DNA from: Candidatus Anderseniibacteriota bacterium
GTDB taxonomy: Bacteria > Patescibacteriota > Andersenbacteria > UBA10190
Direction: 5' to 3'
Length of the DNA: 64,000 nucleotides
Assembly (NCBI GenBank): GCA_040876835.1
Contig: JBBDOX010000018.1
Location: 82,396-146,395 of the forward strand
Part shown: positions 1 through 64,000 of the stretch, one piece after another
How positions within the stretch are numbered: the first letter of the stretch is position 1
Layout: every line of letters begins with the position of its first letter
The notes under the pieces: generated by a model
Seen by the model: the letters and a program-made list of their open reading frames with translations, nothing else
The model's database searches: none
What the model was told of the DNA's origin: nothing
Position numbers and translations under genes: made by a program

Positions 1-504
1 AATCCACTGCGACAGTGTCAGCTGCGGTAGAAGGTGTTGACGCAAGGCTTCAAATAGTTGCTCTGCGGGAACGTCAATAAATTGCAGGATGCTTTGAACA
101 GGAGGGTATCGTAAGAGCTGGGCTACTACAGTCTCGAGTGGTAGATCTTTGTCCGTTCCGCCTCCTATAACCTCAATGGCGTCCCAGCTCAATACATCGC
201 CGATATTTACAATATTTGTATCGGGTTGAAGTATTTCAGATACCGTATGGGGCGGGTCCTCGTGCAAAAGTGATGTGTTGCCATAGACATACACCAGCCA
301 AACCCCTGATGCCAACCCCCACAGGATATATCCCACCCCAAGTAACGTGGGGGATGTTATCCCAAACATAAAAAACCCTAATCCTCCAAGTGTAAATAGT
401 ATTCCCAGAATCACCACCAATGGAGCCCGCAACGTAACGTTTAATACGTAAGAGCGATATCGGCTTCGAGTATCGACGTGTAAGGATGTACTATCCAGCT
501 TCAT
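1..504 (-). CDS. Hypothetical membrane-associated protein, partial. The gene continues beyond the window start.
   Basis: Open frame on the minus strand from the ATG at 504 to the window edge. Its start overlaps the upstream stop (ATGA). An N-terminal hydrophobic segment is present. It is absent from the ORF track because it is incomplete. Confidence 0.4.
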   Translation of the reverse strand, partial: MKLDSTSLHVDTRSRYRSYVLNVTLRAPLVVILGILFTLGGLGFFMFGITSPTLLGVGYILWGLASGVWLVYVYGNTSLLHEDPPHTVSEILQPDTNIVNIGDVLSWDAIEVIGGGTDKDLPLETVVAQLLRYPPVQSILQFIDVPAEQLFEALRQHLLPQLTLSQWI

Positions 505-878
505 ATTCCGCTCCCCATGACAATACCTCCAGCGATAATAAAGACGAGAGGAATAATCGGCCATAACAGAAAGAACACTATGGTCGCAAAGCTTGATAGA
601 AAGAGAAAAATAGTGGAAAACATCCAGGCAATTAACGCCGCTGTGCGTATAATCATGCCGATCGCCCGAGAAATCTGGTTAAGGGCAAAAGTAGTGAGAT
701 GTTGCGTCAGTGACCCGCCACTATAGGGTAATACGTCGCGATGCCAGTGAGAGAAGAAGGTCTTAAGCATGATTGTGACAGAAAATAGCCGGAAGTTTGC
801 TCGCTGCAGATTCCATGCAAATTCAAGCAACCATGTCGGACCATACCAAAATTGCCAGGCTACGTACCCTCCTTTCAT
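501..878 (-). CDS. Hypothetical polytopic membrane protein (125 aa).
   Basis: ORF-track protein with several hydrophobic helices. It lies immediately downstream of rplL and is translationally coupled (ATGA) to the next minus-strand ORF. Confidence 0.5.
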   Translation of the reverse strand: MKGGYVAWQFWYGPTWLLEFAWNLQRANFRLFSVTIMLKTFFSHWHRDVLPYSGGSLTQHLTTFALNQISRAIGMIIRTAALIAWMFSTIFLFLSSFATIVFFLLWPIIPLVFIIAGGIVMGSGI

Positions 879-957
879 GATTGTTAGTATAGCATGCTAA
901 AACAAAACTCGGCCCTTCTTAAACGGAGCCGAGTTTTGATACTTAACAAGTAGTGAA

Positions 958-1383
958 TTATTTGAGTTCCACTTTTCCGCCAGCTTCTTCAAGCTTTTTC
1001 TTAAGCTCTTCTGCTTCTTCTTTTGGTACATTCTCCTTAATTGTTGCTGGAGCTTTATCAACCACGGCTTTGGCGTCCTTTAAGCCTAACCCGGTTACCT
1101 CACGGACTGCCTTGATTACGGCAATCTTCTGCGGTCCGGCATCAGTGAGTTCAACTGTGAAGGAAGTCTTTTCTGCTGCCGCGCTTGCTTCACCGCCAGC
1201 AGGCGCTGCTGCGGCTACTGCTACTGGAGCAGCTGCGGATACGCCGAACTTGTCCTCCAGAACTTTGACGAGTTCTGATAGTTCAAGCACAGACATTTCT
1301 TCGATCTGTTTTACCAGATCCTGGAACTTTGCAGGCACTTCCACTTGTTTTTGTTCATCCTGCTTTGTTTCTTCTGCAACCAT
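958..1383 (-). CDS. rplL: 50S ribosomal protein L7/L12.
   Basis: Ala-rich hinge and a C-terminal domain ending ...[13 protein letters not shown]. The length and gene context (downstream of rplJ) fit. Confidence 0.95.
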
Positions 1384-1405
1384 AGATATGTAATTAATTT
1401 AATAC

Positions 1406-1933
1406 TTAAGCGTTTTGCTGCTTCTGGTCGGCAATTGCCTGCAGCACGTACACCGTTTGTCGCTGTACGCCAGAGAGCACTCGCGCGAAGCTGCTGATTG
1501 GCGCTGCTAATGTGCCTACCAGGTGACCAAGTAGCTCCTGACGGCCTGGTAGGGCTGCTAGAGCTGCTACCTGTTCCAAGGAGATAACGTTCCCCTCTAA
1601 GACACCGCCACGCATCTGGACAGTCTCGCGTCCCTTGGCAAAAGCGCTGAGCACTTTTGCAGGCGCCACAGGATCTGGACCCCAAATGATGGCCACCTGT
1701 CCTTCATAAACAGTTGGATCAAATTCGAGGCTAGCCTGCTGCATTACGATTCGCAGAAGGCGCTTGGGCACAACATGCATTGAGCAGCCTTCTTCAAACA
1801 GCTTGTCCCGCAAGTCATTCACGTCAGGCAGAGACAATCCGTTGTATGTCATAAACACAACGGCTGTCGCACCGGCGACGTGCTTTCCTACGAGCTCTAC
1901 TCTTTCCTCTTTTTGTTGTCGTGTAAGACTCAT
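1406..1933 (-). CDS. rplJ: 50S ribosomal protein L10.
   Basis: 175-aa protein with an L10-like N-terminus (MSLTRQQKEERVELV...). It lies directly upstream of rplL. Confidence 0.95.
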   Translation of the reverse strand: MSLTRQQKEERVELVGKHVAGATAVVFMTYNGLSLPDVNDLRDKLFEEGCSMHVVPKRLLRIVMQQASLEFDPTVYEGQVAIIWGPDPVAPAKVLSAFAKGRETVQMRGGVLEGNVISLEQVAALAALPGRQELLGHLVGTLAAPISSFARVLSGVQRQTVYVLQAIADQKQQNA

Positions 1934-1980
1934 GTGAAAGTCTGTAAGTTTAGTAATTCGTAATCATATTCCCCGTCTTT

Positions 1981-2013
1981 TTCGACCAAAAAACGGGCTT
2001 GCCACCCGTTTGA
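1981..2013 (-). terminator. Hairpin plus U-tract in the rplJ leader: a possible attenuator or upstream terminator.
   Basis: Read on the minus strand the sequence is AAACGGG-TGGCAAG-CCCGTTT followed by TTT, a 7-bp stem then a T-run, about 50 nt upstream of the rplJ start. Confidence 0.35.
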
Positions 2014-2191
2014 ACATAAAAACAGCATATTGCTGCCTTCCTGCCAGGGTCTTATGGAATGCCCTGGGTCTTGGGATGACTGAATGTATATATGACATAT
2101 AATAGCCGTAAGCGCAAACTTGACTGTCCGACGTCTATACTGCATTACAAAGAAGAGCTGCACCTTTCCCCTCCCGAGAAGGAGCAATGCC

Positions 2192-2506
2192 ATGTCGAAT
2201 CTGACTGCGGAGCAGTTGGTGGAGACGAACAGCTTCCTCGTCTATGCACCAGAGCGCTTGATTCTGTTTCGGTGCAGGCCACGCCCGGAAGAGGGTCTCT
2301 CCCCGAGGATCGACGCGTTTGAAGACTGTGACGAAGATAAGGTCTCCGCCCTCACGCTGGAGTTGCTCAACCCCGAAAAAGAGCAGATCGTTTACTGGCG
2401 TGAGCAGGAGACTGAAAACGGTCTGCGTCTTTACACGTACGACGAGTCGCACACCGTACTCGCGGAGAAGGCTTTGTCCAAGATTCGCGAATACCTGCAG
2501 AAGTAA
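2192..2506 (+). CDS. Hypothetical protein (105 aa) in a GC-richer segment.
   Basis: A GAAGGAG ribosome-binding site sits 7 nt before the ATG at 2192. Local GC is visibly higher than the flanks. No family recognised. Confidence 0.5.
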   Translation: MSNLTAEQLVETNSFLVYAPERLILFRCRPRPEEGLSPRIDAFEDCDEDKVSALTLELLNPEKEQIVYWREQETENGLRLYTYDESHTVLAEKALSKIREYLQK

Positions 2507-2525
2507 CGTACTTCTGTTTTTTATT
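2498..2525 (+). terminator. Rho-independent terminator.
   Basis: CAGAAGTA-ACG-TACTTCTG forms an 8-bp hairpin followed by TTTTTTATT. It overlaps the stop codon of the 2192-2506 ORF. Confidence 0.6.
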
Positions 2526-3549
2526 GCAGATGCTTGGCTTTATTCACATTATGCTCGTCGTTTGTTCTGGAAAAAATTGTCTCACCACTGGGGGCTGATA
2601 GATAGTAATAGTATTCAGACTCCTGCGGTTCTACGGCGGCCATTAAGGCTCGCAAGCCCGGATTGCCGATCGGCCCGGGCGGCAGTCCGCGGAACCTGCG
2701 CGTGTTGTACGGCGAATCAACGGCCAGATTCTGCACCGTAAGCGGTGAATCCCACTGATCGAGAATGTACCGAATGGTAGCGTCCGCCCCTAGCCCCATT
2801 TCCTCATCGTTGCGCTTCCACAGTACACCTGAGACTAAAGCCATGTCATCATCGGATATGACTTCTCGTTCGATGATACTGGCCATAATGATAATTTCAT
2901 CGAGCGTGCGGTCCGCTGCTCGAGCTTTATCCGGCAGCTCCGCCTGCCGGACTCTTTGATCAAATGTTGCCAGCATGCGCTTAATAACATCTTCTGGGGT
3001 GTCATCAGGAAACACTTTATAGGTGTCCGGGAAGAGGTAGCCTTCCAGGGTTCGATTTGGCGGCATGTTGCCCAGGAAAGGAAACTCCTCAGCATAGGCC
3101 GCGGGGTCGCTGGCGGCTGCAAGAAAAGCTTCTTCAGTGCTGATTCCACGAGATGCGGTGCGGGCAGCAATTTGTTTCAGAGTAAATCCTTCCGGATATG
3201 TAATTGTGAGCTCATCCGGCTGGGTGTCCCCGGTAATGAACCGCCCTACAACCTCAGTAATTGGTTCTCCCTCCTCAAGGTAATATGTTCCGGCCTTAAT
3301 CTTACTGGCGGCATCTTGTTTCCAGCCGGCGTACTTCAGGGGAAGCGTCTGATTCACAAACTCTTCCTCTTCCAGTTTCTCCCACACCCGCTGAGCCGTC
3401 GCACCTGATTCAATAGTAAAAGCTTCTGTCTTTTGGATAGTAGAGTTGCCCCAGATCAAGGTAGCAAGCCCCCACACTATCAACAGCAGAGCACCAATAA
3501 CAACGATGACTGTGCCTGCAAAGCGATACGGATTTGTAATACTAATCAT
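2521..3549 (-). CDS. mltG: Endolytic murein transglycosylase MltG (YceG-like).
   Basis: N-terminal transmembrane helix followed by a YceG-like domain, including ...GLPPGPIGNPG... near the C-terminus. Confidence 0.85.
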   Translation of the reverse strand: MISITNPYRFAGTVIVVIGALLLIVWGLATLIWGNSTIQKTEAFTIESGATAQRVWEKLEEEEFVNQTLPLKYAGWKQDAASKIKAGTYYLEEGEPITEVVGRFITGDTQPDELTITYPEGFTLKQIAARTASRGISTEEAFLAAASDPAAYAEEFPFLGNMPPNRTLEGYLFPDTYKVFPDDTPEDVIKRMLATFDQRVRQAELPDKARAADRTLDEIIIMASIIEREVISDDDMALVSGVLWKRNDEEMGLGADATIRYILDQWDSPLTVQNLAVDSPYNTRRFRGLPPGPIGNPGLRALMAAVEPQESEYYYYLSAPSGETIFSRTNDEHNVNKAKHLQ

Positions 3550-3555
3550 TAAATC

Positions 3556-4623
3556 CTAAAGGAATTCACTTCTCTTTTCCTGTTCTAGTCTTTGTACAAC
3601 GTCTTTCACCTTGTGTGAAGAATCTTTGTGAGTCACCAGGATGGCGTCATCGGTCACTACTACAATGCAGTCTTTAACTCCCACTAACGACACAACTCGC
3701 TTGGTCGCGTTATACACATAGTTATCATTCGCATCAACGTGAATGTGATGTCCGGCTGGCATATGGTCACCCTGCACACCGAAGACGTCTTTAACCGCGC
3801 CCCAGCTGCCCACATCGCTCCAGCCGTAGTCGCCGGTTACGGCAATAATGTTGGGGGTTTTTTCCAGTAACGCATAGTCGATCGAGATTTTCTCGCACTG
3901 ACCATAGGCCTTAGCAAAAGCTTTCGTATCATCCCCGGCCAAAGCTTCTCGACAGACTTCGATCTGCTTCATCAGGTCCGGATTGTATGCCCTAAGTTGC
4001 TCCAGTAAAAATGATGGTCGTACGCTGATGTATGCCATGTTCCAGAAATACTTGCCGGAGATGACGTATTCTTCAGCCGTCTTCTTATCCGGCTTTTCCT
4101 TAAACGCTGCCACCTTGTATACATCGCTGTGTCCTTCGATTTTTTCTCCAACCTCTAGATATCCCAATCCCGTTTCCGGAAATGTGGGGGTGTGTCCGAC
4201 AATTACTACCGCTTCCGGATTCGCTGCGAGGATATCAGGGATTTTTTGAAGATCAGCTAGCAGTTCTGTTTCGTTGGTAAACACATGGTCAGACCACATG
4301 AAGATAGTGGGTTCATCTCCTTTTCCACGCTCCTGTAGTGTTACGGCCGCGGCAGCAAAGGCGGGGCCTGTGTCCCGGCGCTCCGGTTCGAACATCATGT
4401 TGGCTGTTTTTGTTTCAGGCAGCAGCTGTTTAATTTGCTCCGCGTATTCCTGCGTAGTGGCCACAAAGATGTTTTCAATCTCTGCCAGCTGCTTTGCCCG
4501 CTCCCATGTCTCCTCGAGTAATGTCTTACCTGAACCCAAATCTAAAAACTGCTTGGGTTTGCTCTGGCGAGACAGCGGCCACAAGCGCGACCCACCCCCA
4601 CCTGCCATAATGACAACATTCAT
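3556..4623 (-). CDS. Mannose-1-phosphate guanylyltransferase / NDP-sugar pyrophosphorylase.
   Basis: N-terminal VIMAGGGGSRLWPLS nucleotidyltransferase motif. The probable start is the ATG at 4623, not the longer ORF-track start. Confidence 0.8.
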   Translation of the reverse strand: MNVVIMAGGGGSRLWPLSRQSKPKQFLDLGSGKTLLEETWERAKQLAEIENIFVATTQEYAEQIKQLLPETKTANMMFEPERRDTGPAFAAAAVTLQERGKGDEPTIFMWSDHVFTNETELLADLQKIPDILAANPEAVVIVGHTPTFPETGLGYLEVGEKIEGHSDVYKVAAFKEKPDKKTAEEYVISGKYFWNMAYISVRPSFLLEQLRAYNPDLMKQIEVCREALAGDDTKAFAKAYGQCEKISIDYALLEKTPNIIAVTGDYGWSDVGSWGAVKDVFGVQGDHMPAGHHIHVDANDNYVYNATKRVVSLVGVKDCIVVVTDDAILVTHKDSSHKVKDVVQRLEQEKRSEFL

Positions 4624-4959
4624 GTAATAGAGAATACGCAAGCTCTGCGGGAGAATCAAGGATGGACGGCTATTAGTTGTGTTAGTACAGTGCCGACGTG
4701 ATTGCCACCGTTATCTTCGACCTCGGCAATACACGACCCAGCTGAGTTAACAGCTTTTACTGCTGATGCTGTTCGCGTACCTGTTTCTCGATACTCTGAA
4801 GCCGTTGCTCCGTACTGGAACGACTTCCAGCGGGGGATGATCAAAGAGGTGGCCCTGTGGTAGCAAATAGCTAAGGAATTAGGAGTCTCTATCCTTCACC
4901 CCGAACAAGCAATTGCCGCTATCAAAACCCTGCTCAATTCCTGATATACTAACGGCATT

Positions 4960-6402
4960 ATGAGTATCGCCGCTCGCAGCCTTCATGGAGTGGGTGTTTG
5001 TCTTATCCCTCGGGAGGAAAACGCTTATAAGCCATTGGCTCTCCGTCATAAGCCGCTGGCCTTTGTGTCGGCATTGTTAATTTTAATGAAAGTTGCTGCC
5101 CTGGGAGTCATCGCTCTCACCCCTTCCCAGGCCGAGCTTTCCTCAATTACTACCGCCCGCGTTATCCAGTTCACTAATGCCGAACGCACTAAAGCAGGGC
5201 TTCCACCCCTCACGGCTAACGCCCAACTTTCAGCAGCGGCCAAGGAAAAAGGTGAGCACATGTTAGCTGAGGACTACTTCGCCCACATCTCCCCTTCCGG
5301 CGTCACTCCGTGGTATTGGATCCAGAAGCATGGCTATGTCTATCAGGTGGCCGGAGAGAACCTGGCAATTGATTTTACGGAAGCTGAAGATGTGGTGGCA
5401 GCCTGGATGGCTAGTCCGTCACACAAGGATAATATTCTGCATTCGGCATACACCGAAACGGGGGTAGCTGTTGTGAGTGGCGAATTTCAGGGTGGCACCT
5501 CTATTATCGTGGTTCATATGTTCGGCAAACCTTCTGGCGGACAAGTGGCGGCCCAGCTTTCTTCTCCTACTCCAACCCCTACTCCTGTACCGGCAGCCGC
5601 CCCTGTCAACAGTCCTACAGTAGCTCCTACCCCCACGCCCTCGCCTACTCCGCTACCTACGCCAGTCCCGGACACCAACCCCCCACGGGTGCCCCGCATT
5701 GCCTACAATGGTCAAAACACCACCGTGGGTAATCAGGCTACTTTCCTTCTGGAAGGAGAGCCTAATTCGACTGTTCATGTGCTTATTAACAGTCAACTAC
5801 GTGATAGCGTAACGGTTTCAGCGGAAGGTACTGTGACCAGAGAGCTTAATCTATCCAACCTGCCTGACGGAACCGTTGTGCTGCGGGTATACAGCAGCGA
5901 CAGCGCTGGTAATAAAAGCAGTTTGTCAGACCCCTTCACTGTCACTAAGGATACTTCAGGCCCTGAAGTATCAGCTGACCAGGTGCGGCTGGTTATCGCC
6001 CCCCAGTTCGATACTGTCTCAGCCACGCTGCTGCCGTTCCAGGAATCCTTCACTGCCGCTCGTCTAGCGCACGGGAGTACGGAAGTATCGCTTGCTTCGT
6101 CTCCGACGCTCCTGTCGATACACGATCCGGCCATCGTCCACGTGTCTGACGAGAGCGGCAACGAGACTACACTGGAGCTGCCGCTGCTCATCCCGCAGTT
6201 TGAATTTGATTTTAAAGATAGTGAGCTTAAAGCTCCAGCGCGGTTTAGTCGCCTCACTCGAAATATGACTGCCGCCATATTTATCACCACCTTCATTCTC
6301 TTAATTGTCGCTGTTCTGATCCGAGTTCGGATCCAACATCCCGCTTTAATTACTCATGCCTCTTTTGTAGTACTCCTTGCAGCAGCACTCTTTCTGGTGT
6401 AG
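4960..6402 (+). CDS. Surface protein with an N-terminal CAP/SCP (YkwD-like) domain, a Pro/Thr-rich linker, an Ig-like domain and a C-terminal transmembrane anchor.
   Basis: CAP-like segment ...FTNAERTKAGLPPL...HKDNILHSAYTETGVAV. This is followed by a PTPTPTPVP linker and a hydrophobic C-terminus. Confidence 0.6.
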   Translation: MSIAARSLHGVGVCLIPREENAYKPLALRHKPLAFVSALLILMKVAALGVIALTPSQAELSSITTARVIQFTNAERTKAGLPPLTANAQLSAAAKEKGEHMLAEDYFAHISPSGVTPWYWIQKHGYVYQVAGENLAIDFTEAEDVVAAWMASPSHKDNILHSAYTETGVAVVSGEFQGGTSIIVVHMFGKPSGGQVAAQLSSPTPTPTPVPAAAPVNSPTVAPTPTPSPTPLPTPVPDTNPPRVPRIAYNGQNTTVGNQATFLLEGEPNSTVHVLINSQLRDSVTVSAEGTVTRELNLSNLPDGTVVLRVYSSDSAGNKSSLSDPFTVTKDTSGPEVSADQVRLVIAPQFDTVSATLLPFQESFTAARLAHGSTEVSLASSPTLLSIHDPAIVHVSDESGNETTLELPLLIPQFEFDFKDSELKAPARFSRLTRNMTAAIFITTFILLIVAVLIRVRIQHPALITHASFVVLLAAALFLV

Positions 6403-6420
6403 GCAGTGGAAAAGTAAAAA

Positions 6421-6450
6421 TTGAGTATTTTGGGCCTATAATGGTAGAAT
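6421..6450 (+). promoter_or_regulatory. Candidate sigma70-type promoter for the histone-like gene.
   Basis: TTGAGT, an 18-nt spacer, then TAGAAT. A TATAAT also overlaps the spacer. A strong ribosome-binding site TAAGGAGGTG follows at 6490-6499. Confidence 0.3.
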
Positions 6451-6506
6451 TGCCCCGATGTGGAAACATCCTTTAAATTTCACTAAATGGTAAGGAGGTG
6501 TTATCT

Positions 6507-6683
6507 ATGAGCGACATGGTTGTTGTAGCAAGTAAGGTTCGCGCTCATCTAAAAGAAAAGGGCGTGAAAATGTCCGGAGAACTTCCAGACGCGTTAAACA
6601 AGAAAGTAATGCAGATGCTAGATGCAGCTGCTGAACGTGCACGAGCGAACAAGCGATCTACCGTAAAGCCACAAGACGCGTAA
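6507..6683 (+). CDS. Bacterial histone-fold protein, Bd0055-like singlet histone.
   Basis: 58-aa MSDMVVVASKVRAHLKEKG...ERARANKRSTVKPQDA. The VVV-SKV-LKEKG start and A-R-x-x-x-R-x-T-V-x-x-x-D end match the HMfB/Bd0055 histone fold (alpha1 through alpha3). The ribosome-binding site is strong. Confidence 0.7.
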   Translation: MSDMVVVASKVRAHLKEKGVKMSGELPDALNKKVMQMLDAAAERARANKRSTVKPQDA

Positions 6684-6706
6684 CGTTTTACTTGTCTTTT
6701 GATTCA

Positions 6707-6744
6707 AATAACCGCTACCTTACACAGGAGCGGTTATTTGTATG
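6707..6744 (+). terminator. Rho-independent terminator after the histone-like gene.
   Basis: Perfect 10-bp hairpin AATAACCGCT (12-nt loop) AGCGGTTATT followed by TGTATG. Confidence 0.55.
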
Positions 6745-6998
6745 TACAGGGCTCTATGTGGCCGTATATGTTATCGTTCGAAAGGGGTGACTTCGATAAA
6801 ATAGGAGGAGGGAGATGGTGTTTGTAAGGAGGAAGAAGAGAAAAAACCGCTGGCCAGGAATAGGCCCCAGAATACTACGCCCAAGGCTATCAGACCGGCT
6901 AAAAACCACCACGGCGTCATGTTTGGTCCTTTCTCCATATCTAGTTGACAAAAGCTATAGCTGGTGCTATTATATCATGTTTTAGTAATGAGGTCAAT

Positions 6999-7835
6999 AT
7001 GCGTGAAAAGATTGAATCAATAGAATACGTCTCGGAAAACAGTGCGGCCTATCTCCCGACGGCTGCAGTTGTGCCTGCTCCGGTTCCGGACGCTATCCCA
7101 GTTGTCCCCACCCCCACACCGGCGGGAACCCCCTCTTCTCGTCCATCCGCTACGGTGTTTATCGGTACATTTGTGTCAGCCTTTATGCTGGCCTTCGGTA
7201 TTATTATAGGCGGACTGACTGTCGCTCCGGTTGTCGCCCATCTATTTGTCTATGCTGATCAGGACTATGCTCCTCAGCTACCGCTGAGTGAAGAGCGCGA
7301 TGAGAGCGTGTTTGATATTACAAAAAATCCGGGTAAGAGACTGTATCCGTCTCTTGGTGTCGTAGAGAATATTGAAAGCGGCAACTGGATCCGTATTCCA
7401 TCTCTTGATGTAAACGTACCGCTGGTGTTAAGTCCGACTCTGGAAGATGTTGATGTGCTTAAAACCCTCGACCACGGTGCAGCTCTGTACCCCAACGGTG
7501 TATTACCGGGGCGTCTAGGTAATACCTTCATTGCCGCTCACAGCACCGGGGAGCCTTGGAAGGGCCTGTATCGCTTCGCCTTCCTGCGCATTAATGAACT
7601 CGAACCAGGTAATGTTATTCACCTGGATTATGATGGTGCCCGCTACACGTATGCGGTGCAGGAAAAAGAAATTGTGATTCCTACCCCCGATTTTCTGGTT
7701 ATCTCTGACCGCCCCGTTCCTACTATGAGTTTGATGGCCTGCTGGCCTCTATGGTCAACCCAAAAGCGCATGCTGATCCATGCTGAGCTGCAAAACGTTA
7801 CTCAACTGACAAGTCCTCCGGCTAGTGTAAGCTAA
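6999..7835 (+). CDS. Sortase family transpeptidase.
   Basis: His motif NTFIAAHSTG, Cys motif MSLMACWP (TLxTC-like) and a conserved Arg (KRMLIHAEL), with an N-terminal membrane anchor. The internal start at 6999 is preferred over the ORF-track start. Confidence 0.8.
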   Translation: MREKIESIEYVSENSAAYLPTAAVVPAPVPDAIPVVPTPTPAGTPSSRPSATVFIGTFVSAFMLAFGIIIGGLTVAPVVAHLFVYADQDYAPQLPLSEERDESVFDITKNPGKRLYPSLGVVENIESGNWIRIPSLDVNVPLVLSPTLEDVDVLKTLDHGAALYPNGVLPGRLGNTFIAAHSTGEPWKGLYRFAFLRINELEPGNVIHLDYDGARYTYAVQEKEIVIPTPDFLVISDRPVPTMSLMACWPLWSTQKRMLIHAELQNVTQLTSPPASVS

Positions 7836-7840
7836 TTGCG

Positions 7841-8866
7841 CTATTTTCCCGTACCGGGTATTAAGGCCTGGTAGACATCCAGCAACGCAAATAGGAGAGC
7901 AATGATCAGGGGGCCCAGGAGAAAACCGATGGGACCGAAGAGGGCTAATCCGCCCAGTACGGATAACAGAATGAGCAGAGGATGAATATGCAGCCCCTGC
8001 TGGATAAATTTAGGACCTAAGAGATTATCAATGAGTCCTACTGCGACTATCGCCCAGATAGCGAGACCTATGGACTGCCCCACTGATCCGAAGGCAAAGA
8101 GATAGATGACTGCGGGGGTGCTTACAAGTGCCGTTCCCAAATTTGGTATGAGAGCAGCCACCGCGGCTATGCCTCCCCATAGCACAGGGTTGGGTACTCC
8201 AAATATTGCAAACCCGACGCCGGTAGAAAATCCCTGTAGGATCGCAATTAATAGTGATCCGCGCACAACGGACAGGACAGCCAGATGCAGCCTTGAGAAA
8301 ATATTCTGATCGTGTCTGTTTACAAGAGGGCTAAGCTCGACAATTTTTCGACGCAGGGCACGTCCGTCTTTAAACAAGTAGTACATAATGAGCACGCTCA
8401 AGAGGATTGTCACGATCGCTCCGACAGCGCTGCTAAATGCCGGCCCGATGTTATTCACCACCGCGCCTGAGATGCGCCGGATCATGCTTTGAATATCAAC
8501 TGTGCTAAGCCACTCTGCAATTGAGTCTCCGTAAGGCAGCGAGCGGACGCTTTGAAGCGTTTCTGAAACCGTAGGTGTTCCGCCGAGCGAAGTATACAGA
8601 TGCGCCGCTTCTCGAACGAGCAGAAAACCGAAAAACAGTACCGGGGTAAAGATGATTACTACCACCCCTGTAGAGGTAATTAATGACGCCAAGCTTTCAT
8701 TCGGAATTAGTTGACGGACTTTGCGGTACGCTGGCCTGAACAGTACCGCCAGTGTGCTTCCCAGTACAACTGCGCTTAAAAACGGCCAGAAAATATATGC
8801 TGCCAGCAGCAGCACCACGGTCAGCAGGATGATAAAGAAAACAATTTGGAGGTTATCGCGGTTCAT
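7841..8866 (-). CDS. AI-2E family transporter (PerM/YhhT-like).
   Basis: 341-aa polytopic membrane protein with the typical AI-2E N-terminus ...IFWPFLSAVVLGSTLAVLFRPAY. Confidence 0.8.
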   Translation of the reverse strand: MNRDNLQIVFFIILLTVVLLLAAYIFWPFLSAVVLGSTLAVLFRPAYRKVRQLIPNESLASLITSTGVVVIIFTPVLFFGFLLVREAAHLYTSLGGTPTVSETLQSVRSLPYGDSIAEWLSTVDIQSMIRRISGAVVNNIGPAFSSAVGAIVTILLSVLIMYYLFKDGRALRRKIVELSPLVNRHDQNIFSRLHLAVLSVVRGSLLIAILQGFSTGVGFAIFGVPNPVLWGGIAAVAALIPNLGTALVSTPAVIYLFAFGSVGQSIGLAIWAIVAVGLIDNLLGPKFIQQGLHIHPLLILLSVLGGLALFGPIGFLLGPLIIALLFALLDVYQALIPGTGK

Positions 8867-8922
8867 ACTGTATAGCCTATATATCCTCTAACTAATTGTC
8901 TATCGCATGATACAGTGAAAAT

Positions 8923-10710
8923 ATGAGGCGCTTACTCGTATTTGCCATTACAGTGCTGGCATTTCCGCTCACCTCTTCTGCTCAGGAAGACTGGCGGATT
9001 GACCGGTTTCACAGCGATCTTGTAATTACCCTCAGCGGAGTTGTCCAGATCACCGAGACTATTGCGGTTGATTTTGGTTCTGTGGACAAGCACGGGATTT
9101 TTCGCAATTTGCCACATACCTACAGTAATCCAAATGAATCTGCGAGTACCTACACGCGTCTGGACGTAGAAGCTGTAACACGCGACGGATCTGACGAGCC
9201 ATATACCATCAGCCGTAACAGCTCACACATACAGATAAAGATTGGGGATCCCAGTACCGAAATTTCTGGAATGCATACGTATGTGATTACGTATACTGCA
9301 ACGGGAATACTGCGAGCCTTCGACGACTACGATGAGTTGTACTGGAACGTGACGGGCAATGACTGGGGAGTCCCCATCACGACCGCTTCTGCAACAATCA
9401 AAGTTCCTGCTGGCGACTTTACTCAGATCTCTTGTTATCGAGGCTATGCAGGAGCAACCGATGAATGCACCACCCAGCTCACTGACTCAACCTTAGTAGG
9501 CTTCTTAACGGGCGAGCTGCTGGTAGGCGAAGGGATGACGGTAGCTGCCGGTTTTGCGAAAGGTATTGTCCCAATTGTCACCATTGATCCTCCTCCTACG
9601 CTCCTTGATGCCCTTGGTTCCCCTGCCTTTCCTGTTACTGCGGTTACCCTATCGGCGTTGGGAATAGGACTCTTGCTGCGCCGGTGGTGGCTATATGGAC
9701 GTGATCGACAGTGGATTCGTAAAGGACTCCATGATCCGGACGCTAAAGAGGGCGTGATGCCACTCATAGGCAGAGAAACAATTAGCGTGGAATATGATTC
9801 GCCTGACAATCTGCGGCCGGCCGAGATTGGCGTTCTGGTGGATGAAAAAGCTCACACGCTTGATGTTTCCGCCACTATTGTCGATCTGGCTGTACGCGGC
9901 TACCTTACGATTACAGAGATTGAAAAGAAGTGGCTTTTTGGTAAAACAGATTATCAGCTGGATCGAACGGAAAAAGTGGATGAGGAGTTGCTGGAATATG
10001 AAAGACTGTTACTTAAAAAGCTGTTCTCCGATGGCCAAACAGTCAAGCTCTCTGATCTGAAGAACTCATTTTACAAAAGCCTTCGGGATGTGAAAGCGCA
10101 GCTCTATGCGGACGTCACTTCAAAACAGCTATTTGCAGCTAATCCGGAAACTGTACGCACGGTTTATTTCGGCGTTGCTGTGGGATTGGTAATTTTCGGG
10201 GTTGCTCTGTTCTTTGTAACCGGGGCTTTAATCTCCCGGGCGCAGGCAATTAATACCTACCACAGTATTCTTCCCGGCCTGGGCGTGGGGATGGCAGTAA
10301 CCGGAGCTCTGGCTTTAGCCATGGCCCGCGCCATGCCTCGAAAAACGGCGCACGGTCGAGAGCTATACCGACGCACCAAAGGATATGAACTATTTGTCAG
10401 TGGCACCGAGAAATACCGGCAGCCTTTTTTCGAACGTCAGAATATCTTCATGGAAGTACTGCCGTATGCGATGGTGTTTGGGGTGACTGATAAATTAGCG
10501 CAGGCGTTTAAGGAAATGGGTATTGAGCCCGTACAGCCGACTTGGTATGCGGGCGCACATCCGTTTAACGTTGCGCTCTTTGCTACAAATTTGAATAGCT
10601 TCTCCCAGTCACTTTCCAGTGCCATGGCATCGGCTCCCAGTAGTGGCGGTAGCGGAGGCGGTGGGTTCTCCGGTGGCGGTTTTGGTGGTGGCGGTGGTGG
10701 CAGCTGGTAG
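8923..10710 (+). CDS. DUF2207-type membrane protein with a Gly-rich C-terminal tail.
   Basis: Signal peptide, extracytoplasmic domain, transmembrane helices and a C-terminal SSGGSGGGGFSGGGFGGGGGGSW tail, as characteristic of DUF2207. Confidence 0.7.
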   Translation: MRRLLVFAITVLAFPLTSSAQEDWRIDRFHSDLVITLSGVVQITETIAVDFGSVDKHGIFRNLPHTYSNPNESASTYTRLDVEAVTRDGSDEPYTISRNSSHIQIKIGDPSTEISGMHTYVITYTATGILRAFDDYDELYWNVTGNDWGVPITTASATIKVPAGDFTQISCYRGYAGATDECTTQLTDSTLVGFLTGELLVGEGMTVAAGFAKGIVPIVTIDPPPTLLDALGSPAFPVTAVTLSALGIGLLLRRWWLYGRDRQWIRKGLHDPDAKEGVMPLIGRETISVEYDSPDNLRPAEIGVLVDEKAHTLDVSATIVDLAVRGYLTITEIEKKWLFGKTDYQLDRTEKVDEELLEYERLLLKKLFSDGQTVKLSDLKNSFYKSLRDVKAQLYADVTSKQLFAANPETVRTVYFGVAVGLVIFGVALFFVTGALISRAQAINTYHSILPGLGVGMAVTGALALAMARAMPRKTAHGRELYRRTKGYELFVSGTEKYRQPFFERQNIFMEVLPYAMVFGVTDKLAQAFKEMGIEPVQPTWYAGAHPFNVALFATNLNSFSQSLSSAMASAPSSGGSGGGGFSGGGFGGGGGGSW

Positions 10711-10850
10711 AGTTAAAAGCAAGCGCTATAATCGTGAAAAAATATCCTGGATATCGACTCCTTAATTTTAGTGAAATCAATAACTTCCTCCTACCGGCCT
10801 TCCTTCTCAGGCGAAGTAGCTTTTTTAGGATATTCACCCACACCCCGATC

Positions 10851-11411
10851 TTAATCTAGCCTCTTTATATACTCTCCAAACTTTCGAAACGATTCTCCGC
10901 GTTGAGACAGCGCGCTCTTCTCCTCCGCAGTCATATCTGAAATTGTTTTTGCTTGGCCTTCATAAATGAAAATTTTGTCATATGGCATCACGTCTGCCTC
11001 CGGATTGTGAACTTCCTCCGTTATTGATCCTCGCATAATTCCTTCGAATAGCTGCGGCTCCTGTCCTGGCTCTGCATATCCCACCACAGTTCGAAAGTAT
11101 GCTTTTCGACTTTCTCCTTCTAACAATTTTAGAATTCCTTTGAAGCCAAGCGTATTCATCACGAATTTTGGTAGCGCGCCAGGAAATCCTTCATATGCTT
11201 CGAAGAATAGCCCCGTATCCTCTACGACCACTGGCGCATTGATCTCTTTGAGCATTTGCAATGCACCGCTGCGAGCCACTTCATCAATGCTCGCATCATG
11301 ATTTTCCTCATACGATCGATCTAGTTGCTCCAGTTCAATGGGGTAATCTTTGAGAATGTCCTGCACCTCCTGAAATTTGTGCTTGTTTGTAGTAACAAAA
11401 TATATTTTCAT
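10851..11411 (-). CDS. rdgB: Non-canonical purine NTP pyrophosphatase (RdgB/Ham1 ITPase family).
   Basis: N-terminus MKIYFVTTNKHKFQEV and Ham1 family architecture, 186 aa. Confidence 0.85.
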   Translation of the reverse strand: MKIYFVTTNKHKFQEVQDILKDYPIELEQLDRSYEENHDASIDEVARSGALQMLKEINAPVVVEDTGLFFEAYEGFPGALPKFVMNTLGFKGILKLLEGESRKAYFRTVVGYAEPGQEPQLFEGIMRGSITEEVHNPEADVMPYDKIFIYEGQAKTISDMTAEEKSALSQRGESFRKFGEYIKRLD

Positions 11412-11413
11412 GT

Positions 11414-12172
11414 TCAGTCATTCATTAATGTCACAAGCTGGCTGTGTAGATCTGCCGGGGCGGCAAGGACACCGGGTTTTCCATATTCAAGTTTTCCATT
11501 CCAGCGATACGGATTACCTTGTACGTCGGTTACCCTCCAACCAGCTTCGGATAGCAATAGTACCGGTGGAGCAAAGTCCCAATCGTATCCGTTATTAGTT
11601 ATGTATCCCTGACGATTTCCCGCTAACGCTTCGAGAGTGTCTGGTCCCGCCCCAAGATCACTCCCAGCAACATCAAGTGAGGTTATCCTTGCCTGTGCTG
11701 ACCGACTAATACCAAGTGGCTTATCAGAATAGTCACGTCCGGTTAAATCTACCTGTTTTCCCTGCAGATAGGCGCCTTTTCCTTTTTCCGCCGTTGCCAA
11801 TACGTCGTTTGCGGGGCTATATACTACCGCCAGCTCTATCTCATTCCCCCGAGCGCGACAAATCATCACAGCAAAATTCTTTTTGTTATTAGCGAAATTG
11901 CGTGTGCCATCTAAGGGATCAACAATCCACGTGTACTGGGAATCCCGCGCCTCGTGCTTGCCAGATTCTTCGGCAACAATAGCGTCTTGAGGGAAAGCTT
12001 CTTTTAACTGTTCGAGTATGATTTTCTCGGCGGCAACATCTGCCTCCGTGGCGTAATCGTTCGGCCCCGTCTTTATATTCCGCGTCAGCTCCGTTCCGAA
12101 ATATTCCATCAACACTTTGCCGGCTTGCTTGGCTAGATCAATTGCGAATTGTGTTTCTTTGCTGGGATTCAT
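11414..12172 (-). CDS. Inositol monophosphatase / CysQ-like phosphatase family protein.
   Basis: WIVDPLDGTRNF and WDFAPP... (WDxAAG-like) motifs. Confidence 0.8.
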   Translation of the reverse strand: MNPSKETQFAIDLAKQAGKVLMEYFGTELTRNIKTGPNDYATEADVAAEKIILEQLKEAFPQDAIVAEESGKHEARDSQYTWIVDPLDGTRNFANNKKNFAVMICRARGNEIELAVVYSPANDVLATAEKGKGAYLQGKQVDLTGRDYSDKPLGISRSAQARITSLDVAGSDLGAGPDTLEALAGNRQGYITNNGYDWDFAPPVLLLSEAGWRVTDVQGNPYRWNGKLEYGKPGVLAAPADLHSQLVTLMND

Positions 12173-12256
12173 CTTCTCTACACTACCAAGTCTTTAAATA
12201 ATTAGATAGAAAAAAACCGCATTCGGTATGCGGCGACTCGTGGGTCTGCGTCGGCT

Positions 12257-12790
12257 CTAAAACACTTCCTTGAAGCGTCGTCGAGCAACATGCAGCCGGC
12301 GCTTGATTGTGCCCAGCGGGGCCTCATTTCGCAGGCTCATCTCCTTGAGAGAGCAGCCGTTGAAGTAGAAGTCCTGCAGGATCGCTCGATCGGGGTCTTT
12401 GAGACATCCCAGGGCTTGCCTCACCCTATCCGCCCGCTCCTCAGCCAGGACAGCGTCATTGGGCTGACGAATGTGATGCTCAAGCGCAAGACTCTGCAAC
12501 ACGTCACCCACGGTTACTTCCATGGGGTGTCTGCTCACCCAGCTGCGAGCTTGGTTGCGAGCGATTTTGTACAACCACCCGGGGAACTTGGTGGGTTGTC
12601 GCAGCTGCCACAGTCTGTACCATGCCTGCAAACAGGCTTCCTGCACCAAATCCTTTACATCGTGCCAGGCCGTAACGTGCTTACGGACGGCATCATGCAT
12701 GAGCCCGGAATGTTCCTTCACCAGCTCATCGAAGGCAGTGCGACTACCAGCCTGGGCAGCAACAACGCGCTTTTCCATTTCTGCGTTCAA
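12257..12790 (-). CDS. ECF-type sigma-70 family RNA polymerase sigma factor, in a GC-richer segment.
   Basis: Region 2 ...LVQEACLQAWYRLWQL...WLYKIARNQARSW and region 4 ...LKEMSLRNEAPLGTIKRRLHVARRRF. No anti-sigma partner is adjacent. Confidence 0.8.
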   Translation of the reverse strand: MNAEMEKRVVAAQAGSRTAFDELVKEHSGLMHDAVRKHVTAWHDVKDLVQEACLQAWYRLWQLRQPTKFPGWLYKIARNQARSWVSRHPMEVTVGDVLQSLALEHHIRQPNDAVLAEERADRVRQALGCLKDPDRAILQDFYFNGCSLKEMSLRNEAPLGTIKRRLHVARRRFKEVF

Positions 12791-12869
12791 GGTACACCCC
12801 CTTTCTCCTAAAAGAGGATCGTTCAGAACCGAAACACCATTCTAGGCCCCTTTTCTTTGTATAGTCAAA

Positions 12870-13283
12870 TTACTGTATTTTTGAAAGGTCGCCGTGGATA
12901 ACTACTGGTTTCATCGCCTCCATTTCAGTTTTGTAATACGGCATATCGGGTATGGGATTGTAGAGAAATATTTTCTGGTTTAACACATGGGCAAAGCCCA
13001 TTTCCAAAAAGGTATTACCGCCTATATAGTTTTCAACACCGTGTTTATCAACATTTAGCACGAGTACCGCTTCTGCATCCTGCATCAGCCGCCACATTTC
13101 ACGAATAGCGTCCAGGTTATTTTTTTGATCAATCTTTATCTTCTCTTTTTCTTCGTCTGATTTGCCGATAAAGGGCGTGTGCAGATCGGTTACGAACGCG
13201 TCATGCCCCATAGTGCGCAGCTGATCGCGTACTTCGAGCATGTTCTCCGTAAATTGCATCGATCCAAGAATGCCGATTTTCAT
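12870..13283 (-). CDS. Nucleoside 2-deoxyribosyltransferase-like (NDT/DNPH1-like) protein.
   Basis: ...NYIGGNTFLEMGFAHVLNQKIFL matches the G-x-T-x-x-E-x-G-(Y/F)-A catalytic-Glu motif of the NDT/Rcl family. 137 aa. Confidence 0.55.
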   Translation of the reverse strand: MKIGILGSMQFTENMLEVRDQLRTMGHDAFVTDLHTPFIGKSDEEKEKIKIDQKNNLDAIREMWRLMQDAEAVLVLNVDKHGVENYIGGNTFLEMGFAHVLNQKIFLYNPIPDMPYYKTEMEAMKPVVIHGDLSKIQ

Positions 13284-13405
13284 ATGAGGCTTTTAGCCTA
13301 ACGAGTGCTTGTTGATCCCCTTAAGTGTTTGAATCTCATAGAATGCGTGGCCAGTGTCTTTCAAAATTATTATCTTCTTTGGATGACTTATGTGTTCAAA
13401 AGATT

Positions 13406-13711
13406 CTACAAATGATCTTTCCACTTACTGACAAACGCTTCTTCTAAATCTATATCAAGCGTATCGGCAAGTATCATAGCCATACCTGCAACATCAGCTA
13501 GTTCTTTAGCCAATTTTTCTTTTGATTCTTCTTCTGATACCCGCTTTACTTTTCGGCTCTTGCCCTGATGGATTAACAGCGCCTGAAACAACTCTCCAAC
13601 TTCTTCACCAAGTTTTAAAGCTGAAAAGTCGGTATCGATAATAATATCGTGAAGCTTGCTATATCCTTTCGCATCTTCTATTACCCGATCTGCTATTTCT
13701 TTGAATTCCAT
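13406..13711 (-). CDS. MazG-like nucleotide pyrophosphohydrolase.
   Basis: LKLGEEVGELFQAL and ELADVAGMAMILAD, the EExxE/MazG helical motifs. 101 aa. Confidence 0.7.
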   Translation of the reverse strand: MEFKEIADRVIEDAKGYSKLHDIIIDTDFSALKLGEEVGELFQALLIHQGKSRKVKRVSEEESKEKLAKELADVAGMAMILADTLDIDLEEAFVSKWKDHL

Positions 13712-13773
13712 AGTTAATTCAATATTATTTTAACTCAATCTGGCCACCACGTGTGACTTGGAGAAATTATTTC

Positions 13774-14364
13774 TTATACTAATAAACTAAATCCCCACTT
13801 CTGCGTAATCGTGTTCAGGCGACACAGAGGCAGCCCCATAAGCGCCGTTACGTCTCCCTCTATGCGTTCAATAATGACCGCTCCTTTGCCTTGAGCAGCG
13901 AAAGCGCCCGCGTGTCCTGCGAGGGGCTCCCCGGAAGCAATGTATGTGTCAATTTCACTATCGCTTAACTCCTTTATATGCACCGCAACCTCTTCGGTGT
14001 CAGTAATCTCTTCCCCAGTTGCGGAGTTAATAACCGTAAAACCTGTAAGAAAGATAAATTTTGCTCCACTTAACCTCTTAAGCATTGCTCGAGCCTCTGC
14101 CTCATCCTTCGGTTTTCCCAAAGCTTTGCCCTTTAGAACCGCAACCGAGTCGGCTCCGACAATAATAGCGCCAGGACGATGCTTGGTTACTGCCTGAGCT
14201 TTGCCCTGCGAAAACTCCTTTACCATTTCATGTGGTTCTAAAGGAAGTGTCATGTCCTCTTCGTAGTCGCTGGGCACTACTTCAAACTGCACTCCCGCTC
14301 GCTCTAGTAAAGTACGGCGACTTCGAGAGGTAGAGGCTAAAATGAGTTTTTTGGTATTGTCCAT
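13774..14364 (-). CDS. maf: Maf-like nucleoside triphosphate pyrophosphatase.
   Basis: N-terminus LILASTSRSRRTLL, plus ...GADSVAV and ...GLPL motifs typical of Maf/YhdE. Confidence 0.85.
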   Translation of the reverse strand: MDNTKKLILASTSRSRRTLLERAGVQFEVVPSDYEEDMTLPLEPHEMVKEFSQGKAQAVTKHRPGAIIVGADSVAVLKGKALGKPKDEAEARAMLKRLSGAKFIFLTGFTVINSATGEEITDTEEVAVHIKELSDSEIDTYIASGEPLAGHAGAFAAQGKGAVIIERIEGDVTALMGLPLCRLNTITQKWGFSLLV

Positions 14365-14445
14365 ATATCTCCCTCAGCATAGACCAGGTATCAGAAAAGA
14401 AAAACGAACCTCGACATATTCCTAATGCGAGATTCGCTGGGAGAA

Positions 14446-14847
14446 TTAGTGTCGCCGGGCAAAGATGCGGGGAACGTTCTCGGGAAGAGGCACCGTACCA
14501 GCAAGATGTATGCCGTCATGTTTTCCTCCCGCCAGCGGACACCAAATTGTCTGGCTGTAGTCGCACCTGAATGGGTTACGATGCAGATCCAGCACGAAGG
14601 GAAAGAGACGTTCGGGACATCGACTTTCCATAGAAGCCAGATCCTGCGTCCACCAGATTGCGGTGGAGTCCCGAAGCCAGAGCTCACGGAAGCAATGGAA
14701 TCTTTCGTTGAGATCCCCGTACTCACAAGTCACCTTCTCGATAAAGCCGTTGATCAAACTCTTTGTTTGACCGAAGGTGAAAATCTCCACCCAACAACCT
14801 CTCCACTCCATCTCCATCACCTCAGTCCACGTGAGAAAGCGGATCAT
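14446..14847 (-). CDS. Hypothetical protein (133 aa, Trp/Cys/His-rich) in a GC-rich segment.
   Basis: Protein-like composition with an AAGGAAAGG ribosome-binding site upstream. It is co-directional with its neighbours. The overlapping plus-strand ORF looks non-protein-like. Confidence 0.4.
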   Translation of the reverse strand: MIRFLTWTEVMEMEWRGCWVEIFTFGQTKSLINGFIEKVTCEYGDLNERFHCFRELWLRDSTAIWWTQDLASMESRCPERLFPFVLDLHRNPFRCDYSQTIWCPLAGGKHDGIHLAGTVPLPENVPRIFARRH

Positions 14848-14944
14848 GCGGTTGCCTTTCCTTTGAGATCAAAGAGCTCGAACTTTTTGGTTGTACCACA
14901 AGGCATGGTGCCTGCAAAGACGTCCCCTCACTATTACTTCGCTA

Positions 14945-15337
14945 TCACCTGAGGCCTTTCAGGCCAGGTACAATATCTTGTATGTCTTTATATTCAATTA
15001 CTCCTTCGGCAACTCCCCGAACACTATCTTTGATTACTGTTCCTTCTTTTGCAATAAGGATTACTTTCTTACGCATTGCGTAGGCCATACCAGCTTCCAC
15101 TGCCCTGCCCGTTGGCTTATCCGTCATATCAAGGAGCAGATAATCAGACTTTTGTATCTCCTGGGCCGTGCGTTTCATTAATTCGTGAGCATCATTAAAC
15201 ACTTTCTCGTAGTGCTCCACATCACGAATAAAGCAAAAATCTTCGAATCCCGCCTCTTTTACCAATGAACAAAGGTGTTCAATTTCGTCCTTATTCTTAC
15301 CGTGCTCAAACGAAGCAGTAATAAATACTCTGGGCAT
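14945..15337 (-). CDS. NDT/DNPH1-like protein, paralog A.
   Basis: ...LLLDMTDKPTGRAVEAGMAYAMRKKVILI matches the NDT catalytic motif. It is about 80% identical at the amino-acid level to 22498-22893. The likely start is MPRVFITAS. Confidence 0.65.
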   Translation of the reverse strand: MPRVFITASFEHGKNKDEIEHLCSLVKEAGFEDFCFIRDVEHYEKVFNDAHELMKRTAQEIQKSDYLLLDMTDKPTGRAVEAGMAYAMRKKVILIAKEGTVIKDSVRGVAEGVIEYKDIQDIVPGLKGLR

Positions 15338-15342
15338 AATTA

Positions 15343-15798
15343 TCAATCCCAAAAATTGCAGTTAGTCTTATATGCTTCAATATATCTTGCTGTAGGTGCG
15401 AAAAGTGGTTGCGGAAGATTATCGAGATCGTACCAGTCCCAATTTTCACGCTTGTGAGGTTCGAGATTCTGCGGTTCTCCGCGTTCCCATTCTGCCAGTA
15501 AACCAATATCAATATAATGTTTGGGTGCGTATTTTGTTACGTTGCTGACGCATAGGAACCGAATATTTTTTATTGTAATTCCCGCTTCTTCCAGAGTCTC
15601 TCTTCGCGCAGTTTCGAAAAGAGATTCGAGTAACTCGACGTGGCCTCCGGTATTGGCGTACTCCCCTTCACCATGGGCGTTTTTACGCTTCCCAAGCAGT
15701 ACTTTATTTTCTTTTAATATCATTACTCCAACACCTACTTTTGGGTACGCAGCAGGTACTTCCTGGATGGCTACGCTACTAATGGGCTGGGTTTTCAC
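15343..15798 (-). CDS. NUDIX hydrolase, paralog A.
   Basis: Nudix box GGHVELLESLFETARRETLEEAGI. Paralogous to 22895-23359. Confidence 0.8.
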   Translation of the reverse strand: MKTQPISSVAIQEVPAAYPKVGVGVMILKENKVLLGKRKNAHGEGEYANTGGHVELLESLFETARRETLEEAGITIKNIRFLCVSNVTKYAPKHYIDIGLLAEWERGEPQNLEPHKRENWDWYDLDNLPQPLFAPTARYIEAYKTNCNFWD

Positions 15799-16007
15799 TT
15801 ACTCACTATATCGCTACTTTTCTTTGGCGGCCAGCGTTTATGCCTTTGCTCGTATCCCGGCTTTGGTGGGTTCCTTTTACATACCTTTTCTTGATGTATG
15901 TCTTAGTTTGTGCTAATTAATACTTGGTTCTTTTGTGTCCCCTTGGCGCTCTTGCAGGTGGTTATTCTCACTTTTTCTGCCTGCAAGGCTTGGAAAGAGG
16001 AGAGCCC

Positions 16008-16357
16008 CCATGCTGCACCAGGTGCGCTTCGAGTGCAATAACCGCTCAGTGCACGTCATGTACGTGATTGACAGCGGGGAGTGCGTCTTCTCGGCGGTGA
16101 CAAAGAATCCATCGAGCATCAACGTTGCCGAGGATATCATCCAGGCCATCTGCATGAAGGAGCATTGCGACCCCACCTCGTTGCGGTTCTTTGACCTCCA
16201 GACTCATCAGGGCTACAGCTCCAAAAGCCCGGGTGAGTTCGAATTCGACCAGCTTTCTGTCGAGTGCCATGGAGACAAAGTCTCGATTCAGGGCTGGACG
16301 CAACTTCCGTGTCCGGCAACGATCCAAAACATCTTCAGTCGCTGCATCAGCGGCTAG
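16008..16357 (+). CDS. Hypothetical protein (116 aa) in a GC-rich segment.
   Basis: AAAGAGGAGAG ribosome-binding site 5 nt before the ATG at 16008. Local GC is well above the flanks. No family recognised. Confidence 0.4.
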
Positions 16358-16511
16358 AAGAGAGCGGGTCAACTCACGATTAACTCCAAAGCCTCTCATA
16401 CCCTTGGCAAGACCAAGGGCTTTTTTATAAAAACCTTCTCAGTAGCGCCACCTATCAATAAGTCGCTCATGGATCGACGCGTTGTTAGAGCAGGTATAAA
16501 AAAGAACCTTC

Positions 16512-16793
16512 TCACGAAGGATCTGGCGATTCGGCTGACTCAGTGGTGATAGTGATCTGCTTTTTGAAGAACCAACAGTGGATACCGTAGATCCAGTTCA
16601 CCATGTACAGAAAGTTGAGGAAAAAGAGGCCCCACTGTTCATGGACGTAAGTCGTAATGAGCCAAAAGGGAGCACCAATGAGCCCAAGAACGAATCCCCA
16701 GCGGTTCTTACGTGCGAGCAAAAAGAGAGCCGGAAGACCAGTCAGCAGAATTACGACCTGTGAGATGTTGTCCCACACTGCTTTTCTCCGCAA
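16512..16793 (-). pseudogene. pnuC: Truncated PnuC-like nicotinamide riboside transporter. Only the N-terminal roughly 90 aa (3 transmembrane helices) is present.
   Basis: Trp-rich helices ...WGFVLGLIGAPFWLITTY...FLNFLYMVNWIYGIHCW resemble the PnuC N-terminus. The ORF stops after 93 aa where the GC-rich segment begins. Confidence 0.4.
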
Positions 16794-16888
16794 AAGTGCA
16801 TTCGGTATGAGAAGAAAAGTAAGATATCATCTTCCCTCTCCAGGGTCAAAGGAATGGATATAGCCCGGCAAGCTGCTACTATACTCGT

Positions 16889-18196
16889 ATGCAGGACTTT
16901 TTCAGACGGGTTATACCAGCTGGAAGCGCTATCTTGATGGCAACAACCCTGGGGTCATACATTGTTGGCCTGTTGCGCGATCGTATCTTCGCCCAGACGT
17001 ATGGCTTATCCTCGCAGCTCGATGCCTACAACGCCGCATTTTTACTGCCTGACTTTTTCTTTAATCTGCTAGTCGCTAGTGGAATTGCGGCCGCAGTTGT
17101 TCCTCTGTTTTCTGATCTCAAACAGCAGGACAAAAAAGATGCCTACGGATACCTCAACTCAATTATAAGTGCTTCAATGCTGCTAATGGTGGGCGTTAGT
17201 TTGCTCCTAGTTATATTTGCTGGTCCTGCGGCTGCGCTAGTAGCGCCTGGGCTTTCAGCTGACGACCAGCAACTCACAACCCGTCTTATTCGCCTCCTGG
17301 CCCTTTCTCCAATTCTCTTTGCCGCCTCTAACGCTCTGGGCGCAGCTTTAATTACCGAAAAACGATTTCTCTTTTATGGCCTGTCTCCCATTTTTTATAA
17401 CATAGGTATTATCGGAGGCACGCTCTACTTAGCCCCTAGCTTTGGAGTTGTGGGCACGGCCATAGGAACTATCATCGGCGCCATCCTCCATGCCGTGGTT
17501 CGCGGCATTGACGCCTGGCGATCTGGATGGCGGCCAGCGTTTTCCGCACAATGGAACACAAAAGAATTTCGCACCACTGTCAGACTCATGATTCCAAAGA
17601 TGGTGGGACACCCTATAGAGCTAGTAACTTTTTGGATGTTTACTGCTATTGCCTCGACACTAACAGCTGGATCAATTAGCGCCCTTAATTTCGCCCGTAA
17701 CTTTCAAAGTGTGCCAGTCAGCATTATTGGTATTTCTATATCTACAGCTGTTTTCCCTGTATTAGCTAATGCCATGTCACGTAAATCACCCCAGGAATAC
17801 CACCGTACGCTGTGGCAAACCCTCAGCATTATTCTTGGCTTAAGCACGCTTGCTGCCATGGCCTTATACGTAATTCGTGAGCCGCTGGTTAGTATCCTGC
17901 TTGGCGGTGGAGAATTTGGCAGTGAGGATGCAGCTCGTACCGCTGGGATATTAGGTGCTTTTTGTCTGGCAGTTCCCACAGAATCTACCAGCCATCTTCT
18001 AGCACGAGCGTTTTATGCTAAAAAAAATACATTGACTCCAGTTGTGTTTAGCGTCATATCTCTTGCCATTGCAGTTGGCTCTGCTTTGCTAATGTTGCCC
18101 GCCCTACAGCTCTACGCCCTTCCAATTGGATTTTTCCTGGGTAGCTTAACGAAAGTAACCGGATTAACCATCGTCAGCTATCGACAACGAGCTTAG
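16889..18196 (+). CDS. murJ: Lipid II flippase MurJ (MviN family).
   Basis: N-terminal signature ...GLLRDRIFAQTYGLSSQLDAYNAAFLLPDFFFNLL..., about 12 transmembrane helices, 435 aa. Confidence 0.8.
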   Translation: MQDFFRRVIPAGSAILMATTLGSYIVGLLRDRIFAQTYGLSSQLDAYNAAFLLPDFFFNLLVASGIAAAVVPLFSDLKQQDKKDAYGYLNSIISASMLLMVGVSLLLVIFAGPAAALVAPGLSADDQQLTTRLIRLLALSPILFAASNALGAALITEKRFLFYGLSPIFYNIGIIGGTLYLAPSFGVVGTAIGTIIGAILHAVVRGIDAWRSGWRPAFSAQWNTKEFRTTVRLMIPKMVGHPIELVTFWMFTAIASTLTAGSISALNFARNFQSVPVSIIGISISTAVFPVLANAMSRKSPQEYHRTLWQTLSIILGLSTLAAMALYVIREPLVSILLGGGEFGSEDAARTAGILGAFCLAVPTESTSHLLARAFYAKKNTLTPVVFSVISLAIAVGSALLMLPALQLYALPIGFFLGSLTKVTGLTIVSYRQRA

Positions 18197-18975
18197 CCGA
18201 TAATAATGACGGCTTTGCGCCCGGCTGTAATGTTTTCATCTTCTCGCCAGTCGTGCATGGCGTTCATTAAAACAATTTCGTCGTAAATAAAGTCGGCTCC
18301 GCGACGCGTGCCCGGATCGTTCACAATAAACTTACCGTCGGACGTGTATCCCTTTACTACTATCATGTGATACAGCGGTCCCGGCTGTTGAAAGTACGGA
18401 TTGCCAAGCAGGCGCCCAGCAGCAGGAACGATAACCGGTTTGCCACTGGCGACGGCCTGACGAATCTGATCAGCCGTCGGGTTCTCGATGATACTAACGT
18501 TTGGGTATTCAAAGTAATCCGTAACAATGGCCGCTGTTTGCACAACATTCGTATCCTGATACTCACCAAATACCCGCTCCTCAAACTCCATTATTTTCAG
18601 CATGTCAGCTTCGGCCTGGTTGGGCCCTCCTATTGGCTGTTTTTGCAGATATCGCATCGCCATTAACACCGAAGCTTCTTCACAAAATTCCTTGTACGGC
18701 AACTCCCAGTTAGCACTTGGAGCCTGGGCCGTAAAGGGAATAGCCAGATTAGCTTCAGCTGGCAGGTCTGTCACGGCAACTTCAGCTGTAGAGGTATCGT
18801 CAGAAGAAGCTGGAAGAGATCCGCTTGATATATCTGTATATTCCTGGGCCTCCGGAAGCTGGGCCCGTTCAATGCCACGCTGCAGATCAAAGCGGTATTG
18901 CCATACAAAAACGCCGGCGGCGATTATTACGGCAGCTAGCACTCCGGTTATGATACCCGCTCTGCGCATACTCAT
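18193..18975 (-). CDS. Peptidase C39-like domain protein (secreted or membrane-anchored).
   Basis: N-terminal transmembrane helix. The ...FCEEASVLMAMRYL segment resembles the Cys-containing C39_2 region. The start at 18975 is preferred and abuts the upstream paralog. Confidence 0.55.
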   Translation of the reverse strand: MSMRRAGIITGVLAAVIIAAGVFVWQYRFDLQRGIERAQLPEAQEYTDISSGSLPASSDDTSTAEVAVTDLPAEANLAIPFTAQAPSANWELPYKEFCEEASVLMAMRYLQKQPIGGPNQAEADMLKIMEFEERVFGEYQDTNVVQTAAIVTDYFEYPNVSIIENPTADQIRQAVASGKPVIVPAAGRLLGNPYFQQPGPLYHMIVVKGYTSDGKFIVNDPGTRRGADFIYDEIVLMNAMHDWREDENITAGRKAVIIIG

Positions 18976-18977
18976 AT

Positions 18978-19808
18978 CTACAAAATATCGGTACCGGCGG
19001 TATATCTCAAGAGCTCTTCGTTCGTTACGGCCTGGATTGCCTGCGAGGCACCTCCACGGCGCTCGAATATGTCCCAGGTTGTGACCCACTGTCGCGTGTT
19101 TGTGCTTATATCAACTTCCCAGACCCTAATATCGCCTATTGCTCGAACCCACGTACGTGGCGGCATTACTACTACGGCGTGGTGATTGAGCGCACTCCAG
19201 TTATGCATAAATTCTTCCGTAGACCAGGACATGTGTCCATCTATGGGATCGATTAAGTAAAAGTGGGTGGGATTATCTGCAGTACCATCAAATCCATACA
19301 GGATACGAGTATGTTCACCGTTTACTGCTTTTATATTCTCTCCGGAAGGTGTCCTCCAGCTATGTACTGCACGCCGGCCGTAATATCCCCAAACAATTAC
19401 AGGGTTGCCAGAATCAATATGGCGGGCGACTTCGCTGGCTGATCCGTGTTTTATAACATGGGTGGGAGCGTAATCATTACCAACCTTAGCAATTGGATCC
19501 CAGTACACGCCATACCCGGTACCTAACATGGTTCCGTTAATAATACCTACAAACCCTTCATTCGGGTTGCCCCACACGCCTACTCCTTTCGGTGTCGGAT
19601 CAAATGGCAGTTTGGCAATCAATTCGCTTTCCGGTACGTCAACACCGTGGGCACCAAGTGCCATTTTGAGAGTTGCGATCTCGCAGCTTAATGAATGTTC
19701 CTGGCGGTGGAATGAAACCGGTAGGCGCACGGCGGCATCGGCAGCCAGCGGTGGCATGAGAAGGATACTGAGTGTGCCTAGAGCTGCACCGAGATGCCGA
19801 AAGACCAT
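18978..19808 (-). CDS. Peptidase C39-like domain protein with a signal peptide.
   Basis: Signal peptide followed by ...VSFHRQEHSLSCEIATLKMALGAHG, the Peptidase_C39_2-like catalytic Cys context. Confidence 0.6.
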   Translation of the reverse strand: MVFRHLGAALGTLSILLMPPLAADAAVRLPVSFHRQEHSLSCEIATLKMALGAHGVDVPESELIAKLPFDPTPKGVGVWGNPNEGFVGIINGTMLGTGYGVYWDPIAKVGNDYAPTHVIKHGSASEVARHIDSGNPVIVWGYYGRRAVHSWRTPSGENIKAVNGEHTRILYGFDGTADNPTHFYLIDPIDGHMSWSTEEFMHNWSALNHHAVVVMPPRTWVRAIGDIRVWEVDISTNTRQWVTTWDIFERRGGASQAIQAVTNEELLRYTAGTDIL

Positions 19809-19851
19809 AACTATTGTATTATAGCACGAAATTACGGCTTTTGCAAGGAGT

Positions 19852-20142
19852 TTAGTTCAGCTTTCGATCGGCTCTATGTTTTTCGTAAGTGAAGTATTGG
19901 ACCAGGGTTATCCCCCACATAATGATCCCGACTGAGAATGAGGCTAATGGTAACCAGGCGCGAGTTAGAATAAAGAAACCAATTGAAGAAGCGTAAAAAC
20001 CAAGTGCTATGAGTATAGTGGTGAGCGGTTGTCCGGACCGCTTTTCCTGATAATTTTTCTTAATCTGGGCCGGGATACCAATAAGCACTAAGGCGAGCGA
20101 AAACAAACTTACGAGAATACTGAGAGTGAATTGAATATCCAT
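19852..20142 (-). CDS. PQ-loop / SemiSWEET-like small membrane protein (3 transmembrane helices).
   Basis: 96 aa. A ...GIPAQIKKNYQEKRSG segment after the first helix resembles the PQ-loop motif. Three hydrophobic helices. Confidence 0.4.
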   Translation of the reverse strand: MDIQFTLSILVSLFSLALVLIGIPAQIKKNYQEKRSGQPLTTILIALGFYASSIGFFILTRAWLPLASFSVGIIMWGITLVQYFTYEKHRADRKLN

Positions 20143-20210
20143 TGCTCTAGCATACCACCATCTAAATACGTCTCTATCAGCAAAGGTATGCGAGGTTGAA
20201 ACTTAATACC

Positions 20211-22025
20211 TTACCCCTTTCCTGATTTTCCCAACTTGCTCTCTATTTCCGGCATAATAATCTGTGATGGTTTTCTTTCAGGAATCTGGATGTTGTTCCT
20301 GTTAAACAAACCTATTCGATGAAGCTTGGAGAGTGCTTCTATATTCACTCCGCCAACCATCAGAAGCTTCTCAGCATTTTGCTTTTGCAACGCACGAGTA
20401 ATAAGCGCTTGCTCCATATATACAAGAGGCTGCGTGTTCGTGGCATGAGGTGATGTGTCGGAAAAGGATCCACCGAATCGGAACTGCCTGGCTGAACGAT
20501 CAATGGCAAGTTTCGCTGTTTCCTTATCATCCTTTGCCGGATTTGCCTCTTTTACACTGTCAAAAAACGCTTTCATACATTCCACTAACGTCCCGCCCAA
20601 CATTCTCCGCTGCAGAGCGCGGAGATAATGGACGTCTACCACTCGCTGATGCCCAAAAAGCTCTGCCTGAGTTTCCTCCTCAATTAGCACTGCGCCTGCT
20701 TCTGAATTCACGCTTGATCTATCTAACCCGACGTTTTCTGTAATCGACAACCCCAACCCCTCCTTGTTTTCATTCTGGATTACGTGTGTTATCTCATGAT
20801 CCAGAACAGCCACGGCACCTGTCGGGCTGGTGCTGGCTAGCGCACGATTAAACGCTTCAGGCACCTTAACCACTCCCTGTTGACTTACAACAATCAGACT
20901 TTCTTTGGAGGGGTCAACAACGATCTGCCACAACCCGTCAGGAGCCCGGCCGGCTCTATCAGGACTATATTCTTCGTGCTGGCTTAAAATACCATATTCC
21001 CGTAAGGCCTTTTTTGCCCATCCGATGAACTCTTCAGCCCCTATTTTGATTTCCCGTAACAACTGTGGATCAACATCCTTGAATGTATAGTCCTCCATGG
21101 GCTCGGGATTTTTTATCATTTGCTCTATCTCTTCAATTATTTCCTGCGTTCCTGGATTAACGGGAGAGTAGTCACCTCCGTACATGCGCTCTCCTACACC
21201 CTGCGCGAATTTATCCAACCGACTAGAGGCCCGGTACTGTCGCTCGTCTTCAAAAAGCTTTGGACCGCGAATATTTTTCTCCAATCTTGCGTATATATCC
21301 TGTGACCTTTCCTGCGGGGCTGTCCTGTGCTGCTTTAAGAACACAGCCGTGTTGGCATATTCTCCTACCAGCAGCTCGTTCAACCGCCGCCTGTGTAAAG
21401 TCAGCATAGTTAGTTTTGCCTGCGAGACGTGGTCCTCTTTTCCTATAAACAACTCTTCTTGCTCCTTGTAGTACTGCTTCAGCAGGCGCAATGATTGCAG
21501 TTTATCTGCCAAAACTTCGGGGTTACGAACTATGTTGAGCTTTGTCGGATTCTCAACGTTCTCGAGTGATGCATACCCGTTATTGGCAAACTGCTCAACT
21601 ACAAGCCCTTCAGAATATTGCCTGCTCTTGCCTGAAATTTTTTCCAGCACTTTGGCATCAATCCCCCGGTAGTCAAGGCCACAAAAGTATTCTTCTATAT
21701 CTGTAAGGGAGCGGAACTGTGGCACCTCTGCGCCCAAGGCTTCTGCTAGATAGCTTCTTCCTTCTTCTGTGAGGAAGTACTCTTCGTAAAACTCAGAGGT
21801 ATTTATTCGCATCTTCCATGCATGTTCAATTCCCTTAGCTGTCTCTCCTGATTTTAAAGGCAGGCTCTCACTCCTTGTGAGTTCCTTTTCGTATTCCAAA
21901 ACCTCTTCTCGCTCTTCGGGAGAAAGAATGAATTCCGGGTCTTTGGCTAGAGATTCAACGGTCTGTTGAATGTCCATTCCGGGTCTTAAGGGAAAAGCCT
22001 CTGGTTTAAATGATTCCAGGTTCAT
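20211..22025 (-). CDS. DUF1704 / QEGLA-motif (MATCAP-like) putative zinc metallopeptidase.
   Basis: HEITH (HExxH) is followed by ...NENKEGLGLS, a QEGLA-like segment. 604 aa. Confidence 0.45.
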   Translation of the reverse strand: MNLESFKPEAFPLRPGMDIQQTVESLAKDPEFILSPEEREEVLEYEKELTRSESLPLKSGETAKGIEHAWKMRINTSEFYEEYFLTEEGRSYLAEALGAEVPQFRSLTDIEEYFCGLDYRGIDAKVLEKISGKSRQYSEGLVVEQFANNGYASLENVENPTKLNIVRNPEVLADKLQSLRLLKQYYKEQEELFIGKEDHVSQAKLTMLTLHRRRLNELLVGEYANTAVFLKQHRTAPQERSQDIYARLEKNIRGPKLFEDERQYRASSRLDKFAQGVGERMYGGDYSPVNPGTQEIIEEIEQMIKNPEPMEDYTFKDVDPQLLREIKIGAEEFIGWAKKALREYGILSQHEEYSPDRAGRAPDGLWQIVVDPSKESLIVVSQQGVVKVPEAFNRALASTSPTGAVAVLDHEITHVIQNENKEGLGLSITENVGLDRSSVNSEAGAVLIEEETQAELFGHQRVVDVHYLRALQRRMLGGTLVECMKAFFDSVKEANPAKDDKETAKLAIDRSARQFRFGGSFSDTSPHATNTQPLVYMEQALITRALQKQNAEKLLMVGGVNIEALSKLHRIGLFNRNNIQIPERKPSQIIMPEIESKLGKSGKG

Positions 22026-22040
22026 ACGGTCAAATATACT

Positions 22041-22496
22041 CTACCTGGTAAGACTAGCGCTAACTTTGGCAGAAAGTCGTTCACACAGGGACACAATCTC
22101 CTCTCCTGCCACAGCTTCAGTCTTTGATACGTTTAAAAGTGAGAAAATATTTGCCCCTCGTTTATCCGCCGGCAGGTCTTCGGGTATAGCGACAATATGG
22201 AAATGAATATGGTTACATCCCCCTTTTTCGGCAAACAATACGCTGTATTCTTTTTGACTTTGAAGCTCTTCATGGAGGGCCTTTGCTGTTGCTCCTTGCA
22301 TGATTGCCAGCTCGCTTAACTCCTTAGTTGATAGCTCATGCAGCGCTTCAGCGTGCCGCTTGAGTACTATGACAAGCCAGCCCGGTATAGCTGATGAATT
22401 CACGTGTTCCACTTTCCAGTATGTACCTTCGTAAATAACCGGACCGGGAGTAAGAGATATTTCGCCTTTAAGCGCTTGGCATGATAGACAGTTCAT
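22041..22496 (-). CDS. HIT family nucleotide hydrolase.
   Basis: Histidine triad ...NHIHFHIVA and an N-terminal Cys-x-x-Cys. Confidence 0.8.
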   Translation of the reverse strand: MNCLSCQALKGEISLTPGPVIYEGTYWKVEHVNSSAIPGWLVIVLKRHAEALHELSTKELSELAIMQGATAKALHEELQSQKEYSVLFAEKGGCNHIHFHIVAIPEDLPADKRGANIFSLLNVSKTEAVAGEEIVSLCERLSAKVSASLTR

Positions 22497-22497
22497 A

Positions 22498-22893
22498 CTA
22501 GCTAATAATCGCCGTTAGCCGAGGCACAATATCCTCGATGTTTTTGTATTCAATCACGGTCTCGGAAATACCTCGAACACTGTCCTTAATCTCTGTCCCT
22601 TCTTGAGCGATAAGAATTACCCTTTTCCCCATTGCGTATGCCATGCCCGCTTCAGCCGCTCTGCCTGTTGGTTTATCTGTCATATCTAATAATAGATAAT
22701 CTGATTTTTGTATTTCTTCTGCTGTTCGCTTCATGAGATCATGGGCATCATCAAACACTTTTTCATAGTTTTCTATATCGCGAATAAAGCAGAAATCCTT
22801 AAAACCGGATTCTTTTACTAGCGCACAAAGATACTCAATCTCAGTCTTATTTCTTCCATGTTCAAACGAGGCGGTAATAAATATTCTTGGCAT
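22498..22893 (-). CDS. NDT/DNPH1-like protein, paralog B.
   Basis: ...LLLDMTDKPTGRAAEAGMAYAMGKRVILI. About 80% amino-acid identity to 14945-15337. Confidence 0.65.
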   Translation of the reverse strand: MPRIFITASFEHGRNKTEIEYLCALVKESGFKDFCFIRDIENYEKVFDDAHDLMKRTAEEIQKSDYLLLDMTDKPTGRAAEAGMAYAMGKRVILIAQEGTEIKDSVRGISETVIEYKNIEDIVPRLTAIIS

Positions 22894-22894
22894 A

Positions 22895-23359
22895 CTATTT
22901 ACTATCCCAAAAAGTAGAATTTGTTTTGTATGCCTCTATATACCTTGCCGTTGAAGCAAATAGTGGCTGCGGCAGGTTATCTAGATCATACCAACTCCAC
23001 GCTTCGCGTTTATCAGGCTCAAGTATCTGCGGCTCTCCACTTTCCCATTCAGCTAATAGCCCTATGTCGATGTAATGTTTGGGTGCATATTCAGTGATGT
23101 TACTCAGGCACAAGAAACGAATATTCTTAATTGTAATTCCCGCCTCTTCCATAGTTTCCCGACGAGCAGTTTCAAAAAGTGATTCTAAATGCTCAACGTG
23201 GCCACCAGTATTGGCATATTCCCCCTCACCGTGGGCATTTTTTCGTTTTCCAAGGAGCACTTTGCCATCTTTTAAGATCATCACACCAACACCAACTTTG
23301 GGATACTGCACAGTTACTTCTTTAATTGCGGTTTCACTCATGCCTCTACCCCATCGCAC
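22895..23359 (-). CDS. NUDIX hydrolase, paralog B.
   Basis: Nudix box GGHVEHLESLFETARRETMEEAGI. Confidence 0.8.
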   Translation of the reverse strand: MRWGRGMSETAIKEVTVQYPKVGVGVMILKDGKVLLGKRKNAHGEGEYANTGGHVEHLESLFETARRETMEEAGITIKNIRFLCLSNITEYAPKHYIDIGLLAEWESGEPQILEPDKREAWSWYDLDNLPQPLFASTARYIEAYKTNSTFWDSK

Positions 23360-23756
23360 CTATAATTGCTCCGGCAGCCAATAGTGTTACAAGCATGTTA
23401 CCGGCACCAATCCAGAAGAGTGTCATGCTGCCGCCCCAGATAGCACTGCCGAATTGTACAGGCACTACGAAACCAACCCATGCCAGGAAGGCTGTAGAAA
23501 TTCCGCTACTAACACTCAGGTCTCCTTTTCCTACTACAAACAAGGCTAGAACGTAAAACATGACTAGGCTGGCGATGAGCTGCATGAAATACAGCTTGCC
23601 CATCTTTTTCTTTTCTGCTGCCTGTTTTTCTGGACTCCATTTATTCATTCCTGCAGCTTTCTGAAACGTTTTCCCAAACAAGGGGCCGTACCAGATGCTA
23701 CCTATAACCATAGAGGCTATTGCTGCTGCTATTAACGATATATAACTAACTGGCAT
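23346..23756 (-). CDS. DUF1761 family membrane protein.
   Basis: ...GSIWYGPLFGKTF... start and 4 transmembrane helices. 136 aa. Confidence 0.55.
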   Translation of the reverse strand: MPVSYISLIAAAIASMVIGSIWYGPLFGKTFQKAAGMNKWSPEKQAAEKKKMGKLYFMQLIASLVMFYVLALFVVGKGDLSVSSGISTAFLAWVGFVVPVQFGSAIWGGSMTLFWIGAGNMLVTLLAAGAIIGAMG

Positions 23757-23852
23757 AAGGATTTTATAAAGGGTTAAATATGACTTTATTATCTACCTAA
23801 GGTCATATCTTTTGCTAGTCGACTCACCGCCTAATTAAAACTTGCAAAGGTT

Positions 23853-24215
23853 TTAAGGAATCAGATTCTGCAAATCCGATACTGCCTGTTCCCAATTTTC
23901 GAAAGCAATAGCACGATCATCAATATACGCGATGGCTGCAGGCTTGTTGTTTGTTAGTTCATGGTAATGCTCGCCTTCAATGAATTTGTTTTCTAGTAAC
24001 CACGTTTCAACAGCCTTTCTTTGTTTGTCCATGTCGGGAAACTTTGGGTTCAGCCTCGCGGTCACTATGGCGATTCTAAACCCCCGTGCTACAAGGTTGG
24101 TAAGGGCTTCGTGTGATTCTTTCACTGGAATGTCATACATCGCTCCGCCATTCCAACCCTCAGAATAGGCATGGATAACTCCATCTAAATCTATGGCGAT
24201 TGTCTTTTTCTTCAT
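23853..24215 (-). CDS. Small HAD-superfamily hydrolase (deoxyribonucleotidase-like).
   Basis: Motif I IAIDLDGVIH. 120 aa, similar in size to NT5C or phage dNMPase. Confidence 0.55.
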   Translation of the reverse strand: MKKKTIAIDLDGVIHAYSEGWNGGAMYDIPVKESHEALTNLVARGFRIAIVTARLNPKFPDMDKQRKAVETWLLENKFIEGEHYHELTNNKPAAIAYIDDRAIAFENWEQAVSDLQNLIP

Positions 24216-24278
24216 CAGTAGGGGGTTTAGAGGCTAAGGTAGAACCTTATTGGAACACTTTTATGCAGTTGACAACGC

Positions 24279-24950
24279 TTACGATTTTTCCCGCATAGCC
24301 TCACTTACTAGACTGGGTGTTATTTCTTCTACACTCTCAACTATTATATCAGCGTCTTTTACCTTATCTCTTGTCACCGTATGAAGCACAGCAATGCATT
24401 TGGCACCAGACGCTTTAGCTGCCGCCACGCCAGACGGCGTGTCCTCAACAATCAATATTTGATCTTTTGATAAGCCAACCCCAGAAATTCCTTTTAAGTA
24501 CCCTTCTGGATCTGGTTTGCCTTTCTGAACATCGTCGATTGTTACAACAACTTCGAAATAATGCAGTAAATTCTCTTCTTCCAATATAGGGATCACCTCG
24601 GAACGCGGGGATGCAGTAACCAATCCCAGTCTGTAATTTTCACTTAGCCTTGATAAGACAGTCTTGATAGCGGGGTGGATAATACTCTCCTCTTTAACAA
24701 GTTCGGCGTATTCTTTAGCTTTCTGCTCTGTAAGCGCTTTAGCTGAACATCCTTTCAACTTTGCACTAAATGCATGTATAAGATTCTCGAATCCTGCCTG
24801 ACTAGTTCTTCCCAAGCAATGTTCGTTGAATAAATCATGAGTAAGTTCAACGCCTAAATTTGACATGATATTTACCATGACTTTTTCGTGAATATGCTCA
24901 TCATCTACAATAACGCCGTTGTAATCGAACAGGATCCCGTACTTTTTCAT
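24279..24950 (-). CDS. HAD-IA family phosphatase (beta-phosphoglucomutase-like).
   Basis: Motif I LFDYNGVI, a ...GKPDPE... segment and an ...EDTPSGV motif III region. Confidence 0.75.
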   Translation of the reverse strand: MKKYGILFDYNGVIVDDEHIHEKVMVNIMSNLGVELTHDLFNEHCLGRTSQAGFENLIHAFSAKLKGCSAKALTEQKAKEYAELVKEESIIHPAIKTVLSRLSENYRLGLVTASPRSEVIPILEEENLLHYFEVVVTIDDVQKGKPDPEGYLKGISGVGLSKDQILIVEDTPSGVAAAKASGAKCIAVLHTVTRDKVKDADIIVESVEEITPSLVSEAMREKS

Positions 24951-25015
24951 GACTGCAGCATATCAGGTTTAAACCGTCTTTACCCCTTTTAAACTACCCT
25001 TACCTTCAATTTGAG

Positions 25016-25048
25016 CTATCCGGAATTTCCGGATAGTTGGCTTTTTGC
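25016..25048. promoter_or_regulatory. Perfect 10+10 palindrome CTATCCGGAA-T-TTCCGGATAG followed by a T-run. Possible operator or terminator.
   Basis: Inverted repeat seen directly in the intergenic region 24951-25091. A T-tract follows only on the plus side, while both flanking genes are on the minus strand. Confidence 0.35.
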
Positions 25049-25091
25049 TTAGCTCTTTTGTTTTATAGATGTTGGCTATATGTTCATAGCA

Positions 25092-25658
25092 TCAATGTAC
25101 CAGGCTCAAGCGTTCTTGAGTTAACCCTTCTAATTCATACACCCACCCTGGTTGCCACTGCCAGGGCGCTGTTACTACTTCACGCAAACCTACGCCCTTG
25201 ATCCAGTGCTCTAAACCATACTGCGTAGCTCGGTGACCAATAATCATTACTCTTTTGCCATCGTATTTCTCTAACAAGTCTTCTAAAAAATTCTTCATTC
25301 GCTCTGATGTTTGTTCATAGCTTTCCCCGCTGGGAAACGGCTTTTTAATTCTCTCTGCTCGCTGTTCCTTTATTTCGTCGGCTGGATGCTGAGTTAGATC
25401 TCCGTAGTCACATTCTCGCAACCTTTTGTCTTGAATGATTGGAATGCTCCTGCCACTAAATGCGATCTCTGCTGTTTTATATGAACGTTGAAGATCGGAG
25501 CAGAATATGGCATCGAGTTCTTCGCTGATATAGCGGATGCCAAGCTCTTTCGCTTGTTGAAGGCCTAGCTTCGAAAGCTCGACATCGTTATGTCCAGATG
25601 ATAAATCTTGCTCGTTATCAAGGCTGGTTGCATGAGATTCAAAAATGATTTTAATCAT
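25092..25658 (-). CDS. Histidine phosphatase (phosphoglycerate mutase family)-like protein.
   Basis: ...LQRSYKTAEI... and ...IGHRATQ... resemble PGAM-family motifs, but the N-terminal RHG motif is divergent (ESHATS). Confidence 0.5.
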   Translation of the reverse strand: MIKIIFESHATSLDNEQDLSSGHNDVELSKLGLQQAKELGIRYISEELDAIFCSDLQRSYKTAEIAFSGRSIPIIQDKRLRECDYGDLTQHPADEIKEQRAERIKKPFPSGESYEQTSERMKNFLEDLLEKYDGKRVMIIGHRATQYGLEHWIKGVGLREVVTAPWQWQPGWVYELEGLTQERLSLVH

Positions 25659-25728
25659 ATTGGTAGGGACATATAGATCAATTTAGAGTCGCTTTCGAAG
25701 ATTTAAGCTGTATCAAATTATCAGTCTA

Positions 25729-26268
25729 TTAACATGTCTTGATCCAATTAGCTATTCCTCTAGCAACTTCCTCTGGTGTAAATCGTGCTGTATCAAATAT
25801 TTTACAATTATAATCTTGGCAAATATTCCTTAGCTGTGATGCAAAGGAGATGTTCTGTTTAACACTTTCCTCTAGCGAAAGCCCCGTAGTTCTTGCCCAT
25901 TCGTTTTGCATTTCCTTAGTTGAGAGTCTTTGTCTAAATCTCTCTTCAATTTTTAATGAAGAAACTTCTAGTAAAGCATAGTGAGGCTCTATATTTTCTA
26001 GAAGATCTTTGTTTGCTTCTACCTCACTAGGGATTGAAATTCCGCAAACTACTGCAGTTTTCTCTTGTCCTGCATCCCTTATTCCCTCTTCAAGCCAATA
26101 TCTAGTTTCTTGCTTTCTCCAATTTTCCGAAACATTATCAGGAACACCCCTTTGGTCAAAGTCGTATACGGAAAAATTTACTGGCAACAGCTTTTTAAGG
26201 TATGGGATAATCGTAGTCTTCCCAGACGTACTTACTCCTGTTATGAAAAACATTCTACCTTTAGACAC
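25729..26268 (-). CDS. P-loop NTPase, probable nucleoside or nucleotide kinase.
   Basis: Walker A FFITGVSTSGKTT. 179 aa, small kinase-like. Confidence 0.55.
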   Translation of the reverse strand: MSKGRMFFITGVSTSGKTTIIPYLKKLLPVNFSVYDFDQRGVPDNVSENWRKQETRYWLEEGIRDAGQEKTAVVCGISIPSEVEANKDLLENIEPHYALLEVSSLKIEERFRQRLSTKEMQNEWARTTGLSLEESVKQNISFASQLRNICQDYNCKIFDTARFTPEEVARGIANWIKTC

Positions 26269-26458
26269 TTGTTTGCAGGGAGTATTAGAAGCAACTCGAA
26301 CTTATTTTGAGCGTAACTCAAACGGCAATTAATGCACAACGACTTACCGCGCACGAGCGTGAGGTGCCCAGCCCCACGATGGCATACGAGGTTGTCCACT
26401 CAGCCGGAACTCATTGTGTTGGTTTACACTTGTAGAACTTCAAGTTTAGAATAAAATT

Positions 26459-27055
26459 ATGGGAGAAAAAGTGCCAAACTCATTCAATAGTTATGAGCGA
26501 GAAAGAAAGCTATTCTTACCTTTCATTGGCGTACTAGCTGGCTTACCTCTAACGGGGAAATCTACATTAGGTGAAGCCGTAGCTGCTAAGTCGAATGTCA
26601 TTTTTTTGGACGTAGATGCAGTACGGTATAAAGATGAATCTACTGATTCAGCTAGAGGAACAGAAGAGGAAGAAAAACGGGCAATGGAGACAGCCTATGA
26701 CCAGAATCACAGAATAGCCCAGGAGATGCTTGGTTTGGATCGTCCAGTGCTTTTAGCTGCCACATATTCCCGAGAAAGTTATCACGAGCAGTTAAAGAAA
26801 CTAATCGAAACTGCGCGCAAGCCATTAGTTTTCTTTTTACTAGAAGCATCTGATGATAATGTGCGTAACCGCATAGAGAGCCGTGCAGCCTCTAACAATC
26901 TTTCTAATATCCGTACATATGAGGATTATGCGAGCGTAAGAGACCGATACCAAAAGATGGTAGATGCGCCTGTTGTAACGATCGATACGGATCAGCCACT
27001 CGAACACAGCCGTGAGGCTATTTTCAAAACTCTTCAGCCGTATAGAATCGACTAA
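26459..27055 (+). CDS. P-loop kinase (AAA_33 / zeta-toxin-like fold).
   Basis: Walker A LAGLPLTGKSTLG. 198 aa. Confidence 0.55.
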   Translation: MGEKVPNSFNSYERERKLFLPFIGVLAGLPLTGKSTLGEAVAAKSNVIFLDVDAVRYKDESTDSARGTEEEEKRAMETAYDQNHRIAQEMLGLDRPVLLAATYSRESYHEQLKKLIETARKPLVFFLLEASDDNVRNRIESRAASNNLSNIRTYEDYASVRDRYQKMVDAPVVTIDTDQPLEHSREAIFKTLQPYRID

Positions 27056-27076
27056 TTGCCTTTGGGGATTAAAGTT

Positions 27077-27337
27077 CTAATCAAACGAAATAACCTGGAA
27101 ACCATGCTGGTTAACGTCTTCGTTTGACCAAAATTTCAAATCCCTGGTTTTTAGTATGTGGGTCGCCTTCTTCTCAATTACTCTCCCAGTATATTCCTCT
27201 GTCTTCGGATCCCATTCTTTAAGGACCAATATATCACCCGGTTTGCATTCCCAATTCGCTAAACGAAGTTCGTATTTTTTAGTTCCGTCAATAACACGCT
27301 GGAAGTATTCAGGCCAGACTTTTTTCTCGATTTTCAT
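27077..27337 (-). CDS. DUF3850 (ASCH/PUA-like) domain protein.
   Basis: MKIEKKVWPEYFQRVIDGTKKYELRL...GDILVLKEWDP matches the DUF3850 consensus. The start at 27337 is preferred. Confidence 0.6.
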   Translation of the reverse strand: MKIEKKVWPEYFQRVIDGTKKYELRLANWECKPGDILVLKEWDPKTEEYTGRVIEKKATHILKTRDLKFWSNEDVNQHGFQVISFD

Positions 27338-27339
27338 AA

Positions 27340-27407
27340 GCAGGGATATGCATACCAAGTTAGAGCCTTATTGCACCAGCTTGGGAGGCAGTTTGCAATA
27401 CCCGCGC
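27340..27407 (-). repeat. Decayed copy (gene-start remnant) of the 5' coding segment of the 27982-28863 gene.
   Basis: About 81% nucleotide identity to 28759-28825. The remnant ...AGIANCLPSWCNKALTWYAYPCL* parallels ...ADVANSFPNWRNEVLTWSIYPCQ in the intact gene. There is no start codon and an in-frame stop. Confidence 0.5.
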
Positions 27408-27490
27408 TTTTTCCTCGACCTTGACTTTATTATCATACTATCCTATGGTAGTAAACTTGAAATCAACACGCCAAAGAAAAGGAATATCCA

Positions 27491-27922
27491 ATGTTCATTC
27501 AACCACTCACACTCGATGATGTTGCCGAAGTTTGCCGAATTGGATTGGCCGAGTCAGCTTTCGAGGTTTCAGAGAGTGATACTTTCTGGACACCAGATCA
27601 GCTCTCAAAATGGGTTGAAACCGGTGAGGATGTGCTTCTCGTTGCCAAAGACAATGATCATAAGATCATCGGATTTGCATTGAGCACACTGCACCGGCCG
27701 ACCGGAAAAGCAACGTGGGAGAATCTCTATGTGAATCCCACTGCACGAAACCAGGGAGTCGGCATGGCTCTTACAGAGGAGATGACGCGGCAGCTCCACG
27801 CGAAGGGTGCAAGTTACATCTGCTTCTTCGTGAGAGCCGAGAAGGACGATGAAATTACTTACTTCACCAATCGAGGATTTACGCAGGGATACAACTTCGT
27901 TTGGTTCGGAAAATATTTGTAA
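27491..27922 (+). CDS. GNAT family N-acetyltransferase.
   Basis: ...RNQGVGMALTEEM... acetyl-CoA binding motif. 143 aa. Confidence 0.75.
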   Translation: MFIQPLTLDDVAEVCRIGLAESAFEVSESDTFWTPDQLSKWVETGEDVLLVAKDNDHKIIGFALSTLHRPTGKATWENLYVNPTARNQGVGMALTEEMTRQLHAKGASYICFFVRAEKDDEITYFTNRGFTQGYNFVWFGKYL

Positions 27923-27981
27923 TCCACACCAAGGACCAGCAAGCCGGGAGTCAAATCTCGGCTTTTTCATTTATAATGACT

Positions 27982-28863
27982 TCAGAAATCCTTGAACTGA
28001 TGTTTTGACAAATCAAATAGCAACTTACTTTCGAGATCATAATAGGAATTTTCATATATGTTATCTGGATTCTTGAATTCAAATATATTCTTTTGGTAAA
28101 GGTATCCCTCCGTCATGAGGGGTTTACCTGGGTAGCAGTTTAATATCCATTTTTCTCGGTGTTGAATATAGTCATTTGGAAATGAGAACTTTCCTTTTGC
28201 AATCAGGTAAAGCACTAAGCTCTCTTCTAAAATAAAGTTAGCTTGGTTCTCATTCACCTCTTTATCACCTGAATCAATTTTTACATATTCTTGCAGCTCT
28301 TGATCGTCTCTATACATTTTCTTAATTTCCGAGAAGTAAGTTGTAAATTCCCGCGAGTTGAGTAGAAGCTGCCCCCACGTCAGAAATGTATACGCTTTCG
28401 GAATAAGATCTCGACGTTTTTTAAGCACATTAAGAAACGAATTTTTGTGCTGTAGCATAGACTCAACATACTTCGCTCTTAATGCTTGCGGTGTGTCATT
28501 CGCTGTATGCATGTACAAATAATCGCTGTACAAGATGATCGCACCAATTCCGTCTGTTTTTACAATTTTTCTTAAAAATTCCTCCAGATATGAGAAATAA
28601 TTCTCTGCTCTTTGGGTGTTAGAAATTTTACTCATCGAGATTCCAAATACCACCAGCCCCTCGTCGTGGGGAAACTGGTTAATATCGTGAGGTTTCAGGT
28701 TTTCGTTCATATCCTTGAGTGTGTCATATCCGAAACTAAATTTTAATTTTCCCGATTGGCAGGGATATATAGACCAAGTTAGAACCTCATTACGCCAGTT
28801 TGGGAAGGAGTTTGCAACATCCGCGCCTGGATCTATATCTTCTCTCCCCATGTGCTGACCCAT
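27982..28863 (-). CDS. Hypothetical protein (293 aa), AT-rich. It is the source of the repeated N-terminal segment.
   Basis: Complete ORF. Codons about 13-35 (28759-28825) are the intact copy of the repeat. No family recognised. Confidence 0.5.
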   Translation of the reverse strand: MGQHMGREDIDPGADVANSFPNWRNEVLTWSIYPCQSGKLKFSFGYDTLKDMNENLKPHDINQFPHDEGLVVFGISMSKISNTQRAENYFSYLEEFLRKIVKTDGIGAIILYSDYLYMHTANDTPQALRAKYVESMLQHKNSFLNVLKKRRDLIPKAYTFLTWGQLLLNSREFTTYFSEIKKMYRDDQELQEYVKIDSGDKEVNENQANFILEESLVLYLIAKGKFSFPNDYIQHREKWILNCYPGKPLMTEGYLYQKNIFEFKNPDNIYENSYYDLESKLLFDLSKHQFKDF

Positions 28864-29468
28864 TTTGTGTCTCTGCGGCCACGTTCATCCTCCATAACTT
28901 CGGAGCGAATAATTTGAAAACCAGCATTCTCCAGTAGCTTCTCCATTTCTATTGGTGAGTAATAAACGAAGAATCTCTTTTTATTATCAGACAATTTTTC
29001 CTCCCGGTATTCTTCACCCTCTCCTTGTTTCACCCTAATGTGTACTTTCCCACCTGTCTTGAGAATACGCCAGAAGTTCTGAAGGATTGACGGTACGTCT
29101 TCTCGCTCGGCATGTAGTAAAACAGCATTGGCCCAGATAGCATCAAATTCGCCGTCGGGAAAGTCAAGATGGCGCATGTCTTTATTGAAAAATTGTGCTT
29201 GCGGAACTAATTGTTCTGCTTCGCGCAGAAAGCTGTCTACGACATCAGTTCCGACCACGGTCATGCCAGCGTCAACAAAAACTTTAGCATCCCTCCCGCC
29301 CGCAGTGCCGACTTCAAGGACTTTGCTGCCTTGACGAAGCTTCGCAATAAACTCAGGCAATTCTTGCGGGAATGAATCAGAAACGCCAGCAAGATATTTA
29401 CTGCTGATTTGGTCATAAACACTCTTTGTATTGCCGTATTTATCCACTAGTAGTGTTTTATAGATCAA
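28833..29468 (-). CDS. Class I SAM-dependent methyltransferase (small-molecule type). The 5' end is non-canonical.
   Basis: SAM-binding ...VLEVGTAGGRDA...DAGMTVVGTDV. The only available start is TTG, immediately after a decayed repeat remnant. Confidence 0.6.
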   Translation of the reverse strand: MIYKTLLVDKYGNTKSVYDQISSKYLAGVSDSFPQELPEFIAKLRQGSKVLEVGTAGGRDAKVFVDAGMTVVGTDVVDSFLREAEQLVPQAQFFNKDMRHLDFPDGEFDAIWANAVLLHAEREDVPSILQNFWRILKTGGKVHIRVKQGEGEEYREEKLSDNKKRFFVYYSPIEMEKLLENAGFQIIRSEVMEDERGRRDTKWVSTWGEKI

Positions 29469-29492
29469 GTTAGAACTCTACTTAGCCAGTAA
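29461..29492 (-). repeat. Third, partial copy of the N-terminal segment, upstream of the methyltransferase gene.
   Basis: About 30 nt match 28771-28800. The homologous frame carries stops (RVLT*SIK against EVLTWSIY). Confidence 0.4.
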
Positions 29493-29550
29493 TCTTTTTC
29501 CAGAATCATTCATACCTCTTTCCTCCCTTGAACCTTTAGTTCATCGTGAT

Positions 29551-31278
29551 TTAAATACTCGGTCCTACGTCCTCATTTGTAGTTCCTGGAGGAGCAACCA
29601 AGCGTATGTAGGAAAATGGAATAACTACTCCCCCCGTCTCATTACTCCACTGCACTGTAGCGATAAAAGGATTGATTTCTCTTCTCTGTTTGAGCCTGTA
29701 TTCTGCTATATGATCAACCTCATCCGGATTTCTCGGGAATATATACTTAACTATACCTTCTCTGCCATCGCTTGGATTAATGACGCGTTGCCCATTCCAC
29801 TTTCTCTGTGCTTTTGCAAGGAAAGCTGCCCTCCCAAACTTATTATCCGGCACATTCTTAGTTCCGTTACCTTTCAAGATGAAACTAATCATTCTAGAAC
29901 TAAGTTTCTTCGTAGGTGGAATATCTACACCGTACCCCGTGAGAAACGCTTCCTGTTTCTTGGTCGGTCGCATTGTTTCCGGCAACTGTTTTTTACCGGG
30001 AGATGCTTTTTCTCTTTCTTTTCTTCTTTTTTCGGCCTTTTCTTTTTTTGCCTGAGCCTCCTTAGCCTGAAGCTCCTCCACCCTTTTACGTTCCTCTTCT
30101 GGATTTTCTCGGAGCGCTCTCCTTTCCATAAATCGCTTGCGCGTTTCATTGAAGAGTTCTTTAATCCGAATTACTCCGCCTGAACTTTCTATAGCTTCCC
30201 GAAAAGATTTAAATCGTAATGGGCTTTCTGCTGGCTGAACGGCTACAGGGCTCTCATATTTGCGACTAGAAGTTTCGTTCGTAAGTTTGGGAATAAAAGT
30301 GTCGGAAGGGAGTTTGTAAATACAAACTGGTTTTTCTAGTCGGTCCGCGACTGATTTGTCAACCTCTAAGATAAGTCTTTGTTCCCCTCTGTCCCCATAG
30401 GATTCGTAATTTATTTTGAACTGAAAATTCTCTTCAAAGCGACTCCGTATAAGTCTGCGCGCAGCTGCGTGTGCGATATCCTCTGATGCCCACACACGTA
30501 AATTTTTATCGTTGGTGCGAATACTATATTCCCGATGCGGCTTTATTTCTTTTAGGCTTGTTTTCAAGCTTGCATGGTAAAGGAAAGGCGGCTTTTCAGC
30601 TTTTTCTGGACTTGATACCTCTTCAAAATTCTTATGCGTGTTTGAACTCTGTTTTTTCTGATCACCAACCAGCTTCCATTCATATTGGGTAACCTTGTCT
30701 GGTTCCAAATTTTGATGCCTATATCCAGTCGGGGTTCCTAATTTATCTAAGTTAATATTTTCAGAGGTACACCCTACTACATACTCGTGGTAGTGAATCA
30801 AATCTCTAAGTCCAGGATATTTCCAGCCATCTTCTGGCCTGTATTCCTTATCGTATTGCCGAGGATGCTTTAACGTGCTTGGATTTACATTTACTATCCC
30901 CGCCTCCGTTAAGGCTTTCATCGCCGCCTGTGCTGCGCTTTCTCCCTCTTGTATCCGCTTACCTATTTCTGTATGCTTCTCGTCTTCAGTATCGCCATGC
31001 AAGACTCTCTTCGCTTCAACTAACTTCCAAAGACTTCCTTTGTCATCGGTATATTGAATATCAACAAGAGCAACTGATACTTCTCGTACTAGCTCTCCTT
31101 CTTTCTCGACGAGAGCTGCATACCCCGCTTCAACTTCTCTCTCAAGATCTTTAAGGGTTTGGGCTGCGGGATATTCTTCCGATCCCCATCTTTGGTAAGG
31201 AATATTATATTTATCAAGCAGCTCTCTGACACTTGGTAAATTTTCAGGATTGTTAATCCTTGGTTCTCTTTCTGACAT
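29551..31278 (-). CDS. Large hypothetical protein (575 aa) with a Lys/Glu-rich coiled-coil stretch.
   Basis: Complete ORF containing KRVEELQAKEAQAKKEKAEKRRKEREK. No catalytic motif recognised. It lies immediately 3' of tRNA-Trp. Confidence 0.5.
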   Translation of the reverse strand: MSEREPRINNPENLPSVRELLDKYNIPYQRWGSEEYPAAQTLKDLEREVEAGYAALVEKEGELVREVSVALVDIQYTDDKGSLWKLVEAKRVLHGDTEDEKHTEIGKRIQEGESAAQAAMKALTEAGIVNVNPSTLKHPRQYDKEYRPEDGWKYPGLRDLIHYHEYVVGCTSENINLDKLGTPTGYRHQNLEPDKVTQYEWKLVGDQKKQSSNTHKNFEEVSSPEKAEKPPFLYHASLKTSLKEIKPHREYSIRTNDKNLRVWASEDIAHAAARRLIRSRFEENFQFKINYESYGDRGEQRLILEVDKSVADRLEKPVCIYKLPSDTFIPKLTNETSSRKYESPVAVQPAESPLRFKSFREAIESSGGVIRIKELFNETRKRFMERRALRENPEEERKRVEELQAKEAQAKKEKAEKRRKEREKASPGKKQLPETMRPTKKQEAFLTGYGVDIPPTKKLSSRMISFILKGNGTKNVPDNKFGRAAFLAKAQRKWNGQRVINPSDGREGIVKYIFPRNPDEVDHIAEYRLKQRREINPFIATVQWSNETGGVVIPFSYIRLVAPPGTTNEDVGPSI

Positions 31279-31316
31279 ATATCAACCCTATCACTAGGTT
31301 CTAATTTATTCCACGT

Positions 31317-31390
31317 TGGCAGGGGTGGAGAGAATCGAACTCCCGCTATCCGCTTTGGAGGCGGATGTCATGCCACTAGACCACACCCCC
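31317..31390 (-). tRNA. tRNA-Trp (anticodon CCA), with CCA encoded.
   Basis: Cloverleaf folds by hand. Anticodon stem TCCGC/GCGGA with loop CTCCAAA, T-arm GGGAG-TTCGATT-CTCTC, acceptor GGGGGTG/CACCCCT with a G1:U72 wobble. Confidence 0.8.
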
Positions 31391-31450
31391 GTATCAATAA
31401 AGACACGGTATCTACCGTGCCCTCATTGTACTGAATTTCGCCTGATTGGC

Positions 31451-31614
31451 TACTTTTTTGCTTTTTCGCCGTGGACAGTATGTTTGCGGCAACTCGGACA
31501 ATGCTTTTGAAGTTCTAGCTTATGTCCGTCCTGGCGGCGCAGATTGCGACCAGTGTGATAGTTGTACGATTTGCAATCCTTGCACTGCAGACGAATGAGG
31601 TTATCTTGGCTCAT
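31451..31614 (-). CDS. rpmG: 50S ribosomal protein L33.
   Basis: 54-aa MSQDNLIRLQCKDCKSYNYHTGRNLRRQDGHKLELQKHCPSCRKHTVHGEKAKK, with the CxxC...CxxC zinc ribbon of L33. It is below the ORF-track size cutoff and lies directly upstream of tRNA-Trp, as in many bacteria. Confidence 0.8.
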
Positions 31615-31676
31615 AGACTAATTTAATGAGTAGGGTAGTACGTAGTTACGTAGATGCCAATATATGGCATAAACAG

Positions 31677-33224
31677 CTATTTGTCCATATCCTGCTTTAG
31701 TATCCACTGCTTCACCGATTCTTCCCACTCGTACAGCCTCTTAGGGGTAGGATCCTGAGTAATTCCTTCAGTACGCTGCCACTGCCCCCCTGCCGCTCTG
31801 TAACGGGCCAGTATTTTCCATTCCGGATGAATAATGTCCGGAACCGCAATGGCCAGACGCTGCGTTTCTTCCTGGGAAAGCACGTCTACAAATACTGTAT
31901 TGGGCTGGTCTGTTATAACAACGCGGAGAGGATTTGCCTGAGGATCAGTGGCAATCTCTACAATGTGTTCGGCCACAAACGCAGTAAGCTCGGCGTCAGA
32001 AAATCCTGATGCCGGTAAAGACTCCTGAGAGTTTGCCGAGCGGATTTTTGACTGAACCAAATGTACGCTGCCGCCAGGCATCGCGAAGGAGCCGATGTTC
32101 TTGGTTAGCCCCACCCGGCTATCGAGAACATGCGCCTGGATTTGTCCGTTCGGCAACTGAAGCAGAAAAGACAGATACTGAGAGCTTGCGGCATGAGAAG
32201 AGAGCAGTACACCAGGGGTCTCTGCTATCTTGCTGTGTGTGCCACTCTGGGTAATCCAGAATGAAAGAGTCTGTTGATGTTGGGTGGCATACAGGAGTGT
32301 GTTGTCATTGATCCACTGCACGTGGACCACCGCCCCTACTACCGGATATTTATCAACTCGTCCGTCGCCGCGGGCAGTCACAAGCTGGGCCGGGGCGATG
32401 TTGCTACTGCTGCTGGCAAACGCCAGAGAGCTACCGTTAGCGCTAATATCCACGATGCCACGAGACACGTCGTCTTTTATATTGTCGAAGTTTAGTTGAG
32501 GAAACTGCGCGGATATTTTGGCCGGGAGTGCCTGTACGGTTACGAATTCAATTTTTTCTTCATCCCCTACCCCACTATCTGCCAGAAACCACAGAGCCGT
32601 ACTCTGACTGTTCCAGCGCGGAGTGGTTATAACATCGGAGGCAGTGATATTTTCAGCGAGCAGTCCTGTGCCGCCATCTTTAGTGTCATACATCCACAGT
32701 TCCGTCTTTTTCGGTTTGGAGTCGGCGTCATCAAGATAATATGCTAAACGCTCACCGCTCGGACTTAAGAAAAGATCGCGCAATTCGACCAGAGAGGTCT
32801 GATCAACAAGCAGCTTTTCTTCACCATTTTTATACACCAGTTGGCGCGCATCTTCCTTCTCACCAGCCCGATAGTGATACCATCCCCTTCCGTCAAACAC
32901 CGCCCCCGCCTCTGCAGTATCAGGAGGGTCAACTGGAATACATTGCGGATTGCAGATATACACCTGACGGCTTCCGTTGCTCTGTACGTGCGCCAGTACC
33001 AGATCCATATCAGGAATGGTCGAAGGAGAGGGGTCTTGAGCCGAGCGCACTTCAGGCTCTGGCTGCGGCTGGCTATCTTGCTGCAGCCACGCCCAAGCAC
33101 CACCAGCTAGAATGGCCAGAAGTACCAGCAGACGCCAGAAAAATCCAAAGGTAAAAAATGTATATCGACGCATACCTGTTGTAGTGTACCAAAGGCTAGC
33201 AGTTGCAGCGATTCGGAAAATCAA
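31677..33224 (-). CDS. Membrane-anchored beta-propeller (TolB/PD40-like) protein.
   Basis: N-terminal transmembrane helix. Repeated ...GERLAYY...DGG... segments resemble PD40/WD40-like blades. Confidence 0.4.
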   Translation of the reverse strand: MIFRIAATASLWYTTTGMRRYTFFTFGFFWRLLVLLAILAGGAWAWLQQDSQPQPEPEVRSAQDPSPSTIPDMDLVLAHVQSNGSRQVYICNPQCIPVDPPDTAEAGAVFDGRGWYHYRAGEKEDARQLVYKNGEEKLLVDQTSLVELRDLFLSPSGERLAYYLDDADSKPKKTELWMYDTKDGGTGLLAENITASDVITTPRWNSQSTALWFLADSGVGDEEKIEFVTVQALPAKISAQFPQLNFDNIKDDVSRGIVDISANGSSLAFASSSSNIAPAQLVTARGDGRVDKYPVVGAVVHVQWINDNTLLYATQHQQTLSFWITQSGTHSKIAETPGVLLSSHAASSQYLSFLLQLPNGQIQAHVLDSRVGLTKNIGSFAMPGGSVHLVQSKIRSANSQESLPASGFSDAELTAFVAEHIVEIATDPQANPLRVVITDQPNTVFVDVLSQEETQRLAIAVPDIIHPEWKILARYRAAGGQWQRTEGITQDPTPKRLYEWEESVKQWILKQDMDK

Positions 33225-33240
33225 TATAGTAAACCCTATT

Positions 33241-33312
33241 GCCGATGTAGCTCAGTGGTAGAGCATTCCCATGGTAAGGGAAAGGCCGCGGGTCCGATTC
33301 CCGCCATCGGCT
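33241..33312 (+). tRNA. tRNA-Thr (anticodon GGU).
   Basis: Acceptor GCCGATG/CATCGGC, D-arm GCTCAGTGGTAGAGC, anticodon loop ATGGTAA. The T-loop reads TCCGATT, with C at position 55. Confidence 0.75.
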
Positions 33313-33563
33313 CATTCAATTAGTGCGAAACGCGAAATCGCCTTTCCGTCTACCTCAACTTTTGCATTCCAATCGCTATACGTTCGCGCCCAGACTGTAT
33401 TGTTATGTTGTGGACTGCGGTAGATAACAAGCGGCTCGAGGGTGTCTTCCTTCACAGCTAAGCCCATTACTTCATATTCTCCGCTTTTGTAGTGCGTATA
33501 CCACTGCCCGACTTTAACTGGGAGTTCAGTAAGCGCTGCTTGAGCTTCATCCTTATCACTCAT
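33312..33563 (-). CDS. DUF1653 family protein.
   Basis: ...YTHYKSGEYEVMGLA...LVIYRS... matches the DUF1653 pattern. 83 aa. Confidence 0.55.
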   Translation of the reverse strand: MSDKDEAQAALTELPVKVGQWYTHYKSGEYEVMGLAVKEDTLEPLVIYRSPQHNNTVWARTYSDWNAKVEVDGKAISRFALIE

Positions 33564-34636
33564 CGCTTCGCCAGAACTTCATCAAGTTCGGCTTTCTTAG
33601 CGGCAATATCAGACTGAGCGAAATGTTCTCGTACCGGAGAGAGAAGTTCAATGAGTTCCTTGGAGACGGTAGATTTTAAATCCATCGGGTGCACGTCTCC
33701 AGCTGCGTAAGCTTTTTCCAGCTCCTCATAGTTAGTGAACTCTACATTGCCGCCATGTTCTTCTTTGCGTTCAATACGAAACGGCTGGCTGCGATTCCAG
33801 AAAAGAATATTCTTAATCCAGTTCAGGATCGGATTATGCTCTGTCTCTTTTTCCGGAGCAAAGGCTTTCTTTATCTTTCGTTCAATGTCAGCTGGATCAT
33901 CATGCACGAAGATAGCTGAGTCAGGATCTGACTTGCTCATCTTATCTTCCTTACTCTTCCCGTTCAGACTTTGAAGGAGTGGGTGGTGGAGGGCAATTGG
34001 TTTTGGCTGGTCGGGTCGAATCTTGTGGGCCACGTCCCTCATTACTACATGAGCTTTGCGCTGATCCATACCAGCGTGGGCGATGTCGATGTTTTGATAG
34101 AAAATGTCAGCAGCTTGCATGGCAGGATACATCGTCCGGGCATAGTCGACGTCTTCCCCGGCGGCTTTACCGGTAATATCAATACTACGCACGATACGAG
34201 CTAGGGTTGTATGCTGTCCGATGCTTACCACGTCCTTCCAGTATTCAGGAAAATCCCTGGCATACCATTCGCTAGCTAGGCGAAACTCAATATCGTCCGG
34301 GTTACCGCCAACGGCTTTGTAGCTCGCTTTCATAGCTTCCGTAAAATACCCCTGGCCGATTCTGGCTGCCGTCTCTTGTCTACCATCCAGTTTGTTATTA
34401 ATTGCAGAGTGCCAGTCAGCCAGCCACACTGTACATTTGACCCCAAGGTCAGTTAAATCCTTCATGACCAATGAAGTCATGATTCCTGTACCTAAATGAA
34501 CATAGCCGGATATCTCGAAACCGATATAATGGGTTAAGGGAGTTCCGGACGCTATTCGCTCCCGTAGATCTTCTTCAGTGATTACTTCAGCAAGATTATT
34601 AGCTAACCGGTTGATAATTTCGTCTTTTTCTGGCAT
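33560..34636 (-). CDS. tyrS: Tyrosyl-tRNA synthetase, archaeal/eukaryotic type.
   Basis: HIGH-like region ...YIGFEISGYVHLGT, KMSKS, and a C-terminal half closely resembling archaeal TyrRS (...KIKKAF-PE...NPILNWIKNILF...FTNYEELEKAYA-G-VHPMDLK...). The start at 34636 avoids overlap with the tRNA-Thr gene. Confidence 0.75.
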   Translation of the reverse strand: MPEKDEIINRLANNLAEVITEEDLRERIASGTPLTHYIGFEISGYVHLGTGIMTSLVMKDLTDLGVKCTVWLADWHSAINNKLDGRQETAARIGQGYFTEAMKASYKAVGGNPDDIEFRLASEWYARDFPEYWKDVVSIGQHTTLARIVRSIDITGKAAGEDVDYARTMYPAMQAADIFYQNIDIAHAGMDQRKAHVVMRDVAHKIRPDQPKPIALHHPLLQSLNGKSKEDKMSKSDPDSAIFVHDDPADIERKIKKAFAPEKETEHNPILNWIKNILFWNRSQPFRIERKEEHGGNVEFTNYEELEKAYAAGDVHPMDLKSTVSKELIELLSPVREHFAQSDIAAKKAELDEVLAKR

Positions 34637-34679
34637 ACAGACATAATATATATGACTGGTGATAAGTGCCAGTTTATAC

Positions 34680-34755
34680 GCCACCTTAGCTCAGCTGGTA
34701 GAGCAACTCACTTGTAATGAGTAGGTCGTCGGTTCGAATCCGACAGGTGGCTCCA
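34680..34755 (+). tRNA. tRNA-Thr (anticodon UGU), with CCA encoded.
   Basis: Acceptor GCCACCT/AGGTGGC, anticodon loop CTTGTAA, T-arm GTCGG-TTCGAAT-CCGAC. Confidence 0.85.
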
Positions 34756-34827
34756 CCGGGGATGGCAGATCGGCTTATGCAGCGGACTGTAAATCCGCGA
34801 AGGTAGGTTCAACTCCTACTCCCCGGA
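34756..34827 (+). tRNA. tRNA-Tyr (anticodon GUA), class-I-like with a 4-nt variable loop and a C1:G72 pair.
   Basis: Acceptor CCGGGGA/TCCCCGG, anticodon stem GCGGA/TCCGC with loop CTGTAAA, T-arm GTAGG-TTCAACT-CCTAC. There is no long variable arm. It abuts the tRNA-Thr gene with no spacer. Confidence 0.7.
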
Positions 34828-34873
34828 CAAAAAATCGCGAGACAGACATTCGCCATTATTATAAAATAGGATC

Positions 34874-35464
34874 ATGCACGCGGCACGAATTATTGCAATA
34901 TTCTTGGGAGTGATTCTTCTCTTGATAATGTCCTTAGTAGCATCTCTTTACTTCCGAGGAATAAAAACTGATTTATCGAAAACATTTCCTCCCGATTATT
35001 GGCCCGCAGTAAGAGGAGTTGGATCAACTGTATGTAGTGACCTAAGCGGGACGTACCAAGTAACCACGACTCCAGAAAATAAGTTTGAAACAGACGCCGT
35101 CGCATTTCCTCCTGGCATGAATACCCTCGACGGCTCCACATTTGAAGTGAGTCAGACAGGATGCAACACAATCACCATAGACTACATAAATCGATTTGAT
35201 TCTCCGCGAGAATATATTATCGATCGAGTCAACAATGATCTCATGTGGAATTCTGCAACGGGCTTATTTTGTTACAAAGTTACAGATTTTGAACCTGATG
35301 GATTTTCAGGTACAACTATCTTTAATAACGACCAAGCCTGTGTGGGGATCGGAACTGATCATTCCTTTTTAACCGATTACAAAATGGACCGTAAAGGACG
35401 GTTAGGCTTTATCACATTTGAATTCGTTGGAAATCAGAAGTATCGGTTTAAACAATTAAATTGA
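34874..35464 (+). CDS. Hypothetical membrane-anchored (N-terminal transmembrane) secreted protein.
   Basis: Complete ORF with an N-terminal hydrophobic helix. No family recognised. Confidence 0.45.
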   Translation: MHAARIIAIFLGVILLLIMSLVASLYFRGIKTDLSKTFPPDYWPAVRGVGSTVCSDLSGTYQVTTTPENKFETDAVAFPPGMNTLDGSTFEVSQTGCNTITIDYINRFDSPREYIIDRVNNDLMWNSATGLFCYKVTDFEPDGFSGTTIFNNDQACVGIGTDHSFLTDYKMDRKGRLGFITFEFVGNQKYRFKQLN

Positions 35465-35519
35465 ACCATCCTAGGCTTAAACAGAACCTGCTAAGGCGAG
35501 CCAGACGAGTTTTTTGTTA

Positions 35520-35548
35520 AAAGAAAAGCCGCCTTGCAAGAGGCGGGG
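35520..35548 (-). terminator. Hairpin plus T-tract terminator for the GC-rich minus-strand gene.
   Basis: On the minus strand: CCCGCCTCTTGCAAGGCGGC followed by TTTTCTTTT. Confidence 0.4.
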
Positions 35549-35550
35549 TG

Positions 35551-36255
35551 TCAGGCACAAACAAGTTCAGAATCGTAGTCGGCACACACCGAGGAAAGTT
35601 CCGACACTTTGCCCAGCGTATACAGCGGGAATTCGACGGGGGTAAGCCTGTCAATCAGCTTACCAGGAAGTTTCACAGTCATCTTCCGCGATGCCCACTG
35701 TCGACTCGACAGCTGAAGTTCTCCGAACGCTTCCTGATCACCAGAGGCCAGGCGGACCAGCAGCGACTGATGCAAGATCACGGCCGGACGATCAGGGTCG
35801 CCAGGGAAGGCTGGAACATGTGCTCCTGCCTTCTCACAGACCCGAACCAGAATTCGATGGTCAACGGCAAAGAGAGCCGTGCAATTCCGAATGACGAATT
35901 GCTCCACCTCCGCTTTCGTCCGACAGACGTTCAGCTTCGTTCCCCTCTTCGTTCGCCCGCTACCCTTGCGCCTCCCGTTGTTGTAGAAGAAGATCGCGTA
36001 GTAGAGGCCGTCCAGAGGGAAGCCACCGGCCATGCTTTCGTAGCGCTGGAGCTGGTCCGCGTCGACTCGGCACGGACGACTTCCGGCTGCTTTCACCTCA
36101 AGCCCTCGATTTTTCGGGAGCATAAGGTCGCTGCAGTCAGTCGGCTCTGCGGCTCTCCATATTCTCTGAGCCAGCTCCTCGAACACCTTCCCGACGATCC
36201 CCGGCGTCTCCTTACGCCGCGTTCTCTTCCAGAGAGCGTTAGCTGAAGCGCACAA
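35551..36255 (-). CDS. Hypothetical protein (234 aa) in a strongly GC-rich segment. Possible PD-(D/E)xK-type nuclease.
   Basis: The minus-strand frame is protein-like, whereas the overlapping plus frame is Arg/Ser/Pro-rich nonsense. A ...CSDLMLPKNRGLEVKAAG... segment fits a D...EVK (PD-(D/E)xK) pattern. A ribosome-binding site and its own terminator are present. Confidence 0.4.
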   Translation of the reverse strand: MCASANALWKRTRRKETPGIVGKVFEELAQRIWRAAEPTDCSDLMLPKNRGLEVKAAGSRPCRVDADQLQRYESMAGGFPLDGLYYAIFFYNNGRRKGSGRTKRGTKLNVCRTKAEVEQFVIRNCTALFAVDHRILVRVCEKAGAHVPAFPGDPDRPAVILHQSLLVRLASGDQEAFGELQLSSRQWASRKMTVKLPGKLIDRLTPVEFPLYTLGKVSELSSVCADYDSELVCA

Positions 36256-36311
36256 GGTCGGCCTGCCTTTCTGAAAAGAACCTGGGTGCTTTGTCTTACA
36301 CTCTTATGAGT

Positions 36312-36893
36312 TTATGATAACCCATTTTGCATCTTAAGTAGCCTTAAGGCCTCTACAATATTCATTGCGTCATCCAACCCTTGATGAGCAGCTCTTGTAT
36401 TTTCCTTCCCAAAGTATTGGACAATAGTACTACTCATGTATTTCTCAACGGGAACACCGTGCTGCTCAAATACCGGGCGAATGTCGTGAATCCGCCCTTC
36501 AAACGGGTTAGAAAGATTTTTCAGCTGACAGCTTTCGGCAATGGCTTTGGGATCCCCTGTTCCCCAGTTGTATAGTTCATATCCTTGAGTAAATGCATTG
36601 AAAGCTCGTAGTGCTTCGGCGAAAGATATACCATCGCGGTCAATATCAGCCTGAGTAATCCCCGTCAGCTGCCTGCTATACTCCGGCAAACTTGGTGTAA
36701 GCCGCAATGTCACAAGCTGGCGGTAGGTATCTGTAGTGTCAAAGTCTTTTCCTTCTACTCGTACCGCACCAATGTCGTAGACTTCCCGATATTCATTTGG
36801 TTCACTCCACCCACGTTGCTGGCTGCCCTCCCAAGCTGTCCATTCCAGATCAAATACAATAAATGTATCAGGAAGATTAAAGGACTTAGTCAT
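36312..36893 (-). CDS. DEDDh 3'-5' exonuclease (DnaQ/RNase T-like).
   Basis: Exo I FIVFDLEWTAW and Exo III HQGLDDAMNIVE motifs. 193 aa. Confidence 0.75.
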   Translation of the reverse strand: MTKSFNLPDTFIVFDLEWTAWEGSQQRGWSEPNEYREVYDIGAVRVEGKDFDTTDTYRQLVTLRLTPSLPEYSRQLTGITQADIDRDGISFAEALRAFNAFTQGYELYNWGTGDPKAIAESCQLKNLSNPFEGRIHDIRPVFEQHGVPVEKYMSSTIVQYFGKENTRAAHQGLDDAMNIVEALRLLKMQNGLS

Positions 36894-37204
36894 CCCAGAA
36901 AATTAACCCCAGCGCCACAACCCCTAAAAGAACTCCTAGTAGTTCAGTTTTGGTTAATGATTCTTTGTAGAACAGAAGTCCAATAATAATCGCCAGCACG
37001 GCTGAACCAACGGAAAAAATAAGCCCCACGGGTAAGGCCTGACCCCTGCCTAATGGCATAGAGCCAGAAGCCGTTGGCGAGCACATACACGCCGATAGCG
37101 AGCAACCACCACTTAGCCGTGCCCCGAAGCGAATACTCCTTCGCCAAAACATCAGCCACGGCCTCGAAGGCAATCAGAAGCATTAGTGGAATAATCCATC
37201 CCAT
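36886..37204 (-). pseudogene. SMR family (EmrE/SugE-like) small multidrug-resistance transporter with a frameshift.
   Basis: Frame A gives the TM1-2 segment with the conserved Glu (...LIAFEAVADVLAKE...GFWLYA). Frame B gives TM3-4 (...GRGQALPVGLIFSVGSAVLAIIIGLLF...). The two overlapping ORF-track entries switch frame near 37040-37060. Confidence 0.55.
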
Positions 37205-37233
37205 ATCCAAAAGTGTAGCATGGCCCTCTGCCA

Positions 37234-39483
37234 CTACGGCAGATCCTCGCGCTTAACAACATATACCAGCACCCGTTCCTCTCCATGAATGTTTTCGTAA
37301 GTATGTAGAAGCTCAAACAGATCCGGACGTTCTCGCACACTCTGCCAGAAGGGTCCGTCACTTCGTTCAACAAGGTATTTAATGTTGTTTCCTTTCATCC
37401 ATGACAATTCCGGCATAGCATCTACCCCTCCTTTGTAGAACATACGGCGCTTAACCGGCAGCAATATTTTTGCAACTTCCTCGTCACCATTCGGTATACC
37501 CACATTGCCGTGCTGACTGCGCAGGAAGGTTGCAGCCTTGATCATCATATTGGTTGAGTGCGCCCGCACGTTGTACACCTCCTGGGTCAGCTGGAGTGAT
37601 TGATGTCCCTCGGCATAGGCATAAGTGGAAAGCATGCCCAATGCAAAAAGTGTAGCTAGTTGAGCATAGTTAGATTTACCCCACTGTAGAAGACTGTGAA
37701 TGCCAAAGACGAGTAGCAGGGTGAAGAATGGAATAAGGGGCAGAAAATAGCGGGATTTCGGGAGGATGAGTAAAATGACAAACATTTGCAGAAGGGCTAC
37801 TGCCAGTACTACCAGGGCGTCATAACGGCGTGAACGAATAAACGGTACCAGCCCCAAACCTGTAAAGAGCCACGGGATGACAATAAGGAACTGACGAGCG
37901 GCTGAACTTTTCGTCAACATAAATATGGCCAGGACGAGAAGAGACGCCAGTCCAGCCGTTGCCCAGTAGAGCCTACCATTCTTAAAAGAGCGTGCTTTTA
38001 GCAGCCCGATTGCTACGCTTGCCAATACACCAAGCCCCACAGCGGGCAAGGTAAACGGATGTATGTCACCCTCTTCGGGGGTCAACCACATGGAATTTAT
38101 AAATTTATTAAACTGATACAGGTTATCCGCCAGTCCTCCTAAGGATTGGACAAGAGATAGTCCTCCATCAGCCTGCAAATCTTCAAATGTACGGATACCG
38201 GACGTACCTGACCATACCAGCGAAACCTGCGGGATCATCATAATTAAGATGGCCGTCGTAATAAGGAGAGTAGCTCGCTTCCAAGGCAGTTTTTCACGCC
38301 ACCAAAGAGCCGGTAATAGCACCGCGGCAATGACTACCCCTTCATACCGCGTTAAGAATGTCAGCCCGCACAGGACAGCTAATGCCCACTGCCAGTTGCG
38401 ATTCTTGCCTTTAAGATAGGCAAGAATCGAGCCTAATATGAATGCGACGTATAGCGTGTTAGCCAGGCCACTCGGAGATTCCCAAATGAAATCCTGATTT
38501 ACTGCAAGCAAGACTCCCGCCCCAATAGCCAGACCCCAGGAAAGTTTGAACTCCCGCGCAACGAAAGCAAGCAGTACGGCTGCGCCGGCAGCTGCGATCA
38601 TACCTACCAGACGCGACCACAAAAGCGGATCGGGTGTAAAAAAGCCGGGAATTAAAAGTAAGGAATACAGAGGGCCTTTACGGGGATCGGCTGCAAAAGG
38701 ATCGTTGCCCTGGAGCGCTTCGTTAGCTTTTGAGAGATAATTAAATGCATCCCCTCCAAATATGCCTTCGATGCTCTGAAGATATGGTACCCGGATAGAG
38801 AATGTTGCTAAGGCTAACAGAACAAGGAGCCCGCCTACGACAACCGGCCTGGAGTTGCCTCTGGAAGCTGCAAACAAAAGCCCGGCAATCAGAAGACTAA
38901 TAAGGAGACGATTCAGACCTCGGATAGCGGCGGCGTCTGTAATTTGCCCCCAGATAGCAACAGATTGCCAAAGCGGCACACGCTGGAAAGTTCGAAATCC
39001 GATGTCCCCATACGAATCCTCACCATCTACGATCATGAGTCCTCCTTCGTACAGCTCGGACTGGGATTCATAACGGATTAGGATCGCTTGGTCCTGGGAT
39101 GTCTCGGTCGTTGTAGTAAAAGTAATTACAGGCTGTCCCGGGGTAAGTGGAGGCGTAAGTTGTACTCGCACCCATTGGTCTTGAGGGGTGAGATTAATAC
39201 CTGCACGACCTCGCTCTTTACCTTCTTCGTCAACAGCGATAATAGTTGCTGGGTATGTATCATTCCCTCGAACAGCCACTTCAATAGTATGAACAGGATA
39301 TTCTCCAGTGATACGTTGTCCTACTGTATGTTCCCCAAAAACACGCCTGATATATTTTGGGTCTTCTTTAGGTACGCTATGCTGCCGCAGCGCTAGAACG
39401 GGAATGAATGCAGCAATGATCACCATTCCTACCAGCGCTGCTTTAATGGCCATTTGTGTATCCTTCTGCTTCATAGAACGCAT
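37234..39483 (-). CDS. Large polytopic membrane protein, possible GT-C type glycosyltransferase (ArnT/PMT/YfhO-like).
   Basis: 749 aa, more than 12 transmembrane helices, an N-terminal extracytoplasmic domain and acidic loop motifs (GGDAFNY...). No firm family signature. Confidence 0.4.
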   Translation of the reverse strand: MRSMKQKDTQMAIKAALVGMVIIAAFIPVLALRQHSVPKEDPKYIRRVFGEHTVGQRITGEYPVHTIEVAVRGNDTYPATIIAVDEEGKERGRAGINLTPQDQWVRVQLTPPLTPGQPVITFTTTTETSQDQAILIRYESQSELYEGGLMIVDGEDSYGDIGFRTFQRVPLWQSVAIWGQITDAAAIRGLNRLLISLLIAGLLFAASRGNSRPVVVGGLLVLLALATFSIRVPYLQSIEGIFGGDAFNYLSKANEALQGNDPFAADPRKGPLYSLLLIPGFFTPDPLLWSRLVGMIAAAGAAVLLAFVAREFKLSWGLAIGAGVLLAVNQDFIWESPSGLANTLYVAFILGSILAYLKGKNRNWQWALAVLCGLTFLTRYEGVVIAAVLLPALWWREKLPWKRATLLITTAILIMMIPQVSLVWSGTSGIRTFEDLQADGGLSLVQSLGGLADNLYQFNKFINSMWLTPEEGDIHPFTLPAVGLGVLASVAIGLLKARSFKNGRLYWATAGLASLLVLAIFMLTKSSAARQFLIVIPWLFTGLGLVPFIRSRRYDALVVLAVALLQMFVILLILPKSRYFLPLIPFFTLLLVFGIHSLLQWGKSNYAQLATLFALGMLSTYAYAEGHQSLQLTQEVYNVRAHSTNMMIKAATFLRSQHGNVGIPNGDEEVAKILLPVKRRMFYKGGVDAMPELSWMKGNNIKYLVERSDGPFWQSVRERPDLFELLHTYENIHGEERVLVYVVKREDLP

Positions 39484-39588
39484 TTACTGTTCATTGAAGC
39501 ATTAATCTGCAGCTAATTAAAGCTTTATGAAAAACATGAACAATCTCTCCTTTTGTCATTCCCTGCTGACAAGGGTATTTACAGCCTC

Positions 39589-39618
39589 TTGACCTTTTGG
39601 AGCCAGATGGTATATGAT
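39589..39618 (+). promoter_or_regulatory. Candidate sigma70 promoter.
   Basis: TTGACC, an 18-nt spacer, then TATGAT. The -10 element ends about 8 nt before the ATG at 39627, so the mRNA would be leaderless or nearly so. Confidence 0.35.
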
Positions 39619-39626
39619 ACTTTGTT

Positions 39627-39971
39627 ATGGAAAATAATCGCTCAAAAATCGTTATTATCGCTATCGTCCTGGCAACCTTTGCCGCTGGAGCGCTGGTGTG
39701 GTTTTTGGCCCGGCCTGCTGACGAAGTAGTAGATGTGGCCCAACAGGAAGAGCAGCCAATTTTTGACTCTACTCCTGAACCCACTCAAATTATCTCCCGT
39801 GAGCTTGTTCCGGTACCGCAACAGGAAGAACAGCAGGTGTTCCCTGAACCCCAGGTTGCGGCAGCCGTCAGTCCTTCGGCTCAAACAGGTCCTGCAGAAA
39901 TCACTCTCGCCCTCATTGTGATTGGAGCCATTGTCGGAGCGATGGGGTTGCGAAAGTTTACTACGGCTTAA
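39627..39971 (+). CDS. Small hypothetical bitopic membrane protein.
   Basis: Transmembrane helices at both ends and a Gln/Glu/Pro-rich middle. 114 aa. Confidence 0.45.
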   Translation: MENNRSKIVIIAIVLATFAAGALVWFLARPADEVVDVAQQEEQPIFDSTPEPTQIISRELVPVPQQEEQQVFPEPQVAAAVSPSAQTGPAEITLALIVIGAIVGAMGLRKFTTA

Positions 39972-40005
39972 ATTAAGTCTCCGATAAGATCAAAGAGCCT
40001 TGTCT

Positions 40006-41145
40006 TTAGCGGACAGGCTCTTTTGCTTGTTCTCGAATCGATTCGAATTCTATTTTAGACATATTCTCTTTAACCGAACGTTCCAGTACCTTATTATCCA
40101 TACGCTGTGCAATTGTCAGGAGGTCCTGCAAAACCTGTACATCAGACGGGTCTTCATCATGCGCACGCTGCAAAGAAGATAGAGCCAGGGTCATTTTTCC
40201 CATTTTAAGTGCAGCGTGTCCCAAGACTGCCCGAACGCCACTTAGTGAGTCGTCAATTGCCAGCACTTGCTCAAAAATCTCTAAAGCCTCTTCCCAAGCC
40301 TGCTTACCAAGCGCGGCTTTGCCAAGTAACATATACGCTTTCGCATCTCGTGAATGCTGAACAATGTACGGAACAAGAATGTCTTCAGCTTGGTCATACT
40401 GCTGGTCTTGCAGGGCCGTTATTGCCTGGCCCAACGGACCAGACGGAATAGAGAGGGCTCTTTTCTGAAGTTCTTTAGCCTTTACAACTTTTGTTTCCTG
40501 CATCACCTCTGGCTTACGTCGACGTTCCTCTTCAACGACTTGGGCCTCTGTTTTTTTCTGAACGCGCACCAGTTTTATTTTCGAATCCTCGCCCTGGTCT
40601 TGGTCTTGTTCCAACTCCAAAGCTCGTGTTTTAACCGCTGAAGGTAAAGCAGCTCCTCCAGCTGTAGGCGATCCAATCCGGATACGACGAGGCACTTTGT
40701 CGGAGACATTATGAGTAATAGTGGATAATTTGCCTTTACTCTTTTCGGACCATTGTGAAACTCTTTCTCGCCACGCCTTCCGCGGCTGCTGAATAGTTGC
40801 TTCAGTTATCGGCACTACCTCTTTTGGCTTTTCGACTACTGCTTCCTCTTTATGTTTTTTCCGTTCTATTTTCGCTTCTTTTCTATCCTCTAACCACTGC
40901 TTTGTACTCGCAGTACGACTCTTAACGAGGTGCGGGATGAGTGCAGCCCGGTGAGAAAATAGCTGTAAACCTTTCTTGTTAGGAGATAACAAAGGAGTTT
41001 CTTTCGTGTCAGTATTAACTACTGACTGCCTAATATCATGGGAAAATTGAGCGCGACGAATCCGCATCGTAACGCGAGATACCACCAGGACTATCCCCCC
41101 TAAGGATCCGAACAAAAATAATGGTGGCAAGACGTCGTAGAGCAT
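40006..41145 (-). CDS. Membrane-anchored TPR-repeat protein.
   Basis: N-terminal transmembrane helix, a Lys/Glu-rich linker and C-terminal TPR-like helices (...AKAYMLLGKAALGKQAWEEALEIFEQVLAID...). Confidence 0.5.
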   Translation of the reverse strand: MLYDVLPPLFLFGSLGGIVLVVSRVTMRIRRAQFSHDIRQSVVNTDTKETPLLSPNKKGLQLFSHRAALIPHLVKSRTASTKQWLEDRKEAKIERKKHKEEAVVEKPKEVVPITEATIQQPRKAWRERVSQWSEKSKGKLSTITHNVSDKVPRRIRIGSPTAGGAALPSAVKTRALELEQDQDQGEDSKIKLVRVQKKTEAQVVEEERRRKPEVMQETKVVKAKELQKRALSIPSGPLGQAITALQDQQYDQAEDILVPYIVQHSRDAKAYMLLGKAALGKQAWEEALEIFEQVLAIDDSLSGVRAVLGHAALKMGKMTLALSSLQRAHDEDPSDVQVLQDLLTIAQRMDNKVLERSVKENMSKIEFESIREQAKEPVR

Positions 41146-41360
41146 GTGCTCAGGTTGAACAATATATGTGTTTAAAAACAGCTTGTGCAGGAAAACATCT
41201 TCCCCAGCGACAAAGTCACGACTTGGATGAAGGATGATTTGAGTTAAGCTTCAAAAGGGCGGTGCGCGTAGCTGTCATTCCGTATGATATCAGTAAAGAT
41301 GTCCCCCGCCAAGGCAATATAGCTTGATTTTTGAACAGGGTCTGGCCATTTTCTCTTCTC

Positions 41361-41405
41361 AAAAGCCCAACCGGCCCTCGCGGGGCCGGTTTAAAGATTT
41401 TTTGT
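41361..41405. terminator. Bidirectional rho-independent terminator downstream of tsf.
   Basis: GC hairpin CCGGCCC-TCGC-GGGGCCGG flanked by A-runs on one side and T-runs on the other. Confidence 0.5.
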
Positions 41406-41416
41406 CTTAAAGAAGG

Positions 41417-41998
41417 CTAAATTGTCACTCGCGTAAACTCCTTTATCGTGACATTTTCTCCCAGCTCATGAACTGCCCCATTGAGCATATCTTGAACCGT
41501 TTTTTTGGGATCTTTTACATAGGGCTGCGTTAGTAAAGCCCGTTCTTCGCGGAATTTTTTCAGCTTTCCTTCAATGATTTTCTCCTGCATCTGCGCTGGT
41601 TTATCAGCTACCTGCTTTTGAGCCAGTTCCCGCTCGCTTGCCAATTCCGACTCCGGAACATCATCAGGGCTTACAACAAGTGGGTCCATAGCAGCTATAT
41701 GCATTGCGATCCCACGCGCCAATTCCTGAAACTTCTCATTACGGGCCACAAAATCCGTTTCGCACAGTAACGACACCATTACGGCAAGCTTATTGTTGCC
41801 ATGGACATAAACCCCTACAGCACCTTCATGAGTGGCACGATCTGCCTTTTTAGCCGCCTTAGCTTTCCCTTGTTCGCGCAGCCAAGCAATTGCCTTGTCC
41901 ATGTCGCCATTAGATGAGGAAAGAGCTTCTTTGGCATCTACCACCCCAACTCCCGTACGGGAGCGAAGTTCTTTGATTTGATCTAGTGAAATAGCCAT
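41417..41998 (-). CDS. tsf: Elongation factor Ts (short form).
   Basis: N-terminal UBA-like ...IKELRSRTGVGVVDAKEAL... and a dimerisation core. 193 aa. Confidence 0.9.
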   Translation of the reverse strand: MAISLDQIKELRSRTGVGVVDAKEALSSSNGDMDKAIAWLREQGKAKAAKKADRATHEGAVGVYVHGNNKLAVMVSLLCETDFVARNEKFQELARGIAMHIAAMDPLVVSPDDVPESELASERELAQKQVADKPAQMQEKIIEGKLKKFREERALLTQPYVKDPKKTVQDMLNGAVHELGENVTIKEFTRVTI

Positions 41999-42023
41999 AT
42001 ATGTCTCGAAAATTATTAACGTA

Positions 42024-42827
42024 TTACGCGGAAGATGCGGACGACTCCTTTGTGTCCTCTACCACTGGTGCTTTCATTGTAACAGAAGCGTCAAGTTCTT
42101 TACCTCGAGCTTTAAGAATGGCCTGAACCAATGTGCGAGTAAGCAGTTCGATTGATCGAACAGCATCATCGTTGCCAGGTATTGGGTAATCAACCATTTC
42201 CGGATCAGCATTTGTATCCGTGATTCCAATGACCGGTATACCTACGCGAGCCGCTTCCCGAACAGCAATCCGTTCGTCATGAGCCCCAATAACACAGATT
42301 GCCGTTGGCATTGTTTTTACATCTTTAATACCTTCAAGCACACCTTCAAGACGCTCAATTTCTTTGCGGTGTACGCCACGTTCCTTTTTGGTCATTTTTT
42401 CCATTGCGGAGCCCTCGGCAATCCGCTTAAACTCATCAAGCTTTTCGATACTCTTAAGAATCGTAGAAAAGTTAGTCAGGGTGCCTCCTAGCCATCGCTT
42501 GGTTACATAGGGCATTCCGGCTGCTTCGGCGTACTTGCGAACAATGGCCCGGGCCTGGCGCTTGGTTCCTACAAACAGAATCTGATTAGAAGGGGTGCTG
42601 GCAATTTTGTAGGCGAACTCGGCGGCTTCTTTCAGTTTTGCAAGTGTTTGTTCTAAATCAACGATCGCTACTCTGTTGCGCTGCATAAATATATAACGCT
42701 CCATTTTAGGGTTGCGTTTGCTTCGCTCGTGACCAAAGTGAACCCCTGCTTCCAGCAGAGTAACAAGCTCTGGCATGATATCGGCTACGTTTGAGACCTG
42801 CGTCTCTGACTTTGTATTTGCTGACAT
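42024..42827 (-). CDS. rpsB: 30S ribosomal protein S2.
   Basis: ...LLEAGVHFGHERSKRNPKMERYIF... The start at 42827 has an AGGAG ribosome-binding site. The ORF-track N-terminal extension is unlikely to be translated. Confidence 0.9.
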   Translation of the reverse strand: MSANTKSETQVSNVADIMPELVTLLEAGVHFGHERSKRNPKMERYIFMQRNRVAIVDLEQTLAKLKEAAEFAYKIASTPSNQILFVGTKRQARAIVRKYAEAAGMPYVTKRWLGGTLTNFSTILKSIEKLDEFKRIAEGSAMEKMTKKERGVHRKEIERLEGVLEGIKDVKTMPTAICVIGAHDERIAVREAARVGIPVIGITDTNADPEMVDYPIPGNDDAVRSIELLTRTLVQAILKARGKELDASVTMKAPVVEDTKESSASSA

Positions 42828-43074
42828 ATTATTTTCTCCTTGTGCCTCCTTGAGATCGCTTAAGCCCTGGTTCCCATAGGCTTGCCGGCTATGCCGCCAA
42901 GAGGAGTGGGTCCCTTGTCCTATCTCCGAGGATAAGGTGGGGTAAGCGTCCAAGTGGGTGATAAAGTATAAATTGAAACCGCCCTATCTTTAAAGCGGCC
43001 CAGACGCCCACCATACGACATCTGCTTGCAAAAATCAAGCTATGCCGCTATGCTGGAGATTCTCATATTTTGCT

Positions 43075-43362
43075 ATGAAAAAAGAGATCCACCCAACTTA
43101 TAACGATGCCGTGACTGTCACATGTTCCTGTGGCAATAACTTTGAAACTGGTTCGACTGAGTCAGCCTTGACTGTTGAGGTATGTTCAAACTGTCATCCC
43201 TTCTATACAGGCAAGCAGAAGCTATTAGACGTTGCCGGACGAGTAGACAAGTTCCGCCAGCGACAAGAAGGATTTAAGGCACTCCAGAAAGATCGCATAG
43301 CTGTCTCAAAAACCAAAAAGAAGAATACACAACCGGATTCCGACACCGTAAAGCTGGGTTAA
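43075..43362 (+). CDS. rpmE: 50S ribosomal protein L31 (type A, Cys-containing) with a C-terminal basic extension.
   Basis: [28 protein letters not shown]...[13 protein letters not shown]. Confidence 0.85.
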
Positions 43363-43377
43363 CTCAGCTAAAAACAA

Positions 43378-43408
43378 AGGCGCCACGGATATACGTGGTG
43401 CTTTTTGT
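43378..43408 (+). terminator. Rho-independent terminator after rpmE.
   Basis: GCGCCACG-GATATA-CGTGGTGC hairpin followed by TTTTTGTG. Confidence 0.5.
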
Positions 43409-43432
43409 GTATAGATAGCCTATCGTTAGATT

Positions 43433-44503
43433 ATGAACTACCCCTCAATCGAAAAACTTCGAGTCGATATCAACCAACTCACCGCCACGATGAGTGAGCC
43501 TGACGTGATGAAAAGTGGTAGCAAAATGAAGGAGCTTGCCCGTGAACTTAATCACAAGCGCGAGCTGGCAGATACTATTGAGAGACTTAAGCTAATTGAA
43601 GAACAGCAGGCAGAAGTCGCGTTGATGCTGGAAAGTGACGATCAAGAGATGATGGCTCTTGCTATTGAAGAGCAAACCAGGCTTGCCTCAGAACACGCCT
43701 CGCTGGAAAAGAAGTTACAGAGCCTACTTGTTCCTGTTGACCCTTTAAACTCGCGAGATGTGATCGTAGAAATTCGGGCGGGTGCCGGCGGTGAAGAAGC
43801 GGCTCTCTTTGCCGGTGAGTTATTTCGAGCTTATGCACGATATGCCGAACTCCAGGGATGGAAAACCACTGTAATGAGTCAGTCTTTTAGTGAACAAGGG
43901 GGCTTCAAAGAAGTGGTAGCTGAAGTATCCGGTGAACAAGTATTTGGTACAATGAAATATGAGCGTGGTGTGCATCGTGTCCAACGTGTACCGGAGACTG
44001 AAAAAATGGGACGCATCCACACTTCAACTATTACCGTTGCTATTCTACCCCAAGCAGAAGAAGTTGATATCGAGATTCGCCCAGAAGATTTACGAATAGA
44101 CACTTATCGCGCTAGTGGAGCTGGTGGTCAGCATGTTAATAAGACGAGCTCGGCTATTCGCATTACCCACATTCCAACCGGTGTTGTTGTTGCCTGTCAG
44201 GAGGAGCGCAGTCAGCACAAAAATAAAACTAAGGCGATGGGTTTGTTGCGAGCTCGACTTCTTGATGCTCAAGAAGAGCGTCGTGCTAAAGCACAAGCTC
44301 AGGAGCGCCGCGGTCAAATTGGAACCGGTGATCGCTCTGAAAAAATTCGTACGTATAACTTTCCCCAAGATCGAATTACCGATCATCGCATCAAGCAATC
44401 TTGGAGCAATATTGGGATAGTAATGGAAGGAAATCTAGGTCCGATGTTTGAAGCTCTAAAGGAAGCCGAGCAGCGACTGCTTCTGGAACAGACACCTTCT
44501 TAA
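43433..44503 (+). CDS. prfA: Peptide chain release factor 1.
   Basis: GGQ motif (SGAGGQHVNKT) and a PxT-type tripeptide (RVQRVPETE). 356 aa. Confidence 0.9.
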   Translation: MNYPSIEKLRVDINQLTATMSEPDVMKSGSKMKELARELNHKRELADTIERLKLIEEQQAEVALMLESDDQEMMALAIEEQTRLASEHASLEKKLQSLLVPVDPLNSRDVIVEIRAGAGGEEAALFAGELFRAYARYAELQGWKTTVMSQSFSEQGGFKEVVAEVSGEQVFGTMKYERGVHRVQRVPETEKMGRIHTSTITVAILPQAEEVDIEIRPEDLRIDTYRASGAGGQHVNKTSSAIRITHIPTGVVVACQEERSQHKNKTKAMGLLRARLLDAQEERRAKAQAQERRGQIGTGDRSEKIRTYNFPQDRITDHRIKQSWSNIGIVMEGNLGPMFEALKEAEQRLLLEQTPS

Positions 44504-44508
44504 AAGCC

Positions 44509-45288
44509 GTGGTAACAGTCAAACAGATACGGGAGCGCATTACTATTGCCCTCCAAGATATATCAGATGCCCCTTCGCTGGATGCAGAATTTATACTTCG
44601 AGCTACCCTACCTGCTGTTCTCTTCCCCCTTCCTGCGCATCTTGACGATGAGTTGGAAGTAGCTTTATTAAGCAAAATACAGCATATGATCAATGAACGT
44701 AAGACTGGGAAGCCCCTGGCTTACGTTCTTGGAGAGTGGGATTTTTACGGCCGGCCATTTACCGTGAACCCAAATGTTCTTATCCCCCGCCCCGCTACAG
44801 AAAATCTCGTTGCAAAAACTCTAGATTACATCGTGCAAACGTGTCAGCAAGCAGAGCGAAGCTTAGTCGTTGCAGATGTCGCGACCGGAAGTGGTTGCGT
44901 TGCTACTACACTTCTCCTAGAACATCCCACTCTCATTTCCCATATGTACGCAACAGATATTTCTCTGCGGGCTCTTGAGGTTGCAAAACATAATGCGGAA
45001 AAATACGCTGTCGATTCGAAGATTACTTTTTTGCACGGCAATATGCTGGATCCTCTGGAAAATGTGACGATAGACTTAGTGGTTTCAAACCCGCCCTATG
45101 TACCAAGCCCAGAACTCCAACAACCCCCGAATGCCAATACTAGGGGTCTGCAGTTTGAACCTCAAATCGCTTTGGACGGAGGACCACTGGGCACTACCTT
45201 CACCGACACCTTATTGGCCTCTTCCCTCCCAGTCATATACGAAGGTTTAAACGGGGAGATTCTTAGTCACAATATCCCGGCGCCATAA
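44509..45288 (+). CDS. prmC: Release factor glutamine N5-methyltransferase PrmC (HemK).
   Basis: NPPY motif (LVVSNPPYVPS) and a SAM-binding region. It lies immediately downstream of prfA. Confidence 0.8.
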   Translation: MVTVKQIRERITIALQDISDAPSLDAEFILRATLPAVLFPLPAHLDDELEVALLSKIQHMINERKTGKPLAYVLGEWDFYGRPFTVNPNVLIPRPATENLVAKTLDYIVQTCQQAERSLVVADVATGSGCVATTLLLEHPTLISHMYATDISLRALEVAKHNAEKYAVDSKITFLHGNMLDPLENVTIDLVVSNPPYVPSPELQQPPNANTRGLQFEPQIALDGGPLGTTFTDTLLASSLPVIYEGLNGEILSHNIPAP

Positions 45289-45289
45289 A

Positions 45290-45317
45290 CAAACAGCCTG
45301 CACAAGCAGGCTGTTTG
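45290..45317. terminator. Bidirectional terminator between convergent prmC and rplY.
   Basis: Perfect hairpin AAACAGCCTGC-ACAA-GCAGGCTGTTT. Confidence 0.6.
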
Positions 45318-45347
45318 TAGGTAAAAGTCGGGATAAGTGAAGAAGTG

Positions 45348-46028
45348 CTACTCTTTCTTTTCTTCAGTAGCAGCAGGTTCGGCCCCTTCAACAGTCTCTT
45401 CCTTCTTGTCTTCTACGCCTTCCACAGCCGCAACCTCTTCTTTCACCTCTTCGGCCAAATCAGCATCAATCTGCTCCTGGGTCTTTGGCTCTTGAACAAG
45501 GGCTACAACCTCTTCTATCTCTTGAAGCGTTTTAACGCCTTCTGGCAGCTTTAGGTCACGAACATGAATAATATCCTCAAATGTATTAAGGGAGGATATG
45601 TCTACTTCGATATCGTGCGGAAGATTCTGAGGCAAAGCTTCAACCTCAATGCTATCCATATTGCGAACGAATACGCCTCCAAGGTCCTTAACAGCTGCGG
45701 ACTCTCCCACAAAAGTAAGTGGGACCTCAGCAGTAATTTCCTCATCCATGCGAACCTGGTAGAAATCTATATGGAGAGCCTTATTTTTTAGGGGGTGGTA
45801 TTGCACCTCACGAATAAGGACTGGGTGCTCTGTGCTATTAATGGTGACCATAACTAAGCTTGTTGAGCCCGTCTGATTAAAAACGCGACTAAATTCTTTC
45901 TCCTCTACTTGGACGCTCATTGAATCTAAGTCATGCCCATACAACACCGCCGGAATAAATCCTTTTCGGCGGATGGAACTGGCCTTTTTGTCCCGGATTT
46001 CTGCTGCAAGATTGTATCGATTTGCCAT
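45348..46028 (-). CDS. rplY: 50S ribosomal protein L25 / general stress protein Ctc.
   Basis: N-terminal ...LAAEIRDKKASSIRRKGFIPAVLYG... and an acidic C-terminal tail. Confidence 0.85.
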   Translation of the reverse strand: MANRYNLAAEIRDKKASSIRRKGFIPAVLYGHDLDSMSVQVEEKEFSRVFNQTGSTSLVMVTINSTEHPVLIREVQYHPLKNKALHIDFYQVRMDEEITAEVPLTFVGESAAVKDLGGVFVRNMDSIEVEALPQNLPHDIEVDISSLNTFEDIIHVRDLKLPEGVKTLQEIEEVVALVQEPKTQEQIDADLAEEVKEEVAAVEGVEDKKEETVEGAEPAATEEKKE

Positions 46029-46113
46029 ATTGATATACGTTTATTGCCTCAAATGAAAGAGGAATCGAATACCCGATTCCTACTTTCAGGTTCTTATATG
46101 GACCTAGCCTAGC

Positions 46114-46443
46114 CTACTTTTTATTCTGCGTCAATGACTTCACAATTCCCTTATCAGTCTTGAGTTTTTCGTAAATAGCCAGGAGTTCATTGCTTGAAAC
46201 TTCCCTGCTTCCAAAGAATTTCTTAGTGTCCTCAGCGGTCATATCAGTTACCAGGCCCAGGCTTACAATACCTAAGCCGGTCATAGCTACCATAGCTACA
46301 ATAGAGCTTTCACACTTTGAGCATGCAACATACACAACCGTCGCGTCCTCCTCTTCTCCAATAACTTTAGCACCGTCAAGATCATATTCTGCACTGCAGA
46401 AGGGACAGCGGGATACAAAGTGCATGTTGTCATCGAACTCCAT
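46114..46443 (-). CDS. Hypothetical zinc-ribbon protein with a C-terminal hydrophobic segment.
   Basis: CPFC...CSKC Cys pairs. The start at MEFDD is preferred. Confidence 0.4.
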   Translation of the reverse strand: MEFDDNMHFVSRCPFCSAEYDLDGAKVIGEEEDATVVYVACSKCESSIVAMVAMTGLGIVSLGLVTDMTAEDTKKFFGSREVSSNELLAIYEKLKTDKGIVKSLTQNKK

Positions 46444-46536
46444 AGTCTTATATTTATGGTAATCTAATTTTTCGTCTTTGTCAATTATTTTGCAGCTGTT
46501 TTTGCACACATATTATGTTCTATTCTGTGTTTTTTC

Positions 46537-47658
46537 TTATCCAAAGTGGCTTATTTCAGGCGTAGGACCTCGCATAAAGCTACTATACACATGAACGGAT
46601 TCTGCCAGCCCAATCAACAGCAGTGTTACTACTAAGCTTGATCCGCCATAGCTGATGAGTGGTAGAGGAATTCCTGTTACTGGCAACAGCCCCATATTCA
46701 TTCCTGCACTTACAATGAAGCTGGCGAGCAGGAGAAGGAAAACACCTATCGCGATTAACTGTCCGAAAGGGTCCTGTGTCCCCCGCGCAATAAGCAACAG
46801 CCGCCATAATACAATTCCGTATAAAATAACCACAACTATCACTCCTATGAACCCTAACTCTTCTCCGATGCTCGCAAGCACAAAATCCGTATGACGTTCA
46901 GGTAAAAACTTCAGCTGGGACTGGGGGCCCTGACCTAGTCCGCGACCTAGAATCTGTCCTGAACCCAAGGCAATGATAGATTGCGTAACATTATACCCGG
47001 AACGAAGCGGATCCTTACCGGGATCAACAAACGTCAACAGACGTTCTTTTTGGTAATCGAGCAACGTCCATTGCCATAGACCCCCAAGCGCTACTATGCC
47101 AACTAGCCCCAAAGTTGCAATAATTTTCCAAGAAATTCCGCTAAAGATAATCAACCCTGCCCATAAAGCTATCATTAAGGCCGCTACACCAAAGTCTGGC
47201 TCTTGAGCCACTAGAACAACAGGCAAGGCAACAATAAGTCCACTAATGCCAACCTGTTTCCACCGTACATACTTAAACTGTGAGAACAGCCAGGCCAAGG
47301 CGATCACTAGGGCAATCTTCATATATTCAGATGGCTGGACTTGAAATCCAAAAAAATCTAGCCGGCTAATCGTCCCTCGAATGGTGGTACCTAGAATTGT
47401 GACAAGTCCCAGTCCAGCTAGCCCCAATCCATATAGTCCCCATGAGAGCTGTCGCCACACATGATAGGGTGTCTTGAGAATAAAGAACCCTAATCCTAGC
47501 CCTATACCAGAGGCTATAAGCTGCCTAAAGAAGAGCGATGACAACAAGCTCCCTCTATCTGTAGCGCTGATAAGCATGGCGAAACCAACCAGAATCAGCA
47601 GTAACGTTGCCGATAACAGCGTCCAATCAAGAGATCGCAATATCGCTCGTATCGACAT
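46537..47658 (-). CDS. SEDS family peptidoglycan glycosyltransferase (RodA/FtsW).
   Basis: C-terminal ...LPVTGIPLPLISYGGSSLVVTLLLIGL... signature. 373 aa, about 10 transmembrane helices. Confidence 0.8.
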   Translation of the reverse strand: MSIRAILRSLDWTLLSATLLLILVGFAMLISATDRGSLLSSLFFRQLIASGIGLGLGFFILKTPYHVWRQLSWGLYGLGLAGLGLVTILGTTIRGTISRLDFFGFQVQPSEYMKIALVIALAWLFSQFKYVRWKQVGISGLIVALPVVLVAQEPDFGVAALMIALWAGLIIFSGISWKIIATLGLVGIVALGGLWQWTLLDYQKERLLTFVDPGKDPLRSGYNVTQSIIALGSGQILGRGLGQGPQSQLKFLPERHTDFVLASIGEELGFIGVIVVVILYGIVLWRLLLIARGTQDPFGQLIAIGVFLLLLASFIVSAGMNMGLLPVTGIPLPLISYGGSSLVVTLLLIGLAESVHVYSSFMRGPTPEISHFG

Positions 47659-47672
47659 ATCACCTTGAGGGG

Positions 47673-48467
47673 TTACCGCAATCTGGCGGGATCTCCAATA
47701 ATCTCAACAACATTCTCTTCTTTAAAGATATTGGTAGAAGGTACGGCAATTACTTGTTGAATGGTTTCCGTGCCTTTGGGCCACTCTAAAGCAAACTCTC
47801 GCTGTTCACCTACCAACAGGCGGCCCACAAACGTCTCCCCTACTCCAATTACCCCTCCACTGCTATCCAGAGCAACAGCACGTACCTCAACACGCTGCCA
47901 GTCAAATGTGCCAGTATTGCGGACAATTCCACCCTGTACAATTACAGGAGTACCTCCTGTTTGTCGTTCTTGCCGTTCCTGTAAAAACAAGCTGAAACTG
48001 GGCAAATCAACAGTCTCTGGCAACCGAACAAATACTTCCTCAGTGGGTCGATCTATTTGAACTCGCCCTAACTGTCGCTCTCGAGGGAAGGAAACATTCA
48101 GAACTGTGACGTACTGCACAGATCCCGGCAAAACATACGCTTCCTTCTCTACGGTTGTTATTTCTTTTTCAGTAGTGTCCAGTAGTACAAAACGAAGAGT
48201 ATAACTTGCTAATCCTGCTCGAGGATTGGGGTTATGAACCTTGGCTACAATGTCAAAGGTTCGTTTATCAGACGTAGGCAGCACAGGGTGAGGAATGACA
48301 GACACTTCTTCTACATCTATCGGGAGATACGGCGTTGGTGTTATTTGAGGAAGCGTATTAGGAGAATTCAGTTGCCGCAGCGTGGCAGGGACGGCGAATA
48401 GTCCTACCAGCAATAGAATAGGGACAATAACGTATGCTGCTTTTTTTGCATTGCGCTGGAGGCTCAT
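47673..48467 (-). CDS. Hypothetical membrane-anchored protein upstream of the SEDS gene.
   Basis: N-terminal transmembrane helix, 264 aa, no family recognised. It is co-directional with rodA/ftsW, with a 14-nt gap. Confidence 0.45.
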   Translation of the reverse strand: MSLQRNAKKAAYVIVPILLLVGLFAVPATLRQLNSPNTLPQITPTPYLPIDVEEVSVIPHPVLPTSDKRTFDIVAKVHNPNPRAGLASYTLRFVLLDTTEKEITTVEKEAYVLPGSVQYVTVLNVSFPRERQLGRVQIDRPTEEVFVRLPETVDLPSFSLFLQERQERQTGGTPVIVQGGIVRNTGTFDWQRVEVRAVALDSSGGVIGVGETFVGRLLVGEQREFALEWPKGTETIQQVIAVPSTNIFKEENVVEIIGDPARLR

Positions 48468-48573
48468 TGGCTCTCATCATATCACCTCAAGAAGACGTTT
48501 GCAGCTAGGGCGCCTCCAGTATATATGGCCTTGAAACATCTGCTCCCACTTGGGGTATACTAAACTACTACCT

Positions 48574-51500
48574 ATGGCAGGCGATTTCACCCATCTTCAC
48601 GTACACAGTCACTATTCTCTACTGGATGGGCTAGGTAAACTCGATGCTATTGTCGCTCGCACCAAAGCCTTAGGCATGGACTCCATTGCCGTTACTGACC
48701 ACGGAGCAATGTATGGCGTTATTGAGTTTGTCCAAACTGCTAAAGAGTATGGGATCAAGCCCATCATTGGCATGGAAGCCTATTTGGCTCCAAAAGGGCG
48801 GGCAAACAAGCGGGGTAAAATTGATGCTAACCCCCGCCATTTGACGATCATTGCTCAGAACAATGAGGGATACAAGAATCTTATGAAGCTAAGCACTAAA
48901 GCCTTTCTGGAAGGATATTATTACAAGCCCCGGCTGGACTACGAGTTACTAGAGCAGCATAGAAACGGCCTGATTATCCTTTCCGGCTGTCTCAATGGAG
49001 ATATTCCTAAGGCAATCCAGGAGAAACGGCCTGATGACGTTAAACAACTAATAGAATGGCACCTGGAAATGTTTGGTCGAGACAATTTCTACTTTGAAGT
49101 ACAGGACCACCCTCACATTGAAGAACAAAAACAACTTAATGCTGCGCTAGTGAAATATGCCAAACAGTACAATATCGGCTTGGTTGCTACCGCCGATAGT
49201 CATTATATTCACCCAGAAGACGCCGAGGCTCAGGATGTACTGGTGTGTGTTCAAACAGGCAAAACTGTTCAGGACAAAGATCGACTATGTATGTTAGATG
49301 AGGATTTCTCAATTAAAAGCCCTCAGGAAGTGAAAGAGGCGTGGAAGGATCACCCAGAAGCTGTCGACAATACCCAGAAAATTGCTGAGATGTGTAACGT
49401 TGAATTCGAGTTTGGCGTGAATAAGCTCCCCCCTTTTCCTCTCCCCAAAGGCAAGACCGCCGATGCCGCCCTGCGCGAATCCTGCGAACAGGGGCTGAAA
49501 ACTCGGTTTGGAAAGAATTTACCCGCAGACGCTCGAGAGCGAGTAGATTACGAGCTGGATGTTATCAAGAAAACCGGGTTCGCTTCATACTTTTTAATTG
49601 TTTCTGACTTTGTGAACGAAGCTAAGCGACGAGGTATTTTAGTAGGTCCAGGGCGCGGCAGCGCTGCCGGTAGCCTTGTTTCCTATCTTACAAATATTAC
49701 GAATGTGGATCCACTGAAATACAATCTTCTGTTTGAACGCTTTCTAAACCCGGAACGTGTATCAATGCCTGATATCGACCTAGATTTTGCTGATGATCGT
49801 CGAGGCGAGGTTATTGATTATGTCAGAGATAAGTATGGCGCCGCACATGTCTCTCAGATTATTACTTTTGGAACAATGGCTGCTCGTGCTGCCATACGCG
49901 ATGCTGGACGAGCCCTCGCCTTCCCCTATTCGTTTTGTGATCAGATTGCCAAGGCTATTCCTCCGTTCACAAATTTTGAACAATCTCTAGCTCAAACTGG
50001 CGAGCTGAGACAGATGTACGATAGTGATCCTCAGGCAAAGAAACTGATCGACACCGCTAAGAAACTTGAAGGTGTATGCCGTCATGCTTCCACTCACGCT
50101 GCGGCAGTGGTTATTACCGATGAACCACTTACGGAATATGTCCCTTTGCAGCTCTCCAGTACTGACGACGGGGAAACGGGCACAGTCACTCAATACGCTA
50201 TGGGACCAGTGGAGGCACTGGGGCTACTGAAAATGGACTTCCTAGGACTTAAAAACCTCACTGTTATTCAAAAAGCGATCGATATTATTAAGGAGCGTCA
50301 TAACACCAACATCGACCTTGATGATCTTCCCCTGCAGGATCCGGCAGCATACAAACTGCTTCAAGAAGGAAAAAGTATTGGGGTATTCCAATTGGAGTCG
50401 GCCGGCATGCGCCGTTATCTCAAAGAACTTAAGCCGACAGAATTCGAGGACATTATCTCTATTTTGGCTCTTTATCGCCCAGGTCCCATGGATTCTATCC
50501 CTGACTTTATTGCCGCCAAACACGGCAGAAAGAAAATTACTTATCTACACCCTATTCTTCAGCCGATTCTGGAGAAAACGTATGGCGTTATTGTTACTCA
50601 GGATCAAGTACTTCAGATTGCCCGAGACTTTGCCGGTTTCTCTTACGCCGAAGCTGACATTCTTCGTAAGGCGGTGGGGAAGAAGATCAAAGAATTACTA
50701 GACGAGCAACGGAACAAATTCATTACCGGGGCAATAAATACTAAAAGTATTGATAAAGAAACTGCTCAAAAAGTATGGGACTTTATCGAGCCCTTTGCCC
50801 GATACGGATTTAACCGGGCGCACGCTGCTTGTTATGCCATGATCGCCTACCAAACAGCTTACTTAAAAGCTAACTACCCTTCGGAATTTTTGTGTGCTCT
50901 TCTTATCTCAGATGAAGGTAATACTGATCGGCAGGCAATTGAAATTGCTGATGCCCTAAGCCTTAATATCGAAGTCCTGCCCCCGGATATTAATGAGAGT
51001 TATGACGATTTCACCGTTGTCTCAACCGAAGAAAGTACGGCAGCCATCCGCTTTGGCTTGGGAGGAGTTAAGAATGTTGGTCATAATGCTATTGGAGCCT
51101 TGATTGAAGAGCGAACCAAGAATGGTGCCTACAAAGACTTATTTGACGTTTTTCGTCGCGTAAACTCTAGAGATTTTAACCGTAAATCAGTTGAAAGCCT
51201 AGCTAAGGCTGGAGCGTTTGATTGCGTGGCGGAACGAGCCCAGATGATAACGAATGCGGAGAAACTGTTGGAATTTAACCGCGGCCTGTATCGTAAACGT
51301 GACATGGGACAGCAAAACCTTTTCGGAACCAACCAGGAAGAGTTGGCTGCCCCTACTATTCAACTTGATACTGTCGCCCCTGCTGAACAGGATTTAAAAC
51401 TTCAGTGGGAAAAAGAACTGCTTGGTTTGTATGTATCCGAACACCCCCTTACCGCCTTAAGACAAGACCTAGAACGGTTGTCAGTCCCGATTGCAGAGAT

Positions 51501-52068
51501 CATTGGTGCTCGGGATCAGTCCCCTGTACGGATAGCTGGTGTTATCGCAAAAATTAACAAGATTATTACTAAAAGTGGTCAGCCAATGCTTTTTGTGGCT
51601 GTAGAGGATCTAACAAGCAAAGTAGAAGTATTAGTCTTTCCTAAGATGCTTGAGACTACGAGTGAAATTTGGGTTGATGGCGGTAAGGTAATCCTGCAAG
51701 GAAAAATTAGTGATAAAGACGGTGAAACTAAGATTCTCCTTGATAAAGCCTGGCCTCTAACGAAAGAAAACCTAGAAAACCTGGCTGGCAGTAATCCCCA
51801 CGTCAAAAAGGCCAGCGGCGGTTCTGCGCCCTCGCGTGGCGTTCATCTGTATATTCCTGAAGCAATTAGCCGTATACAGATGGAGGCCATACGCGATGTT
51901 TTATCTCGCCTGCATCAGGATGGTGGTCCCCTGCCAGTAGAAATTATCGTCTCGCGTGATGGAAAACCCACTAAACTGCAGACTCAGTACCGCGTATCGC
52001 TCGAAGCACAGATTGTGCAGGAACTTGCCCCTATTCTAGGACCTCAAGCCATTACAGTTGTTAGCTAA
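48574..52068 (+). CDS. dnaE: DNA polymerase III alpha subunit.
   Basis: PHP domain HLHVHSHYSLLDG at the N-terminus, about 1160 aa. The start at 48574 is preferred. Confidence 0.9.
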   Translation: MAGDFTHLHVHSHYSLLDGLGKLDAIVARTKALGMDSIAVTDHGAMYGVIEFVQTAKEYGIKPIIGMEAYLAPKGRANKRGKIDANPRHLTIIAQNNEGYKNLMKLSTKAFLEGYYYKPRLDYELLEQHRNGLIILSGCLNGDIPKAIQEKRPDDVKQLIEWHLEMFGRDNFYFEVQDHPHIEEQKQLNAALVKYAKQYNIGLVATADSHYIHPEDAEAQDVLVCVQTGKTVQDKDRLCMLDEDFSIKSPQEVKEAWKDHPEAVDNTQKIAEMCNVEFEFGVNKLPPFPLPKGKTADAALRESCEQGLKTRFGKNLPADARERVDYELDVIKKTGFASYFLIVSDFVNEAKRRGILVGPGRGSAAGSLVSYLTNITNVDPLKYNLLFERFLNPERVSMPDIDLDFADDRRGEVIDYVRDKYGAAHVSQIITFGTMAARAAIRDAGRALAFPYSFCDQIAKAIPPFTNFEQSLAQTGELRQMYDSDPQAKKLIDTAKKLEGVCRHASTHAAAVVITDEPLTEYVPLQLSSTDDGETGTVTQYAMGPVEALGLLKMDFLGLKNLTVIQKAIDIIKERHNTNIDLDDLPLQDPAAYKLLQEGKSIGVFQLESAGMRRYLKELKPTEFEDIISILALYRPGPMDSIPDFIAAKHGRKKITYLHPILQPILEKTYGVIVTQDQVLQIARDFAGFSYAEADILRKAVGKKIKELLDEQRNKFITGAINTKSIDKETAQKVWDFIEPFARYGFNRAHAACYAMIAYQTAYLKANYPSEFLCALLISDEGNTDRQAIEIADALSLNIEVLPPDINESYDDFTVVSTEESTAAIRFGLGGVKNVGHNAIGALIEERTKNGAYKDLFDVFRRVNSRDFNRKSVESLAKAGAFDCVAERAQMITNAEKLLEFNRGLYRKRDMGQQNLFGTNQEELAAPTIQLDTVAPAEQDLKLQWEKELLGLYVSEHPLTALRQDLERLSVPIAEIIGARDQSPVRIAGVIAKINKIITKSGQPMLFVAVEDLTSKVEVLVFPKMLETTSEIWVDGGKVILQGKISDKDGETKILLDKAWPLTKENLENLAGSNPHVKKASGGSAPSRGVHLYIPEAISRIQMEAIRDVLSRLHQDGGPLPVEIIVSRDGKPTKLQTQYRVSLEAQIVQELAPILGPQAITVVS

Positions 52069-53224
52069 TATGCCGGTTGAAGTTGTTTTACCTGTCAAAA
52101 CGCTAGTTCTGCTTCTGATAGCAGGGATTACTGCCGTTGGGGGGAGCTTAGCATATGTCTACCTGCCGCGGGCAACCATTACTCTGCGCCCCGCTACTTC
52201 AATTAAGGAAGCAGAGCAAACTATCATTCTTTCCACCGCAGCTAAGGAGCCTGATTTTGTGCGATATATTCTTCCCGCAAAGCTAGTTGAGCAAGAAGTA
52301 ACTCAAAAACAGCTATTTCAACGATCGGGTAGTGAAGCTGCAACGACCGAGGATTTTGCAAGAGGAATAATAACTTTGACTAACAAACAATCAGAAGAGC
52401 AAAATCTACTTCCCAAAACTCATTTGCGTCACGAAGCAAATGGGGTATTTTTTCTCACCGATGCGGCAGTGAAAATTCCGCCCCAGAGCGAAGTGCAAGT
52501 ATCGATAACTGCTAAAGAGAAAGGATCTTCAGGTAACGTGCCTGCTGGTTCATTCATTGTTGATAAACTGCCTACTTCATTGCAAACAGCTGTTTACGGC
52601 ACCAGTAGCCAAGCGTTTAGTGGTGGATTGGTGACTGAACGTGCCTTAACAGAGGAAGAAATTTCAGCCGCTAAAGAAAATATTCTTGTAGCCGCTAAGC
52701 AACAAGCAACGGGAGAGCTTACCTTAAAAGCTGGTGGAGCACAGATTCGCGAGGACCTAATTACGGCATCAGTGCTCTCTGAAAACATATCGGCTGAACC
52801 GGGCAGTCGCACTACTGAGTACTCTATTGAAACTACTGTGCGAGCACGCGGATTTGTAGTTGATGACAAAGACATGCTTAGTCTAACCTTACTAAAATTG
52901 CGCAGTAATATTCCATCCGATGAAGAATTTATTTCCTATGAGCCTGATTCATTTCAGCTCAGCGTTGATAAAGCTGATTTCGAACGAGGTGAAATTCGCG
53001 TGATCGGCAAACTGACTGGTCTGTTTGCTCGCAAGATAAGTCCGAGCACTTTGCGAGCCGCTAGCATTGCCGGGCTTAGCCAGAAGGAAGCTCAAACACA
53101 TTTTGAACAAATGCCGGATGTGGGCACTGCCGAGGTCCGCTTTTGGCCCTTCTGGGTCACCACCACACCCGCTCGACCCCAAGCCGTAGAAATGATGGTA
53201 GAAAATATTCACGCTAAACCCTAG
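52058..53224 (+). CDS. Hypothetical membrane-anchored protein.
   Basis: Overlaps the dnaE stop by 11 nt. N-terminal transmembrane helix. No family recognised. Confidence 0.45.
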   Translation: MLANMPVEVVLPVKTLVLLLIAGITAVGGSLAYVYLPRATITLRPATSIKEAEQTIILSTAAKEPDFVRYILPAKLVEQEVTQKQLFQRSGSEAATTEDFARGIITLTNKQSEEQNLLPKTHLRHEANGVFFLTDAAVKIPPQSEVQVSITAKEKGSSGNVPAGSFIVDKLPTSLQTAVYGTSSQAFSGGLVTERALTEEEISAAKENILVAAKQQATGELTLKAGGAQIREDLITASVLSENISAEPGSRTTEYSIETTVRARGFVVDDKDMLSLTLLKLRSNIPSDEEFISYEPDSFQLSVDKADFERGEIRVIGKLTGLFARKISPSTLRAASIAGLSQKEAQTHFEQMPDVGTAEVRFWPFWVTTTPARPQAVEMMVENIHAKP

Positions 53225-53290
53225 AAATGCTTCTAAAAAAGCCACCCCATTACTTGCATATGGTAAAATGCGATAGTATACAGAGCAGTT

Positions 53291-55039
53291 ATGGCATCCA
53301 ATACTCCATCCCAAGATCTTGACCAGCTGCGACACTCTGCTGCCCATTTACTCGCAGCGGCGATTTTGCAGCTTTGGCCCGAGGCTAAACCAACTATTGG
53401 CCCCCCGACTGAGGATGGGTTTTATTACGATTTTGAATTTCCGGAGGCTATCTCGGAAAAAGACTTACTAAGAATCGAGAAAAGGATGAAGCAGCTTCTG
53501 CCAACCTGGAAGCAGTTCTCGCATAAAGAAGTAACTCCACAGGAAGCAAAAGAATTTTTTGCCTACAACCTCTACAAACAGGAACTGGTGGACGAAATTG
53601 CTGGACGCGGTGAGACTATTACACTTTATACCGCTGGAGAATTTACTGACTTGTGCCGAGGCGGGCATGTTGACGAGCCTTCTAAACAGCTCAAGTCTTT
53701 TAAACTACTTTCTGTTGCAGGTGCCTACTGGCGAGGCGATGAGAACAACGCCATGCTAACACGTATCTACGGCACCGCTTTTCCAACTCAAGAAGAGCTA
53801 GAACGATACGTTACTAACCTTGAAGAGGCTAAAAAGCGCGATCATCGTAAGCTTGGCCAGCAATTAGACCTTTTTACCTTCTCCTCTCTCGTAGGCTCTG
53901 GTCTACCTCTTTTTACGCCTCGAGGAACGATCGTACGCAACGAACTTAAATCATTCATCTGGGAGCTTCAGCTTCGCCAAGGCTATCAAGAGGTTACAAT
54001 TCCTCACCTTGCAAAGAGTGACTTATACAAAACCTCTGGTCACTGGGATAAGTTTAAAGAAGACCTTTTCCACGTAAAAGGCAGGAGTAGTGACGAGTTT
54101 GTGATTAAACCAATGAATTGCCCGCACCACACCCAGATCTACGCCAGTAAGCAGCGCAGCTATCGGGAACTGCCACTACGACTAGCCGAAGTTACAACGG
54201 TGTATCGTGATGAGCAGGCTGGTGAACTGCAAGGCCTCACACGCGTTCGCTCTATTACTCAAGACGATGCTCACGTATTCTGTCGACCCGACCAGATTGA
54301 AGAAGAGATAGATCGAATTGTCACTATTATCAATGAATTCTATGGAGTATTTGATTTCTCTCTGGCTTATCAGCTTTCATTGCGAGATCCTGAGCAACCC
54401 GACAAATACCTTGGAGACGCCATAATTTGGGAGCAATCCCAAAATGCTCTCCGCGATGTCCTGAAACGTAAGGGGATAGATTTTACTGAGGCAATCGGTG
54501 AGGCAGCCTTTTATGGTCCTAAGATAGATATGGTTGCTAAAGACTCTCTGGGACGACCCTGGCAGCTGGCAACAATCCAGCTCGACTTCAACATGCCAGC
54601 TCGTTTTGAACTTACATATATTGATCAGCAAAACGATAGCAAGACACCTGTTATGATTCACCGGGCAATCTCGGGATCTCTGGAACGCTTTATGGCAGTC
54701 CTTATTGAGAATTACGCTGGCGATCTTCCTCTTTGGCTATCCCCTGCGCAAGTTGTCGTACTACCAATTAGCGATGAGCAGCATACATATAGCGAAGAAG
54801 TGACAGTGGCCCTACAGGCTGCCGGTATTCGCGCAGAGTTAGATGCTCGCTCTGAAAGTATTGGTAAAAAAATCCGGGCAGCGGAAGTAAGCAAAACTCC
54901 TGTAATGTTTGTAATCGGAAAGAAAGAGACTGACGCTCAGTCGGTTGCCGTGCGAACTCGAAGCCAAGGTGATCGTGGACCAATGAAGCTAGCTGATATT
55001 ATTGCCGAGCTTAGTCAAGCAATCAAAAATCGCAGTTAG
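53291..55039 (+). CDS. thrS: Threonyl-tRNA synthetase (lacks the N-terminal TGS domain).
   Basis: Class II core with ...HRKLGQQLDLFTF... and the C-terminal anticodon-binding domain. 582 aa. Confidence 0.9.
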   Translation: MASNTPSQDLDQLRHSAAHLLAAAILQLWPEAKPTIGPPTEDGFYYDFEFPEAISEKDLLRIEKRMKQLLPTWKQFSHKEVTPQEAKEFFAYNLYKQELVDEIAGRGETITLYTAGEFTDLCRGGHVDEPSKQLKSFKLLSVAGAYWRGDENNAMLTRIYGTAFPTQEELERYVTNLEEAKKRDHRKLGQQLDLFTFSSLVGSGLPLFTPRGTIVRNELKSFIWELQLRQGYQEVTIPHLAKSDLYKTSGHWDKFKEDLFHVKGRSSDEFVIKPMNCPHHTQIYASKQRSYRELPLRLAEVTTVYRDEQAGELQGLTRVRSITQDDAHVFCRPDQIEEEIDRIVTIINEFYGVFDFSLAYQLSLRDPEQPDKYLGDAIIWEQSQNALRDVLKRKGIDFTEAIGEAAFYGPKIDMVAKDSLGRPWQLATIQLDFNMPARFELTYIDQQNDSKTPVMIHRAISGSLERFMAVLIENYAGDLPLWLSPAQVVVLPISDEQHTYSEEVTVALQAAGIRAELDARSESIGKKIRAAEVSKTPVMFVIGKKETDAQSVAVRTRSQGDRGPMKLADIIAELSQAIKNRS

Positions 55040-55662
55040 AATTTCAGCGGTATCTGAGGGGTAGGAGTTGCTAAATTCGGAGCACTATTCTCTTGCTTAT
55101 CAATACTTCCCGCAACCTCTCCTTCGCTTTGTTGAGGCTCGCCCAGGCTACCCTGAAGAGAGGAAGTAATGTCAGCTAAACGCTCCTCATATTCACCATA
55201 ATCCTTCTGAATTTTTTCTAGCTCCGAGAGAACAGTGCTGGTCTTTTGTACAATAAGATTGGCTTGGTCCTGAAGTGCAACTAACTCTTCATCAGATAAT
55301 TGCTGAGCAAACTCCTTCATGTTCTCTACACTCCCCAAGAGAAGCTCAGCAGTAGAGATAATGACATCGGGATTTTCTTTCTTATCAAGCAATTCCGTCA
55401 GACTCTGAGTATCGACTTCGGTATATTTCATAGCTAACTCCATTTTATTTGTATTGCTATCAGCAAGATACAGTTCAGCTTTTCGCTTCCAGCTGATAAT
55501 TTTATTCTTAGTAGATGTAAGTAACCCGCCGTCAGAAACAAGGTTCTGTACCGTGCCCGGAACAGTAGCTAGCTTATCTGGCTGGAGTTCTATCTTGATC
55601 ACTCCACTAAAGAATAGGGCTGCGAGAACAGCGACTCCCACTAATAGCGTTATCTTAGACAT
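55036..55662 (-). CDS. Hypothetical membrane-anchored coiled-coil protein.
   Basis: N-terminal transmembrane helix, 208 aa, no family recognised. Confidence 0.45.
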   Translation of the reverse strand: MSKITLLVGVAVLAALFFSGVIKIELQPDKLATVPGTVQNLVSDGGLLTSTKNKIISWKRKAELYLADSNTNKMELAMKYTEVDTQSLTELLDKKENPDVIISTAELLLGSVENMKEFAQQLSDEELVALQDQANLIVQKTSTVLSELEKIQKDYGEYEERLADITSSLQGSLGEPQQSEGEVAGSIDKQENSAPNLATPTPQIPLKF

Positions 55663-56559
55663 ATGGGTAGTATATCAGGCATGAAACCAGAAGTAACAGT
55701 GATACTTGGACCAACAGCTGCCGGCAAGACTGATTACGCGATCAAGCTCGCAAAGCAGCGTGATGGAATGATCATCTCGGCTGACTCCCGTCAGGTCTAC
55801 GCTGGAATGAATATTGGTACGGCAAAACCCTCCAAGGCATGGGCTGAAACCCCCCATGATGTCCTGACTCCAGATAGTGTTCAAGGCGTTGACCACTTTC
55901 TCTTCAATATTCAGACGCCTGATCATCCTGTAACCCTAGCTGATTGGCAGACGGCTGCAAGACAGGTAATTGATCATATCCTGTCTCAGCATAAACACCC
56001 TATATTGGTGGGAGGCACTATGTTATATATCGACAGTATTGTATATAACTACTCCCTACCACGGGTAGCTCCTAATACAGAACTACGAGCAAAGTTAGAA
56101 CAAGAAGAAGCGGGTCAACTCTATCAGCAGCTCTTAGCACAAGATCCTGAGGCATCTTCGTATATTGAGCCTAGCAATAAACGGCGCATTATCCGAGCCT
56201 TGGAAGTAATGCAGGCAACAGAGACATCTTTTTCTTCTTTGCGTCAACAGCAACCATCCCCCTATCAGTTTTCTCTTATTGGTCTATTTCCGGGGTGGGA
56301 AATACTGACACAGCGAATCCAACAACGGCAAAAAACCATGTTTACTGAGGGACTTTTAACAGAAACTCAGAAGTTACTAGATGCTTATGGTATTTCTCTA
56401 CCGCTGCTTCAAACAATAAATTATACTCAAGCCGTTAAGGTGCTCAATGAGGAATATACATTCGAGGAGGCTCTCCAGGAAAGCCTCCGGGTTAATCTGC
56501 GGTACGCGCGCCGACAAATGTCCTGGTGGCGCAGGCATAACACCATTCACTGGATATAA
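55663..56559 (+). CDS. miaA: tRNA dimethylallyltransferase.
   Basis: P-loop ...VILGPTAAGKTDYAIKLA... and ...ISADSRQVYAGMNIGTAKP. Confidence 0.85.
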   Translation: MGSISGMKPEVTVILGPTAAGKTDYAIKLAKQRDGMIISADSRQVYAGMNIGTAKPSKAWAETPHDVLTPDSVQGVDHFLFNIQTPDHPVTLADWQTAARQVIDHILSQHKHPILVGGTMLYIDSIVYNYSLPRVAPNTELRAKLEQEEAGQLYQQLLAQDPEASSYIEPSNKRRIIRALEVMQATETSFSSLRQQQPSPYQFSLIGLFPGWEILTQRIQQRQKTMFTEGLLTETQKLLDAYGISLPLLQTINYTQAVKVLNEEYTFEEALQESLRVNLRYARRQMSWWRRHNTIHWI

Positions 56560-56565
56560 GACGTA

Positions 56566-58047
56566 CTACCCTAAAATCTTTTTCCGGAGCAAGGCAATTA
56601 CCTGAGTAGGATTTGCTTTCCCCTGAGATCTAGCCATAACCTGGCCCATAAGAAATTGAATAGCCCCTTCTTTACCACTGGCGATTTTCTCTACAACCTC
56701 GGGATTTTCAGCAATGACCTGTTCAACAAATTTCTCTAGTTCCCCTGTCTCGCTTACCTGCTCTAATCCTAATTTCAGAATGATAGGATCAGGATCTCCA
56801 GCAGTTTTTTGCATCTCATCTAATACTTTACGCACTGCAATTCGATTAATTTTCCCTTGTAACACATACACTACAAGCTCAGCGAAGTTAGCGGTTGTAA
56901 TCTTCAAATCACTATATCGGAGGCCTTCGTCCGTCATTATATCCCGTACTTCCCGCAGAATGATTTTAATGGCGATAGAGACCAGCTCTGGCACTTGAGC
57001 AGGAGAAATATCAACTTGCTCCTTATCGAGCTGTCTCAACTCACTTACTGCATCCTCAAACATGTATGCCAACTCTTTGTTAGCTATAAGCAGATCAGCT
57101 TGCTGTGACGACAAGCCATATTCATCCATAAATCGATTGCGCTTGGCACTAGGCAGCTCAATAAGCTGTTTACGAATAGTGTTCATGTATTTGGTATCGA
57201 AGATAAATGGCGGAATATCTGGCTCAGGGAAATACCGATAATCGGCGGCTTCTTCTTTGGTGCGCTGTTCCACTGTTACTCCTTCCTCACTATCGTAGCC
57301 ACGCGTAGCGTGAGAAGGGATTTCTCCTTCCTCCCACATCTTTGATTGTCTGGTTATTTCATAATCAAGCGCCCGTTCTACAAATCGAAACGAATTTACA
57401 TTCTTGATTTCAGTTTTTGGATTTAAAGTAGTACTACCCTTTTCGCGAAGAGAGATATTAGCATCACAGCGCATCTGCCCTTTTTCCATATCAGCATCCG
57501 AAACCCCTAGCGCCCTTACAATACGCTGTAACTCCTGAAGAAATATTTTAGCCTCACGGGGACTGCGAATATCTGGTTCAGTTACGATTTCAATAAGTGG
57601 GGTGCCGGCTCGGTTGTAATCTACTAATGTATAGTCTGCTCCTCGCGGATGAGTATTTTTTGCAGCATCTTCCTCTAGGTGAATCCGGGTGATACCAATA
57701 GTTCGCTCTTCTCCGTCGACAACAATTGTGAGCTCCCCTTTCCCACAAAATGGTTTATCGTACTGACTAATTTGATACCCCTTGGGCAGGTCGGGATAAA
57801 AGTAACTTTTACGGTCAAATTTACTTTCTAAGGCAAGCTCACAGTTTAGAGCTAAGCCTGTAAGTTGTGTCCATTCAATAGCTTTTTTGTTAGGCACTGG
57901 CAACGTTCCGGGATGCCCCATGCATATCGGGCAGATGGCTGTATTGGGCTCTACTTCGCCAAATATATTTGCACACGCACAGAACATTTTACTCTCCGTT
58001 TTCAGCTGAACGTGGATTTCAAGACCAATAACAGGTTCACTCTTCAT
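56566..58047 (-). CDS. gatB: Asp/Glu-tRNA amidotransferase subunit B.
   Basis: N-terminus ...GLEIHVQLKTESKMFCACANIFG... The start at 58047 is preferred. Confidence 0.9.
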   Translation of the reverse strand: MKSEPVIGLEIHVQLKTESKMFCACANIFGEVEPNTAICPICMGHPGTLPVPNKKAIEWTQLTGLALNCELALESKFDRKSYFYPDLPKGYQISQYDKPFCGKGELTIVVDGEERTIGITRIHLEEDAAKNTHPRGADYTLVDYNRAGTPLIEIVTEPDIRSPREAKIFLQELQRIVRALGVSDADMEKGQMRCDANISLREKGSTTLNPKTEIKNVNSFRFVERALDYEITRQSKMWEEGEIPSHATRGYDSEEGVTVEQRTKEEAADYRYFPEPDIPPFIFDTKYMNTIRKQLIELPSAKRNRFMDEYGLSSQQADLLIANKELAYMFEDAVSELRQLDKEQVDISPAQVPELVSIAIKIILREVRDIMTDEGLRYSDLKITTANFAELVVYVLQGKINRIAVRKVLDEMQKTAGDPDPIILKLGLEQVSETGELEKFVEQVIAENPEVVEKIASGKEGAIQFLMGQVMARSQGKANPTQVIALLRKKILG

Positions 58048-58188
58048 ACGGAGCAAGAGTAGCGCAATTATTCCCGGCCGGCAATTGGCTTATCGTGGAA
58101 ATATCGGCTTGTAGGCACTCCCCTGCTCACGTAGCATATACAGATGCCTACTGTGCATTTTCTTATTTCTTTACTCTATTAAGAGGCT

Positions 58189-58761
58189 ATGATTTTATCC
58201 GATCGGGACATAAAGCAAGCTATAAAGGAAAAACGTATTATCGTAAAACCAAAGCCGGATTATGAATCCCAGCTCGGCAGCTCAAGCCTGGATTTGCGAC
58301 TGGGTTACTATTTCCGTATCTTTAAACACCGCCGCACGCCTTTTGTTGATCCCTTTGACGCCAAAACAACTGAAGGGATGACTGAGGAAATTAAAATTAC
58401 CCAGAAGGAGCCCTACGTAATCCAGCCGGGGGAGTTTGTCTTGGCCTCTATACTAGAATGGGTAGAGCTAGCTGATGACCTTTCGGCTCGAATTGATGGT
58501 CGCAGTAGCCTGGGTCGCCTAGGCCTAGTCATCCACTCCACGGCAGGACATATTGATGCAGGCTTTAAAGGCTCTATCACTATGGAGCTATCGAATATCG
58601 GCATGATGCCAATTGTGCTGTATCCAAAAATGCGTATCTGCCAACTAGTCTTTGAACCGCTTTCTTCGCCCGCCGAGCGCCCATATACCCTGAAACCTGG
58701 TGCTAAGTACCACAACAAAACAACCCCCGCCGAGACAGCAATTGGACAAGAGAAACTGTAA
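58189..58761 (+). CDS. dcd: dCTP deaminase.
   Basis: MILSDRDIKQAI... N-terminus and the dUTPase-like fold, with ...GRSSLGRLG... 190 aa. Confidence 0.85.
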   Translation: MILSDRDIKQAIKEKRIIVKPKPDYESQLGSSSLDLRLGYYFRIFKHRRTPFVDPFDAKTTEGMTEEIKITQKEPYVIQPGEFVLASILEWVELADDLSARIDGRSSLGRLGLVIHSTAGHIDAGFKGSITMELSNIGMMPIVLYPKMRICQLVFEPLSSPAERPYTLKPGAKYHNKTTPAETAIGQEKL

Positions 58762-58770
58762 ACTTCATAT

Positions 58771-59193
58771 ATGATTTCCTTTGAAGTAAAGCGCCTAAGC
58801 GATAACGCCACTCTGCCCCAGAAGAATAACCCTTTGGACGCTGGTATCGATATCTTTACAAATGAGTCATATACTCTCTCCCCTGGCGAAACTCACATGT
58901 TCTCAACCGGCATTTCTGCAGCCTTACCGGACGGTTATGTGGCCTTGATCTGGGACCGATCGGGCCTCGGCAGCAAAGGTATCCACCGTTTAGCTGGAGT
59001 GATTGATTCTATTTACCGCGGCGAATGGAAAATTATTCTTACCAACCTAACTGCCGACCCTTACGAAATACAGGCTGGAGACAAGATTGCTCAATGTATA
59101 GTACAAAAGTTTGAACCGGTCACAATTACTGAAGTGGAAGAACTCTCCAATACTGATCGTGGCAGTCAAGGTTTCGGCAGTTCAGGACGTTAG
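58771..59193 (+). CDS. dut: dUTP diphosphatase.
   Basis: Motifs ...AGIDIF..., ...RSGLGSKG..., ...IDSIYRGEW..., ...DRGSQGFGSSG. 140 aa. Confidence 0.85.
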   Translation: MISFEVKRLSDNATLPQKNNPLDAGIDIFTNESYTLSPGETHMFSTGISAALPDGYVALIWDRSGLGSKGIHRLAGVIDSIYRGEWKIILTNLTADPYEIQAGDKIAQCIVQKFEPVTITEVEELSNTDRGSQGFGSSGR

Positions 59194-59196
59194 CCT

Positions 59197-60762
59197 CTAC
59201 TCAACAATTTCTTCTTTTCGCTCTCGAATAAACACAAACCACTCTTCGGCTACATCGATCAGGAGCTTAAAAGGAGCTTCGATAATAAGGTCCATTACGA
59301 ATACGACAATATTAAGCTGAGTTATACCAGTTGCCAGCCAACGTCCAAATTCCAGCATCGGAAGGGTTAGAAAGCTGAATATAGCGCTAAAAGCGCCTTC
59401 TTTCTTACGCACCAACTGGACTTCCCTAATTGATCGGCGAATTCTGAAGGCTAAAAAGCTTGTTAGGCCTAAAAATACTACAAAGAAAAACGTCGCTACC
59501 ACAGAGAATTCTAACCGATGAAGTACGAAGAAAAGTACGTAGAAAAATCCAATTAATAGACTAGCGTAAATAGTAGCAAAGACCCAACGGGTAATGAGCC
59601 CATACCCCCGCGGAGGACTGATAATGATATTGGGCAACACTCCCTGCCCAGTAACGATTGTTCGTACCTGCTCGACAATACGAACGGTATTTTCATTTCC
59701 AGGCAGACGTACTGTCACGCTTAATAGGAACAGAAGAAACGGATGAAAGAGAACGTTAATCAGTAGAGCCAGCAAGTGAATGGTGCGAGCCGTAATAAGC
59801 TCAAATAACAGTTCAAATGGCAAAGTTAGCGCCGTTTTGGTAATAAGCAGAAACACCACACTGTGATAGGCACGCTGTTGAATTTTTTGCTGGATGTATT
59901 GCGTGCGAGCGGTTATTGCTTGCTTAGTACCCTCTTCAAGAGACTCCCGAGAATCCCATGTACCAGGCGAAAAACGTAGCAGATGCCAGATCATACGGTA
60001 TGGGACGCTGACTGGCATAAGAAGCCGCTGTAAGCGTGGCTGAATGGGGTGAGATATAATCCGATCCATTTCTGCCCGAAAAGCAGGAAACTGCTGAGCG
60101 AGCTCCTGGGTATGCTCGACGGTAAACTCTGACCGCTGCCAAAAAGGAAAACGGCGAACGAAGTAGTGATACAACACTAGCGACTCACTGGAGGCAAACA
60201 GTGCCTTATGACATGCAAAATATAGCTGAACTGGCTGTTGAGCAGGGGTAACCAACTCATCAGCCCAGATCACTCGGTGATAGGTGTCCTGATACATGAC
60301 ATGTACCAATGAGTCTTCAAGCTGCTCTGGAAAAAACAGTCGATCAATAGTTATTGCCACGAATTTTAAAAAGTACGCCTTATCGGCTTCGGATAATCCG
60401 TCAATAACCGACCGAGCCTTATCAATAACAGAAGCCACCGCTGGAATAATTGCTTTAGATACAGGACGTATATAATGAGCGCGAATCAGCTCTTGCAACA
60501 CCAAGTTTGCCAATAGTTCGTTAGAGCGATCTTCTGCGATGCGACGCTCAACTATACGAGCTATAGCGTTCTGACGAAGAATATGTTCTTCATCAGGCTC
60601 AAGAGTATTACGCAGTCGCTCATACGCGAATGCGATTCTACGCGTAGCAGAAGAGACTGGAATTACTTCATCTTCCGTCAATATTCTTTCTTCGGCAGGA
60701 TCACGTACCAGTGACCGTAACGCCACAATCTGTTCTCGTAAAAGCACTTCCATAAGTAACAC
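59197..60762 (-). CDS. Hypothetical protein with an N-terminal soluble domain and a C-terminal multi-pass membrane domain.
   Basis: 521 aa with hydrophobic helices in the last roughly 200 aa. No family recognised. Confidence 0.45.
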   Translation of the reverse strand: MLLMEVLLREQIVALRSLVRDPAEERILTEDEVIPVSSATRRIAFAYERLRNTLEPDEEHILRQNAIARIVERRIAEDRSNELLANLVLQELIRAHYIRPVSKAIIPAVASVIDKARSVIDGLSEADKAYFLKFVAITIDRLFFPEQLEDSLVHVMYQDTYHRVIWADELVTPAQQPVQLYFACHKALFASSESLVLYHYFVRRFPFWQRSEFTVEHTQELAQQFPAFRAEMDRIISHPIQPRLQRLLMPVSVPYRMIWHLLRFSPGTWDSRESLEEGTKQAITARTQYIQQKIQQRAYHSVVFLLITKTALTLPFELLFELITARTIHLLALLINVLFHPFLLFLLSVTVRLPGNENTVRIVEQVRTIVTGQGVLPNIIISPPRGYGLITRWVFATIYASLLIGFFYVLFFVLHRLEFSVVATFFFVVFLGLTSFLAFRIRRSIREVQLVRKKEGAFSAIFSFLTLPMLEFGRWLATGITQLNIVVFVMDLIIEAPFKLLIDVAEEWFVFIRERKEEIVE

Positions 60763-60840
60763 CCTATACTACTCTGCTTGGCAATCTAAACACAAGTATG
60801 TCAGTAATTGCATACCGTGATAAAAAGCCTCTGTTTAGCT

Positions 60841-61218
60841 TCAGGCAAGATCTTGCAGATTGCTGATAATGTCGTCTTCAGAGACGTAAATAATGATCTG
60901 GGAGGTCACGAACTTTAAGGCTGGAGATGGTTCTGAGCCGCCATGATGGAATGCGATGATTTCTTTCTTAGCTGCATTAGCCCAACCGAGCTCAATACCG
61001 CTTCCAGTCGAAGGAATAGATACTTCCACTAACACTAAATCCGCTTTCGCAATTTCGTCTTTGGTAAGCTGCACTTCATCCTCCTCTTTATGCGGAAGCA
61101 CTACCTTAATATCAGGGTGTTCCTCCGCAAAGCGGTTAATGGCATTAAAGAATGTAGGAGTATGTTGCGGACTGCCAGAAGGGTGAGAAACAAACCACAG
61201 CTGTTTTCTGCTTAACAT
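60841..61218 (-). CDS. NDT/DNPH1-like (nucleoside 2-deoxyribosyltransferase family) protein.
   Basis: ...VEVSIPSTGSGIELGWANAAKKEIIAF matches the NDT catalytic-Glu motif. The start at 61218 avoids overlap with the upstream gene. Confidence 0.55.
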   Translation of the reverse strand: MLSRKQLWFVSHPSGSPQHTPTFFNAINRFAEEHPDIKVVLPHKEEDEVQLTKDEIAKADLVLVEVSIPSTGSGIELGWANAAKKEIIAFHHGGSEPSPALKFVTSQIIIYVSEDDIISNLQDLA

Positions 61219-61235
61219 AGAAAAGGTATTTACAA

Positions 61236-61901
61236 CTAAACCCGACTCGATATGTGCCCCCACACTTCCTCATGAATATCCTGCCGCGTGCGTTCCCGCC
61301 CTTGTTGATCGACATTATTTACAATAAGCCAGTTCTCCTCCCGTGCAAACTTGGCATAACTGCGTCTCGTCATGGTCAGCTTATCGCGCTGTTCAAATAT
61401 ATCCTTTTTTCTACCCGCTTTCTCGAGACGGTGCATAGCCAAATCCACAGGAATATCAAGTAAGATCACGGCCGTAGGTACTAGAAGACTGGGGTGCCCC
61501 TCCCAACATAACCACTTGATCCATTTCAGCATTTCTTCCCGCTGCTTTCCATTCAACCCGATAGTCTGATATGCCATAGTACTCGTACAGTACCGATCAG
61601 AAATGATAACGTCGCGCTTTTTTCCTTTTTCTACAATAGCGCTCATCTCCTCCAGGCGAGAGTAAAAATCTTGAATGTATAGGAGGGCCTGCTCTCGTCG
61701 ACTTAACGGGTGTCGGTGTTTATCGTGTAAATACTTTTCATAAATGAGCTGGCCTGTTGGAGAGTCTTCCTGCGGGAAATGATACTCATGAGGGTTGTAA
61801 TGAGTCTTTTTAAGACGCTGGACGAGCAAATCTAGCTGGGTAGACCCTCCCCCAGCGTCAAGAGATTCTATAACAAAAAATGGACGGGATGAGGAAGCCA
61901 T
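61236..61901 (-). CDS. Thymidylate kinase-like paralog with a degenerate P-loop.
   Basis: DRY motif (IISDRY) and lid region present, but the P-loop reads FFVIESLDAGGGST. The Walker lysine is missing. Confidence 0.55.
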   Translation of the reverse strand: MASSSRPFFVIESLDAGGGSTQLDLLVQRLKKTHYNPHEYHFPQEDSPTGQLIYEKYLHDKHRHPLSRREQALLYIQDFYSRLEEMSAIVEKGKKRDVIISDRYCTSTMAYQTIGLNGKQREEMLKWIKWLCWEGHPSLLVPTAVILLDIPVDLAMHRLEKAGRKKDIFEQRDKLTMTRRSYAKFAREENWLIVNNVDQQGRERTRQDIHEEVWGHISSRV

Positions 61902-61934
61902 CTCGCTAGTGTAACGCGCCTGCCGCTTGAATGT

Positions 61935-62639
61935 CTACGCAAAGATACGAGGTAAGGTCTGCGTAATCCTCCCCCATATGAGTTGATGTATTTCTTCGAT
62001 TGGTAGAAGATTTTCTCCCTGCGTACAAGGGATACTGACATATTGCGGATTACTTTGAGCCAAATATTGATATTCTGCATATAATCGTTCCTGTACGTGA
62101 ATATGGTCGGTATATTCATCGTCATCCCGAAGCTTCTCTTTTCGTTTTTCAAGAAGTGCTGTTGTAATTGATGGAGGAACGTCAAGAAATATCGATATAT
62201 CCTCTCTTGGCATACCGTTTTTCTCGTACTCGACATTTCGTACCGCCTGGTGAACTTCCTCTCGTGATACCGAGCTGGCATCATGCATAGCCTCTACCGC
62301 GATAAAAGCCAGGCTGCTAGGAACATAACGGTCATACACAACAACCTCTCCTCGCTTCAACGCTTCAATCACTTCCTGACGATGTTCCGCCCTATTGCGA
62401 GCAAAGTACATTAACTTTTCCTCCCAAGAAGTTTCTTCCCAGTTGCCAAGCCTGCCTTGAAGACGCAACTTAAGCTCTTTTCCTGATTCTGTTTCATAAT
62501 CAGGAGTCTGAAACTGACGGACTGTTTTTCCTGCGCGTTCAAGCCGTTCTATGAAAAGACGAGCTTGCGTTTCCTTACCAGAAGAGTCGAGGCCATCAAA
62601 AGAAATAAGGAACCCCTTGCCTGCTTCTGTCTCCATCAT
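61935..62639 (-). CDS. tmk: Thymidylate kinase.
   Basis: P-loop FLISFDGLDSSGKET and DRY motif (VVYDRY). Confidence 0.75.
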   Translation of the reverse strand: MMETEAGKGFLISFDGLDSSGKETQARLFIERLERAGKTVRQFQTPDYETESGKELKLRLQGRLGNWEETSWEEKLMYFARNRAEHRQEVIEALKRGEVVVYDRYVPSSLAFIAVEAMHDASSVSREEVHQAVRNVEYEKNGMPREDISIFLDVPPSITTALLEKRKEKLRDDDEYTDHIHVQERLYAEYQYLAQSNPQYVSIPCTQGENLLPIEEIHQLIWGRITQTLPRIFA

Positions 62640-62644
62640 ATTTT

Positions 62645-63325
62645 CTATAACGAAAGCCGCACGGCCGGACCCATAGTGGTCGCAAGCACAGCGTGCGATA
62701 AGAACTCCCCTTTTTGACTGGCCGGACGAGCTGCACGAATAGCATCAACGAGAGCCTCAAGGTTTTCCTGGATTTTTTCTGCTTCCCAACTGAGTTTGGC
62801 CACACTTTCATGAATGTTTCCAAGTTGATCCATTTTGAAGGCAAGCTTACCTGCAACTAGTTCCTTAACAGCTTCCTCCACGTTAGGAGTAACCGTACCG
62901 GTTTTAGGATTTGGCATTAGGCCTTTAGGACCAAGAATTTTCGCAATCTTGGCAACTTTCGGCATCATATCAGGCGATGCAATGGTTACGTCAGCATCCA
63001 AACCACCTTCTGAAGCAATCTGATCAATTAGAGCTTGTCCCCCCACCTGGGCGGCACCAGCAGCCTCAGCTGCTTTCTGTTTGGCTGAATCTTCGGTAAA
63101 GACAACAATGGTTTTCTGTTTAGGCGTACCATGTGGCAAAACAACACTTCCACGCACCGCTTGGTCCGACTTACTAGGATCTACTCCCAAGCGAATATGA
63201 AGCTCTACAGTTTCATCAAATTTTGCGCGCGGATTTCCTTTAATAAAAGAGATTGCTTCCGATGCTGAAACTACACTGGTCGGAGCTTTTTCCTTAACTG
63301 TTTTGTATCCCTTACTTCGTGCCAT
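62645..63325 (-). CDS. rplA: 50S ribosomal protein L1.
   Basis: 226 aa, ...KFDETVELHIRLGVDP..., directly downstream of rplK. Confidence 0.95.
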   Translation of the reverse strand: MARSKGYKTVKEKAPTSVVSASEAISFIKGNPRAKFDETVELHIRLGVDPSKSDQAVRGSVVLPHGTPKQKTIVVFTEDSAKQKAAEAAGAAQVGGQALIDQIASEGGLDADVTIASPDMMPKVAKIAKILGPKGLMPNPKTGTVTPNVEEAVKELVAGKLAFKMDQLGNIHESVAKLSWEAEKIQENLEALVDAIRAARPASQKGEFLSHAVLATTMGPAVRLSL

Positions 63326-63330
63326 AGAAA

Positions 63331-63750
63331 TTATTCAACTGTTATACCCATTGATCGAGCAGTGCCTTCAACAATCTTTATTGCTGCTTCAACGTCGCGG
63401 GCTGATAAATCTTCAAGCTTACGTTCAGCAATTTCCCGTACCTGTTGTTTGGTTACCTTGCCGACTTTGGCAGTGTTGGGAGTAGGAGATCCTCCTTTTA
63501 CCCCAGCCGCCTTCTTAAGTAACTCAGCAGCTGGCGGAGTTTTGAGCTTAAGTTCCATTGTGCGGTCAGCATAAATGGTTACTTCGACAGGAATAATGTC
63601 GCCGCGCATTTCTTTCGTCATGTCGTTAAATCGAGTGACAAAATCACTGATGTTTACGCCATGTTGACCCAAAGCTGGACCAATAGGTGGAGCCGGGGTT
63701 GCTTGTCCACCCGGGGCCTGGATCTTTACTACTGTAAGTACTTCTGCCAT
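63331..63750 (-). CDS. rplK: 50S ribosomal protein L11.
   Basis: ...[16 protein letters not shown]... L11 signature. 139 aa. Confidence 0.95.
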
Positions 63751-63791
63751 ATAACTAGCGTATAGTGAGTTATTCTAAGGAGAGAGTCAAG

Positions 63792-64000
63792 TTAGCTGTC
63801 TTTTTTGACCTGCAAGAAGTCGAGTTCAACTGGTGTTTCTCGGCCAAAGACGTTGACCAGCACCTTTACCGTACCCTTGGCTTCACTGACCTCAGAAATC
63901 TTTCCTTCAAAGTCTTTAAATGGTCCATCCATAATTTTAACTGAGTCGCCTTCTTCCACGTCCATTTTGTATTTAGGCTCATCTTCGCCCATACGAGATA
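63792..64000 (-). CDS. nusG: Transcription termination/antitermination factor NusG, C-terminal KOW part. The gene continues beyond the window end.
   Basis: KOW motif ...GDSVKIMDGPFKDFEGKISEV. Confidence 0.85.
   Translation of the reverse strand, partial: SRMGEDEPKYKMDVEEGDSVKIMDGPFKDFEGKISEVSEAKGTVKVLVNVFGRETPVELDFLQVKKDS

Follow-up and report, generated by a model that had tools for sequence, protein, structure and literature searches.

Five GC-rich segments in an Andersenbacteria chromosome

The stretch of DNA that was analysed, here called the window, comprises 64,000 nucleotides of a Candidatus Andersenbacteria metagenome-assembled genome (Patescibacteria/CPR; NCBI locus tags WD200_047xx-049xx) and has a GC content of 46.8% (0.468). 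Contigs of run SRR27977662 in Logan are 100% identical to it over positions 2257-24251 and share 99.98% identity over 34726-42893; the gene order is thus reproduced in a second assembly. Five short segments, c1 to c5, had been proposed in a sequence-only reading to be single-gene insertions that are visibly richer in GC than the genes around them. Their genes and associated signals are the following.

2076-2103, + strand: promoter-like site of c1, ATGACT-16-TATAAT, a 10/12 sigma-70-like match
2192-2506, + strand: c1, a 104-aa ORFan (NCBI WD200_04725), GC3 0.72, z_GC3s 6.2
2497-2517, + strand: terminator-like hairpin of c1, overlapping the c1 stop codon
12216-12234, - strand: terminator-like hairpin and T-run directly after c2
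12257-12790, - strand: c2, gene for an ECF (group 4) sigma-70 factor (PF04542, TIGR02937)
12839-12868, - strand: promoter-like site of c2, TTGACT-18-TAGAAT, 10/12, a consensus match only
14446-14847, - strand: c3, a 133-aa ORF, Trp- and Cys-rich, of doubtful coding status, GC3 0.61
16010-16357, + strand: c4, an ORFan of 115 aa; its GC3 of 0.77 is the highest in the window
16401-16419, + strand: terminator-like hairpin 3' of c4
35529-35546, - strand: terminator-like hairpin directly after the c5 stop codon
35551-36255, - strand: c5, gene for a 234-aa PD-(D/E)xK nuclease (conserved motif and fold), GC 0.579

The first segment lies between rplJ and yceG, c4 between a NUDIX gene and a short pnuC gene, and c5 between a 196-aa gene without a family and an RNase_T exonuclease gene, 722 nt from the abutting tRNA-Thr and tRNA-Tyr genes (34680-34828). 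Both c2 and c3 stand within an array of Ham1, IMPase, NDT-like, MazG-like, Maf, NDT-like and NUDIX genes and on the same strand, and it is for these two that the proposed interruption of coherent operons by the segments holds. An NDT-like and NUDIX gene pair is present in the window as a diverged duplication (14966-15762 and 22522-23320), with 75% nucleotide identity over 800 bp and proteins that are 80% and 85% identical. The NDT stop codon lies ~20 nt beyond the end of this duplication, and c3 is outside it.

A purine-rich sequence resembling a ribosome-binding site was found at all five segments, and a terminator-like hairpin with a T-run lies directly 3' of c1, c2, c4 and c5, in agreement with the earlier view that each segment has its own ribosome-binding site and at least one its own terminator. 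Promoter-like sites with 10/12 sigma-70-like matches are located 5' of c1 and c2. The GC-rich blocks correspond to the ORF plus terminator to within ~35 nt. They do not, as had been thought, contain exactly one ORF each, since an antisense ORF of similar length is present in all five and c3 consists of three overlapping ORFs. The start originally assigned to c4, 16008, is 2 nt out of frame; its ATG is at 16010.

No integrase or transposase gene adjoins the segments. The best flanking repeats are 7-11 nt long and fall within the distribution found for all genes (median 9, 95th percentile 12), so that the initial report of neither mobility genes nor terminal repeats stands. We considered a 10/11 repeat at c5 (AACAGAACCTG / AAAAGAACCTG) as a target-site duplication and rejected it because it lies within this chance distribution. 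Known RNA genes were likewise rejected as a cause of the GC peaks: scans at Rfam gathering thresholds over the whole window, with Rfam at E<=1 over 14365-14944, and with ARAGORN yielded no match in the five segments. There is no protein or DNA similarity among c1-c5 or between them and the rest of the window. PADLOC models matched none of c1-c5, nor three c5 homologues or the c5-partner protein described below. The closest genome found by a Maf scan of genome contigs was a single distant Patescibacteria locus (51% Maf identity) without synteny, and nothing was recovered when metagenomes were scanned with the flanking IMPase.

Composition of the segments

The segments have a total GC of 0.549 (c1), 0.569 (c2), 0.527 (c3), 0.554 (c4) and 0.579 (c5), corresponding to z values of 2.0, 2.9, 1.6, 2.2 and 3.4, respectively, relative to stretches of the same length. 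When maximal GC-rich segments were ranked, c5 came 1st, c2 3rd, c1 10th, c4 11th and c3 14th, and peaks similar to those of c1, c3 and c4 occur inside ordinary genes (e.g., 5095-6196 and 2622-3168). Total GC therefore singles out only c5 and c2, and the excess over the flanks extends to c1 and c4 at the codon level. GC3 is 0.72 for c1, 0.66 for c2, 0.61 for c3, 0.77 for c4 and 0.65 for c5, compared with a gene mean of 0.454 (sd 0.079). We calculated the GC3s z value as a deviation corrected for amino-acid content over the 73 genes of the window. The top four genes are c4 (7.3), c5 (6.5), c1 (6.2) and c2 (5.3), with GC3s of 0.64-0.76 versus the ~0.42 expected; the next native gene has 3.95. For c3 the z value is 3.7 and GC3s is 0.58, no more extreme than in five ordinary genes (0.576 in pnuC), and its GC-rich core spans only 14453-14689. 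Thus, four of the five segments proposed to be GC-rich are clear outliers and c3 is marginal.

In the dinucleotide signature, which is independent of GC, c1 and c5 (98th percentile) and c4 (94th percentile) also stand apart, and c2 and c3 do not. Third-position preferences are for G in c1 (G 0.41, C 0.31) and for C in c4 (C 0.45, G 0.32), a hint at more than one donor. The highly expressed native genes rplJ, rplL, tsf and rpsB have a GC3 of 0.40-0.53, indicating that expression does not raise GC3 in the window. A frame test based on amino-acid composition chose the true frame for 68/68 native genes; it backs the called frame of c1, c2 and c5 and is ambiguous for c3 and c4.

Composition is tiered along the window, with GC3s of ~0.5 for genes at 2.5-10.7 kb and 0.26-0.39 for genes at 25-31 kb. 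The low-GC3 genes at 25729-26268, 27982-28863 and 29551-31278 (GC3s 0.26-0.39, z down to -4.35) could be acquisitions from low-GC sources.

An ECF sigma factor gene with Planctomycetes-type relatives

The c2 protein, 177 aa long from a TTG or 173 aa from an ATG at 12778, is identical to NCBI MEX0650292.1. Its region 2 (residues 23-87) matches PF04542 (Sigma70_r2) at 45.1 bits (cut-off 24), and its region 4 (residues 121-174) scores just under the cut-offs of PF08281 (23.1 versus 25.7) and PF04545 (21.3 versus 24.1). The full-length model TIGR02937 (sigma70-ECF) scores 82.4 bits over residues 19-175, versus a cut-off of 42.9. There are no regions 1.1 or 3, and the two domains fill nearly the whole protein. 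c2 is therefore a true ECF (group 4) sigma factor, as had been recognised from the start. No anti-sigma gene lies beside it, the neighbours being the NDT-like gene and IMPase, and c2 is thus presumably controlled at its own sigma-70-like promoter. The promoter-like site upstream of c2 is the top-scoring one within 10500-17000, and the c2 terminator parts the upstream array genes from IMPase/Ham1.

Foreign origin had been expected to show in the taxonomic affinity of the best matches. These were Planctomycetes/Pirellulales for c2 (three named, at most 45% identity) and diverse genomes for c5, with no match for c1, c3 and c4. Among 892 matches to c2, the closest non-self ones are 40-45% identical, and the only three that bear organism names are all from Planctomycetes/Pirellulales. 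The second-best NCBIfam model is TIGR02989 (Rhodopirellula/Verrucomicrobium) at 75.7 bits, below its cut-off of 124.55, which signifies affinity and not membership. Thus, c2 shares with the Planctomycetes/Verrucomicrobia-type ECF factors (TIGR02989, PF07638) the two-domain sigma2-sigma4 architecture and the closest relatives. It differs from them in its score under the TIGR02989 cut-off, in having neither a match to PF07638, which is present on most of its top relatives, nor an anti-sigma neighbour, and in residing in a Patescibacteria genome. The best match is carried on a 3.28-Mb contig of 57-58% GC (0.575), and this gene has a GC of 0.585 and a GC3 of 0.674, compared with 0.569 and 0.657 for c2. 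Such a pattern would be expected for a Planctomycetes-like donor of ~57% GC that is absent from the database, and it suggests one; with so few labelled matches and such low identities, this is not proof. We consider horizontal acquisition of c2 to be well supported.

A PD-(D/E)xK nuclease family that recurs as GC-rich islets

The 234-aa c5 protein had been noted for a PD-(D/E)xK-like D...EVK segment, and this motif proved to be conserved among its relatives. A full HMMER scan recovered a family of ~60 clusters. In the 35 sequences examined for the catalytic signature, K55 is invariant and D43 and E53 are conserved in at least 90%. The core has the order alpha-beta-beta-beta-alpha-beta, the fold of Hjc and restriction enzymes. 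Both the E...D...ExK signature and this core fold place c5 in the PD-(D/E)xK nuclease superfamily. The public annotation of c5 comprises the C-terminal 118 aa only, leaving out the nuclease domain.

Hjc, type II restriction endonucleases and the homing enzyme I-Ssp6803I share with c5 the core fold and the E...D...ExK signature, and in size and solitary, patchy occurrence c5 is similar to restriction and homing enzymes. In contrast to these proteins, c5 has an extra C-terminal domain of ~100 residues, and its family has no sequence-level match in Pfam, NCBIfam, PADLOC, PHROG or PDB. Searches of plasmids, phages and viral contigs with c5 also gave no match. Whereas type II restriction-modification systems have an adjacent methyltransferase, none is found by c5 in the window or in six other c5 loci.

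These six loci (L084, L090, L091, L093, L095 and L097) formed the basis for our comparison. The c5 homologue exceeds the GC of the rest of its locus by 0.09-0.14 in L084, L090, L095 and L097 (GC3 0.60-0.68). It equals its surroundings in L091, which has 54% GC, and is near the local level in L093, where the closest relative of c5 (46% identity) is found. The gene context differs in every locus. The family thus behaves like an accessory gene with a patchy occurrence that recurs as a GC-rich islet, which provides good comparative support for transfer of c5, and horizontal acquisition of c5 is in our view well supported. The relative of c5 in L093 (2260-2841) is called as 167 aa ending at 2763, but tblastn aligns it as far as the end of the contig, at 2841. 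An internal stop in a pseudogene, or an error in the sequence, may account for the difference.

In L084 (7282-7829) the homologue lies between rplS and rbfA/infB and begins 170 nt after a cluster of four tRNA genes (Leu/Val/Phe/Gly). The L084 homologue and the c5 gene of the window may both have been inserted near tRNA genes, although repeats of a tRNA end were not detected. In L097, from a sortase-rich small genome, the homologue adjoins a low-GC (36-41%) island at 9290-14298 with DruA, a DUF87 ATPase and a DpnI-like gene.

Directly upstream of the c5 homologue in L090 (6815-7885) and L091 (3217-4245) is a partner gene encoding 342-356 aa. The two partner proteins share 43% identity and match no family. 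With a VPVDFHVLR motif and, at the C-terminus, a cluster of Cys residues they resemble HhH-GPD glycosylases, supported only by a weak match to 1xqo (E 0.38). The pair may be a two-gene glycosylase-nuclease module. Searches for the partner gene showed it to be absent from the window and from L084.

Three small proteins without detected relatives

Neither c1, c3 nor c4 has a family match in Pfam, NCBIfam, PADLOC or PHROGs. No homologues were found by a word-index protein search, by tblastn against phages and plasmids or by viral pattern scans, nor for c1 and c4 by a metagenome pattern scan. The word-index search missed the database entries of c1, c3, c4 and c5 themselves, and the c5 family was found by full HMMER. 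These negative results are therefore weak and the orphan status of c1, c3 and c4 is provisional. With no homologues, their case is compositional.

GC by codon position in c1 is 0.58/0.34/0.72, and for c1 and c4 together a GC2 of 0.34-0.39 stands against a GC3 of 0.72-0.77. This strong three-base periodicity in the frames as called speaks for c1 and c4 being true coding sequences from a GC-rich source. We regard horizontal acquisition of c1 and c4 as plausible. c4 is called as a gene in the Logan contig and not by NCBI, and its single-sequence structure model has a pLDDT of 59, with uninformative structural matches. The neighbouring pnuC-like gene (16512-16793, - strand) is only 93 aa long and aligns with the NMN_transporter profile (175 positions) at positions 4-74. 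The 3' half that pnuC lacks would lie at the c4 site, and c4 may have replaced it. Neither a terminator nor a promoter-like site was found at c3, and horizontal acquisition of this segment is unproven.

Origin of the segments

We consider it reasonably probable that c1, c2, c4 and c5 reached this 46.8% GC Andersenbacteria chromosome as foreign genes, each acquired separately, and c3 may be another such gene. DNA from GC-richer neighbours (~55-60% GC) would have been taken up and integrated by illegitimate recombination, and a strong deletion bias would then have trimmed the insert to one useful gene. Such trimming may be the reason that the GC-rich blocks match the ORF plus terminator so closely. 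Each surviving gene would act as an independent transcription unit. Codon bias has not yet reached the level of the recipient, which suggests that the transfers are young relative to amelioration. In this manner the cell would be supplied with an orphan ECF sigma factor (c2) and with a predicted Mg-dependent PD-(D/E)xK DNA endonuclease (c5), the family of which behaves as if it were of an accessory, defence or selfish type and spread between genomes. The anomalous composition, the assignment of c2 to its family, the motif and fold of c5 and the islets formed by c5 homologues are observed; in which direction and by which route the genes moved, how they were trimmed and what they do in this cell are what we infer. 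Repeated acquisition from higher-GC donors, as initially proposed, is the best reading for c2, given its named relatives from Planctomycetes/Pirellulales and a best match in a genome of 57-58% GC, and for c5, with islets in four genomes. It is plausible for c1 and c4, for which there is no homologue, and weak for c3, a marginal outlier that may not be a gene.

The tyrosyl-tRNA synthetase gene of the window (TyrRS; 33560-34684, - strand) provides an internal contrast. It lies beside tRNA-Thr/Tyr, matches NF006330/PRK08560 at 380 bits and has a native-like GC3 of 0.467. An archaeal-type TyrRS has been reported for Andersenbacteria as an old transfer (PMC5370408). Taking the enzyme of the window to be of this type, its GC3 is consistent with an old, ameliorated transfer, and the difference between its native GC3 and the GC-rich c1, c2, c4 and c5 supports young acquisitions.

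The same genes could instead be native and lineage-specific, their GC-rich codons being kept by selection on mRNA structure or expression or by local biased repair, without recent transfer. This would fit the absence of a donor genome (the best c2 match is only 43-45% identical), the several compositional tiers of the window and the lack of mobility signatures, and the lineage is so poorly sampled that missing orthologues say little. However, the GC3 of the highly expressed rplJ, rplL, tsf and rpsB is only 0.40-0.53, the nearest c2 relatives are outside the phylum and have a GC equal to that of c2, and the c5 homologues have an equal GC excess in four unrelated lower-GC genomes. We thus regard a native origin as unlikely. 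Short chimeric insertions of GC-richer reads, produced during assembly or binning, are a concern for any metagenome-assembled genome. Here, however, the Logan contigs of run SRR27977662 match the window over both of the stretches given above, and the blocks are complete ORFs bounded by a ribosome-binding site and a terminator, an outcome that chimeric joins would not give in five separate cases. Such artefacts are hence extremely improbable.

A reading that applies to c3, and possibly to c4 or c1, is that these segments do not code for protein and are either GC-rich remnants of degraded foreign DNA or an RNA of a new kind, with frames that are open because stops are rare. That c1, c3 and c4 have no homologue or family, that antisense ORFs of equal length exist in all five segments, that the frame test prefers antisense for c3 and c4, and that c4 is not annotated by NCBI and is modelled with low confidence would all be in keeping with this. 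Against it are the strong codon-position periodicity of c1 and c4 in the called frame, the correctly placed ribosome-binding site and terminator at both, and the lack of an Rfam match; moreover, the homology searches for c1, c3 and c4 were weak, the same word-index method having missed the c5 family. Overall we see a non-coding nature as possible, if rather doubtful. It has also been suggested that the donor could be the host. Many CPR bacteria live as episymbionts and take up DNA, and all five segments could then come from the physical host, e.g., a Planctomycete, by DNA scavenging. The Planctomycetes-type relatives of c2, in a genome of matching GC, and the GC3 of 0.61-0.77 across all five segments agree with a single donor of this kind. 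Yet the third-position preferences of c1 (G) and c4 (C) differ, c5-family members are found in varied genomes of which none is identified as Planctomycetes, and no match for any of the five exceeds 45% identity. In addition, transfers into Patescibacteria came mostly from other Patescibacteria in a survey (PMC12455944). A single host donor is therefore very unlikely, and separate acquisitions from GC-richer neighbours are the explanation that we prefer.

Comparison with known transfers and implications

Transfers of single genes into Patescibacteria are documented, among them one from Omnitrophota that brought in a lysR regulator, and as much as 13% of the length of a genome has been ascribed to horizontal gene transfer in these bacteria (PMC12455944). 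The segments described here are of a type that has been reported before in these bacteria. As in that study (mSystems 2025), they are single accessory genes, including a regulator, in a streamlined CPR chromosome; the transfers described there came from other phyla, with donors that are often unsampled. However, those transfers were detected by donor-recipient phylogeny, whereas c1-c5 were detected by composition (GC3), with no donor genome and with three of the five products lacking known relatives. Classical genomic islands and tRNA-targeting integrative elements also have an atypical composition, and the distances of c5 and of one homologue from tRNA genes (722 and 170 nt) are reminiscent of them. 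Unlike such islands, the segments have no integrase and no direct repeats beyond chance, and each contains one gene of 0.3-0.7 kb.

A far-reaching interpretation, which we view as distinctly improbable, is that the c5 family is an undescribed mobile nuclease gene, either a solitary defence or restriction enzyme or of the free-standing homing type, sometimes accompanied by an HhH-GPD-like partner. It would have repeatedly entered small CPR-type genomes from GC-richer bacteria, and the islets would reflect DNA flow from a physical partner. If this were true, the lineage that hosts Andersenbacteria could be named from such GC-rich islets.

The most useful outcome is an uncharacterised PD-(D/E)xK nuclease family for which Pfam, NCBIfam, PADLOC and PHROGs have no model. 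In other respects the segments are an expected feature of bacterial genomes and leave current views unchanged. They constitute a quantified case in which foreign DNA has persisted as single genes within a streamlined CPR genome. One of the genes, c2, encodes a whole sigma factor, which could rewire transcription. If their donors can be named, islets of this kind might indicate the partner organisms of uncultivated episymbionts.

Follow-up and report, generated by a model that had tools for sequence, protein, structure and literature searches.

The closest described enzymes fall into two known kinds. One is the superfamily of nucleoside 2'-deoxyribosyltransferases (NDTs) and DNPH1, which carries a conserved Asp on the strand preceding the catalytic Glu (Asp72 in NDT, Asp80 in DNPH1). 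True NDTs (PF05014), such as those of L. leichmannii, Chroococcidiopsis and Desulfotalea, have acidic residues before the Glu (Asp92 in L. leichmannii NDT) and a conserved C-terminal Tyr. DNPH1 (Rcl), a 2'-deoxynucleoside 5'-phosphate N-hydrolase that acts on 5-hydroxymethyl-dUMP, splits dNMPs into base and deoxyribose 5-phosphate. It has an N-terminal phosphate loop, YFxGSIRGG, and Ser ligands of the 5'-phosphate, placed ahead of the Glu and contributed by the partner subunit. The CMP (hydroxymethyl-CMP) N-glycosidases BcmB, MilB and BlsM are encoded in nucleoside-antibiotic biosynthetic clusters and have an Arg/Phe pair for cytosine recognition. The other kind is the NUDX1/NUDT15 clade of Nudix hydrolases, whose substrates include 8-oxo-dGTP, thiopurine dNTPs, NADH and prenyl diphosphates. 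To our knowledge, none of AtNUDX1, NUDT15 and the Rickettsia protein 4kyx is paired with an NDT-fold gene. Literature searches on NDT/DNPH1/SLOG, Nudix, YtoQ and CPR nucleotide salvage turned up no characterised member of the small-protein family described below, nor its pairing with a Nudix gene.

We analysed a stretch of 64,000 nucleotides (the window) from a 188.5-kb contig in a metagenome-assembled genome of Candidatus Andersenbacteria (CPR/Patescibacteria), a tiny genome with two old copies of a two-gene operon. In copy A, a Nudix hydrolase of the NUDX1/NUDT15 type (15343-15798, minus strand, 151 aa, GTG start) is followed by a small protein of the NDT/DNPH1 superfamily (14945-15337, minus strand, 130 aa, ATG start; annotated as hypothetical protein WD200_04800). 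The TTG at 15352, given as the start of the small gene in the list of open reading frames, is an upstream extension of the ATG at 15337. Copy B, also on the minus strand, comprises a Nudix hydrolase (maximal ORF 22895-23359) and a small protein of 131 aa (22498-22893; hypothetical protein WD200_04845), which matches P0002. The probable start of this second Nudix gene is the ATG at 23341 (148 aa), 4 nt past the stop codon of a DUF1761 gene. The junction between the two genes reads GAT TGA-taatt-ATG in copy A (spacer of 5 nt) and TAG-t-ATG in copy B (spacer of 1 nt). The original prediction, made from the sequence of this stretch, described two pairs with the same order and orientation and gaps of 1-5 nt. 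Both lie on the minus strand where it had placed them, and the Nudix-box and catalytic-Glu motifs that it quoted are both present in the encoded proteins.

Between the two copies, the Nudix proteins share 85% of their residues (E 3e-96) and the small proteins 80% (E 1e-81), and the codon-aligned DNA identity is 72.8% for each of the two genes. By the Nei-Gojobori method, pS is saturated (0.84-0.87) and dN is 0.118 and 0.120 for the two genes, so both copies are old and under strong purifying selection. The saturation and the equal dN further imply that the pair was copied long ago as one unit and is not an assembly artefact. The similarity is confined to the two ORFs, the flanks do not align, and the window contains exactly two of each gene. 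Searches with tblastn found no remnants of the copy-B neighbours (HIT, DUF1761 and others) around copy A, nor the reverse, and the duplication was thus limited to the two genes. The original observation is confirmed. We conclude that the gene pair was duplicated as a unit within an Andersenbacteria (CPR) lineage and that both copies have remained functional. A neighbour-joining tree of the small proteins places A and B as long-branched sisters adjoining the group of the relatives L001 and L161. Such a position agrees with a duplication close to the base of this clade, although a tree of only 130 residues is poorly resolved.

The small protein belongs to an uncharacterised branch of the NDT/DNPH1 superfamily that is centred on CPR/DPANN. 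In sequence it resembles solved or characterised enzymes only weakly (E 0.007-0.4), and NCBIfam has no model for it. The two window proteins score 28.9 (A) and 27.5 bits (B) against PF05014 (Nuc_deoxyrib_tr), for a gathering threshold of 28.8, and many relatives carry a precomputed PF05014 annotation while many do not. An AlphaFold2 model based on 30 homologues has a pLDDT of 84 and a pTM of 0.80. The best 50 Foldseek matches of this model in the PDB are all NDT-superfamily enzymes (flavodoxin-like NDT fold), with BcmB, an engineered phosphodeoxyribosyltransferase, DNPH1 and MilB in the top ranks. Glu81, in the motif DMTDKPTGRAxEAG (segment G-x-x-x-E-x-G), aligns with the catalytic Glu of DNPH1, BcmB and NDT and is invariant among 30 CPR/DPANN sequences. 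In a wider set of 86 representatives sharing 50% identity or less, Glu81 is conserved at 99%, Gly83 at 98%, Gly77 at 94% and Asp65 at 72%, with a further 8% Glu. In the close clade, the conservation of Asp65 reaches 90% or more; the residue aligns with DNPH1 Asp80 (hhalign, with a manually entered human DNPH1 sequence). Taking sequence and model together, we regard superfamily membership and the predicted core catalytic Glu/Asp dyad as established. The original assignment as NDT/DNPH1-like was right at this level of fold and dyad. As to the alternative that it had named, a LOG-type Rossmann protein without the conserved Glu, the small proteins match neither PF03641 nor the PGGxGTxxE motif of LOG proteins, and among LOG/SLOG models the sole SLOG-type match was that of PF18306 to copy B (E 0.11).

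Around this dyad, the putative active site differs from those of the described enzymes. The position of the catalytic Tyr (Tyr7 in NDT, Tyr24 in DNPH1) is occupied by Phe5 in both window proteins, and the column contains F in 53% and Y in 43% of the wider family, the equivalence being taken from a comparison of the xYFxx motif and not from structural superposition. Ahead of the Glu, the loop combines basic residues with a hydroxyl group, through K74, T76 and R78, which do not vary within the CPR clade. K103 aligns with the phosphate-binding Ser region of DNPH1 (LSAMIRG; again with a manually entered DNPH1 sequence), and 62% of the wider family have Ser at this position. K74/T76/R78 and K103 are compatible with phosphate binding and would fit a phosphorylated substrate. 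The clade also has an invariant motif of its own, GFEDFCFIRDVENY, with two invariant Cys, which sits in the least confidently modelled segment. DNPH1 does not have this motif. Conversely, its phosphate loop is absent from the window proteins, which have FITASFEHGKNK (FITASF-HG-NK) in its place, its catalytic Tyr is Phe, and the loop before the Glu is here one residue shorter and basic (K-P-T-G-R). DNPH1 reaches an E-value of only 0.06-0.4 against the small protein, and the hhalign match covers the C-terminal half, residues 57-118 (manually entered DNPH1 sequence). BcmB, MilB and BlsM are 18-22% identical to the small protein; unlike their antibiotic clusters, the window pair lies in a housekeeping context, and we identified no counterpart of their Arg/Phe pair.

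The comparison with NDTs bears on an alternative reading of the pair, in which the small protein would be a genuine nucleoside 2'-deoxyribosyltransferase or a nucleoside hydrolase acting on scavenged deoxynucleosides, with base exchange as in lactobacilli, and the Nudix protein an independent house-cleaner sharing its operon. NDTs match the small protein with an hhalign probability of only 11% (manually entered NDT sequence). Their acidic 5'-OH-binding ligands are replaced by the invariant K74, T76 and R78, and their Tyr7 by Phe. The C-terminus of the small protein is variable and has no conserved Tyr, so the Tyr-carboxylate contact of class I/II NDTs is absent. Finally, Foldseek ranks enzymes with phosphorylated substrates first. 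Both the basic, Thr-containing loop and this ranking speak for a small-protein substrate that carries a phosphate, and we consider the NDT reading unlikely.

The upstream protein is a Nudix hydrolase. Nudix A and B match PF00293 above its gathering threshold of 21.1 bits (63.5 bits, E 2.7e-17, and 64.4 bits, E 1.4e-17, respectively). The Nudix box (G-HVELL-E-SLFETAR-RETLEEAGI; pattern Gx5Ex7REUxEExGU) is complete and can be read directly from the sequence (GHVELLESLFETARRETLEEAGI in copy A). The protein resembles 4kyx (E 9e-33), Arabidopsis AtNUDX1 (E 3e-29) and human NUDT15 (E 9e-20) over its full length. No NCBIfam equivalog matched it at cut-off, and its substrate is therefore not assignable by homology; the substrates of the clade are themselves so diverse that homology does not fix the specificity. 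In another reading, the pair might act on pyridine or ADP-ribose nucleotides: the Nudix enzyme would cut NAD(H) or ADP-ribose to NMN(H) or AMP (plus R5P), and the NDT-fold enzyme would then strip nicotinamide or adenine, as an NMN- or AMP-nucleosidase does. PnuC is a transporter of NMN and nicotinamide riboside, and a 93-aa membrane ORF near copy A (16512-16793, minus strand) matches only the first 70 of the 175 positions of the PnuC model. Against this reading, the NudC model scores 47 bits for a cut-off of 158. Moreover, a divergent gene and terminator-like hairpins stand between the pair and the PnuC-like ORF, which is only 93 aa long and not associated with copy B. We judge the NAD/ADP-ribose reading improbable.

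The pairing of the two genes is restricted to few relatives, examined first in the close clade at 72% identity or more. In another Andersenbacteria genome (L001), a Nudix gene (79-86% identity) lies directly upstream of the small gene, and a single pair was seen. This locus is syntenic with copy B, in the order DUF1761-Nudix-NDT followed by C39-C39-MurJ, and is devoid of the HIT and 604-aa genes of the window. At L161, the Nudix-NDT pair is followed by a homologue (84% conserved) of the 96-aa membrane ORF of the window. At L164 (879-1532), a truncated Nudix gene precedes the small gene and an IS200-type Y1 transposase lies beside the pair. Two further loci (L163 and L023) have only a C-terminal remnant of the Nudix gene, downstream of the small gene and followed by a homologue of the window ORF 12870-13283, and a close-clade locus (L162) has no Nudix gene at the small-gene locus. 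The cassette thus looks unstable in close relatives (L164, L163, L023). Outside the close clade, a Nudix gene of the same type was found upstream only in the distant L070. In the survey of genomic context, the proposed pairing is present in close relatives (L001, L161 and, truncated, L164) and in L070, and the same-type pairing is absent at 78 of the 80 genome loci. The reverse search started from Nudix relatives (27-68% identity) at 80 metagenome loci, and none of these had the small gene within 3 kb. Across the small-protein family, no other immediate neighbour is as common as Nudix genes, which are of mixed subtypes and lie on either side: they account for 10 of the 147 ORFs at positions +/-1, against 2 of the 126 control ORFs at +/-3 (odds ratio 4.5, one-sided Fisher p = 0.03). 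From these neighbourhood counts, the association of the family with Nudix enzymes appears to be real but loose. The tight Nudix-NDT operon is a lineage-specific invention that was later duplicated, an arrangement of known enzyme types and not a new kind of system.

These results must be weighed against the possibility that the adjacency has no pathway meaning, i.e., that unrelated housekeeping genes with separate substrates were juxtaposed in one lineage and co-duplicated. Neither family is paired outside the narrow clade, the enrichment of Nudix neighbours is only about 4.5-fold (p = 0.03), and CPR genomes are tightly packed; small gene B and the HIT gene, too, are linked by a 1-nt TAGtATG junction. 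Yet both genes are intact in both copies, with near-identical divergence and junctions that have stayed tight despite synonymous saturation. Nudix genes are the top neighbour family-wide, and one representative (P0214) is a fusion of an NDT-like domain with a C-terminal Nudix domain. On balance, an incidental adjacency seems rather unlikely to us.

The small-protein family itself is compact, unusually conserved and normally single-copy. A word-indexed search retrieved 289 relatives in many CPR phyla and in DPANN archaea, most of them with 60-80% identity to the query. An exhaustive profile search gave 604 clusters at 50% identity with E <=1e-3, of which 199 had E <=1e-10. Among species-representative genomes, the family was present in 80 different assemblies, with one locus each; the archaeal carriers include Woesearchaeota, Pacearchaeota, Nanohaloarchaea and Nanobdellota. 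CPR and DPANN small proteins in these genomes are 52-64% identical, which is unusually high for lineages so divergent and suggests either inter-domain transfer or extreme constraint. Saccharibacteria-labelled loci have a glucose-6-phosphate dehydrogenase gene after the small gene (5 loci) and the gene of the ribonucleotide reductase small subunit before it (6 loci). Three representatives (P0126, P0129 and P0174) are extended at the C-terminus by about 100 hydrophobic, membrane-like residues. Other NDT-like fusions involve methyltransferase, GNAT, Clp_N, DinB and receiver domains and could be read-through gene calls. Apart from the single Nudix fusion and the three membrane-anchored forms, the fusions were too heterogeneous to serve as functional clues and were set aside.

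Other nucleotide-processing genes surround the two copies. A HIT-family nucleotide hydrolase/transferase (22041-22496, minus strand; PF01230 E 5e-05, HIHFHIV motif) begins 1 nt after small gene B, with the junction TAG-t-ATG, and is likely to belong to the same operon. No HIT counterpart was found downstream of copy A or in the syntenic L001. Directly upstream of Nudix B lies the DUF1761 membrane protein (23346-23756, minus strand; PF08570 E 3e-23), with a 90% identical homologue upstream of the L001 pair. The copy-B array DUF1761-Nudix-NDT-HIT is tightly spaced, and two HAD phosphatases, a histidine phosphatase and P-loop kinases are encoded upstream of it. Downstream of copy A, on the same strand, are a Maf nucleotide pyrophosphatase (13774-14364, minus strand; PF02545 E 5e-53), which is 580 nt away and outside the duplication, a MazG-like pyrophosphohydrolase (13406-13711, minus strand; PF12643 E 8e-05, below the gathering score) and a Ham1/RdgB non-canonical purine NTP pyrophosphatase (10851-11411, minus strand; PF01725 E 4e-40), with an inositol-monophosphatase-family gene and a sigma-70 factor gene in between. 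Nucleoside monophosphates are a product of the Maf, MazG, Ham1, Nudix and HIT families alike. The Ham1/RdgB, MazG-like and Maf genes, the two Nudix genes and the HIT gene form a nucleotide-sanitation neighbourhood of about 16 kb.

Several features of this neighbourhood lie outside the pairs. The 580 nt between small gene A and Maf (14365-14944) have no convincing ORF and no remnant of the HIT gene. Their minus-strand RNA folds better than shuffled sequences (z = -2.47; 1 of 100 shuffles as good). Neither this segment nor the region at 15.8-16.9 kb had an Rfam match at E <=1, and promoter and terminator scans around copy A gave results no better than shuffles. The segment may be what is left of a gene, or an RNA not yet recognised as such. 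Between the HIT gene and the 96-aa membrane ORF (19852-20142, minus strand; no Pfam match), whose L161 homologue directly follows the Nudix-NDT pair, lies a 604-aa ORF with a HEITH (HExxH) motif (20211-22025, minus strand) and no match in Pfam, NCBIfam or PADLOC. This ORF is missing from the syntenic L001 and so may be an insertion in this genome. Two adjoining C39-like peptidase paralogues of 298 and 276 aa (18193-19808, minus strand; maximal ORFs overlapping by about 110 nt) are 88-93% conserved in L001, beside MurJ. Further away, four tRNA genes (Trp-CCA, Thr-GGT, Thr-TGT and Tyr-GTA) occupy 31317-34828, with Thr-TGT (34680-34755) and Tyr-GTA (34756-34828) directly adjacent.

A two-step breakdown of dNTPs could also deplete nucleotides upon infection (dNTP to dNMP to base + dR5P), which would make the cassette an anti-phage module. 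There are weak PADLOC matches of the Nudix protein to PDC-S07 (E 3e-08) and of HIT to ThsC (E 1e-03), and the L164 pair adjoins a Y1 transposase. PADLOC gave no match for the small protein, the neighbours MurJ, Maf and Ham1 are housekeeping genes, and the family is single-copy and highly conserved across 80 assemblies, unlike patchy defence genes. With nothing in PADLOC for the small protein and only generic, weak matches for Nudix and HIT, we rejected defence as the main explanation and consider it highly improbable.

The reading that we favour, tentatively and with slightly less than even confidence, is that the duplicated operon has a house-cleaning or recycling role, by analogy with the described enzymes: a Nudix (d)NTP pyrophosphohydrolase would feed a (d)NMP N-glycosidase of the NDT/DNPH1 branch. 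The Nudix enzyme would convert non-canonical or surplus (d)NTPs into (d)NMP and PPi. The small enzyme would then cleave the N-glycosidic bond of the (d)NMP, with Glu81 as nucleophile and Asp65 as acid, as in DNPH1, MilB and BcmB, and release the base and (deoxy)ribose 5-phosphate. The damaged nucleotide would thereby be barred from re-phosphorylation, and the sugar-phosphate and base would be recycled by the scavenging organism. This explanation best accounts for the equal divergence of both genes, the 1-5 nt junctions in both copies and the recurrence of the pair in L001, L161, L164 and L070. It also accounts for Nudix being the top neighbour family-wide, for the P0214 fusion and for the NMP-yielding Maf, MazG-like, Ham1 and HIT genes alongside. 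The data establish the gene structure, the duplication, the purifying selection, the family and fold of the proteins, the conserved Glu/Asp and how far the pairing extends among relatives; the substrates, the link between the two steps and a hydrolytic instead of a transferase reaction are inferred. The route from (d)NTP through (d)NMP to base and sugar-phosphate, which the original prediction had proposed in outline, is plausible and partly supported, its support being limited to synteny within a restricted lineage, a modest excess of Nudix neighbours and a single fusion.

Both enzymes are of known kinds, and public annotation already assigns the small protein to PF05014. What is new is a CPR/DPANN subfamily that is uncharacterised, together with an operon that was duplicated locally. 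If the adjacency were incidental, the finding would be ordinary. A broader version of the favoured reading, more doubtful than probable but credible, is that the 130-aa protein is a CPR/DPANN-wide nucleotide N-glycosidase, exceptionally conserved between bacteria and archaea (57-65% identity), with an atypical site (Phe for Tyr, the K-P-T-G-R loop and GFEDFCFIRDVENY with its two Cys), freeing base and (deoxy)ribose 5-phosphate from scavenged or damaged (d)NMPs, and that it was coupled to a Nudix enzyme in Andersenbacteria and duplicated for two substrate classes. That a reduced genome has retained two copies so diverged suggests two specificities, and the locus thus offers itself as a natural experiment in which substrates could conveniently be mapped. 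Neither CPR bacteria nor DPANN archaea can synthesise nucleotides de novo; they live on scavenged nucleotides, so nucleotide sanitation and breakdown are central to their biology. The small protein is annotated as 'hypothetical' or as a generic 'NDT', yet is among the more conserved small enzymes common to both groups. If it is a (d)NMP N-glycosidase acting behind Nudix, Maf, MazG, Ham1 and HIT enzymes, it would mark where a house-cleaning route ends and would supply (deoxy)ribose phosphate. The broader version, if true, would provide a prokaryotic counterpart of the NUDT/DNPH1 sanitation axis in ultra-small symbionts, and a missing link between their nucleotide scavenging and their pentose-phosphate metabolism.

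Follow-up and report, generated by a model that had tools for sequence, protein, structure and literature searches.

In a 64-kb stretch of DNA from an uncultured Andersenbacteria (CPR) bacterium, referred to here as the window, one short sequence recurs in front of genes that are unrelated to each other, and the question is whether it is the relic of a gene, a signal for expression, or a place at which genes are exchanged. We propose that the repeat is a conserved non-coding junction module (an 'adaptor') within a hypervariable array anchored at tRNA-Trp, a reading to which we give about an even chance on the strength of sequence comparison, and that it may serve both the expression and the exchange of the genes on either side of it. 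An earlier note had described it as one gene's 5' coding segment in three copies, one intact and two decayed; that observation is partly confirmed here, and the interpretation attached to it is partly supported.

Copies of the repeat and the genes behind them

The long repeat that the earlier note had reported at about 81% identity is present: positions 27340-27407 of the window align without gaps to 28759-28826, with 82.4% identity over 68 nt (56/68 matches). The 12 differences between these two copies, A and B (Table 1), comprise 10 transitions and 2 transversions, and with one long copy as the query against the whole 64-kb window BLAST recovers the other at E = 4.8e-6. The repeat is not low-complexity sequence, and the observation stands in that respect. 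The shorter third copy, C, is weak by itself (18 nt at 94%, BLAST E = 0.018; nhmmer E = 0.28) but real, because three other genomes have the same motif directly 5' of their methyltransferase orthologue. The three copies counted earlier thus all exist, but two more, D and E, had been overlooked. A profile made from nine copies finds these five as its sole matches in the 64-kb window, all of them on the minus strand and within 5.3 kb.

Table 1. Position and basis of the features discussed, in coordinates of the window (position 1 is its first nucleotide)
Feature	Position	Strand	Basis
Copy A, long form	27338..27412	-	BLAST and profile; long-form profile E = 2.6e-21
Copy B, long form	28754..28831	-	Repeat search, BLAST, long-form profile
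Copy C, short or decayed form	about 29448..29492	-	BLAST, profile, orthologous copies in L014 and L015
Copy D, short form	25659..25694	-	Repeat search, BLAST, profile
Copy E, long-type form with spacer 2 nt shorter	24216..24285	-	BLAST E = 0.011; long-form profile E = 6e-16
DUF3850/ASCH gene behind copy A	27077..27337	-	Pfam
242-aa gene behind copy B, function unknown, no Pfam hit	27982..28710	-	Homologue starts
Class I SAM methyltransferase gene (Methyltransf_11), copy C upstream and copy B downstream (probable start)	28833..29447	-	Pfam, homologues
Histidine phosphatase gene (His_Phos_1) behind copy D	25092..25658	-	Pfam
120-aa gene behind copy E	23853..24215	-	Replaced by three other genes in L009
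3'-end remnant of GNAT gene, upstream of copy C	29493..29532	-	Homologous to end of L014 GNAT gene
Variable array, about 18 small accessory genes	19850..31316	-	Pfam, homology comparison
Leader of 575-aa gene, GGAATAAATTAGAACCTAGTGATAGGGTTGATAT	31279..31316	-	Resemblance to module judged by eye, no score
tRNA-Trp(CCA), head of array, same orientation	31317..31390	-	ARAGORN/Rfam

The position of the copies relative to genes depends on where those genes begin. The segment had been assigned to residues about 13-35 of a 293-aa gene, an open reading frame (up to 28863) that proves to be over-extended: all 14 of its homologues begin at Met52, which sets the true start at ATG 28710 and therefore makes copy B intergenic. 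NCBI annotates a 289-aa protein at this locus, again with copy B included. Homologues of the methyltransferase start 3-7 residues inside its annotated N-terminus, and its start is probably GTG 29447 in place of the annotated TTG 29468, which falls within the motif. Copy C ends directly at this GTG. Copy A lies in the divergent intergenic region between a GNAT gene on the plus strand and the DUF3850/ASCH gene on the minus strand and, instead of being a decayed reading frame, is a sequence that ends 2 nt 5' of ATG 27337. Copy D ends 4 nt 5' of the histidine phosphatase ATG 25658, and copy E begins 2 nt past the stop codon of a HAD gene (24279-24281) and ends 3 nt 5' of ATG 24215. The distance to the start codon is therefore 0-4 nt in four window copies (three to ATG, one to GTG). 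Copy B is the exception, since it begins 6 nt past the methyltransferase stop (28833-28835) and ends 48 nt 5' of ATG 28710, in front of which the 242-aa gene has its own AAGGA Shine-Dalgarno sequence.

According to Pfam the genes downstream of the five copies are mutually unrelated (DUF3850, the 242-aa family, methyltransferase, histidine phosphatase and the 120-aa protein). The module is missing upstream of the 242-aa gene homologues in five CPR contigs (L001, L002, L004, L005 and L006; contigs compared with the window are designated by L numbers), with one weak look-alike in L001. Both findings speak against the suggestion that the copies are left over from a tandem paralogue family. It is scarcely credible that the copies are coding remnants of one gene's 5' end, a reading already refuted, or else a selfish MITE/REP-like repeat. 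One frame is indeed open through both A and B, and the annotated 289-aa protein covers copy B, but the homologues begin past the segment, the motif's TTG shares the frame of the downstream start in no more than 3/6 copies checked by hand, and the A/B differences, with 5/6/1 at codon positions 1/2/3, show no coding pattern. As to a MITE or REP element, the copies have no terminal inverted repeats, and instead of being dispersed they lie on one strand within 5.3 kb of the 64 kb. Strict motif patterns run against public contigs gave 1 genome match (Pedobacter), 3 metagenome and 4 viral matches, which is the chance expectation, and all of these matches are without the rest of the module or the gene-start context. 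A diversity-generating retroelement was also considered and rejected: the A/B differences are not adenine-specific, and Pfam revealed no reverse transcriptase.

Anatomy of the junction module

The module is a non-coding sequence of 35-75 nt between unrelated genes. Its 5' block has the consensus AATAAGGTTCTAACTTGATCT and holds three stop-codon sites, each in another frame, at which TAA, TAG and TGA interchange; the upstream open reading frames terminate at site 1, 2 or 3 depending on the junction. Upstream of copy C, for example, the GNAT remnant reads as a 12-codon mini-ORF whose terminal TAG is stop site 1 of the motif, and in L014 an intact GNAT gene, the end of which is homologous to this remnant, precedes the methyltransferase. 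On average 2.0 frames are closed per 21-nt 5' block, compared with 1.20 +/- 0.15 in shuffled sequences, and 0/2000 shuffles reach 2.0, although these statistics overstate independence because the copies are related by descent. All three frames are closed inside the 5' block in only 1/18 copies. The 3' block, CCCTGC(C/A)A, adjoins the start codon, from which TCTAAC lies at a distance of 19-27 nt, mostly 21-23. Motif-bearing starts lack a Shine-Dalgarno sequence, and they also lack the TAnnnT box, 5-7 nt upstream, by which starts of the leaderless type are marked; this box is found at 26/82 gene starts, against 5.9% of background ATGs, and an SD-like motif at 10/82. The possibility that the 3' block pairs with helix 45 of 16S rRNA or with the anti-SD tail (textbook sequences) was considered and dropped, helix 45 being stably folded.

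The module occurs in two forms. Short copies occupy the whole of 15-36-nt gaps between co-directional genes and have no -35 region. The long copies (A, B, E and two in L014) have an extra upstream half in which the only invariant positions are TTG, TGn and AAT, and in which 17 bp (15 in E) separate a TTG hexamer from an nnnAAT hexamer, as in a sigma-70 promoter of the extended -10 type. The -10-like hexamers (TGCAAT, CGTAAT, TGGAAT, TCCAAT) are without the usually essential A at -11 and were not flagged by a consensus promoter scan, and the TATA-like middle is the least conserved part of the module. The best conserved blocks, TTCTAAC and CCCTGC, are not classical promoter or ribosome-binding features, and comparison by eye with attC, dif/Xer-like, IHF, sigma-54 and ECF consensus sequences gave no convincing match. 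The DUF3850 promoter must be in or adjoin copy A, because the upstream neighbour is on the opposite strand.

It seems that such a module could work as an expression adaptor filling the gap from the stop of one accessory gene to the start of the next. The 5' block would end translation arriving from any upstream gene, and translation of the next gene might begin by termination-reinitiation or, independently of an SD, on an A/U-rich leader, while the long form may supply transcription in addition. Both the promoter activity and the restart are inferences that we draw from the arrangement of these sequence elements. Counting against the adaptor are copy B, which is 48 nt away from a gene with its own Shine-Dalgarno sequence, and copy E, with its spacer of 15 bp.

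A structured RNA, such as a cis-regulatory leader, a small RNA or a tRNA-like processing signal, is a very improbable alternative that is already largely refuted. The long form is tRNA-sized (68-75 nt), the module has a T-loop-like GTTCTAA and a tRNA-Trp-like 3' end, and for A and B one can draw by hand a closing stem of 11 bp with a single mismatch. This stem appears in the predicted fold of A but not of B, folding energies are ordinary on either strand (z from -0.92 to +1.35), and for six long copies RNAalifold gives no pairs at all. Pairing in the two hand-drawn helices amounts to 71%, which is the shuffle level, as 149/500 shuffles reach that pairing and 96/500 the covariation score, and a T-arm-like mini-hairpin has no compensatory change in 17 copies. 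The earlier note had likewise found no covarying stem, and here too no conserved RNA structure emerged from any of these comparisons. Neither Rfam nor ARAGORN has a match at the copies even at E <= 10. A tRNA or tRNA-like gene at the copies was rejected in the same searches, which yield the four true tRNAs alone and, between 25.5 and 29.7 kb, no match at E <= 10.

Conservation and gene-content differences in related genomes

The module lies between unrelated genes in five related Andersenbacteria contigs, and L014 holds long-form copies with profile E values of 9e-19 and 8e-17. Upstream of the methyltransferase orthologues of L014, L015 and L020, which have 60-68% protein and 66-70% DNA identity, the module is retained (decayed in L020), with 11/11 or 10/11 positions of the 5' block GTTCTAACTTG identical. 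Identity at this level in front of such diverged genes suggests that the module is conserved beyond neutrality. It is absent from L021, whose methyltransferase is 52% identical and whose GC content is 34%, and this absence therefore marks a phylogenetic limit. L007 is the same organism at 100% identity and is uninformative.

This conservation also bears on the possibility that the copies are a propagated promoter or leader that has no stop or exchange role, with the breakpoints at the module being coincidental. Putative mobile promoters are sequences of at least 50 nt and at least 80% identity that lie upstream of non-homologous genes, within about 150 nt of their start codons (Matus-Garcia et al. 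2012, PMC3488235). This operational definition covers copies A and B, with 82.4% identity over 68 nt at 2 nt and 48 nt from the start, and the genes concerned (DUF3850/ASCH, the 242-aa family, Methyltransf_11 and His_Phos_1) are not homologous. The likeness extends to the general picture of similar non-coding stretches (50-100 nt, at least 80%) that reach to a few bases before the start of non-homologous genes, and the long form has the -35-like and extended -10-like boxes described above. However, the module is clustered in one tRNA-linked array, its 30-nt form fills gaps between co-directional genes that contain no -35 region, it carries stops in multiple frames at which upstream open reading frames terminate, and one strain difference in gene content breaks at it. 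Moreover, the module is not a recent copy, because it is conserved across genomes diverged to 60% protein identity. We consider it improbable that the copies are nothing more than a mobile promoter.

At one such junction related genomes differ in their genes. The closely related strain L009 is 97.9% identical to the window through the end of the HAD gene and copy E, to about 6 nt before the ATG, and beyond this break it has an unrelated gene (the 120-aa gene against the L009 gene, E = 1.9). This is the only clean recent breakpoint at a module (E/E', E' being the L009 copy), and at the far end of the replacement, at about 23820 in the window, there is no module copy. In L008 the phosphatase gene and its module copy sit behind another gene than in the window. 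The glyoxalase, methyltransferase and phosphatase genes have each kept the module in two to four genomes with different neighbours. The suggestion of recombination at a conserved gene-start segment, with cassette-like exchange of what lies downstream, is supported by the break in L009 and the arrangement in L008, even if the segment is not coding.

Within the adaptor reading, recombination between copies would insert, delete or swap whole genes, each time rebuilding a working stop/start context. That genes may be exchanged between copies is suggested by the same 30-70 nt preceding many unrelated genes, and recombination of this kind would explain the strain difference at copy E.

The tRNA-Trp end of the array and known cassette systems

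The array is bounded by a conserved C39-peptidase/MurJ flank on one side and by tRNA-Trp on the other, and from about 22 kb its GC content is 41-45%, compared with 45-52% elsewhere in the window. It encodes HIT, deoxyribosyltransferase, NUDIX, DUF1761, HAD, phosphatase, P-loop kinase, ASCH, GNAT and methyltransferase proteins as well as orphans. In the window, L001 and L020 it starts directly 3' of tRNA-Trp, in the same orientation, and all copies of the module are direct repeats. The tRNA ends in CCCCTGCCA, which with the A that follows corresponds to the module's 3' block. The first gene of the array encodes a 575-aa protein for which neither a Pfam hit nor a homologue was found (an orphan); its leader, with a TGnTAnnnT box 6 nt before the ATG, may be, on a weak resemblance judged by eye, a diverged form of the module. 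In L014 a module copy, placed just 5' of the homologous leader and gene, takes the position that the 3' end of tRNA-Trp has in the window.

These features raise a further, unlikely possibility, that the module is a dedicated site-specific recombination site (an att-like core) derived from the 3' end of tRNA-Trp. Single-gene cassettes would then enter at the tRNA and stack, forming an integron-like or tandem-island platform, with a recombinase encoded elsewhere in the genome or on the donor. In copy B and in the L009 copy the 3' block reads CCCCTGCCAA, identical to the final 9 bases of the tRNA and the base that follows them. When the comparison is extended to the final 16 bases and the following base, the L009 copy agrees at 15/17 positions. 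Local alignment against shuffles gives p = 0.0005 for E' and 0.0065 for B, while seven other copies are not significant. On average the 3' ends of tRNA-Trp score above those of ten other tRNAs (means of 13.7-15.0 vs 9.1-13.5), and the summed tRNA-match score has p = 0.002 over copies that are non-independent. The E/E' homology break falls inside the last ~6 nt of the module, as would suit such a site. On the other hand, only 9-10 nt are identical with the tRNA, copies C, D, E, L8b and the three short ones of L014 lack this identity, the one clear replacement does not have its far end at any copy, and neither dyad symmetry nor a hairpin was found in the module. No integrase or recombinase domain, IntI/Phage_integrase included, occurs in the 30 scanned window ORFs or in the Pfam lists and gene tables of L001, L009, L014 and L020. 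A recombination site by itself would also leave the fixed distance to the start codon and the pattern of stop codons unexplained.

Known systems resemble the array only in part. As in integron cassette arrays and CALIN, unrelated single small genes lie mostly in one orientation, a recurring element ends immediately ahead of the following start, strains differ in gene content at the elements, and the functions are of the same kind (GNAT, methyltransferase, NUDIX, glyoxalase, aminoglycoside-resistance-like and toxin-like). An integron integrase beside the array is not required for CALIN. Unlike attC sites, which span 57-141 nt with an R''-L'' ... L'-R' hairpin, the module is conserved in sequence and not in structure: there is no inverted repeat in or around the copies and no consensus pair among six long copies. 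The GTTRRRY core is absent at the boundary, where CCCTGC(C/A)A precedes the ATG, and the only RYYYAAC-like string, TTCTAAC in the 5' block, is without an inverted partner. The array shares with tRNA-targeting islands the onset of variable DNA at a tRNA 3' end, in the same orientation, and it has direct repeats of which some may resemble this end. It differs from them in that its units, of 0.3-1.7 kb, are single genes and not islands with an integrase, no integrase was seen, and the module matches the tRNA over only 9-17 nt in a minority of copies.

In the vsa, vsp and vpma loci of Mycoplasma, recombination in a conserved 5' segment puts different gene bodies behind it; the genes are paralogues with a shared signal peptide, and inversions are carried out by a linked Xer-like recombinase. 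A conserved gene-start segment common to many genes and the exchange of the body downstream are points of likeness, whereas in Andersenbacteria the genes encode enzymes unrelated to one another and lie at direct repeats, with no linked recombinase.

The most far-reaching reading, which we hold to be quite unlikely, would combine the two functions. Andersenbacteria, and perhaps other CPR bacteria, would have an integron-like gene-capture platform unrelated to IntI/attC, in which cassettes of one gene each enter at the tRNA-Trp 3' end and accumulate behind it. A tRNA-derived adaptor of 30-75 nt would bound each of them and serve both as recombination site and as stop/start (sometimes promoter) signal, an arrangement that would fit a genome in which Shine-Dalgarno sequences are seldom used.

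The ways in which CPR bacteria, with their tiny genomes, acquire and shed accessory genes are poorly understood. The locus offers a compact, sequence-conserved junction between unrelated small enzyme genes in an array anchored at tRNA-Trp, together with one mappable recent strain difference in which gene content changes at the junction. It also leads to corrected starts for two annotated genes (293 aa to 242 aa, and TTG to probably GTG in the methyltransferase), and the module gives a search motif with which such arrays can be found in other genomes. As an expression adaptor, the module would show how internal genes can be expressed in organisms whose starts are mostly leaderless in appearance and seldom have a Shine-Dalgarno sequence; as a recombination site, it would represent a gene-cassette system of a new type.

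The repeat and the gene starts behind it

In this part of the study, we show that the repeat described by the earlier note is real and has two extra copies. The window is part of a metagenome-assembled genome of Candidatus Andersenbacteria (CPR/Patescibacteria). All relevant genes are on the minus strand, and the repeat is read here in their direction, with coordinates falling. A repeat search aligned 27340-27407 with 28759-28826 over 68 ungapped nt at 82% identity, the 12 differences being 10 transitions and 2 transversions, and BLAST of one long copy against the 64-kb window recovered the other (E = 4.8e-6). The short copy near 29450-29492 (copy C) is weak by itself (E = 0.018 to 0.28); the same repeat search groups it through a 25-nt core common to 25663, 27340, 28759, and 29450, and a profile built from the two long copies located a fifth copy at 24222-24277 (E = 0.011). 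A nine-copy profile gave five matches only in the 64 kb, all of them minus-strand and confined to 24.2-29.5 kb, and the genes behind them are mutually unrelated.

Positions of the module copies and associated features (L008, L015, and L020 are contigs of related genomes; all other features lie in the window)
Feature	Position	Strand	Remark
Copy E (long)	24216-24285	-	ends 3 nt before ATG of 120-aa gene
Copy D (short)	25659-25694	-	ends 4 nt before ATG of histidine phosphatase gene
Copy A (long)	27338-27412	-	ends 2 nt before ATG of DUF3850/ASCH gene
Copy B (long)	28754-28831	-	starts 6 nt after methyltransferase stop codon, ends 48 nt before ATG 28710
Copy C (short)	29448-29492	-	ends right at GTG matching start of methyltransferase homologues
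L008 copy	1143-1171		CCTTCTACCTTGACCTATAAACCCCTGCAA-ATG
L015 copy	3405-3438		AAAGTTCTAACTTGTGCTCTAGACCCCTCTGCTA-ATG
L020 copy	6492-6525		AATAAAGTTCTAACTTCATCCCTAAACCCCTGCAA-ATG
293-aa ORF	27982-28863	-	annotated as 289/293-aa hypothetical protein
Methyltransferase, annotated	28833-29468	-	TTG start inside the repeat
575-aa gene	29551-31278	-	beside tRNA-Trp
tRNA-Trp	31317-31390	same as array	array boundary
Module-like stretch	26254-26300	-	GCTTCTAATACTCCCTGCAAACAAGTG
Decayed module-like stretch	25077-25125	-	GGGTTAACTCAAG...
Inverted repeat	23775-23805	-	ATATGACCTTAGGTAGATAATAAAGTCATAT, perfect, 11 bp
C39-peptidase promoter	about 19809-19850		TTGCAA-17-TGcTATAAT-9-ATG
NUDIX + nucleoside-deoxyribosyltransferase-like pair	14945-15798	-
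Same pair, second occurrence	22498-23359	-
1172-aa ORF, then 388-aa ORF	48550-53224	+

The earlier note had taken the repeat for the 5′ coding segment of the 293-aa gene, present in one intact and two decayed copies, a reading that was not borne out. For this ORF, 20 relatives were found, and 14 of the 14 that were aligned begin at the Met52 position, the first 51 residues having no counterpart. Because all aligned homologues start there, we place the gene start at ATG 28710, which has its own AAGGA Shine-Dalgarno, and copy B is thus intergenic; the annotated protein is over-extended by 51 codons, the true product being 242 aa. Moreover, the differences between copies A and B fall 5, 6, and 1 on supposed codon positions 1, 2, and 3, which is the opposite of a coding pattern. 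Together with the unrelated downstream genes, these findings led us to reject coding remnants. In five other CPR contigs, the 242-aa gene's relatives have no module sequence upstream.

Homologues of the methyltransferase begin 3-7 residues inside its annotated N-terminus, and GTG 29447 is a likelier start than the annotated TTG. Upstream of copy C lies a 12-codon mini-ORF (ATG 29504 to TAG 29471), preceded by a strong GGGAGGAAAGAGG and in frame with the methyltransferase; it is the 3′-end remnant of a GNAT gene that is intact in the more distant contig L014. Elsewhere, the module-like stretch 5′ of a 174/179-aa P-loop kinase gene looks like a copy lacking ~11 nt from the middle and is below significance in profile searches. 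The decayed stretch 3′ of the histidine phosphatase gene also holds a truncated start, ATGAACATATAG, whose counterpart in L008 is an intact next gene (ATG 2324); the phosphatase is 188 aa in the window vs 179 aa in L008, its nine additional C-terminal residues arising from a frame difference.

Conservation, anatomy, and start signals

The motif was found directly 5′ of the start codons of small accessory genes in the close relatives L009 (NCBI GCA_040881505.1) and L008/L010 (Logan SRR27977658) and in the more distant L014, L015, and L020 (methyltransferase protein identity 67%, 68%, and 60%); L007 is the same organism as the window. Copies in L014 precede genes 4588, 5941, and 8269, and the long form occurs there before genes 3589 and 4129 (profile E = 8e-17 and 9e-19). 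In the three methyltransferase orthologues with clear copies, the block GTTCTAACTTG is kept at 11/11 or 10/11 while the coding DNA is only 66-70% identical, which argues that selection preserves the module and that it did not arise by recent local copying. It is absent from L021 (52% identical methyltransferase, 34% GC) and from contigs with distant homologues of the 242-aa protein, and strict pattern scans of public genome, metagenome, and viral collections returned chance-level matches only.

Alignment of 17 copies from six genomes gave a consensus 5′ block, AATAAnGTTCTAACTTGATCT, containing three stop-codon sites, each in a different frame. Among 18 copies, site 1 reads TAA in 7, TAG in 3, and TGA in 1; site 2 TAA in 12, TGA in 2, and TAG in 1; and site 3 TGA in 6, TAA in 3, and TAG in 1. 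Within 21 nt, the mean number of frames closed per copy is 2.0 vs 1.20 ± 0.15 in shuffles (0/2000 reach 2.0), a statistic in which the copies are not independent and all three frames are closed in one copy only. At tight junctions, the upstream ORF runs into this block and ends at differing sites: site 1 (L008a, L014-4588, L015-4061, and copy C), site 2 (L014-5941 and L009-3727), or site 3 (L008b and L009-4315). The middle of the module is A/T-rich and poorly conserved (TATAAA, TATATA, TGCATA, and similar), and the 3′ end is CCCTGC(C/A)A followed by the start codon, which lies 19-27 nt (mostly 21-23 nt) from TCTAAC.

In the long copies, the upstream half consists of TTGCAA, TTGCCA, or TTGTCA, 17 bp (15 in E) ending in TGn, and then nnnAAT, with TTG, an AA pair in the spacer, TG, and AAT as the only invariant columns. 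The layout resembles that of an extended -10 sigma-70 promoter; its -10-like hexamer lacks the A at -11, and a simple consensus scan does not call it. With copy A in a divergent intergenic region, the promoter of DUF3850 has to lie within this copy or next to it. Copies A and B fall within the operational definition of a putative mobile promoter (PMC3488235). A structured RNA was ruled out: folds are ordinary, RNAalifold returned no pairs, and hand-drawn helices were no better than shuffles, in agreement with the absence of a covarying stem noted before; Rfam gave no match to the module in the window or in six loci.

Among 82 gene starts surveyed in the window, L001, L009, L014, and L020, a TAnnnT box lies 5-7 nt before the start codon at 26 (vs 5.9% of background ATGs), its TGn-extended form TGnTAnnnT at 11 (vs 0.8%), and an SD-like motif at 10 only. 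Since such boxes are common and SD-like motifs few, these genomes seem to rely largely on leaderless-type promoters, and leaderless transcription appears to be a main mode of gene expression in these Andersenbacteria. Starts that bear the module show neither signal and make up a third class. We assume that the module may help to start translation of genes that have no leaderless promoter of their own, either by restart after termination inside it or by SD-independent initiation. The C39-peptidase promoter is identical in L009. In L004 (1001-1090), L021 (about 9930-10000), and L001 (4739-4826), a protein gene starts 8-40 nt from a tRNA 3′ end, which suggests that tRNAs may often be co-transcribed with downstream mRNAs in several CPR contigs.

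Gene exchange in the array and a possible tRNA-Trp link

All five copies sit in a run of ~18 small accessory genes at 19.8-31.3 kb (HIT, nucleoside deoxyribosyltransferase, NUDIX, DUF1761, HAD, histidine phosphatase, two P-loop kinases, ASCH, GNAT, a methyltransferase, and orphans), with a GC content from ~22 kb of 41-45%, vs 45-52% elsewhere in the window. tRNA-Trp flanks the run on one side and conserved C39-peptidase and MurJ genes on the other, and the arrays in L001 and L020 likewise start just after tRNA-Trp; no integrase domain was found among 30 window ORFs scanned.

L009 and the window share 97.9% identity from the end of the HAD gene across the whole of copy E, as far as CTCTAAA(C)CCCCT. 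They diverge in the ~6 nt that remain before the ATG, and the gene that comes next is unrelated (E = 1.9). At this place, the window has the 120-aa gene and L009 has three genes: UCP014422, glyoxalase, and an aminoglycoside-resistance-like gene. Homology picks up again 64 nt before DUF1761. This resumption is marked by the inverted repeat just 5′ of the DUF1761 gene, which is kept in L009 (about 1610-1640) and could be an operator or terminator. L008 is 89% identical from copy D through the phosphatase gene, and the gene upstream of copy D differs there, only the P-loop aligning. In two to four genomes, the module still precedes the glyoxalase, methyltransferase, and phosphatase genes with differing neighbours upstream, and the methyltransferase and the 575/212-aa gene stand in opposite order in the window and in L014. 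The array is thus shuffled gene by gene, with module copies at its joints. The earlier idea of cassette replacement is partly supported; the swap behind copy E is the one clean recent breakpoint, and its far end does not coincide with a copy.

Several other features were observed. L009 2884-3645 is 78% identical to the NUDIX pair at 22.5-23.3 kb and 72% to that at 15.0-15.7 kb. The 575-aa gene lacks a Pfam domain and, among 5.8 billion proteins, any full-length homologue; over its leader and first ~200 codons, it shares 70% DNA identity with the 212-aa gene of L014. The ~350 nt from tRNA-Trp to the first array gene in L001 (6765-7100) contain at least five strong hairpins, such as GGTCGCGCAAGCGACC and CCGCCAGCTGGCGG, with no called gene and no Rfam match at gathering threshold. 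The 388-aa ORF has a weak Baseplate_J match (E = 3e-5) and, with the 1172-aa ORF, could belong to a phage-tail-like or contractile-injection cluster.

The main rival explanation, which we regard as unlikely, is that the module is a dedicated recombination site derived from tRNA-Trp. Its 3′ block, CCCCTGCCAA, is identical to the final nine bases of tRNA-Trp and the base that follows; the L009 counterpart of copy E matches the last 16 bases plus the next at 15/17 (p = 0.0005 vs shuffles) and copy B matches the 3′ end with p = 0.0065 (shuffles), while tRNA-Trp 3′ ends outscore, on average, ten other tRNAs tested (summed match score, p = 0.002). Moreover, at precisely the position taken by the tRNA 3′ end in the window, L014 carries a module copy, followed directly by the homologous leader (GGAATAA...) and gene. 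However, seven copies have no significant match and the common stretch is short; the resemblance is a lead that the module may have begun as, or may still be, an att-like site. An attC site was ruled out by the lack of inverted repeats, of a GTTRRRY core, and, among the ORFs scanned, of IntI, and a MITE by the lack of terminal repeats and the restriction of copies to one strand and one cluster.

We propose instead that the module would be an expression adaptor whose repetition also mediates gene exchange, to which we give an even chance of being correct. The array is functionally similar to an integron cassette array and to a tRNA-linked island, yet fails the defining tests of both. Because these tests fail and the mobile-promoter definition applies, we file it as a junction and expression module that has been propagated and is linked to a cassette-like turnover of genes.

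Follow-up and report, generated by a model that had tools for sequence, protein, structure and literature searches.

The window analysed here is a 64-kb stretch of DNA whose host is Candidatus Andersenbacteria (CPR/Patescibacteria), a bacterium. It carries bacterial genes encoding DnaE, MurJ, RodA, GatB and a bacterial ThrRS, together with those for RF1, PrmC, L25, EF-Ts, S2, MiaA and YceG. Within this stretch lies a gene encoding a tyrosyl-tRNA synthetase (TyrRS) of archaeal type. Upstream of it, on the opposite strand and divergently oriented, is a tandem of tRNA genes, tRNA-Thr(UGU) and tRNA-Tyr(GUA). The features of this locus are listed in Table 1.

Table 1. Features of the TyrRS/tRNA-Tyr locus (positions refer to the window)
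Feature	Position	Strand	Basis or remark
Archaeal-type tyrosyl-tRNA synthetase (TyrRS), 358 aa	33560..34636	-	NF006330, PF00579, PDB, identity to P0001
tRNA-Tyr(GUA), archaeal identity set	34756..34827	+	ARAGORN; Rfam 56.3 bits
tRNA-Thr(UGU), CCA encoded	34680..34755	+	ARAGORN; Rfam 74.4 bits
Divergent intergenic region between TyrRS and tRNA tandem, 43 bp	34637..34679	.	
DUF1653 gene	33312..33563	-	PF07866, 66.6 bits
tRNA-Thr(GGU)	33241..33313	+	ARAGORN; conserved downstream neighbour of TyrRS in the clade
Conserved 515-aa protein, no assigned family	31677..33224	-	Between tRNA-Thr(GGU) and tRNA-Trp; member of the syntenic block
tRNA-Trp(CCA), G73	31317..31390	-	ARAGORN; Rfam alignment ...CACCCCU-G; end of the conserved block

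The TyrRS gene starts at the ATG at 34636 (a mechanical ORF listing gives 33560-34684 on the minus strand), and its product is intact and identical over its full length (100%) to an NCBI protein assigned to 'Candidatus Andersenbacteria' (P0001). The protein scored 380.6 bits against NCBIfam NF006330 (cut-off 220), which corresponds to PRK08560, the archaeal/eukaryal-type TyrRS family, versus 104.4 bits against the bacterial model TIGR00234, under the cut-off of that model (113.8). Its top match in the PDB was the TyrRS of Pyrococcus horikoshii (2cyc, 321 bits). Archaeal and eukaryal enzymes scored 93-321 bits and account for every strong match, while the bacterial TyrRS of Thermus thermophilus reached 45 bits. 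The sole Pfam match, PF00579, spans nearly the whole protein, and a Pfam scan of the 358 aa found no S4 domain (PF01479). By contrast, an S4 match is present in the bacterial-type TyrRS encoded at one of the loci used for comparison (L060). In bacterial TyrRS the S4 domain binds the long variable arm of tRNA-Tyr. The window protein is best explained as a class Ic homodimeric enzyme of archaeal (DPANN-like) ancestry.

The HIGH-type motif of the enzyme reads HLGT (residues 47-50) and KMSKS occupies residues 232-236. Its C-terminal part (...RKIKKAF...NPIL...HPMDLK...) aligns with that of the Methanocaldococcus jannaschii enzyme (...AKIKKAY...NPIM...HPMDLK). The original prediction, which had recognized both motifs, a Methanocaldococcus-like C-terminal half and an enzyme of non-bacterial type, thus agrees with the family scores, the missing S4 domain and the alignment. 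Residues Y37, Q174 and D177 align with M. jannaschii Y32, Q155 and D158, presumably the tyrosine-binding residues, and D319 aligns with D286, which we take to be a G34-reading residue. R150, R193 and K194 correspond to M. jannaschii R132, R174 and K175, which read the C1:G72 pair, and H316 corresponds to H283, which has a role in the reading of G34 (PMC1934993). All eight positions are invariant in an alignment of 23 TyrRS sequences of the clade, and the aligned residues probably make the same tRNA contacts as in M. jannaschii.

The tRNA-Tyr gene was assigned by ARAGORN as tRNA-Tyr(gta) at 34756-34828 (plus strand), and the Rfam match (RF00005, gathering score 29) covers 34756-34827. Its acceptor stem, CCGGGGA/UCCCCGG, begins with C1:G72 and is followed by the discriminator A73; CCA is not encoded. 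The variable loop is of four nucleotides (GAAG), with no V-arm, the D stem comprises 3 bp with G13/A22, and the anticodon loop carries A36A37A38. Besides C1:G72 and A73, the identity set includes G34 and the short variable loop. ARAGORN, Rfam and the cloverleaf agree on the GUA tRNA with C1:G72 and a 4-nt variable loop that had been predicted, and the proposed ARAGORN check of isotype and loop length gave the same answer.

The two tRNA genes of the tandem abut with a spacer of 0 nt, and the TyrRS start codon is located 43 nt from tRNA-Thr(UGU) and 119 nt from tRNA-Tyr. Since the tandem and the TyrRS gene are on opposite strands, they do not form an operon. The original prediction placed tRNA-Tyr immediately beside the TyrRS gene; the two are indeed close, but the nearest tRNA is tRNA-Thr(UGU) and the strands are opposite. 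The claim that the surroundings resemble a bacterial thrU-tyrU arrangement likewise stands in part: the Thr(UGU)-Tyr tandem is that of E. coli, whereas glyT, thrT in order and tufB are not retained. The whole window contains four tRNA genes, none of them tRNA-Gly (ARAGORN), EF-Tu was not found among the window ORFs scanned, and tuf, secE and nusG, sought beside tRNA-Trp as signs of an ancestral tRNA-tuf cluster, were not found there. In the divergent intergenic region, scans for promoters and terminators gave weak consensus matches and nothing more; these include a sigma-70-like sequence on the minus strand (CTGGCA-16-TATATT, 34672-34645, 9/12), a match to consensus that carries no evidence of function. 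Near the TyrRS gene, a scan revealed neither a T-box nor another Rfam element.

On the other side of TyrRS, the DUF1653 gene starts within the end of the TyrRS gene, with an overlap of 4 nt, and the two genes are probably co-transcribed. A DUF1653 homologue directly follows TyrRS in a sub-clade only (L001/L005, L008, L010, L015, L017 and L063). More widely shared neighbours are tRNA-Thr(GGU), found 16-370 nt past TyrRS in 14 related loci, and the 515-aa protein, for which tblastn detected counterparts of 28-34% identity at the equivalent position in 12 related loci. Scans of this protein against Pfam and NCBIfam gave no match.

The archaeal identity of tRNA-Tyr is a clade-wide trait. C1:G72, C2:G71 and A73 are kept in all 17 distinct tRNA-Tyr sequences of the Andersen clade (that of the window and 16 homologues), and every one of them lacks the V-arm, with a variable loop of 4 nt in six and 5 nt in 11. 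The 20 stem pairs are never non-canonical in any of the 17 sequences, and compensatory changes on both sides are seen in the acceptor stem (pairs 3, 5 and 7), the D stem (pair 3), the anticodon stem (pairs 1, 2 and 5) and the T stem (pairs 1 and 3). The TyrRS/tRNA-Tyr pair is under purifying selection and is conserved in every sampled member of the clade. In 20 of the 28 Andersen-clade loci fetched (window and L063 included), tRNA-Tyr lies at most 1.5 kb from TyrRS.

According to the textbook domain rule, bacterial tRNA-Tyr has G1:C72 and a V-arm, and C1:G72 is found elsewhere. A TyrRS without an S4 domain and a tRNA-Tyr with C1:G72, A73 and G34 but no V-arm suit each other, and neither suits a bacterial partner. 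It is thus very probable that a matched TyrRS/tRNA-Tyr pair of archaeal identity has taken the place of the bacterial system for tyrosine charging in the Andersenbacteria lineage. The tRNA is predicted to be charged by the neighbouring enzyme, and the pair appears to be the sole tyrosine system of the cell. The co-switch of synthetase and tRNA to archaeal recognition, proposed originally, is borne out by the family scores, the recognition residues, the tRNA identity set and the bacterial host. This reading is already known from the work of Mukai, Reynolds, Crnkovic and Soll (2017, Life 7:8), which describes archaea/eukarya-type TyrRS with C1-G72 tRNA-Tyr in CPR bacteria, names Andersenbacteria among the major groups and proposes a DPANN origin (PMC5370408).

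Two other accounts of the pair were considered. An archaeal (DPANN) fragment could have ended up in a bacterial contig through mis-assembly or mis-binning, as CPR and DPANN organisms co-occur and cross-contaminated bins are possible, a caveat raised in the 2017 paper itself (PMC5370408). However, bacterial genes flank the TyrRS locus on both sides in the window, and the same block, in the order tRNA-Tyr, tRNA-Thr(UGU), TyrRS, tRNA-Thr(GGU), 515-aa gene, tRNA-Trp with G73, recurs at 27 other loci drawn from numerous unrelated metagenomes and assemblies, on contigs some of which are 0.4-0.85 Mb long. Because this synteny is common to 27 independent loci, a chimeric assembly was ruled out, and an artefact of any such kind is vanishingly improbable. 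The pair might also be a second, orthogonal tyrosine system, serving for example resistance, stress or a specialised product, beside a normal bacterial pair encoded outside the window. Such coexistence has been reported for TrpRS-A in Beckwithbacteria (PMC5370408), and on three contigs (L060-L062) an archaeal-type TyrRS lies 2.3 kb from a TyrRS of bacterial type that contains S4. Yet the place taken by the C1:G72 tRNA is that of housekeeping thrU-tyrU, searches of the 64-kb window and, L060 excepted, of 218 kb of related loci revealed no further class Ic synthetase, and the selection and conservation described above extend to every clade member sampled. Moreover, CPR genomes are small and rarely retain duplicate synthetases. 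An auxiliary role therefore seems quite unlikely, and we regard the pair as a replacement of the bacterial system.

Proximity of the two genes recurs outside the Andersen clade. In L070, a locus of assembly GCA_014874355.1 from a high-GC bacterial lineage with fatty-acid-synthesis genes and an un-CPR-like character, a lone V-arm-less tRNA-Tyr with C1:G72 lies 200 nt upstream of an archaeal-type TyrRS on the same strand; in the CPR-like lineage of L072/L073 such a tRNA, also lone and on the same strand, is 670 nt upstream. In the complete genome of a Woesearchaeote (L078, CP066683.1), TyrRS is preceded at 46 nt, on its own strand, by an intron-bearing tRNA that has the C1:G72 pair, A73 and, in the anticodon loop, CUGUA. 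ARAGORN named it tRNA-Asn(gtt), a call that was rejected: with the intron at the canonical 37/38 site the anticodon is GUA, and the tyrosine set is C1:G72 plus A73. The sequence allows more than one intron position, and this gene is probably a tRNA-Tyr. No linkage was seen in Daviesbacteria or L071; it was likewise missing from four further DPANN lineages and from about 33 loci of other archaea, where a doubtful call in L044 is the sole exception.

In neighbour-joining trees (200 bootstraps) the Andersen-clade TyrRS are monophyletic (100% bootstrap) and are placed among archaeal/DPANN TyrRS, with neighbours that include sequences named Pace-, Woese- and Aenigmarchaeota and Diapherotrites. The phylogenetic check suggested with the original prediction hence places the clade with archaeal and not bacterial enzymes, and leaves the sister group imprecise, as the deep branches between bacterial lineages and DPANN have at most 50% support.

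As to how the pair arose, we favour acquisition of the enzyme followed by remodelling of the tRNA in place. TyrRS would have been acquired from a DPANN-like archaeon, and the resident thrU-tyrU tRNA-Tyr would then have been remodelled by a flip of the 1:72 pair and loss of the V-arm. In favour of remodelling in place, the Thr(UGU)-Tyr tandem is arranged as in E. coli thrU-tyrU; the 3-bp D stem has R13/A22 as in tyrU, while positions 13 and 22 form a Watson-Crick pair in both archaeal tRNAs used for comparison; A36A37A38 occurs in tRNA-Tyr and MiaA is encoded in the window; and in other CPR groups there are C1-G72 tRNAs that still have a V-arm (PMC5370408). Overall identity of the clade tRNA-Tyr is 60-68% to E. 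coli tyrU versus 65-70% to M. jannaschii tRNA-Tyr, values too close to tell a bacterial from an archaeal descent.

Alternatively, TyrRS and a C1:G72 tRNA-Tyr may have entered bacteria together, as two linked genes forming one module that came from a DPANN-like archaeon, or moved later from bacterium to bacterium, in which case the tRNA would be of foreign origin rather than tyrU remodelled. This scenario bears on the history of the tRNA only and leaves the nature of the pair untouched. The linkage recurring in other bacteria and one Woesearchaeote suits it better than remodelling in place: the presumed tRNA-Tyr is upstream and on the same strand in the Woesearchaeote as well as in the two other bacterial lineages, the two genes are close in most Andersen-clade loci, and chance proximity would, by our own estimate, amount to about 0.3% per lineage in a genome of about 1 Mb. 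Against co-transfer, the Andersen-clade tRNA-Tyr is on the opposite strand, exactly at the bacterial tyrU place after tRNA-Thr(UGU), and it resembles bacterial tRNAs in its D arm and A37. The genes are also unlinked in Daviesbacteria, L071 and, the doubtful L044 call apart, the other archaeal loci; a search around TyrRS in the window for repeats of 14 nt or longer, direct or inverted, that could be integration scars found none; and the neighbour-joining tree, with its low deep support, does not show the linked lineages as one clade. Co-transfer is accordingly a serious possibility, if the less probable one, and acquisition followed by remodelling is retained as the favoured course.

The tRNA-Tyr identity rule was expected to bar transfer of the synthetase between domains and is the basis of the M. 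jannaschii orthogonal pair in genetic-code expansion. Its breach in CPR bacteria demonstrates that domain membership does not rigidly fix tRNA identity. This point was already made in 2017, so the window adds one more clean example but is no discovery. The present analysis adds the clade-wide extent of the trait, the conserved TyrRS/tRNA-Tyr linkage and the recurrence of that linkage elsewhere. The linkage may be the part that is new, and together with its recurrence it bears on how the swap avoids a lethal intermediate. We suggest tentatively, as a reading that is rather unlikely at present, that at least one DPANN archaeon and at least three deep bacterial lineages (Andersenbacteria, L072 and L070) carry archaeal-type TyrRS and C1:G72 tRNA-Tyr as a linked, self-sufficient module, a naturally occurring 'orthogonal pair' cassette. 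If this is true, the transfer of both genes together would account for the passage between domains of a synthetase whose identity rule is incompatible, and the phenomenon would extend past CPR.

Among known systems, the nearest are the CPR pairs of Mukai et al., where many C1-G72 tRNA-Tyr retain the V-arm that is gone from all the clade sequences studied here (PMC5370408). The text of the 2017 paper makes no mention of TyrRS/tRNA-Tyr adjacency and gives an operon only for tRNA-Trp(A73)/TrpRS-A (PMC5370408). Those operons, of Microgenomates, resemble the window in linking a tRNA of archaeal identity to an archaeal-type class Ic synthetase in CPR, but they contain an additional ORF1 and coexist with a bacterial TrpRS, whereas the window has no TrpRS-A and its tRNA-Trp carries G73, the bacterial discriminator (A73 being archaeal; PMC5370408).

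The E. coli thrU-tyrU-glyT-thrT-tufB operon shares with the window tRNA-Thr(UGU) followed on the same strand by tRNA-Tyr(GUA), with tRNA-Thr(GGU) nearby. Unlike that operon, the window lacks tRNA-Gly and tuf, and the TyrRS and DUF1653 genes lie between its two tRNA-Thr genes. The Thr-Tyr spacer is 0 nt versus 8 nt in E. coli, and the tRNA-Tyr is 72 nt long with C1:G72, compared with 85 nt, G1:C72 and a V-arm.

With the M. jannaschii TyrRS/tRNA-Tyr complex (1J1U) and P. horikoshii TyrRS (2CYC), the window enzyme has in common the fold family, the motifs and the absence of S4. The C1:G72 residues (R132/R174/K175) and G34 residues (H283/D286) of M. jannaschii are conserved, as are C1:G72, A73 and the short variable loop of its tRNA. 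Natural pairs adapted to a bacterial host, with A37 and a bacterial-like D arm, are candidates for orthogonal pairs. The window enzyme is 36% identical to that of M. jannaschii, whose F261 is replaced by His294; the window tRNA has A37 and a 3-bp D stem with G13/A22, whereas in the M. jannaschii tRNA position 37 is G and the D stem comprises 4 bp, and the host of the window pair, unlike M. jannaschii, is a bacterium.

The host of the TyrRS/tRNA-Tyr pair is a bacterium; the window carries genes for DNA polymerase III alpha, MurJ, RodA, GatB, a bacterial ThrRS, RF1, PrmC, L25, EF-Ts, S2, MiaA and YceG. Four tRNA genes were called with ARAGORN within the 64-kb window, and all were confirmed by the Rfam tRNA model. 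Features of the analyzed loci (L numbers denote related TyrRS genes with their flanks) are summarized in the table.

Features of the window and of related TyrRS loci
Feature	Location	Strand	Remarks
575-aa ORF	29551-31278	-	Directly downstream of tRNA-Trp; lysine/glutamate-rich middle; no family match
tRNA-Trp(CCA)	31317-31390	-	ARAGORN, Rfam
515-aa protein gene	31677-33224	-	Hydrophobic N-terminal segment; no match in Pfam or NCBIfam
tRNA-Thr(GGU)	33241-33313	+	ARAGORN, Rfam
DUF1653 gene (PF07866), 83 aa	33312-33563	-	4-nt overlap with TyrRS stop codon
TyrRS ORF	33560-34684	-	As listed; true start ATG 34636, product 358 aa
tRNA-Thr(UGU)	34680-34755	+	ARAGORN, Rfam
tRNA-Tyr(GUA)	34756-34828	+	ARAGORN; Rfam 56.3 bits (gathering score 29)
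Opposite-strand ORFs, 232 aa (+) and 234 aa (-)	35548-36255	+/-	Near-total overlap; no Pfam match for the 234-aa ORF
Recombinase gene and tRNA-Tyr 3′ end	L063, 7618-9898
tRNA-Tyr region	L070, 5723-7134		No V-arm
Inverted repeat	L070, 5823-5849/5973-5999		27 nt, 96% complementary
Intron-containing tRNA	L078, 5827-5953		Also in L079, L080
Two TyrRS genes	L060, 10001-14644		Also in L061, L062

The tRNA-Tyr folds into a cloverleaf with the acceptor stem CCGGGGA/UCCCCGG, and therefore the first pair C1:G72, followed by discriminator A73. Its D stem comprises three pairs closed by G13/A22, the anticodon loop is CUGUAAA and the variable loop has four nucleotides (GAAG). The isotype, first pair and short variable loop of the original prediction were thus borne out by ARAGORN, Rfam and the fold. 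The gene lacks an encoded CCA; that of tRNA-Thr(UGU) is encoded, and its final A abuts C1 of tRNA-Tyr with a 0-nt spacer (34753-34756). In some relatives this spacer is 1-2 nt (L002, L003, L015) or CCA is encoded on tRNA-Tyr (L013, L018, L020). The tRNA-Tyr had been described as immediately adjacent to TyrRS; it does lie nearby, but behind the intervening tRNA-Thr(UGU), and the side-by-side layout is divergent, tRNA-Thr(UGU) and the start codon of TyrRS being 43 bp apart. This gap contains only a weak promoter-like match, and no regulatory RNA was found near TyrRS with Rfam. The tRNA-Trp has G1-U72 and G73, a bacterial tryptophan identity (G73 being the bacterial state; PMC5370408), and no second class Ic synthetase is encoded within the window. 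In this region of the genome the switch is confined to the tyrosine system.

The TyrRS is identical (100%, full length) to an NCBI ‘Candidatus Andersenbacteria bacterium’ protein on a 188,527-nt contig. It scored 380.6 bits against NCBIfam NF006330 (cut-off 220) and 104.4 bits against the bacterial tyrS model TIGR00234, under the cut-off of 113.8. PF00579 was the sole Pfam match, and no S4 domain was found in the Pfam search. The best solved-structure matches were archaeal (P. horikoshii 2cyc, 321 bits; Aeropyrum pernix 2cya, 250 bits), with 93-235 bits for eukaryal and M. jannaschii structures and 45 bits for the bacterial T. thermophilus TyrRS. These results uphold the proposed archaeal rather than bacterial type. 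Identity to M. jannaschii TyrRS was 36% (BLASTP). In the latter enzyme R132, R174 and K175 read C1:G72, and H283 stacks on G34 (Tsunoda et al. 2007, PMC1934993). Their aligned equivalents in the window TyrRS are R150, R193, K194 and H316, while Y37, Q174 and D177 align with the tyrosine-pocket residues Y32, Q155 and D158. D319 is aligned with M. jannaschii D286, the aspartate that binds G34. None of these residues varies among 23 aligned TyrRSs of the Andersen clade; a difference from M. jannaschii is His294 in place of F261. The window TyrRS is archaeal-type and, judged from its sequence, looks functional. In the TyrRS tree the Andersen clade received 100% support, while support for any deeper branch was at most 50%.

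Conservation was assessed in 27 clade loci with TyrRSs at least 61% identical to that of the window (one genome and one metagenome scan) and in one additional locus on a long contig (L063). The 20 tRNA-Tyr genes beside clade TyrRSs (17 distinct sequences; window counted, L063 left out) all have C1:G72, C2:G71, A73 and variable loops of 4 or 5 nt. At 20 stem pairs no sequence is non-canonical, and nine pairs show double-sided compensatory changes; the first pair is invariant while its neighbours co-vary. To judge from these substitutions, they are working tRNAs under selection. In the orientation of TyrRS, the conserved block reads tRNA-Tyr(-), tRNA-Thr(UGU) (flipped in some members), TyrRS(+), an optional DUF1653 gene, tRNA-Thr(GGU), a ~515-aa gene and tRNA-Trp. 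The DUF1653 gene follows TyrRS only in a sub-clade (window, L001/L005, L008, L010, L015, L017, L063), and the 515-aa protein is kept at 28-34% identity, in the same place, in 12 related loci. Of the 27 loci, 19 carry tRNA-Tyr upstream of TyrRS at a distance of 115-1509 nt, as do the window and L063. Most remaining sequences end too near TyrRS to judge; the tRNA is truly absent within 2.7-4 kb in L012 and L017. In L063 the 3′ end of tRNA-Tyr contains or abuts the end of a 576-aa gene for a large serine recombinase (Resolvase family), and a PD-(D/E)XK (PDDEXK_5) nuclease gene separates tRNA-Tyr from tRNA-Thr(UGU). The site thus tolerates insertions, and the tRNA cluster is an insertion hotspot in the clade.

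Outside the clade, 31 metagenome loci at 40-47% TyrRS identity are mostly archaeal, as verified for three from neighbouring genes (EF-1alpha beside TyrRS in L039, archaeal GluRS in L031 and L024). None has an adjacent tRNA-Tyr; intron-aware ARAGORN gave one doubtful call, 3.7 kb off, in L044. The gene contexts of 50%-identity representatives of the TyrRS family were then read; with the Andersen clade counted, linkage is seen in three of the five bacterial lineages sampled. [quoted passage not shown] The inverted repeat of this contig lies between the two genes and overlaps the beginning of the long frame, from stop to stop, in which TyrRS lies. An equivalent tRNA is located 670 nt upstream, on the same strand, in a CPR-like contig (L072/L073; MurT/GatD, RecG, BacA). 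No tRNA-Tyr was found within 6 kb of TyrRS in Daviesbacteria (L064-L069; F-ATPase, RecG, L32, NusB) or near TyrRS in a bacterium with GGDEF, Crp and type I restriction genes (L071). We estimate chance proximity in a ~1-Mb genome at a fraction of a percent per lineage, and the linkage is therefore not random.

Linkage is absent in four DPANN lineages (L023, L081/82, L083/84, L085/86). In a complete Woesearchaeote genome (L078, CP066683.1), by contrast, TyrRS is preceded on its own strand, at a distance of 46 nt, by a tRNA gene (57.7 bits in Rfam) whose anticodon loop is interrupted by 55 nt. The sequence leaves the intron position ambiguous, as CUGUA recurs at the two junctions. The ARAGORN label Asn(gtt) was rejected: removal of the intron at the canonical 37/38 position yields the loop CUGUAGA, anticodon GUA, and a perfect cloverleaf. 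The acceptor stem CUCCCUG/CAGGGAG, with C1:G72, and A73 form the tyrosine identity set, and we infer a tRNA-Tyr. In L060-L062 a DPANN-like archaeal-type TyrRS is followed by an overlapping radical SAM gene, an amidohydrolase gene and, 2.3 kb away, a bacterial-type TyrRS with an S4 domain; no tRNA-Tyr was found near these genes. The contigs carry a protein labelled ‘Caldisericia bacterium’ by NCBI, a label that may be wrong, since the neighbours (TrmB, Dus) resemble those of the DPANN locus L083.

The matched gene types, the conserved catalytic and tRNA-reading residues and the tRNA identity set support the predicted co-switch of enzyme and tRNA to the archaeal mode; S4 domain and V-arm have both been lost, and both partners are under selection. 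The dimeric TyrRS would bind tRNA across subunits, as in 1J1U, reading C1:G72 through R150, R193 and K194, and G34 through H316 and D319, and would be the sole TyrRS of the cell. The tRNA-Tyr would require a CCA-adding enzyme. One cleavage by RNase P at C1 of tRNA-Tyr would mature both ends, freeing tRNA-Thr with the CCA that its gene encodes.

The original observation was thus confirmed and its interpretation supported, but the phenomenon is already known, and published for the same candidate phylum. Mukai, Reynolds, Crnkovic and Soll (Life 2017, 7:8; PMC5370408) searched specifically for archaeal tRNA-Tyr identity in bacteria, reported C1-G72 tRNA-Tyr with archaea/eukarya-type TyrRS in Parcubacteria, Microgenomates, Dojkabacteria and Katanobacteria, and inferred a DPANN origin. 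A further search found no later literature on this system in CPR. The TyrRS/tRNA-Tyr linkage goes unmentioned in the text of the 2017 paper, where ‘adjacent’ does not occur and ‘operon’ is used for TrpRS-A only. The remaining interest lies in the conserved, recurrent linkage and in the swap hinted at by L070.

Co-transfer of TyrRS together with its tRNA-Tyr predicts recurrent linkage of the two genes, as is seen, even in an archaeon. Four characters of the tRNA nevertheless place remodelling of the resident bacterial tRNA-Tyr slightly ahead. Pairwise tRNA identities do not discriminate between the two histories, nor do the weakly supported deeper branches of the TyrRS tree. A hybrid course is possible: remodelling of a bacterial tRNA beside the newly acquired enzyme, then spread of the linked pair between bacteria. 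In favour of remodelling in place, the tRNA carries A36A37A38, the motif on which MiaA acts to modify bacterial tRNA-Tyr, and a MiaA gene is present in the window. V-arm-bearing C1-G72 intermediates are known in other CPR groups, where the V-arm is retained in many such tRNAs and was read as descent from bacterial tRNA-Tyr (PMC5370408). The thrU-tyrU-like arrangement noticed in the original prediction is real: tRNA-Tyr directly follows tRNA-Thr(UGU), which is also the order of thrU and tyrU in E. coli. Finally, the D arm has three pairs and R13/A22, like that of E. coli tyrU, whereas 13:22 is a Watson-Crick pair in the tRNAs of M. jannaschii and the Woesearchaeote.
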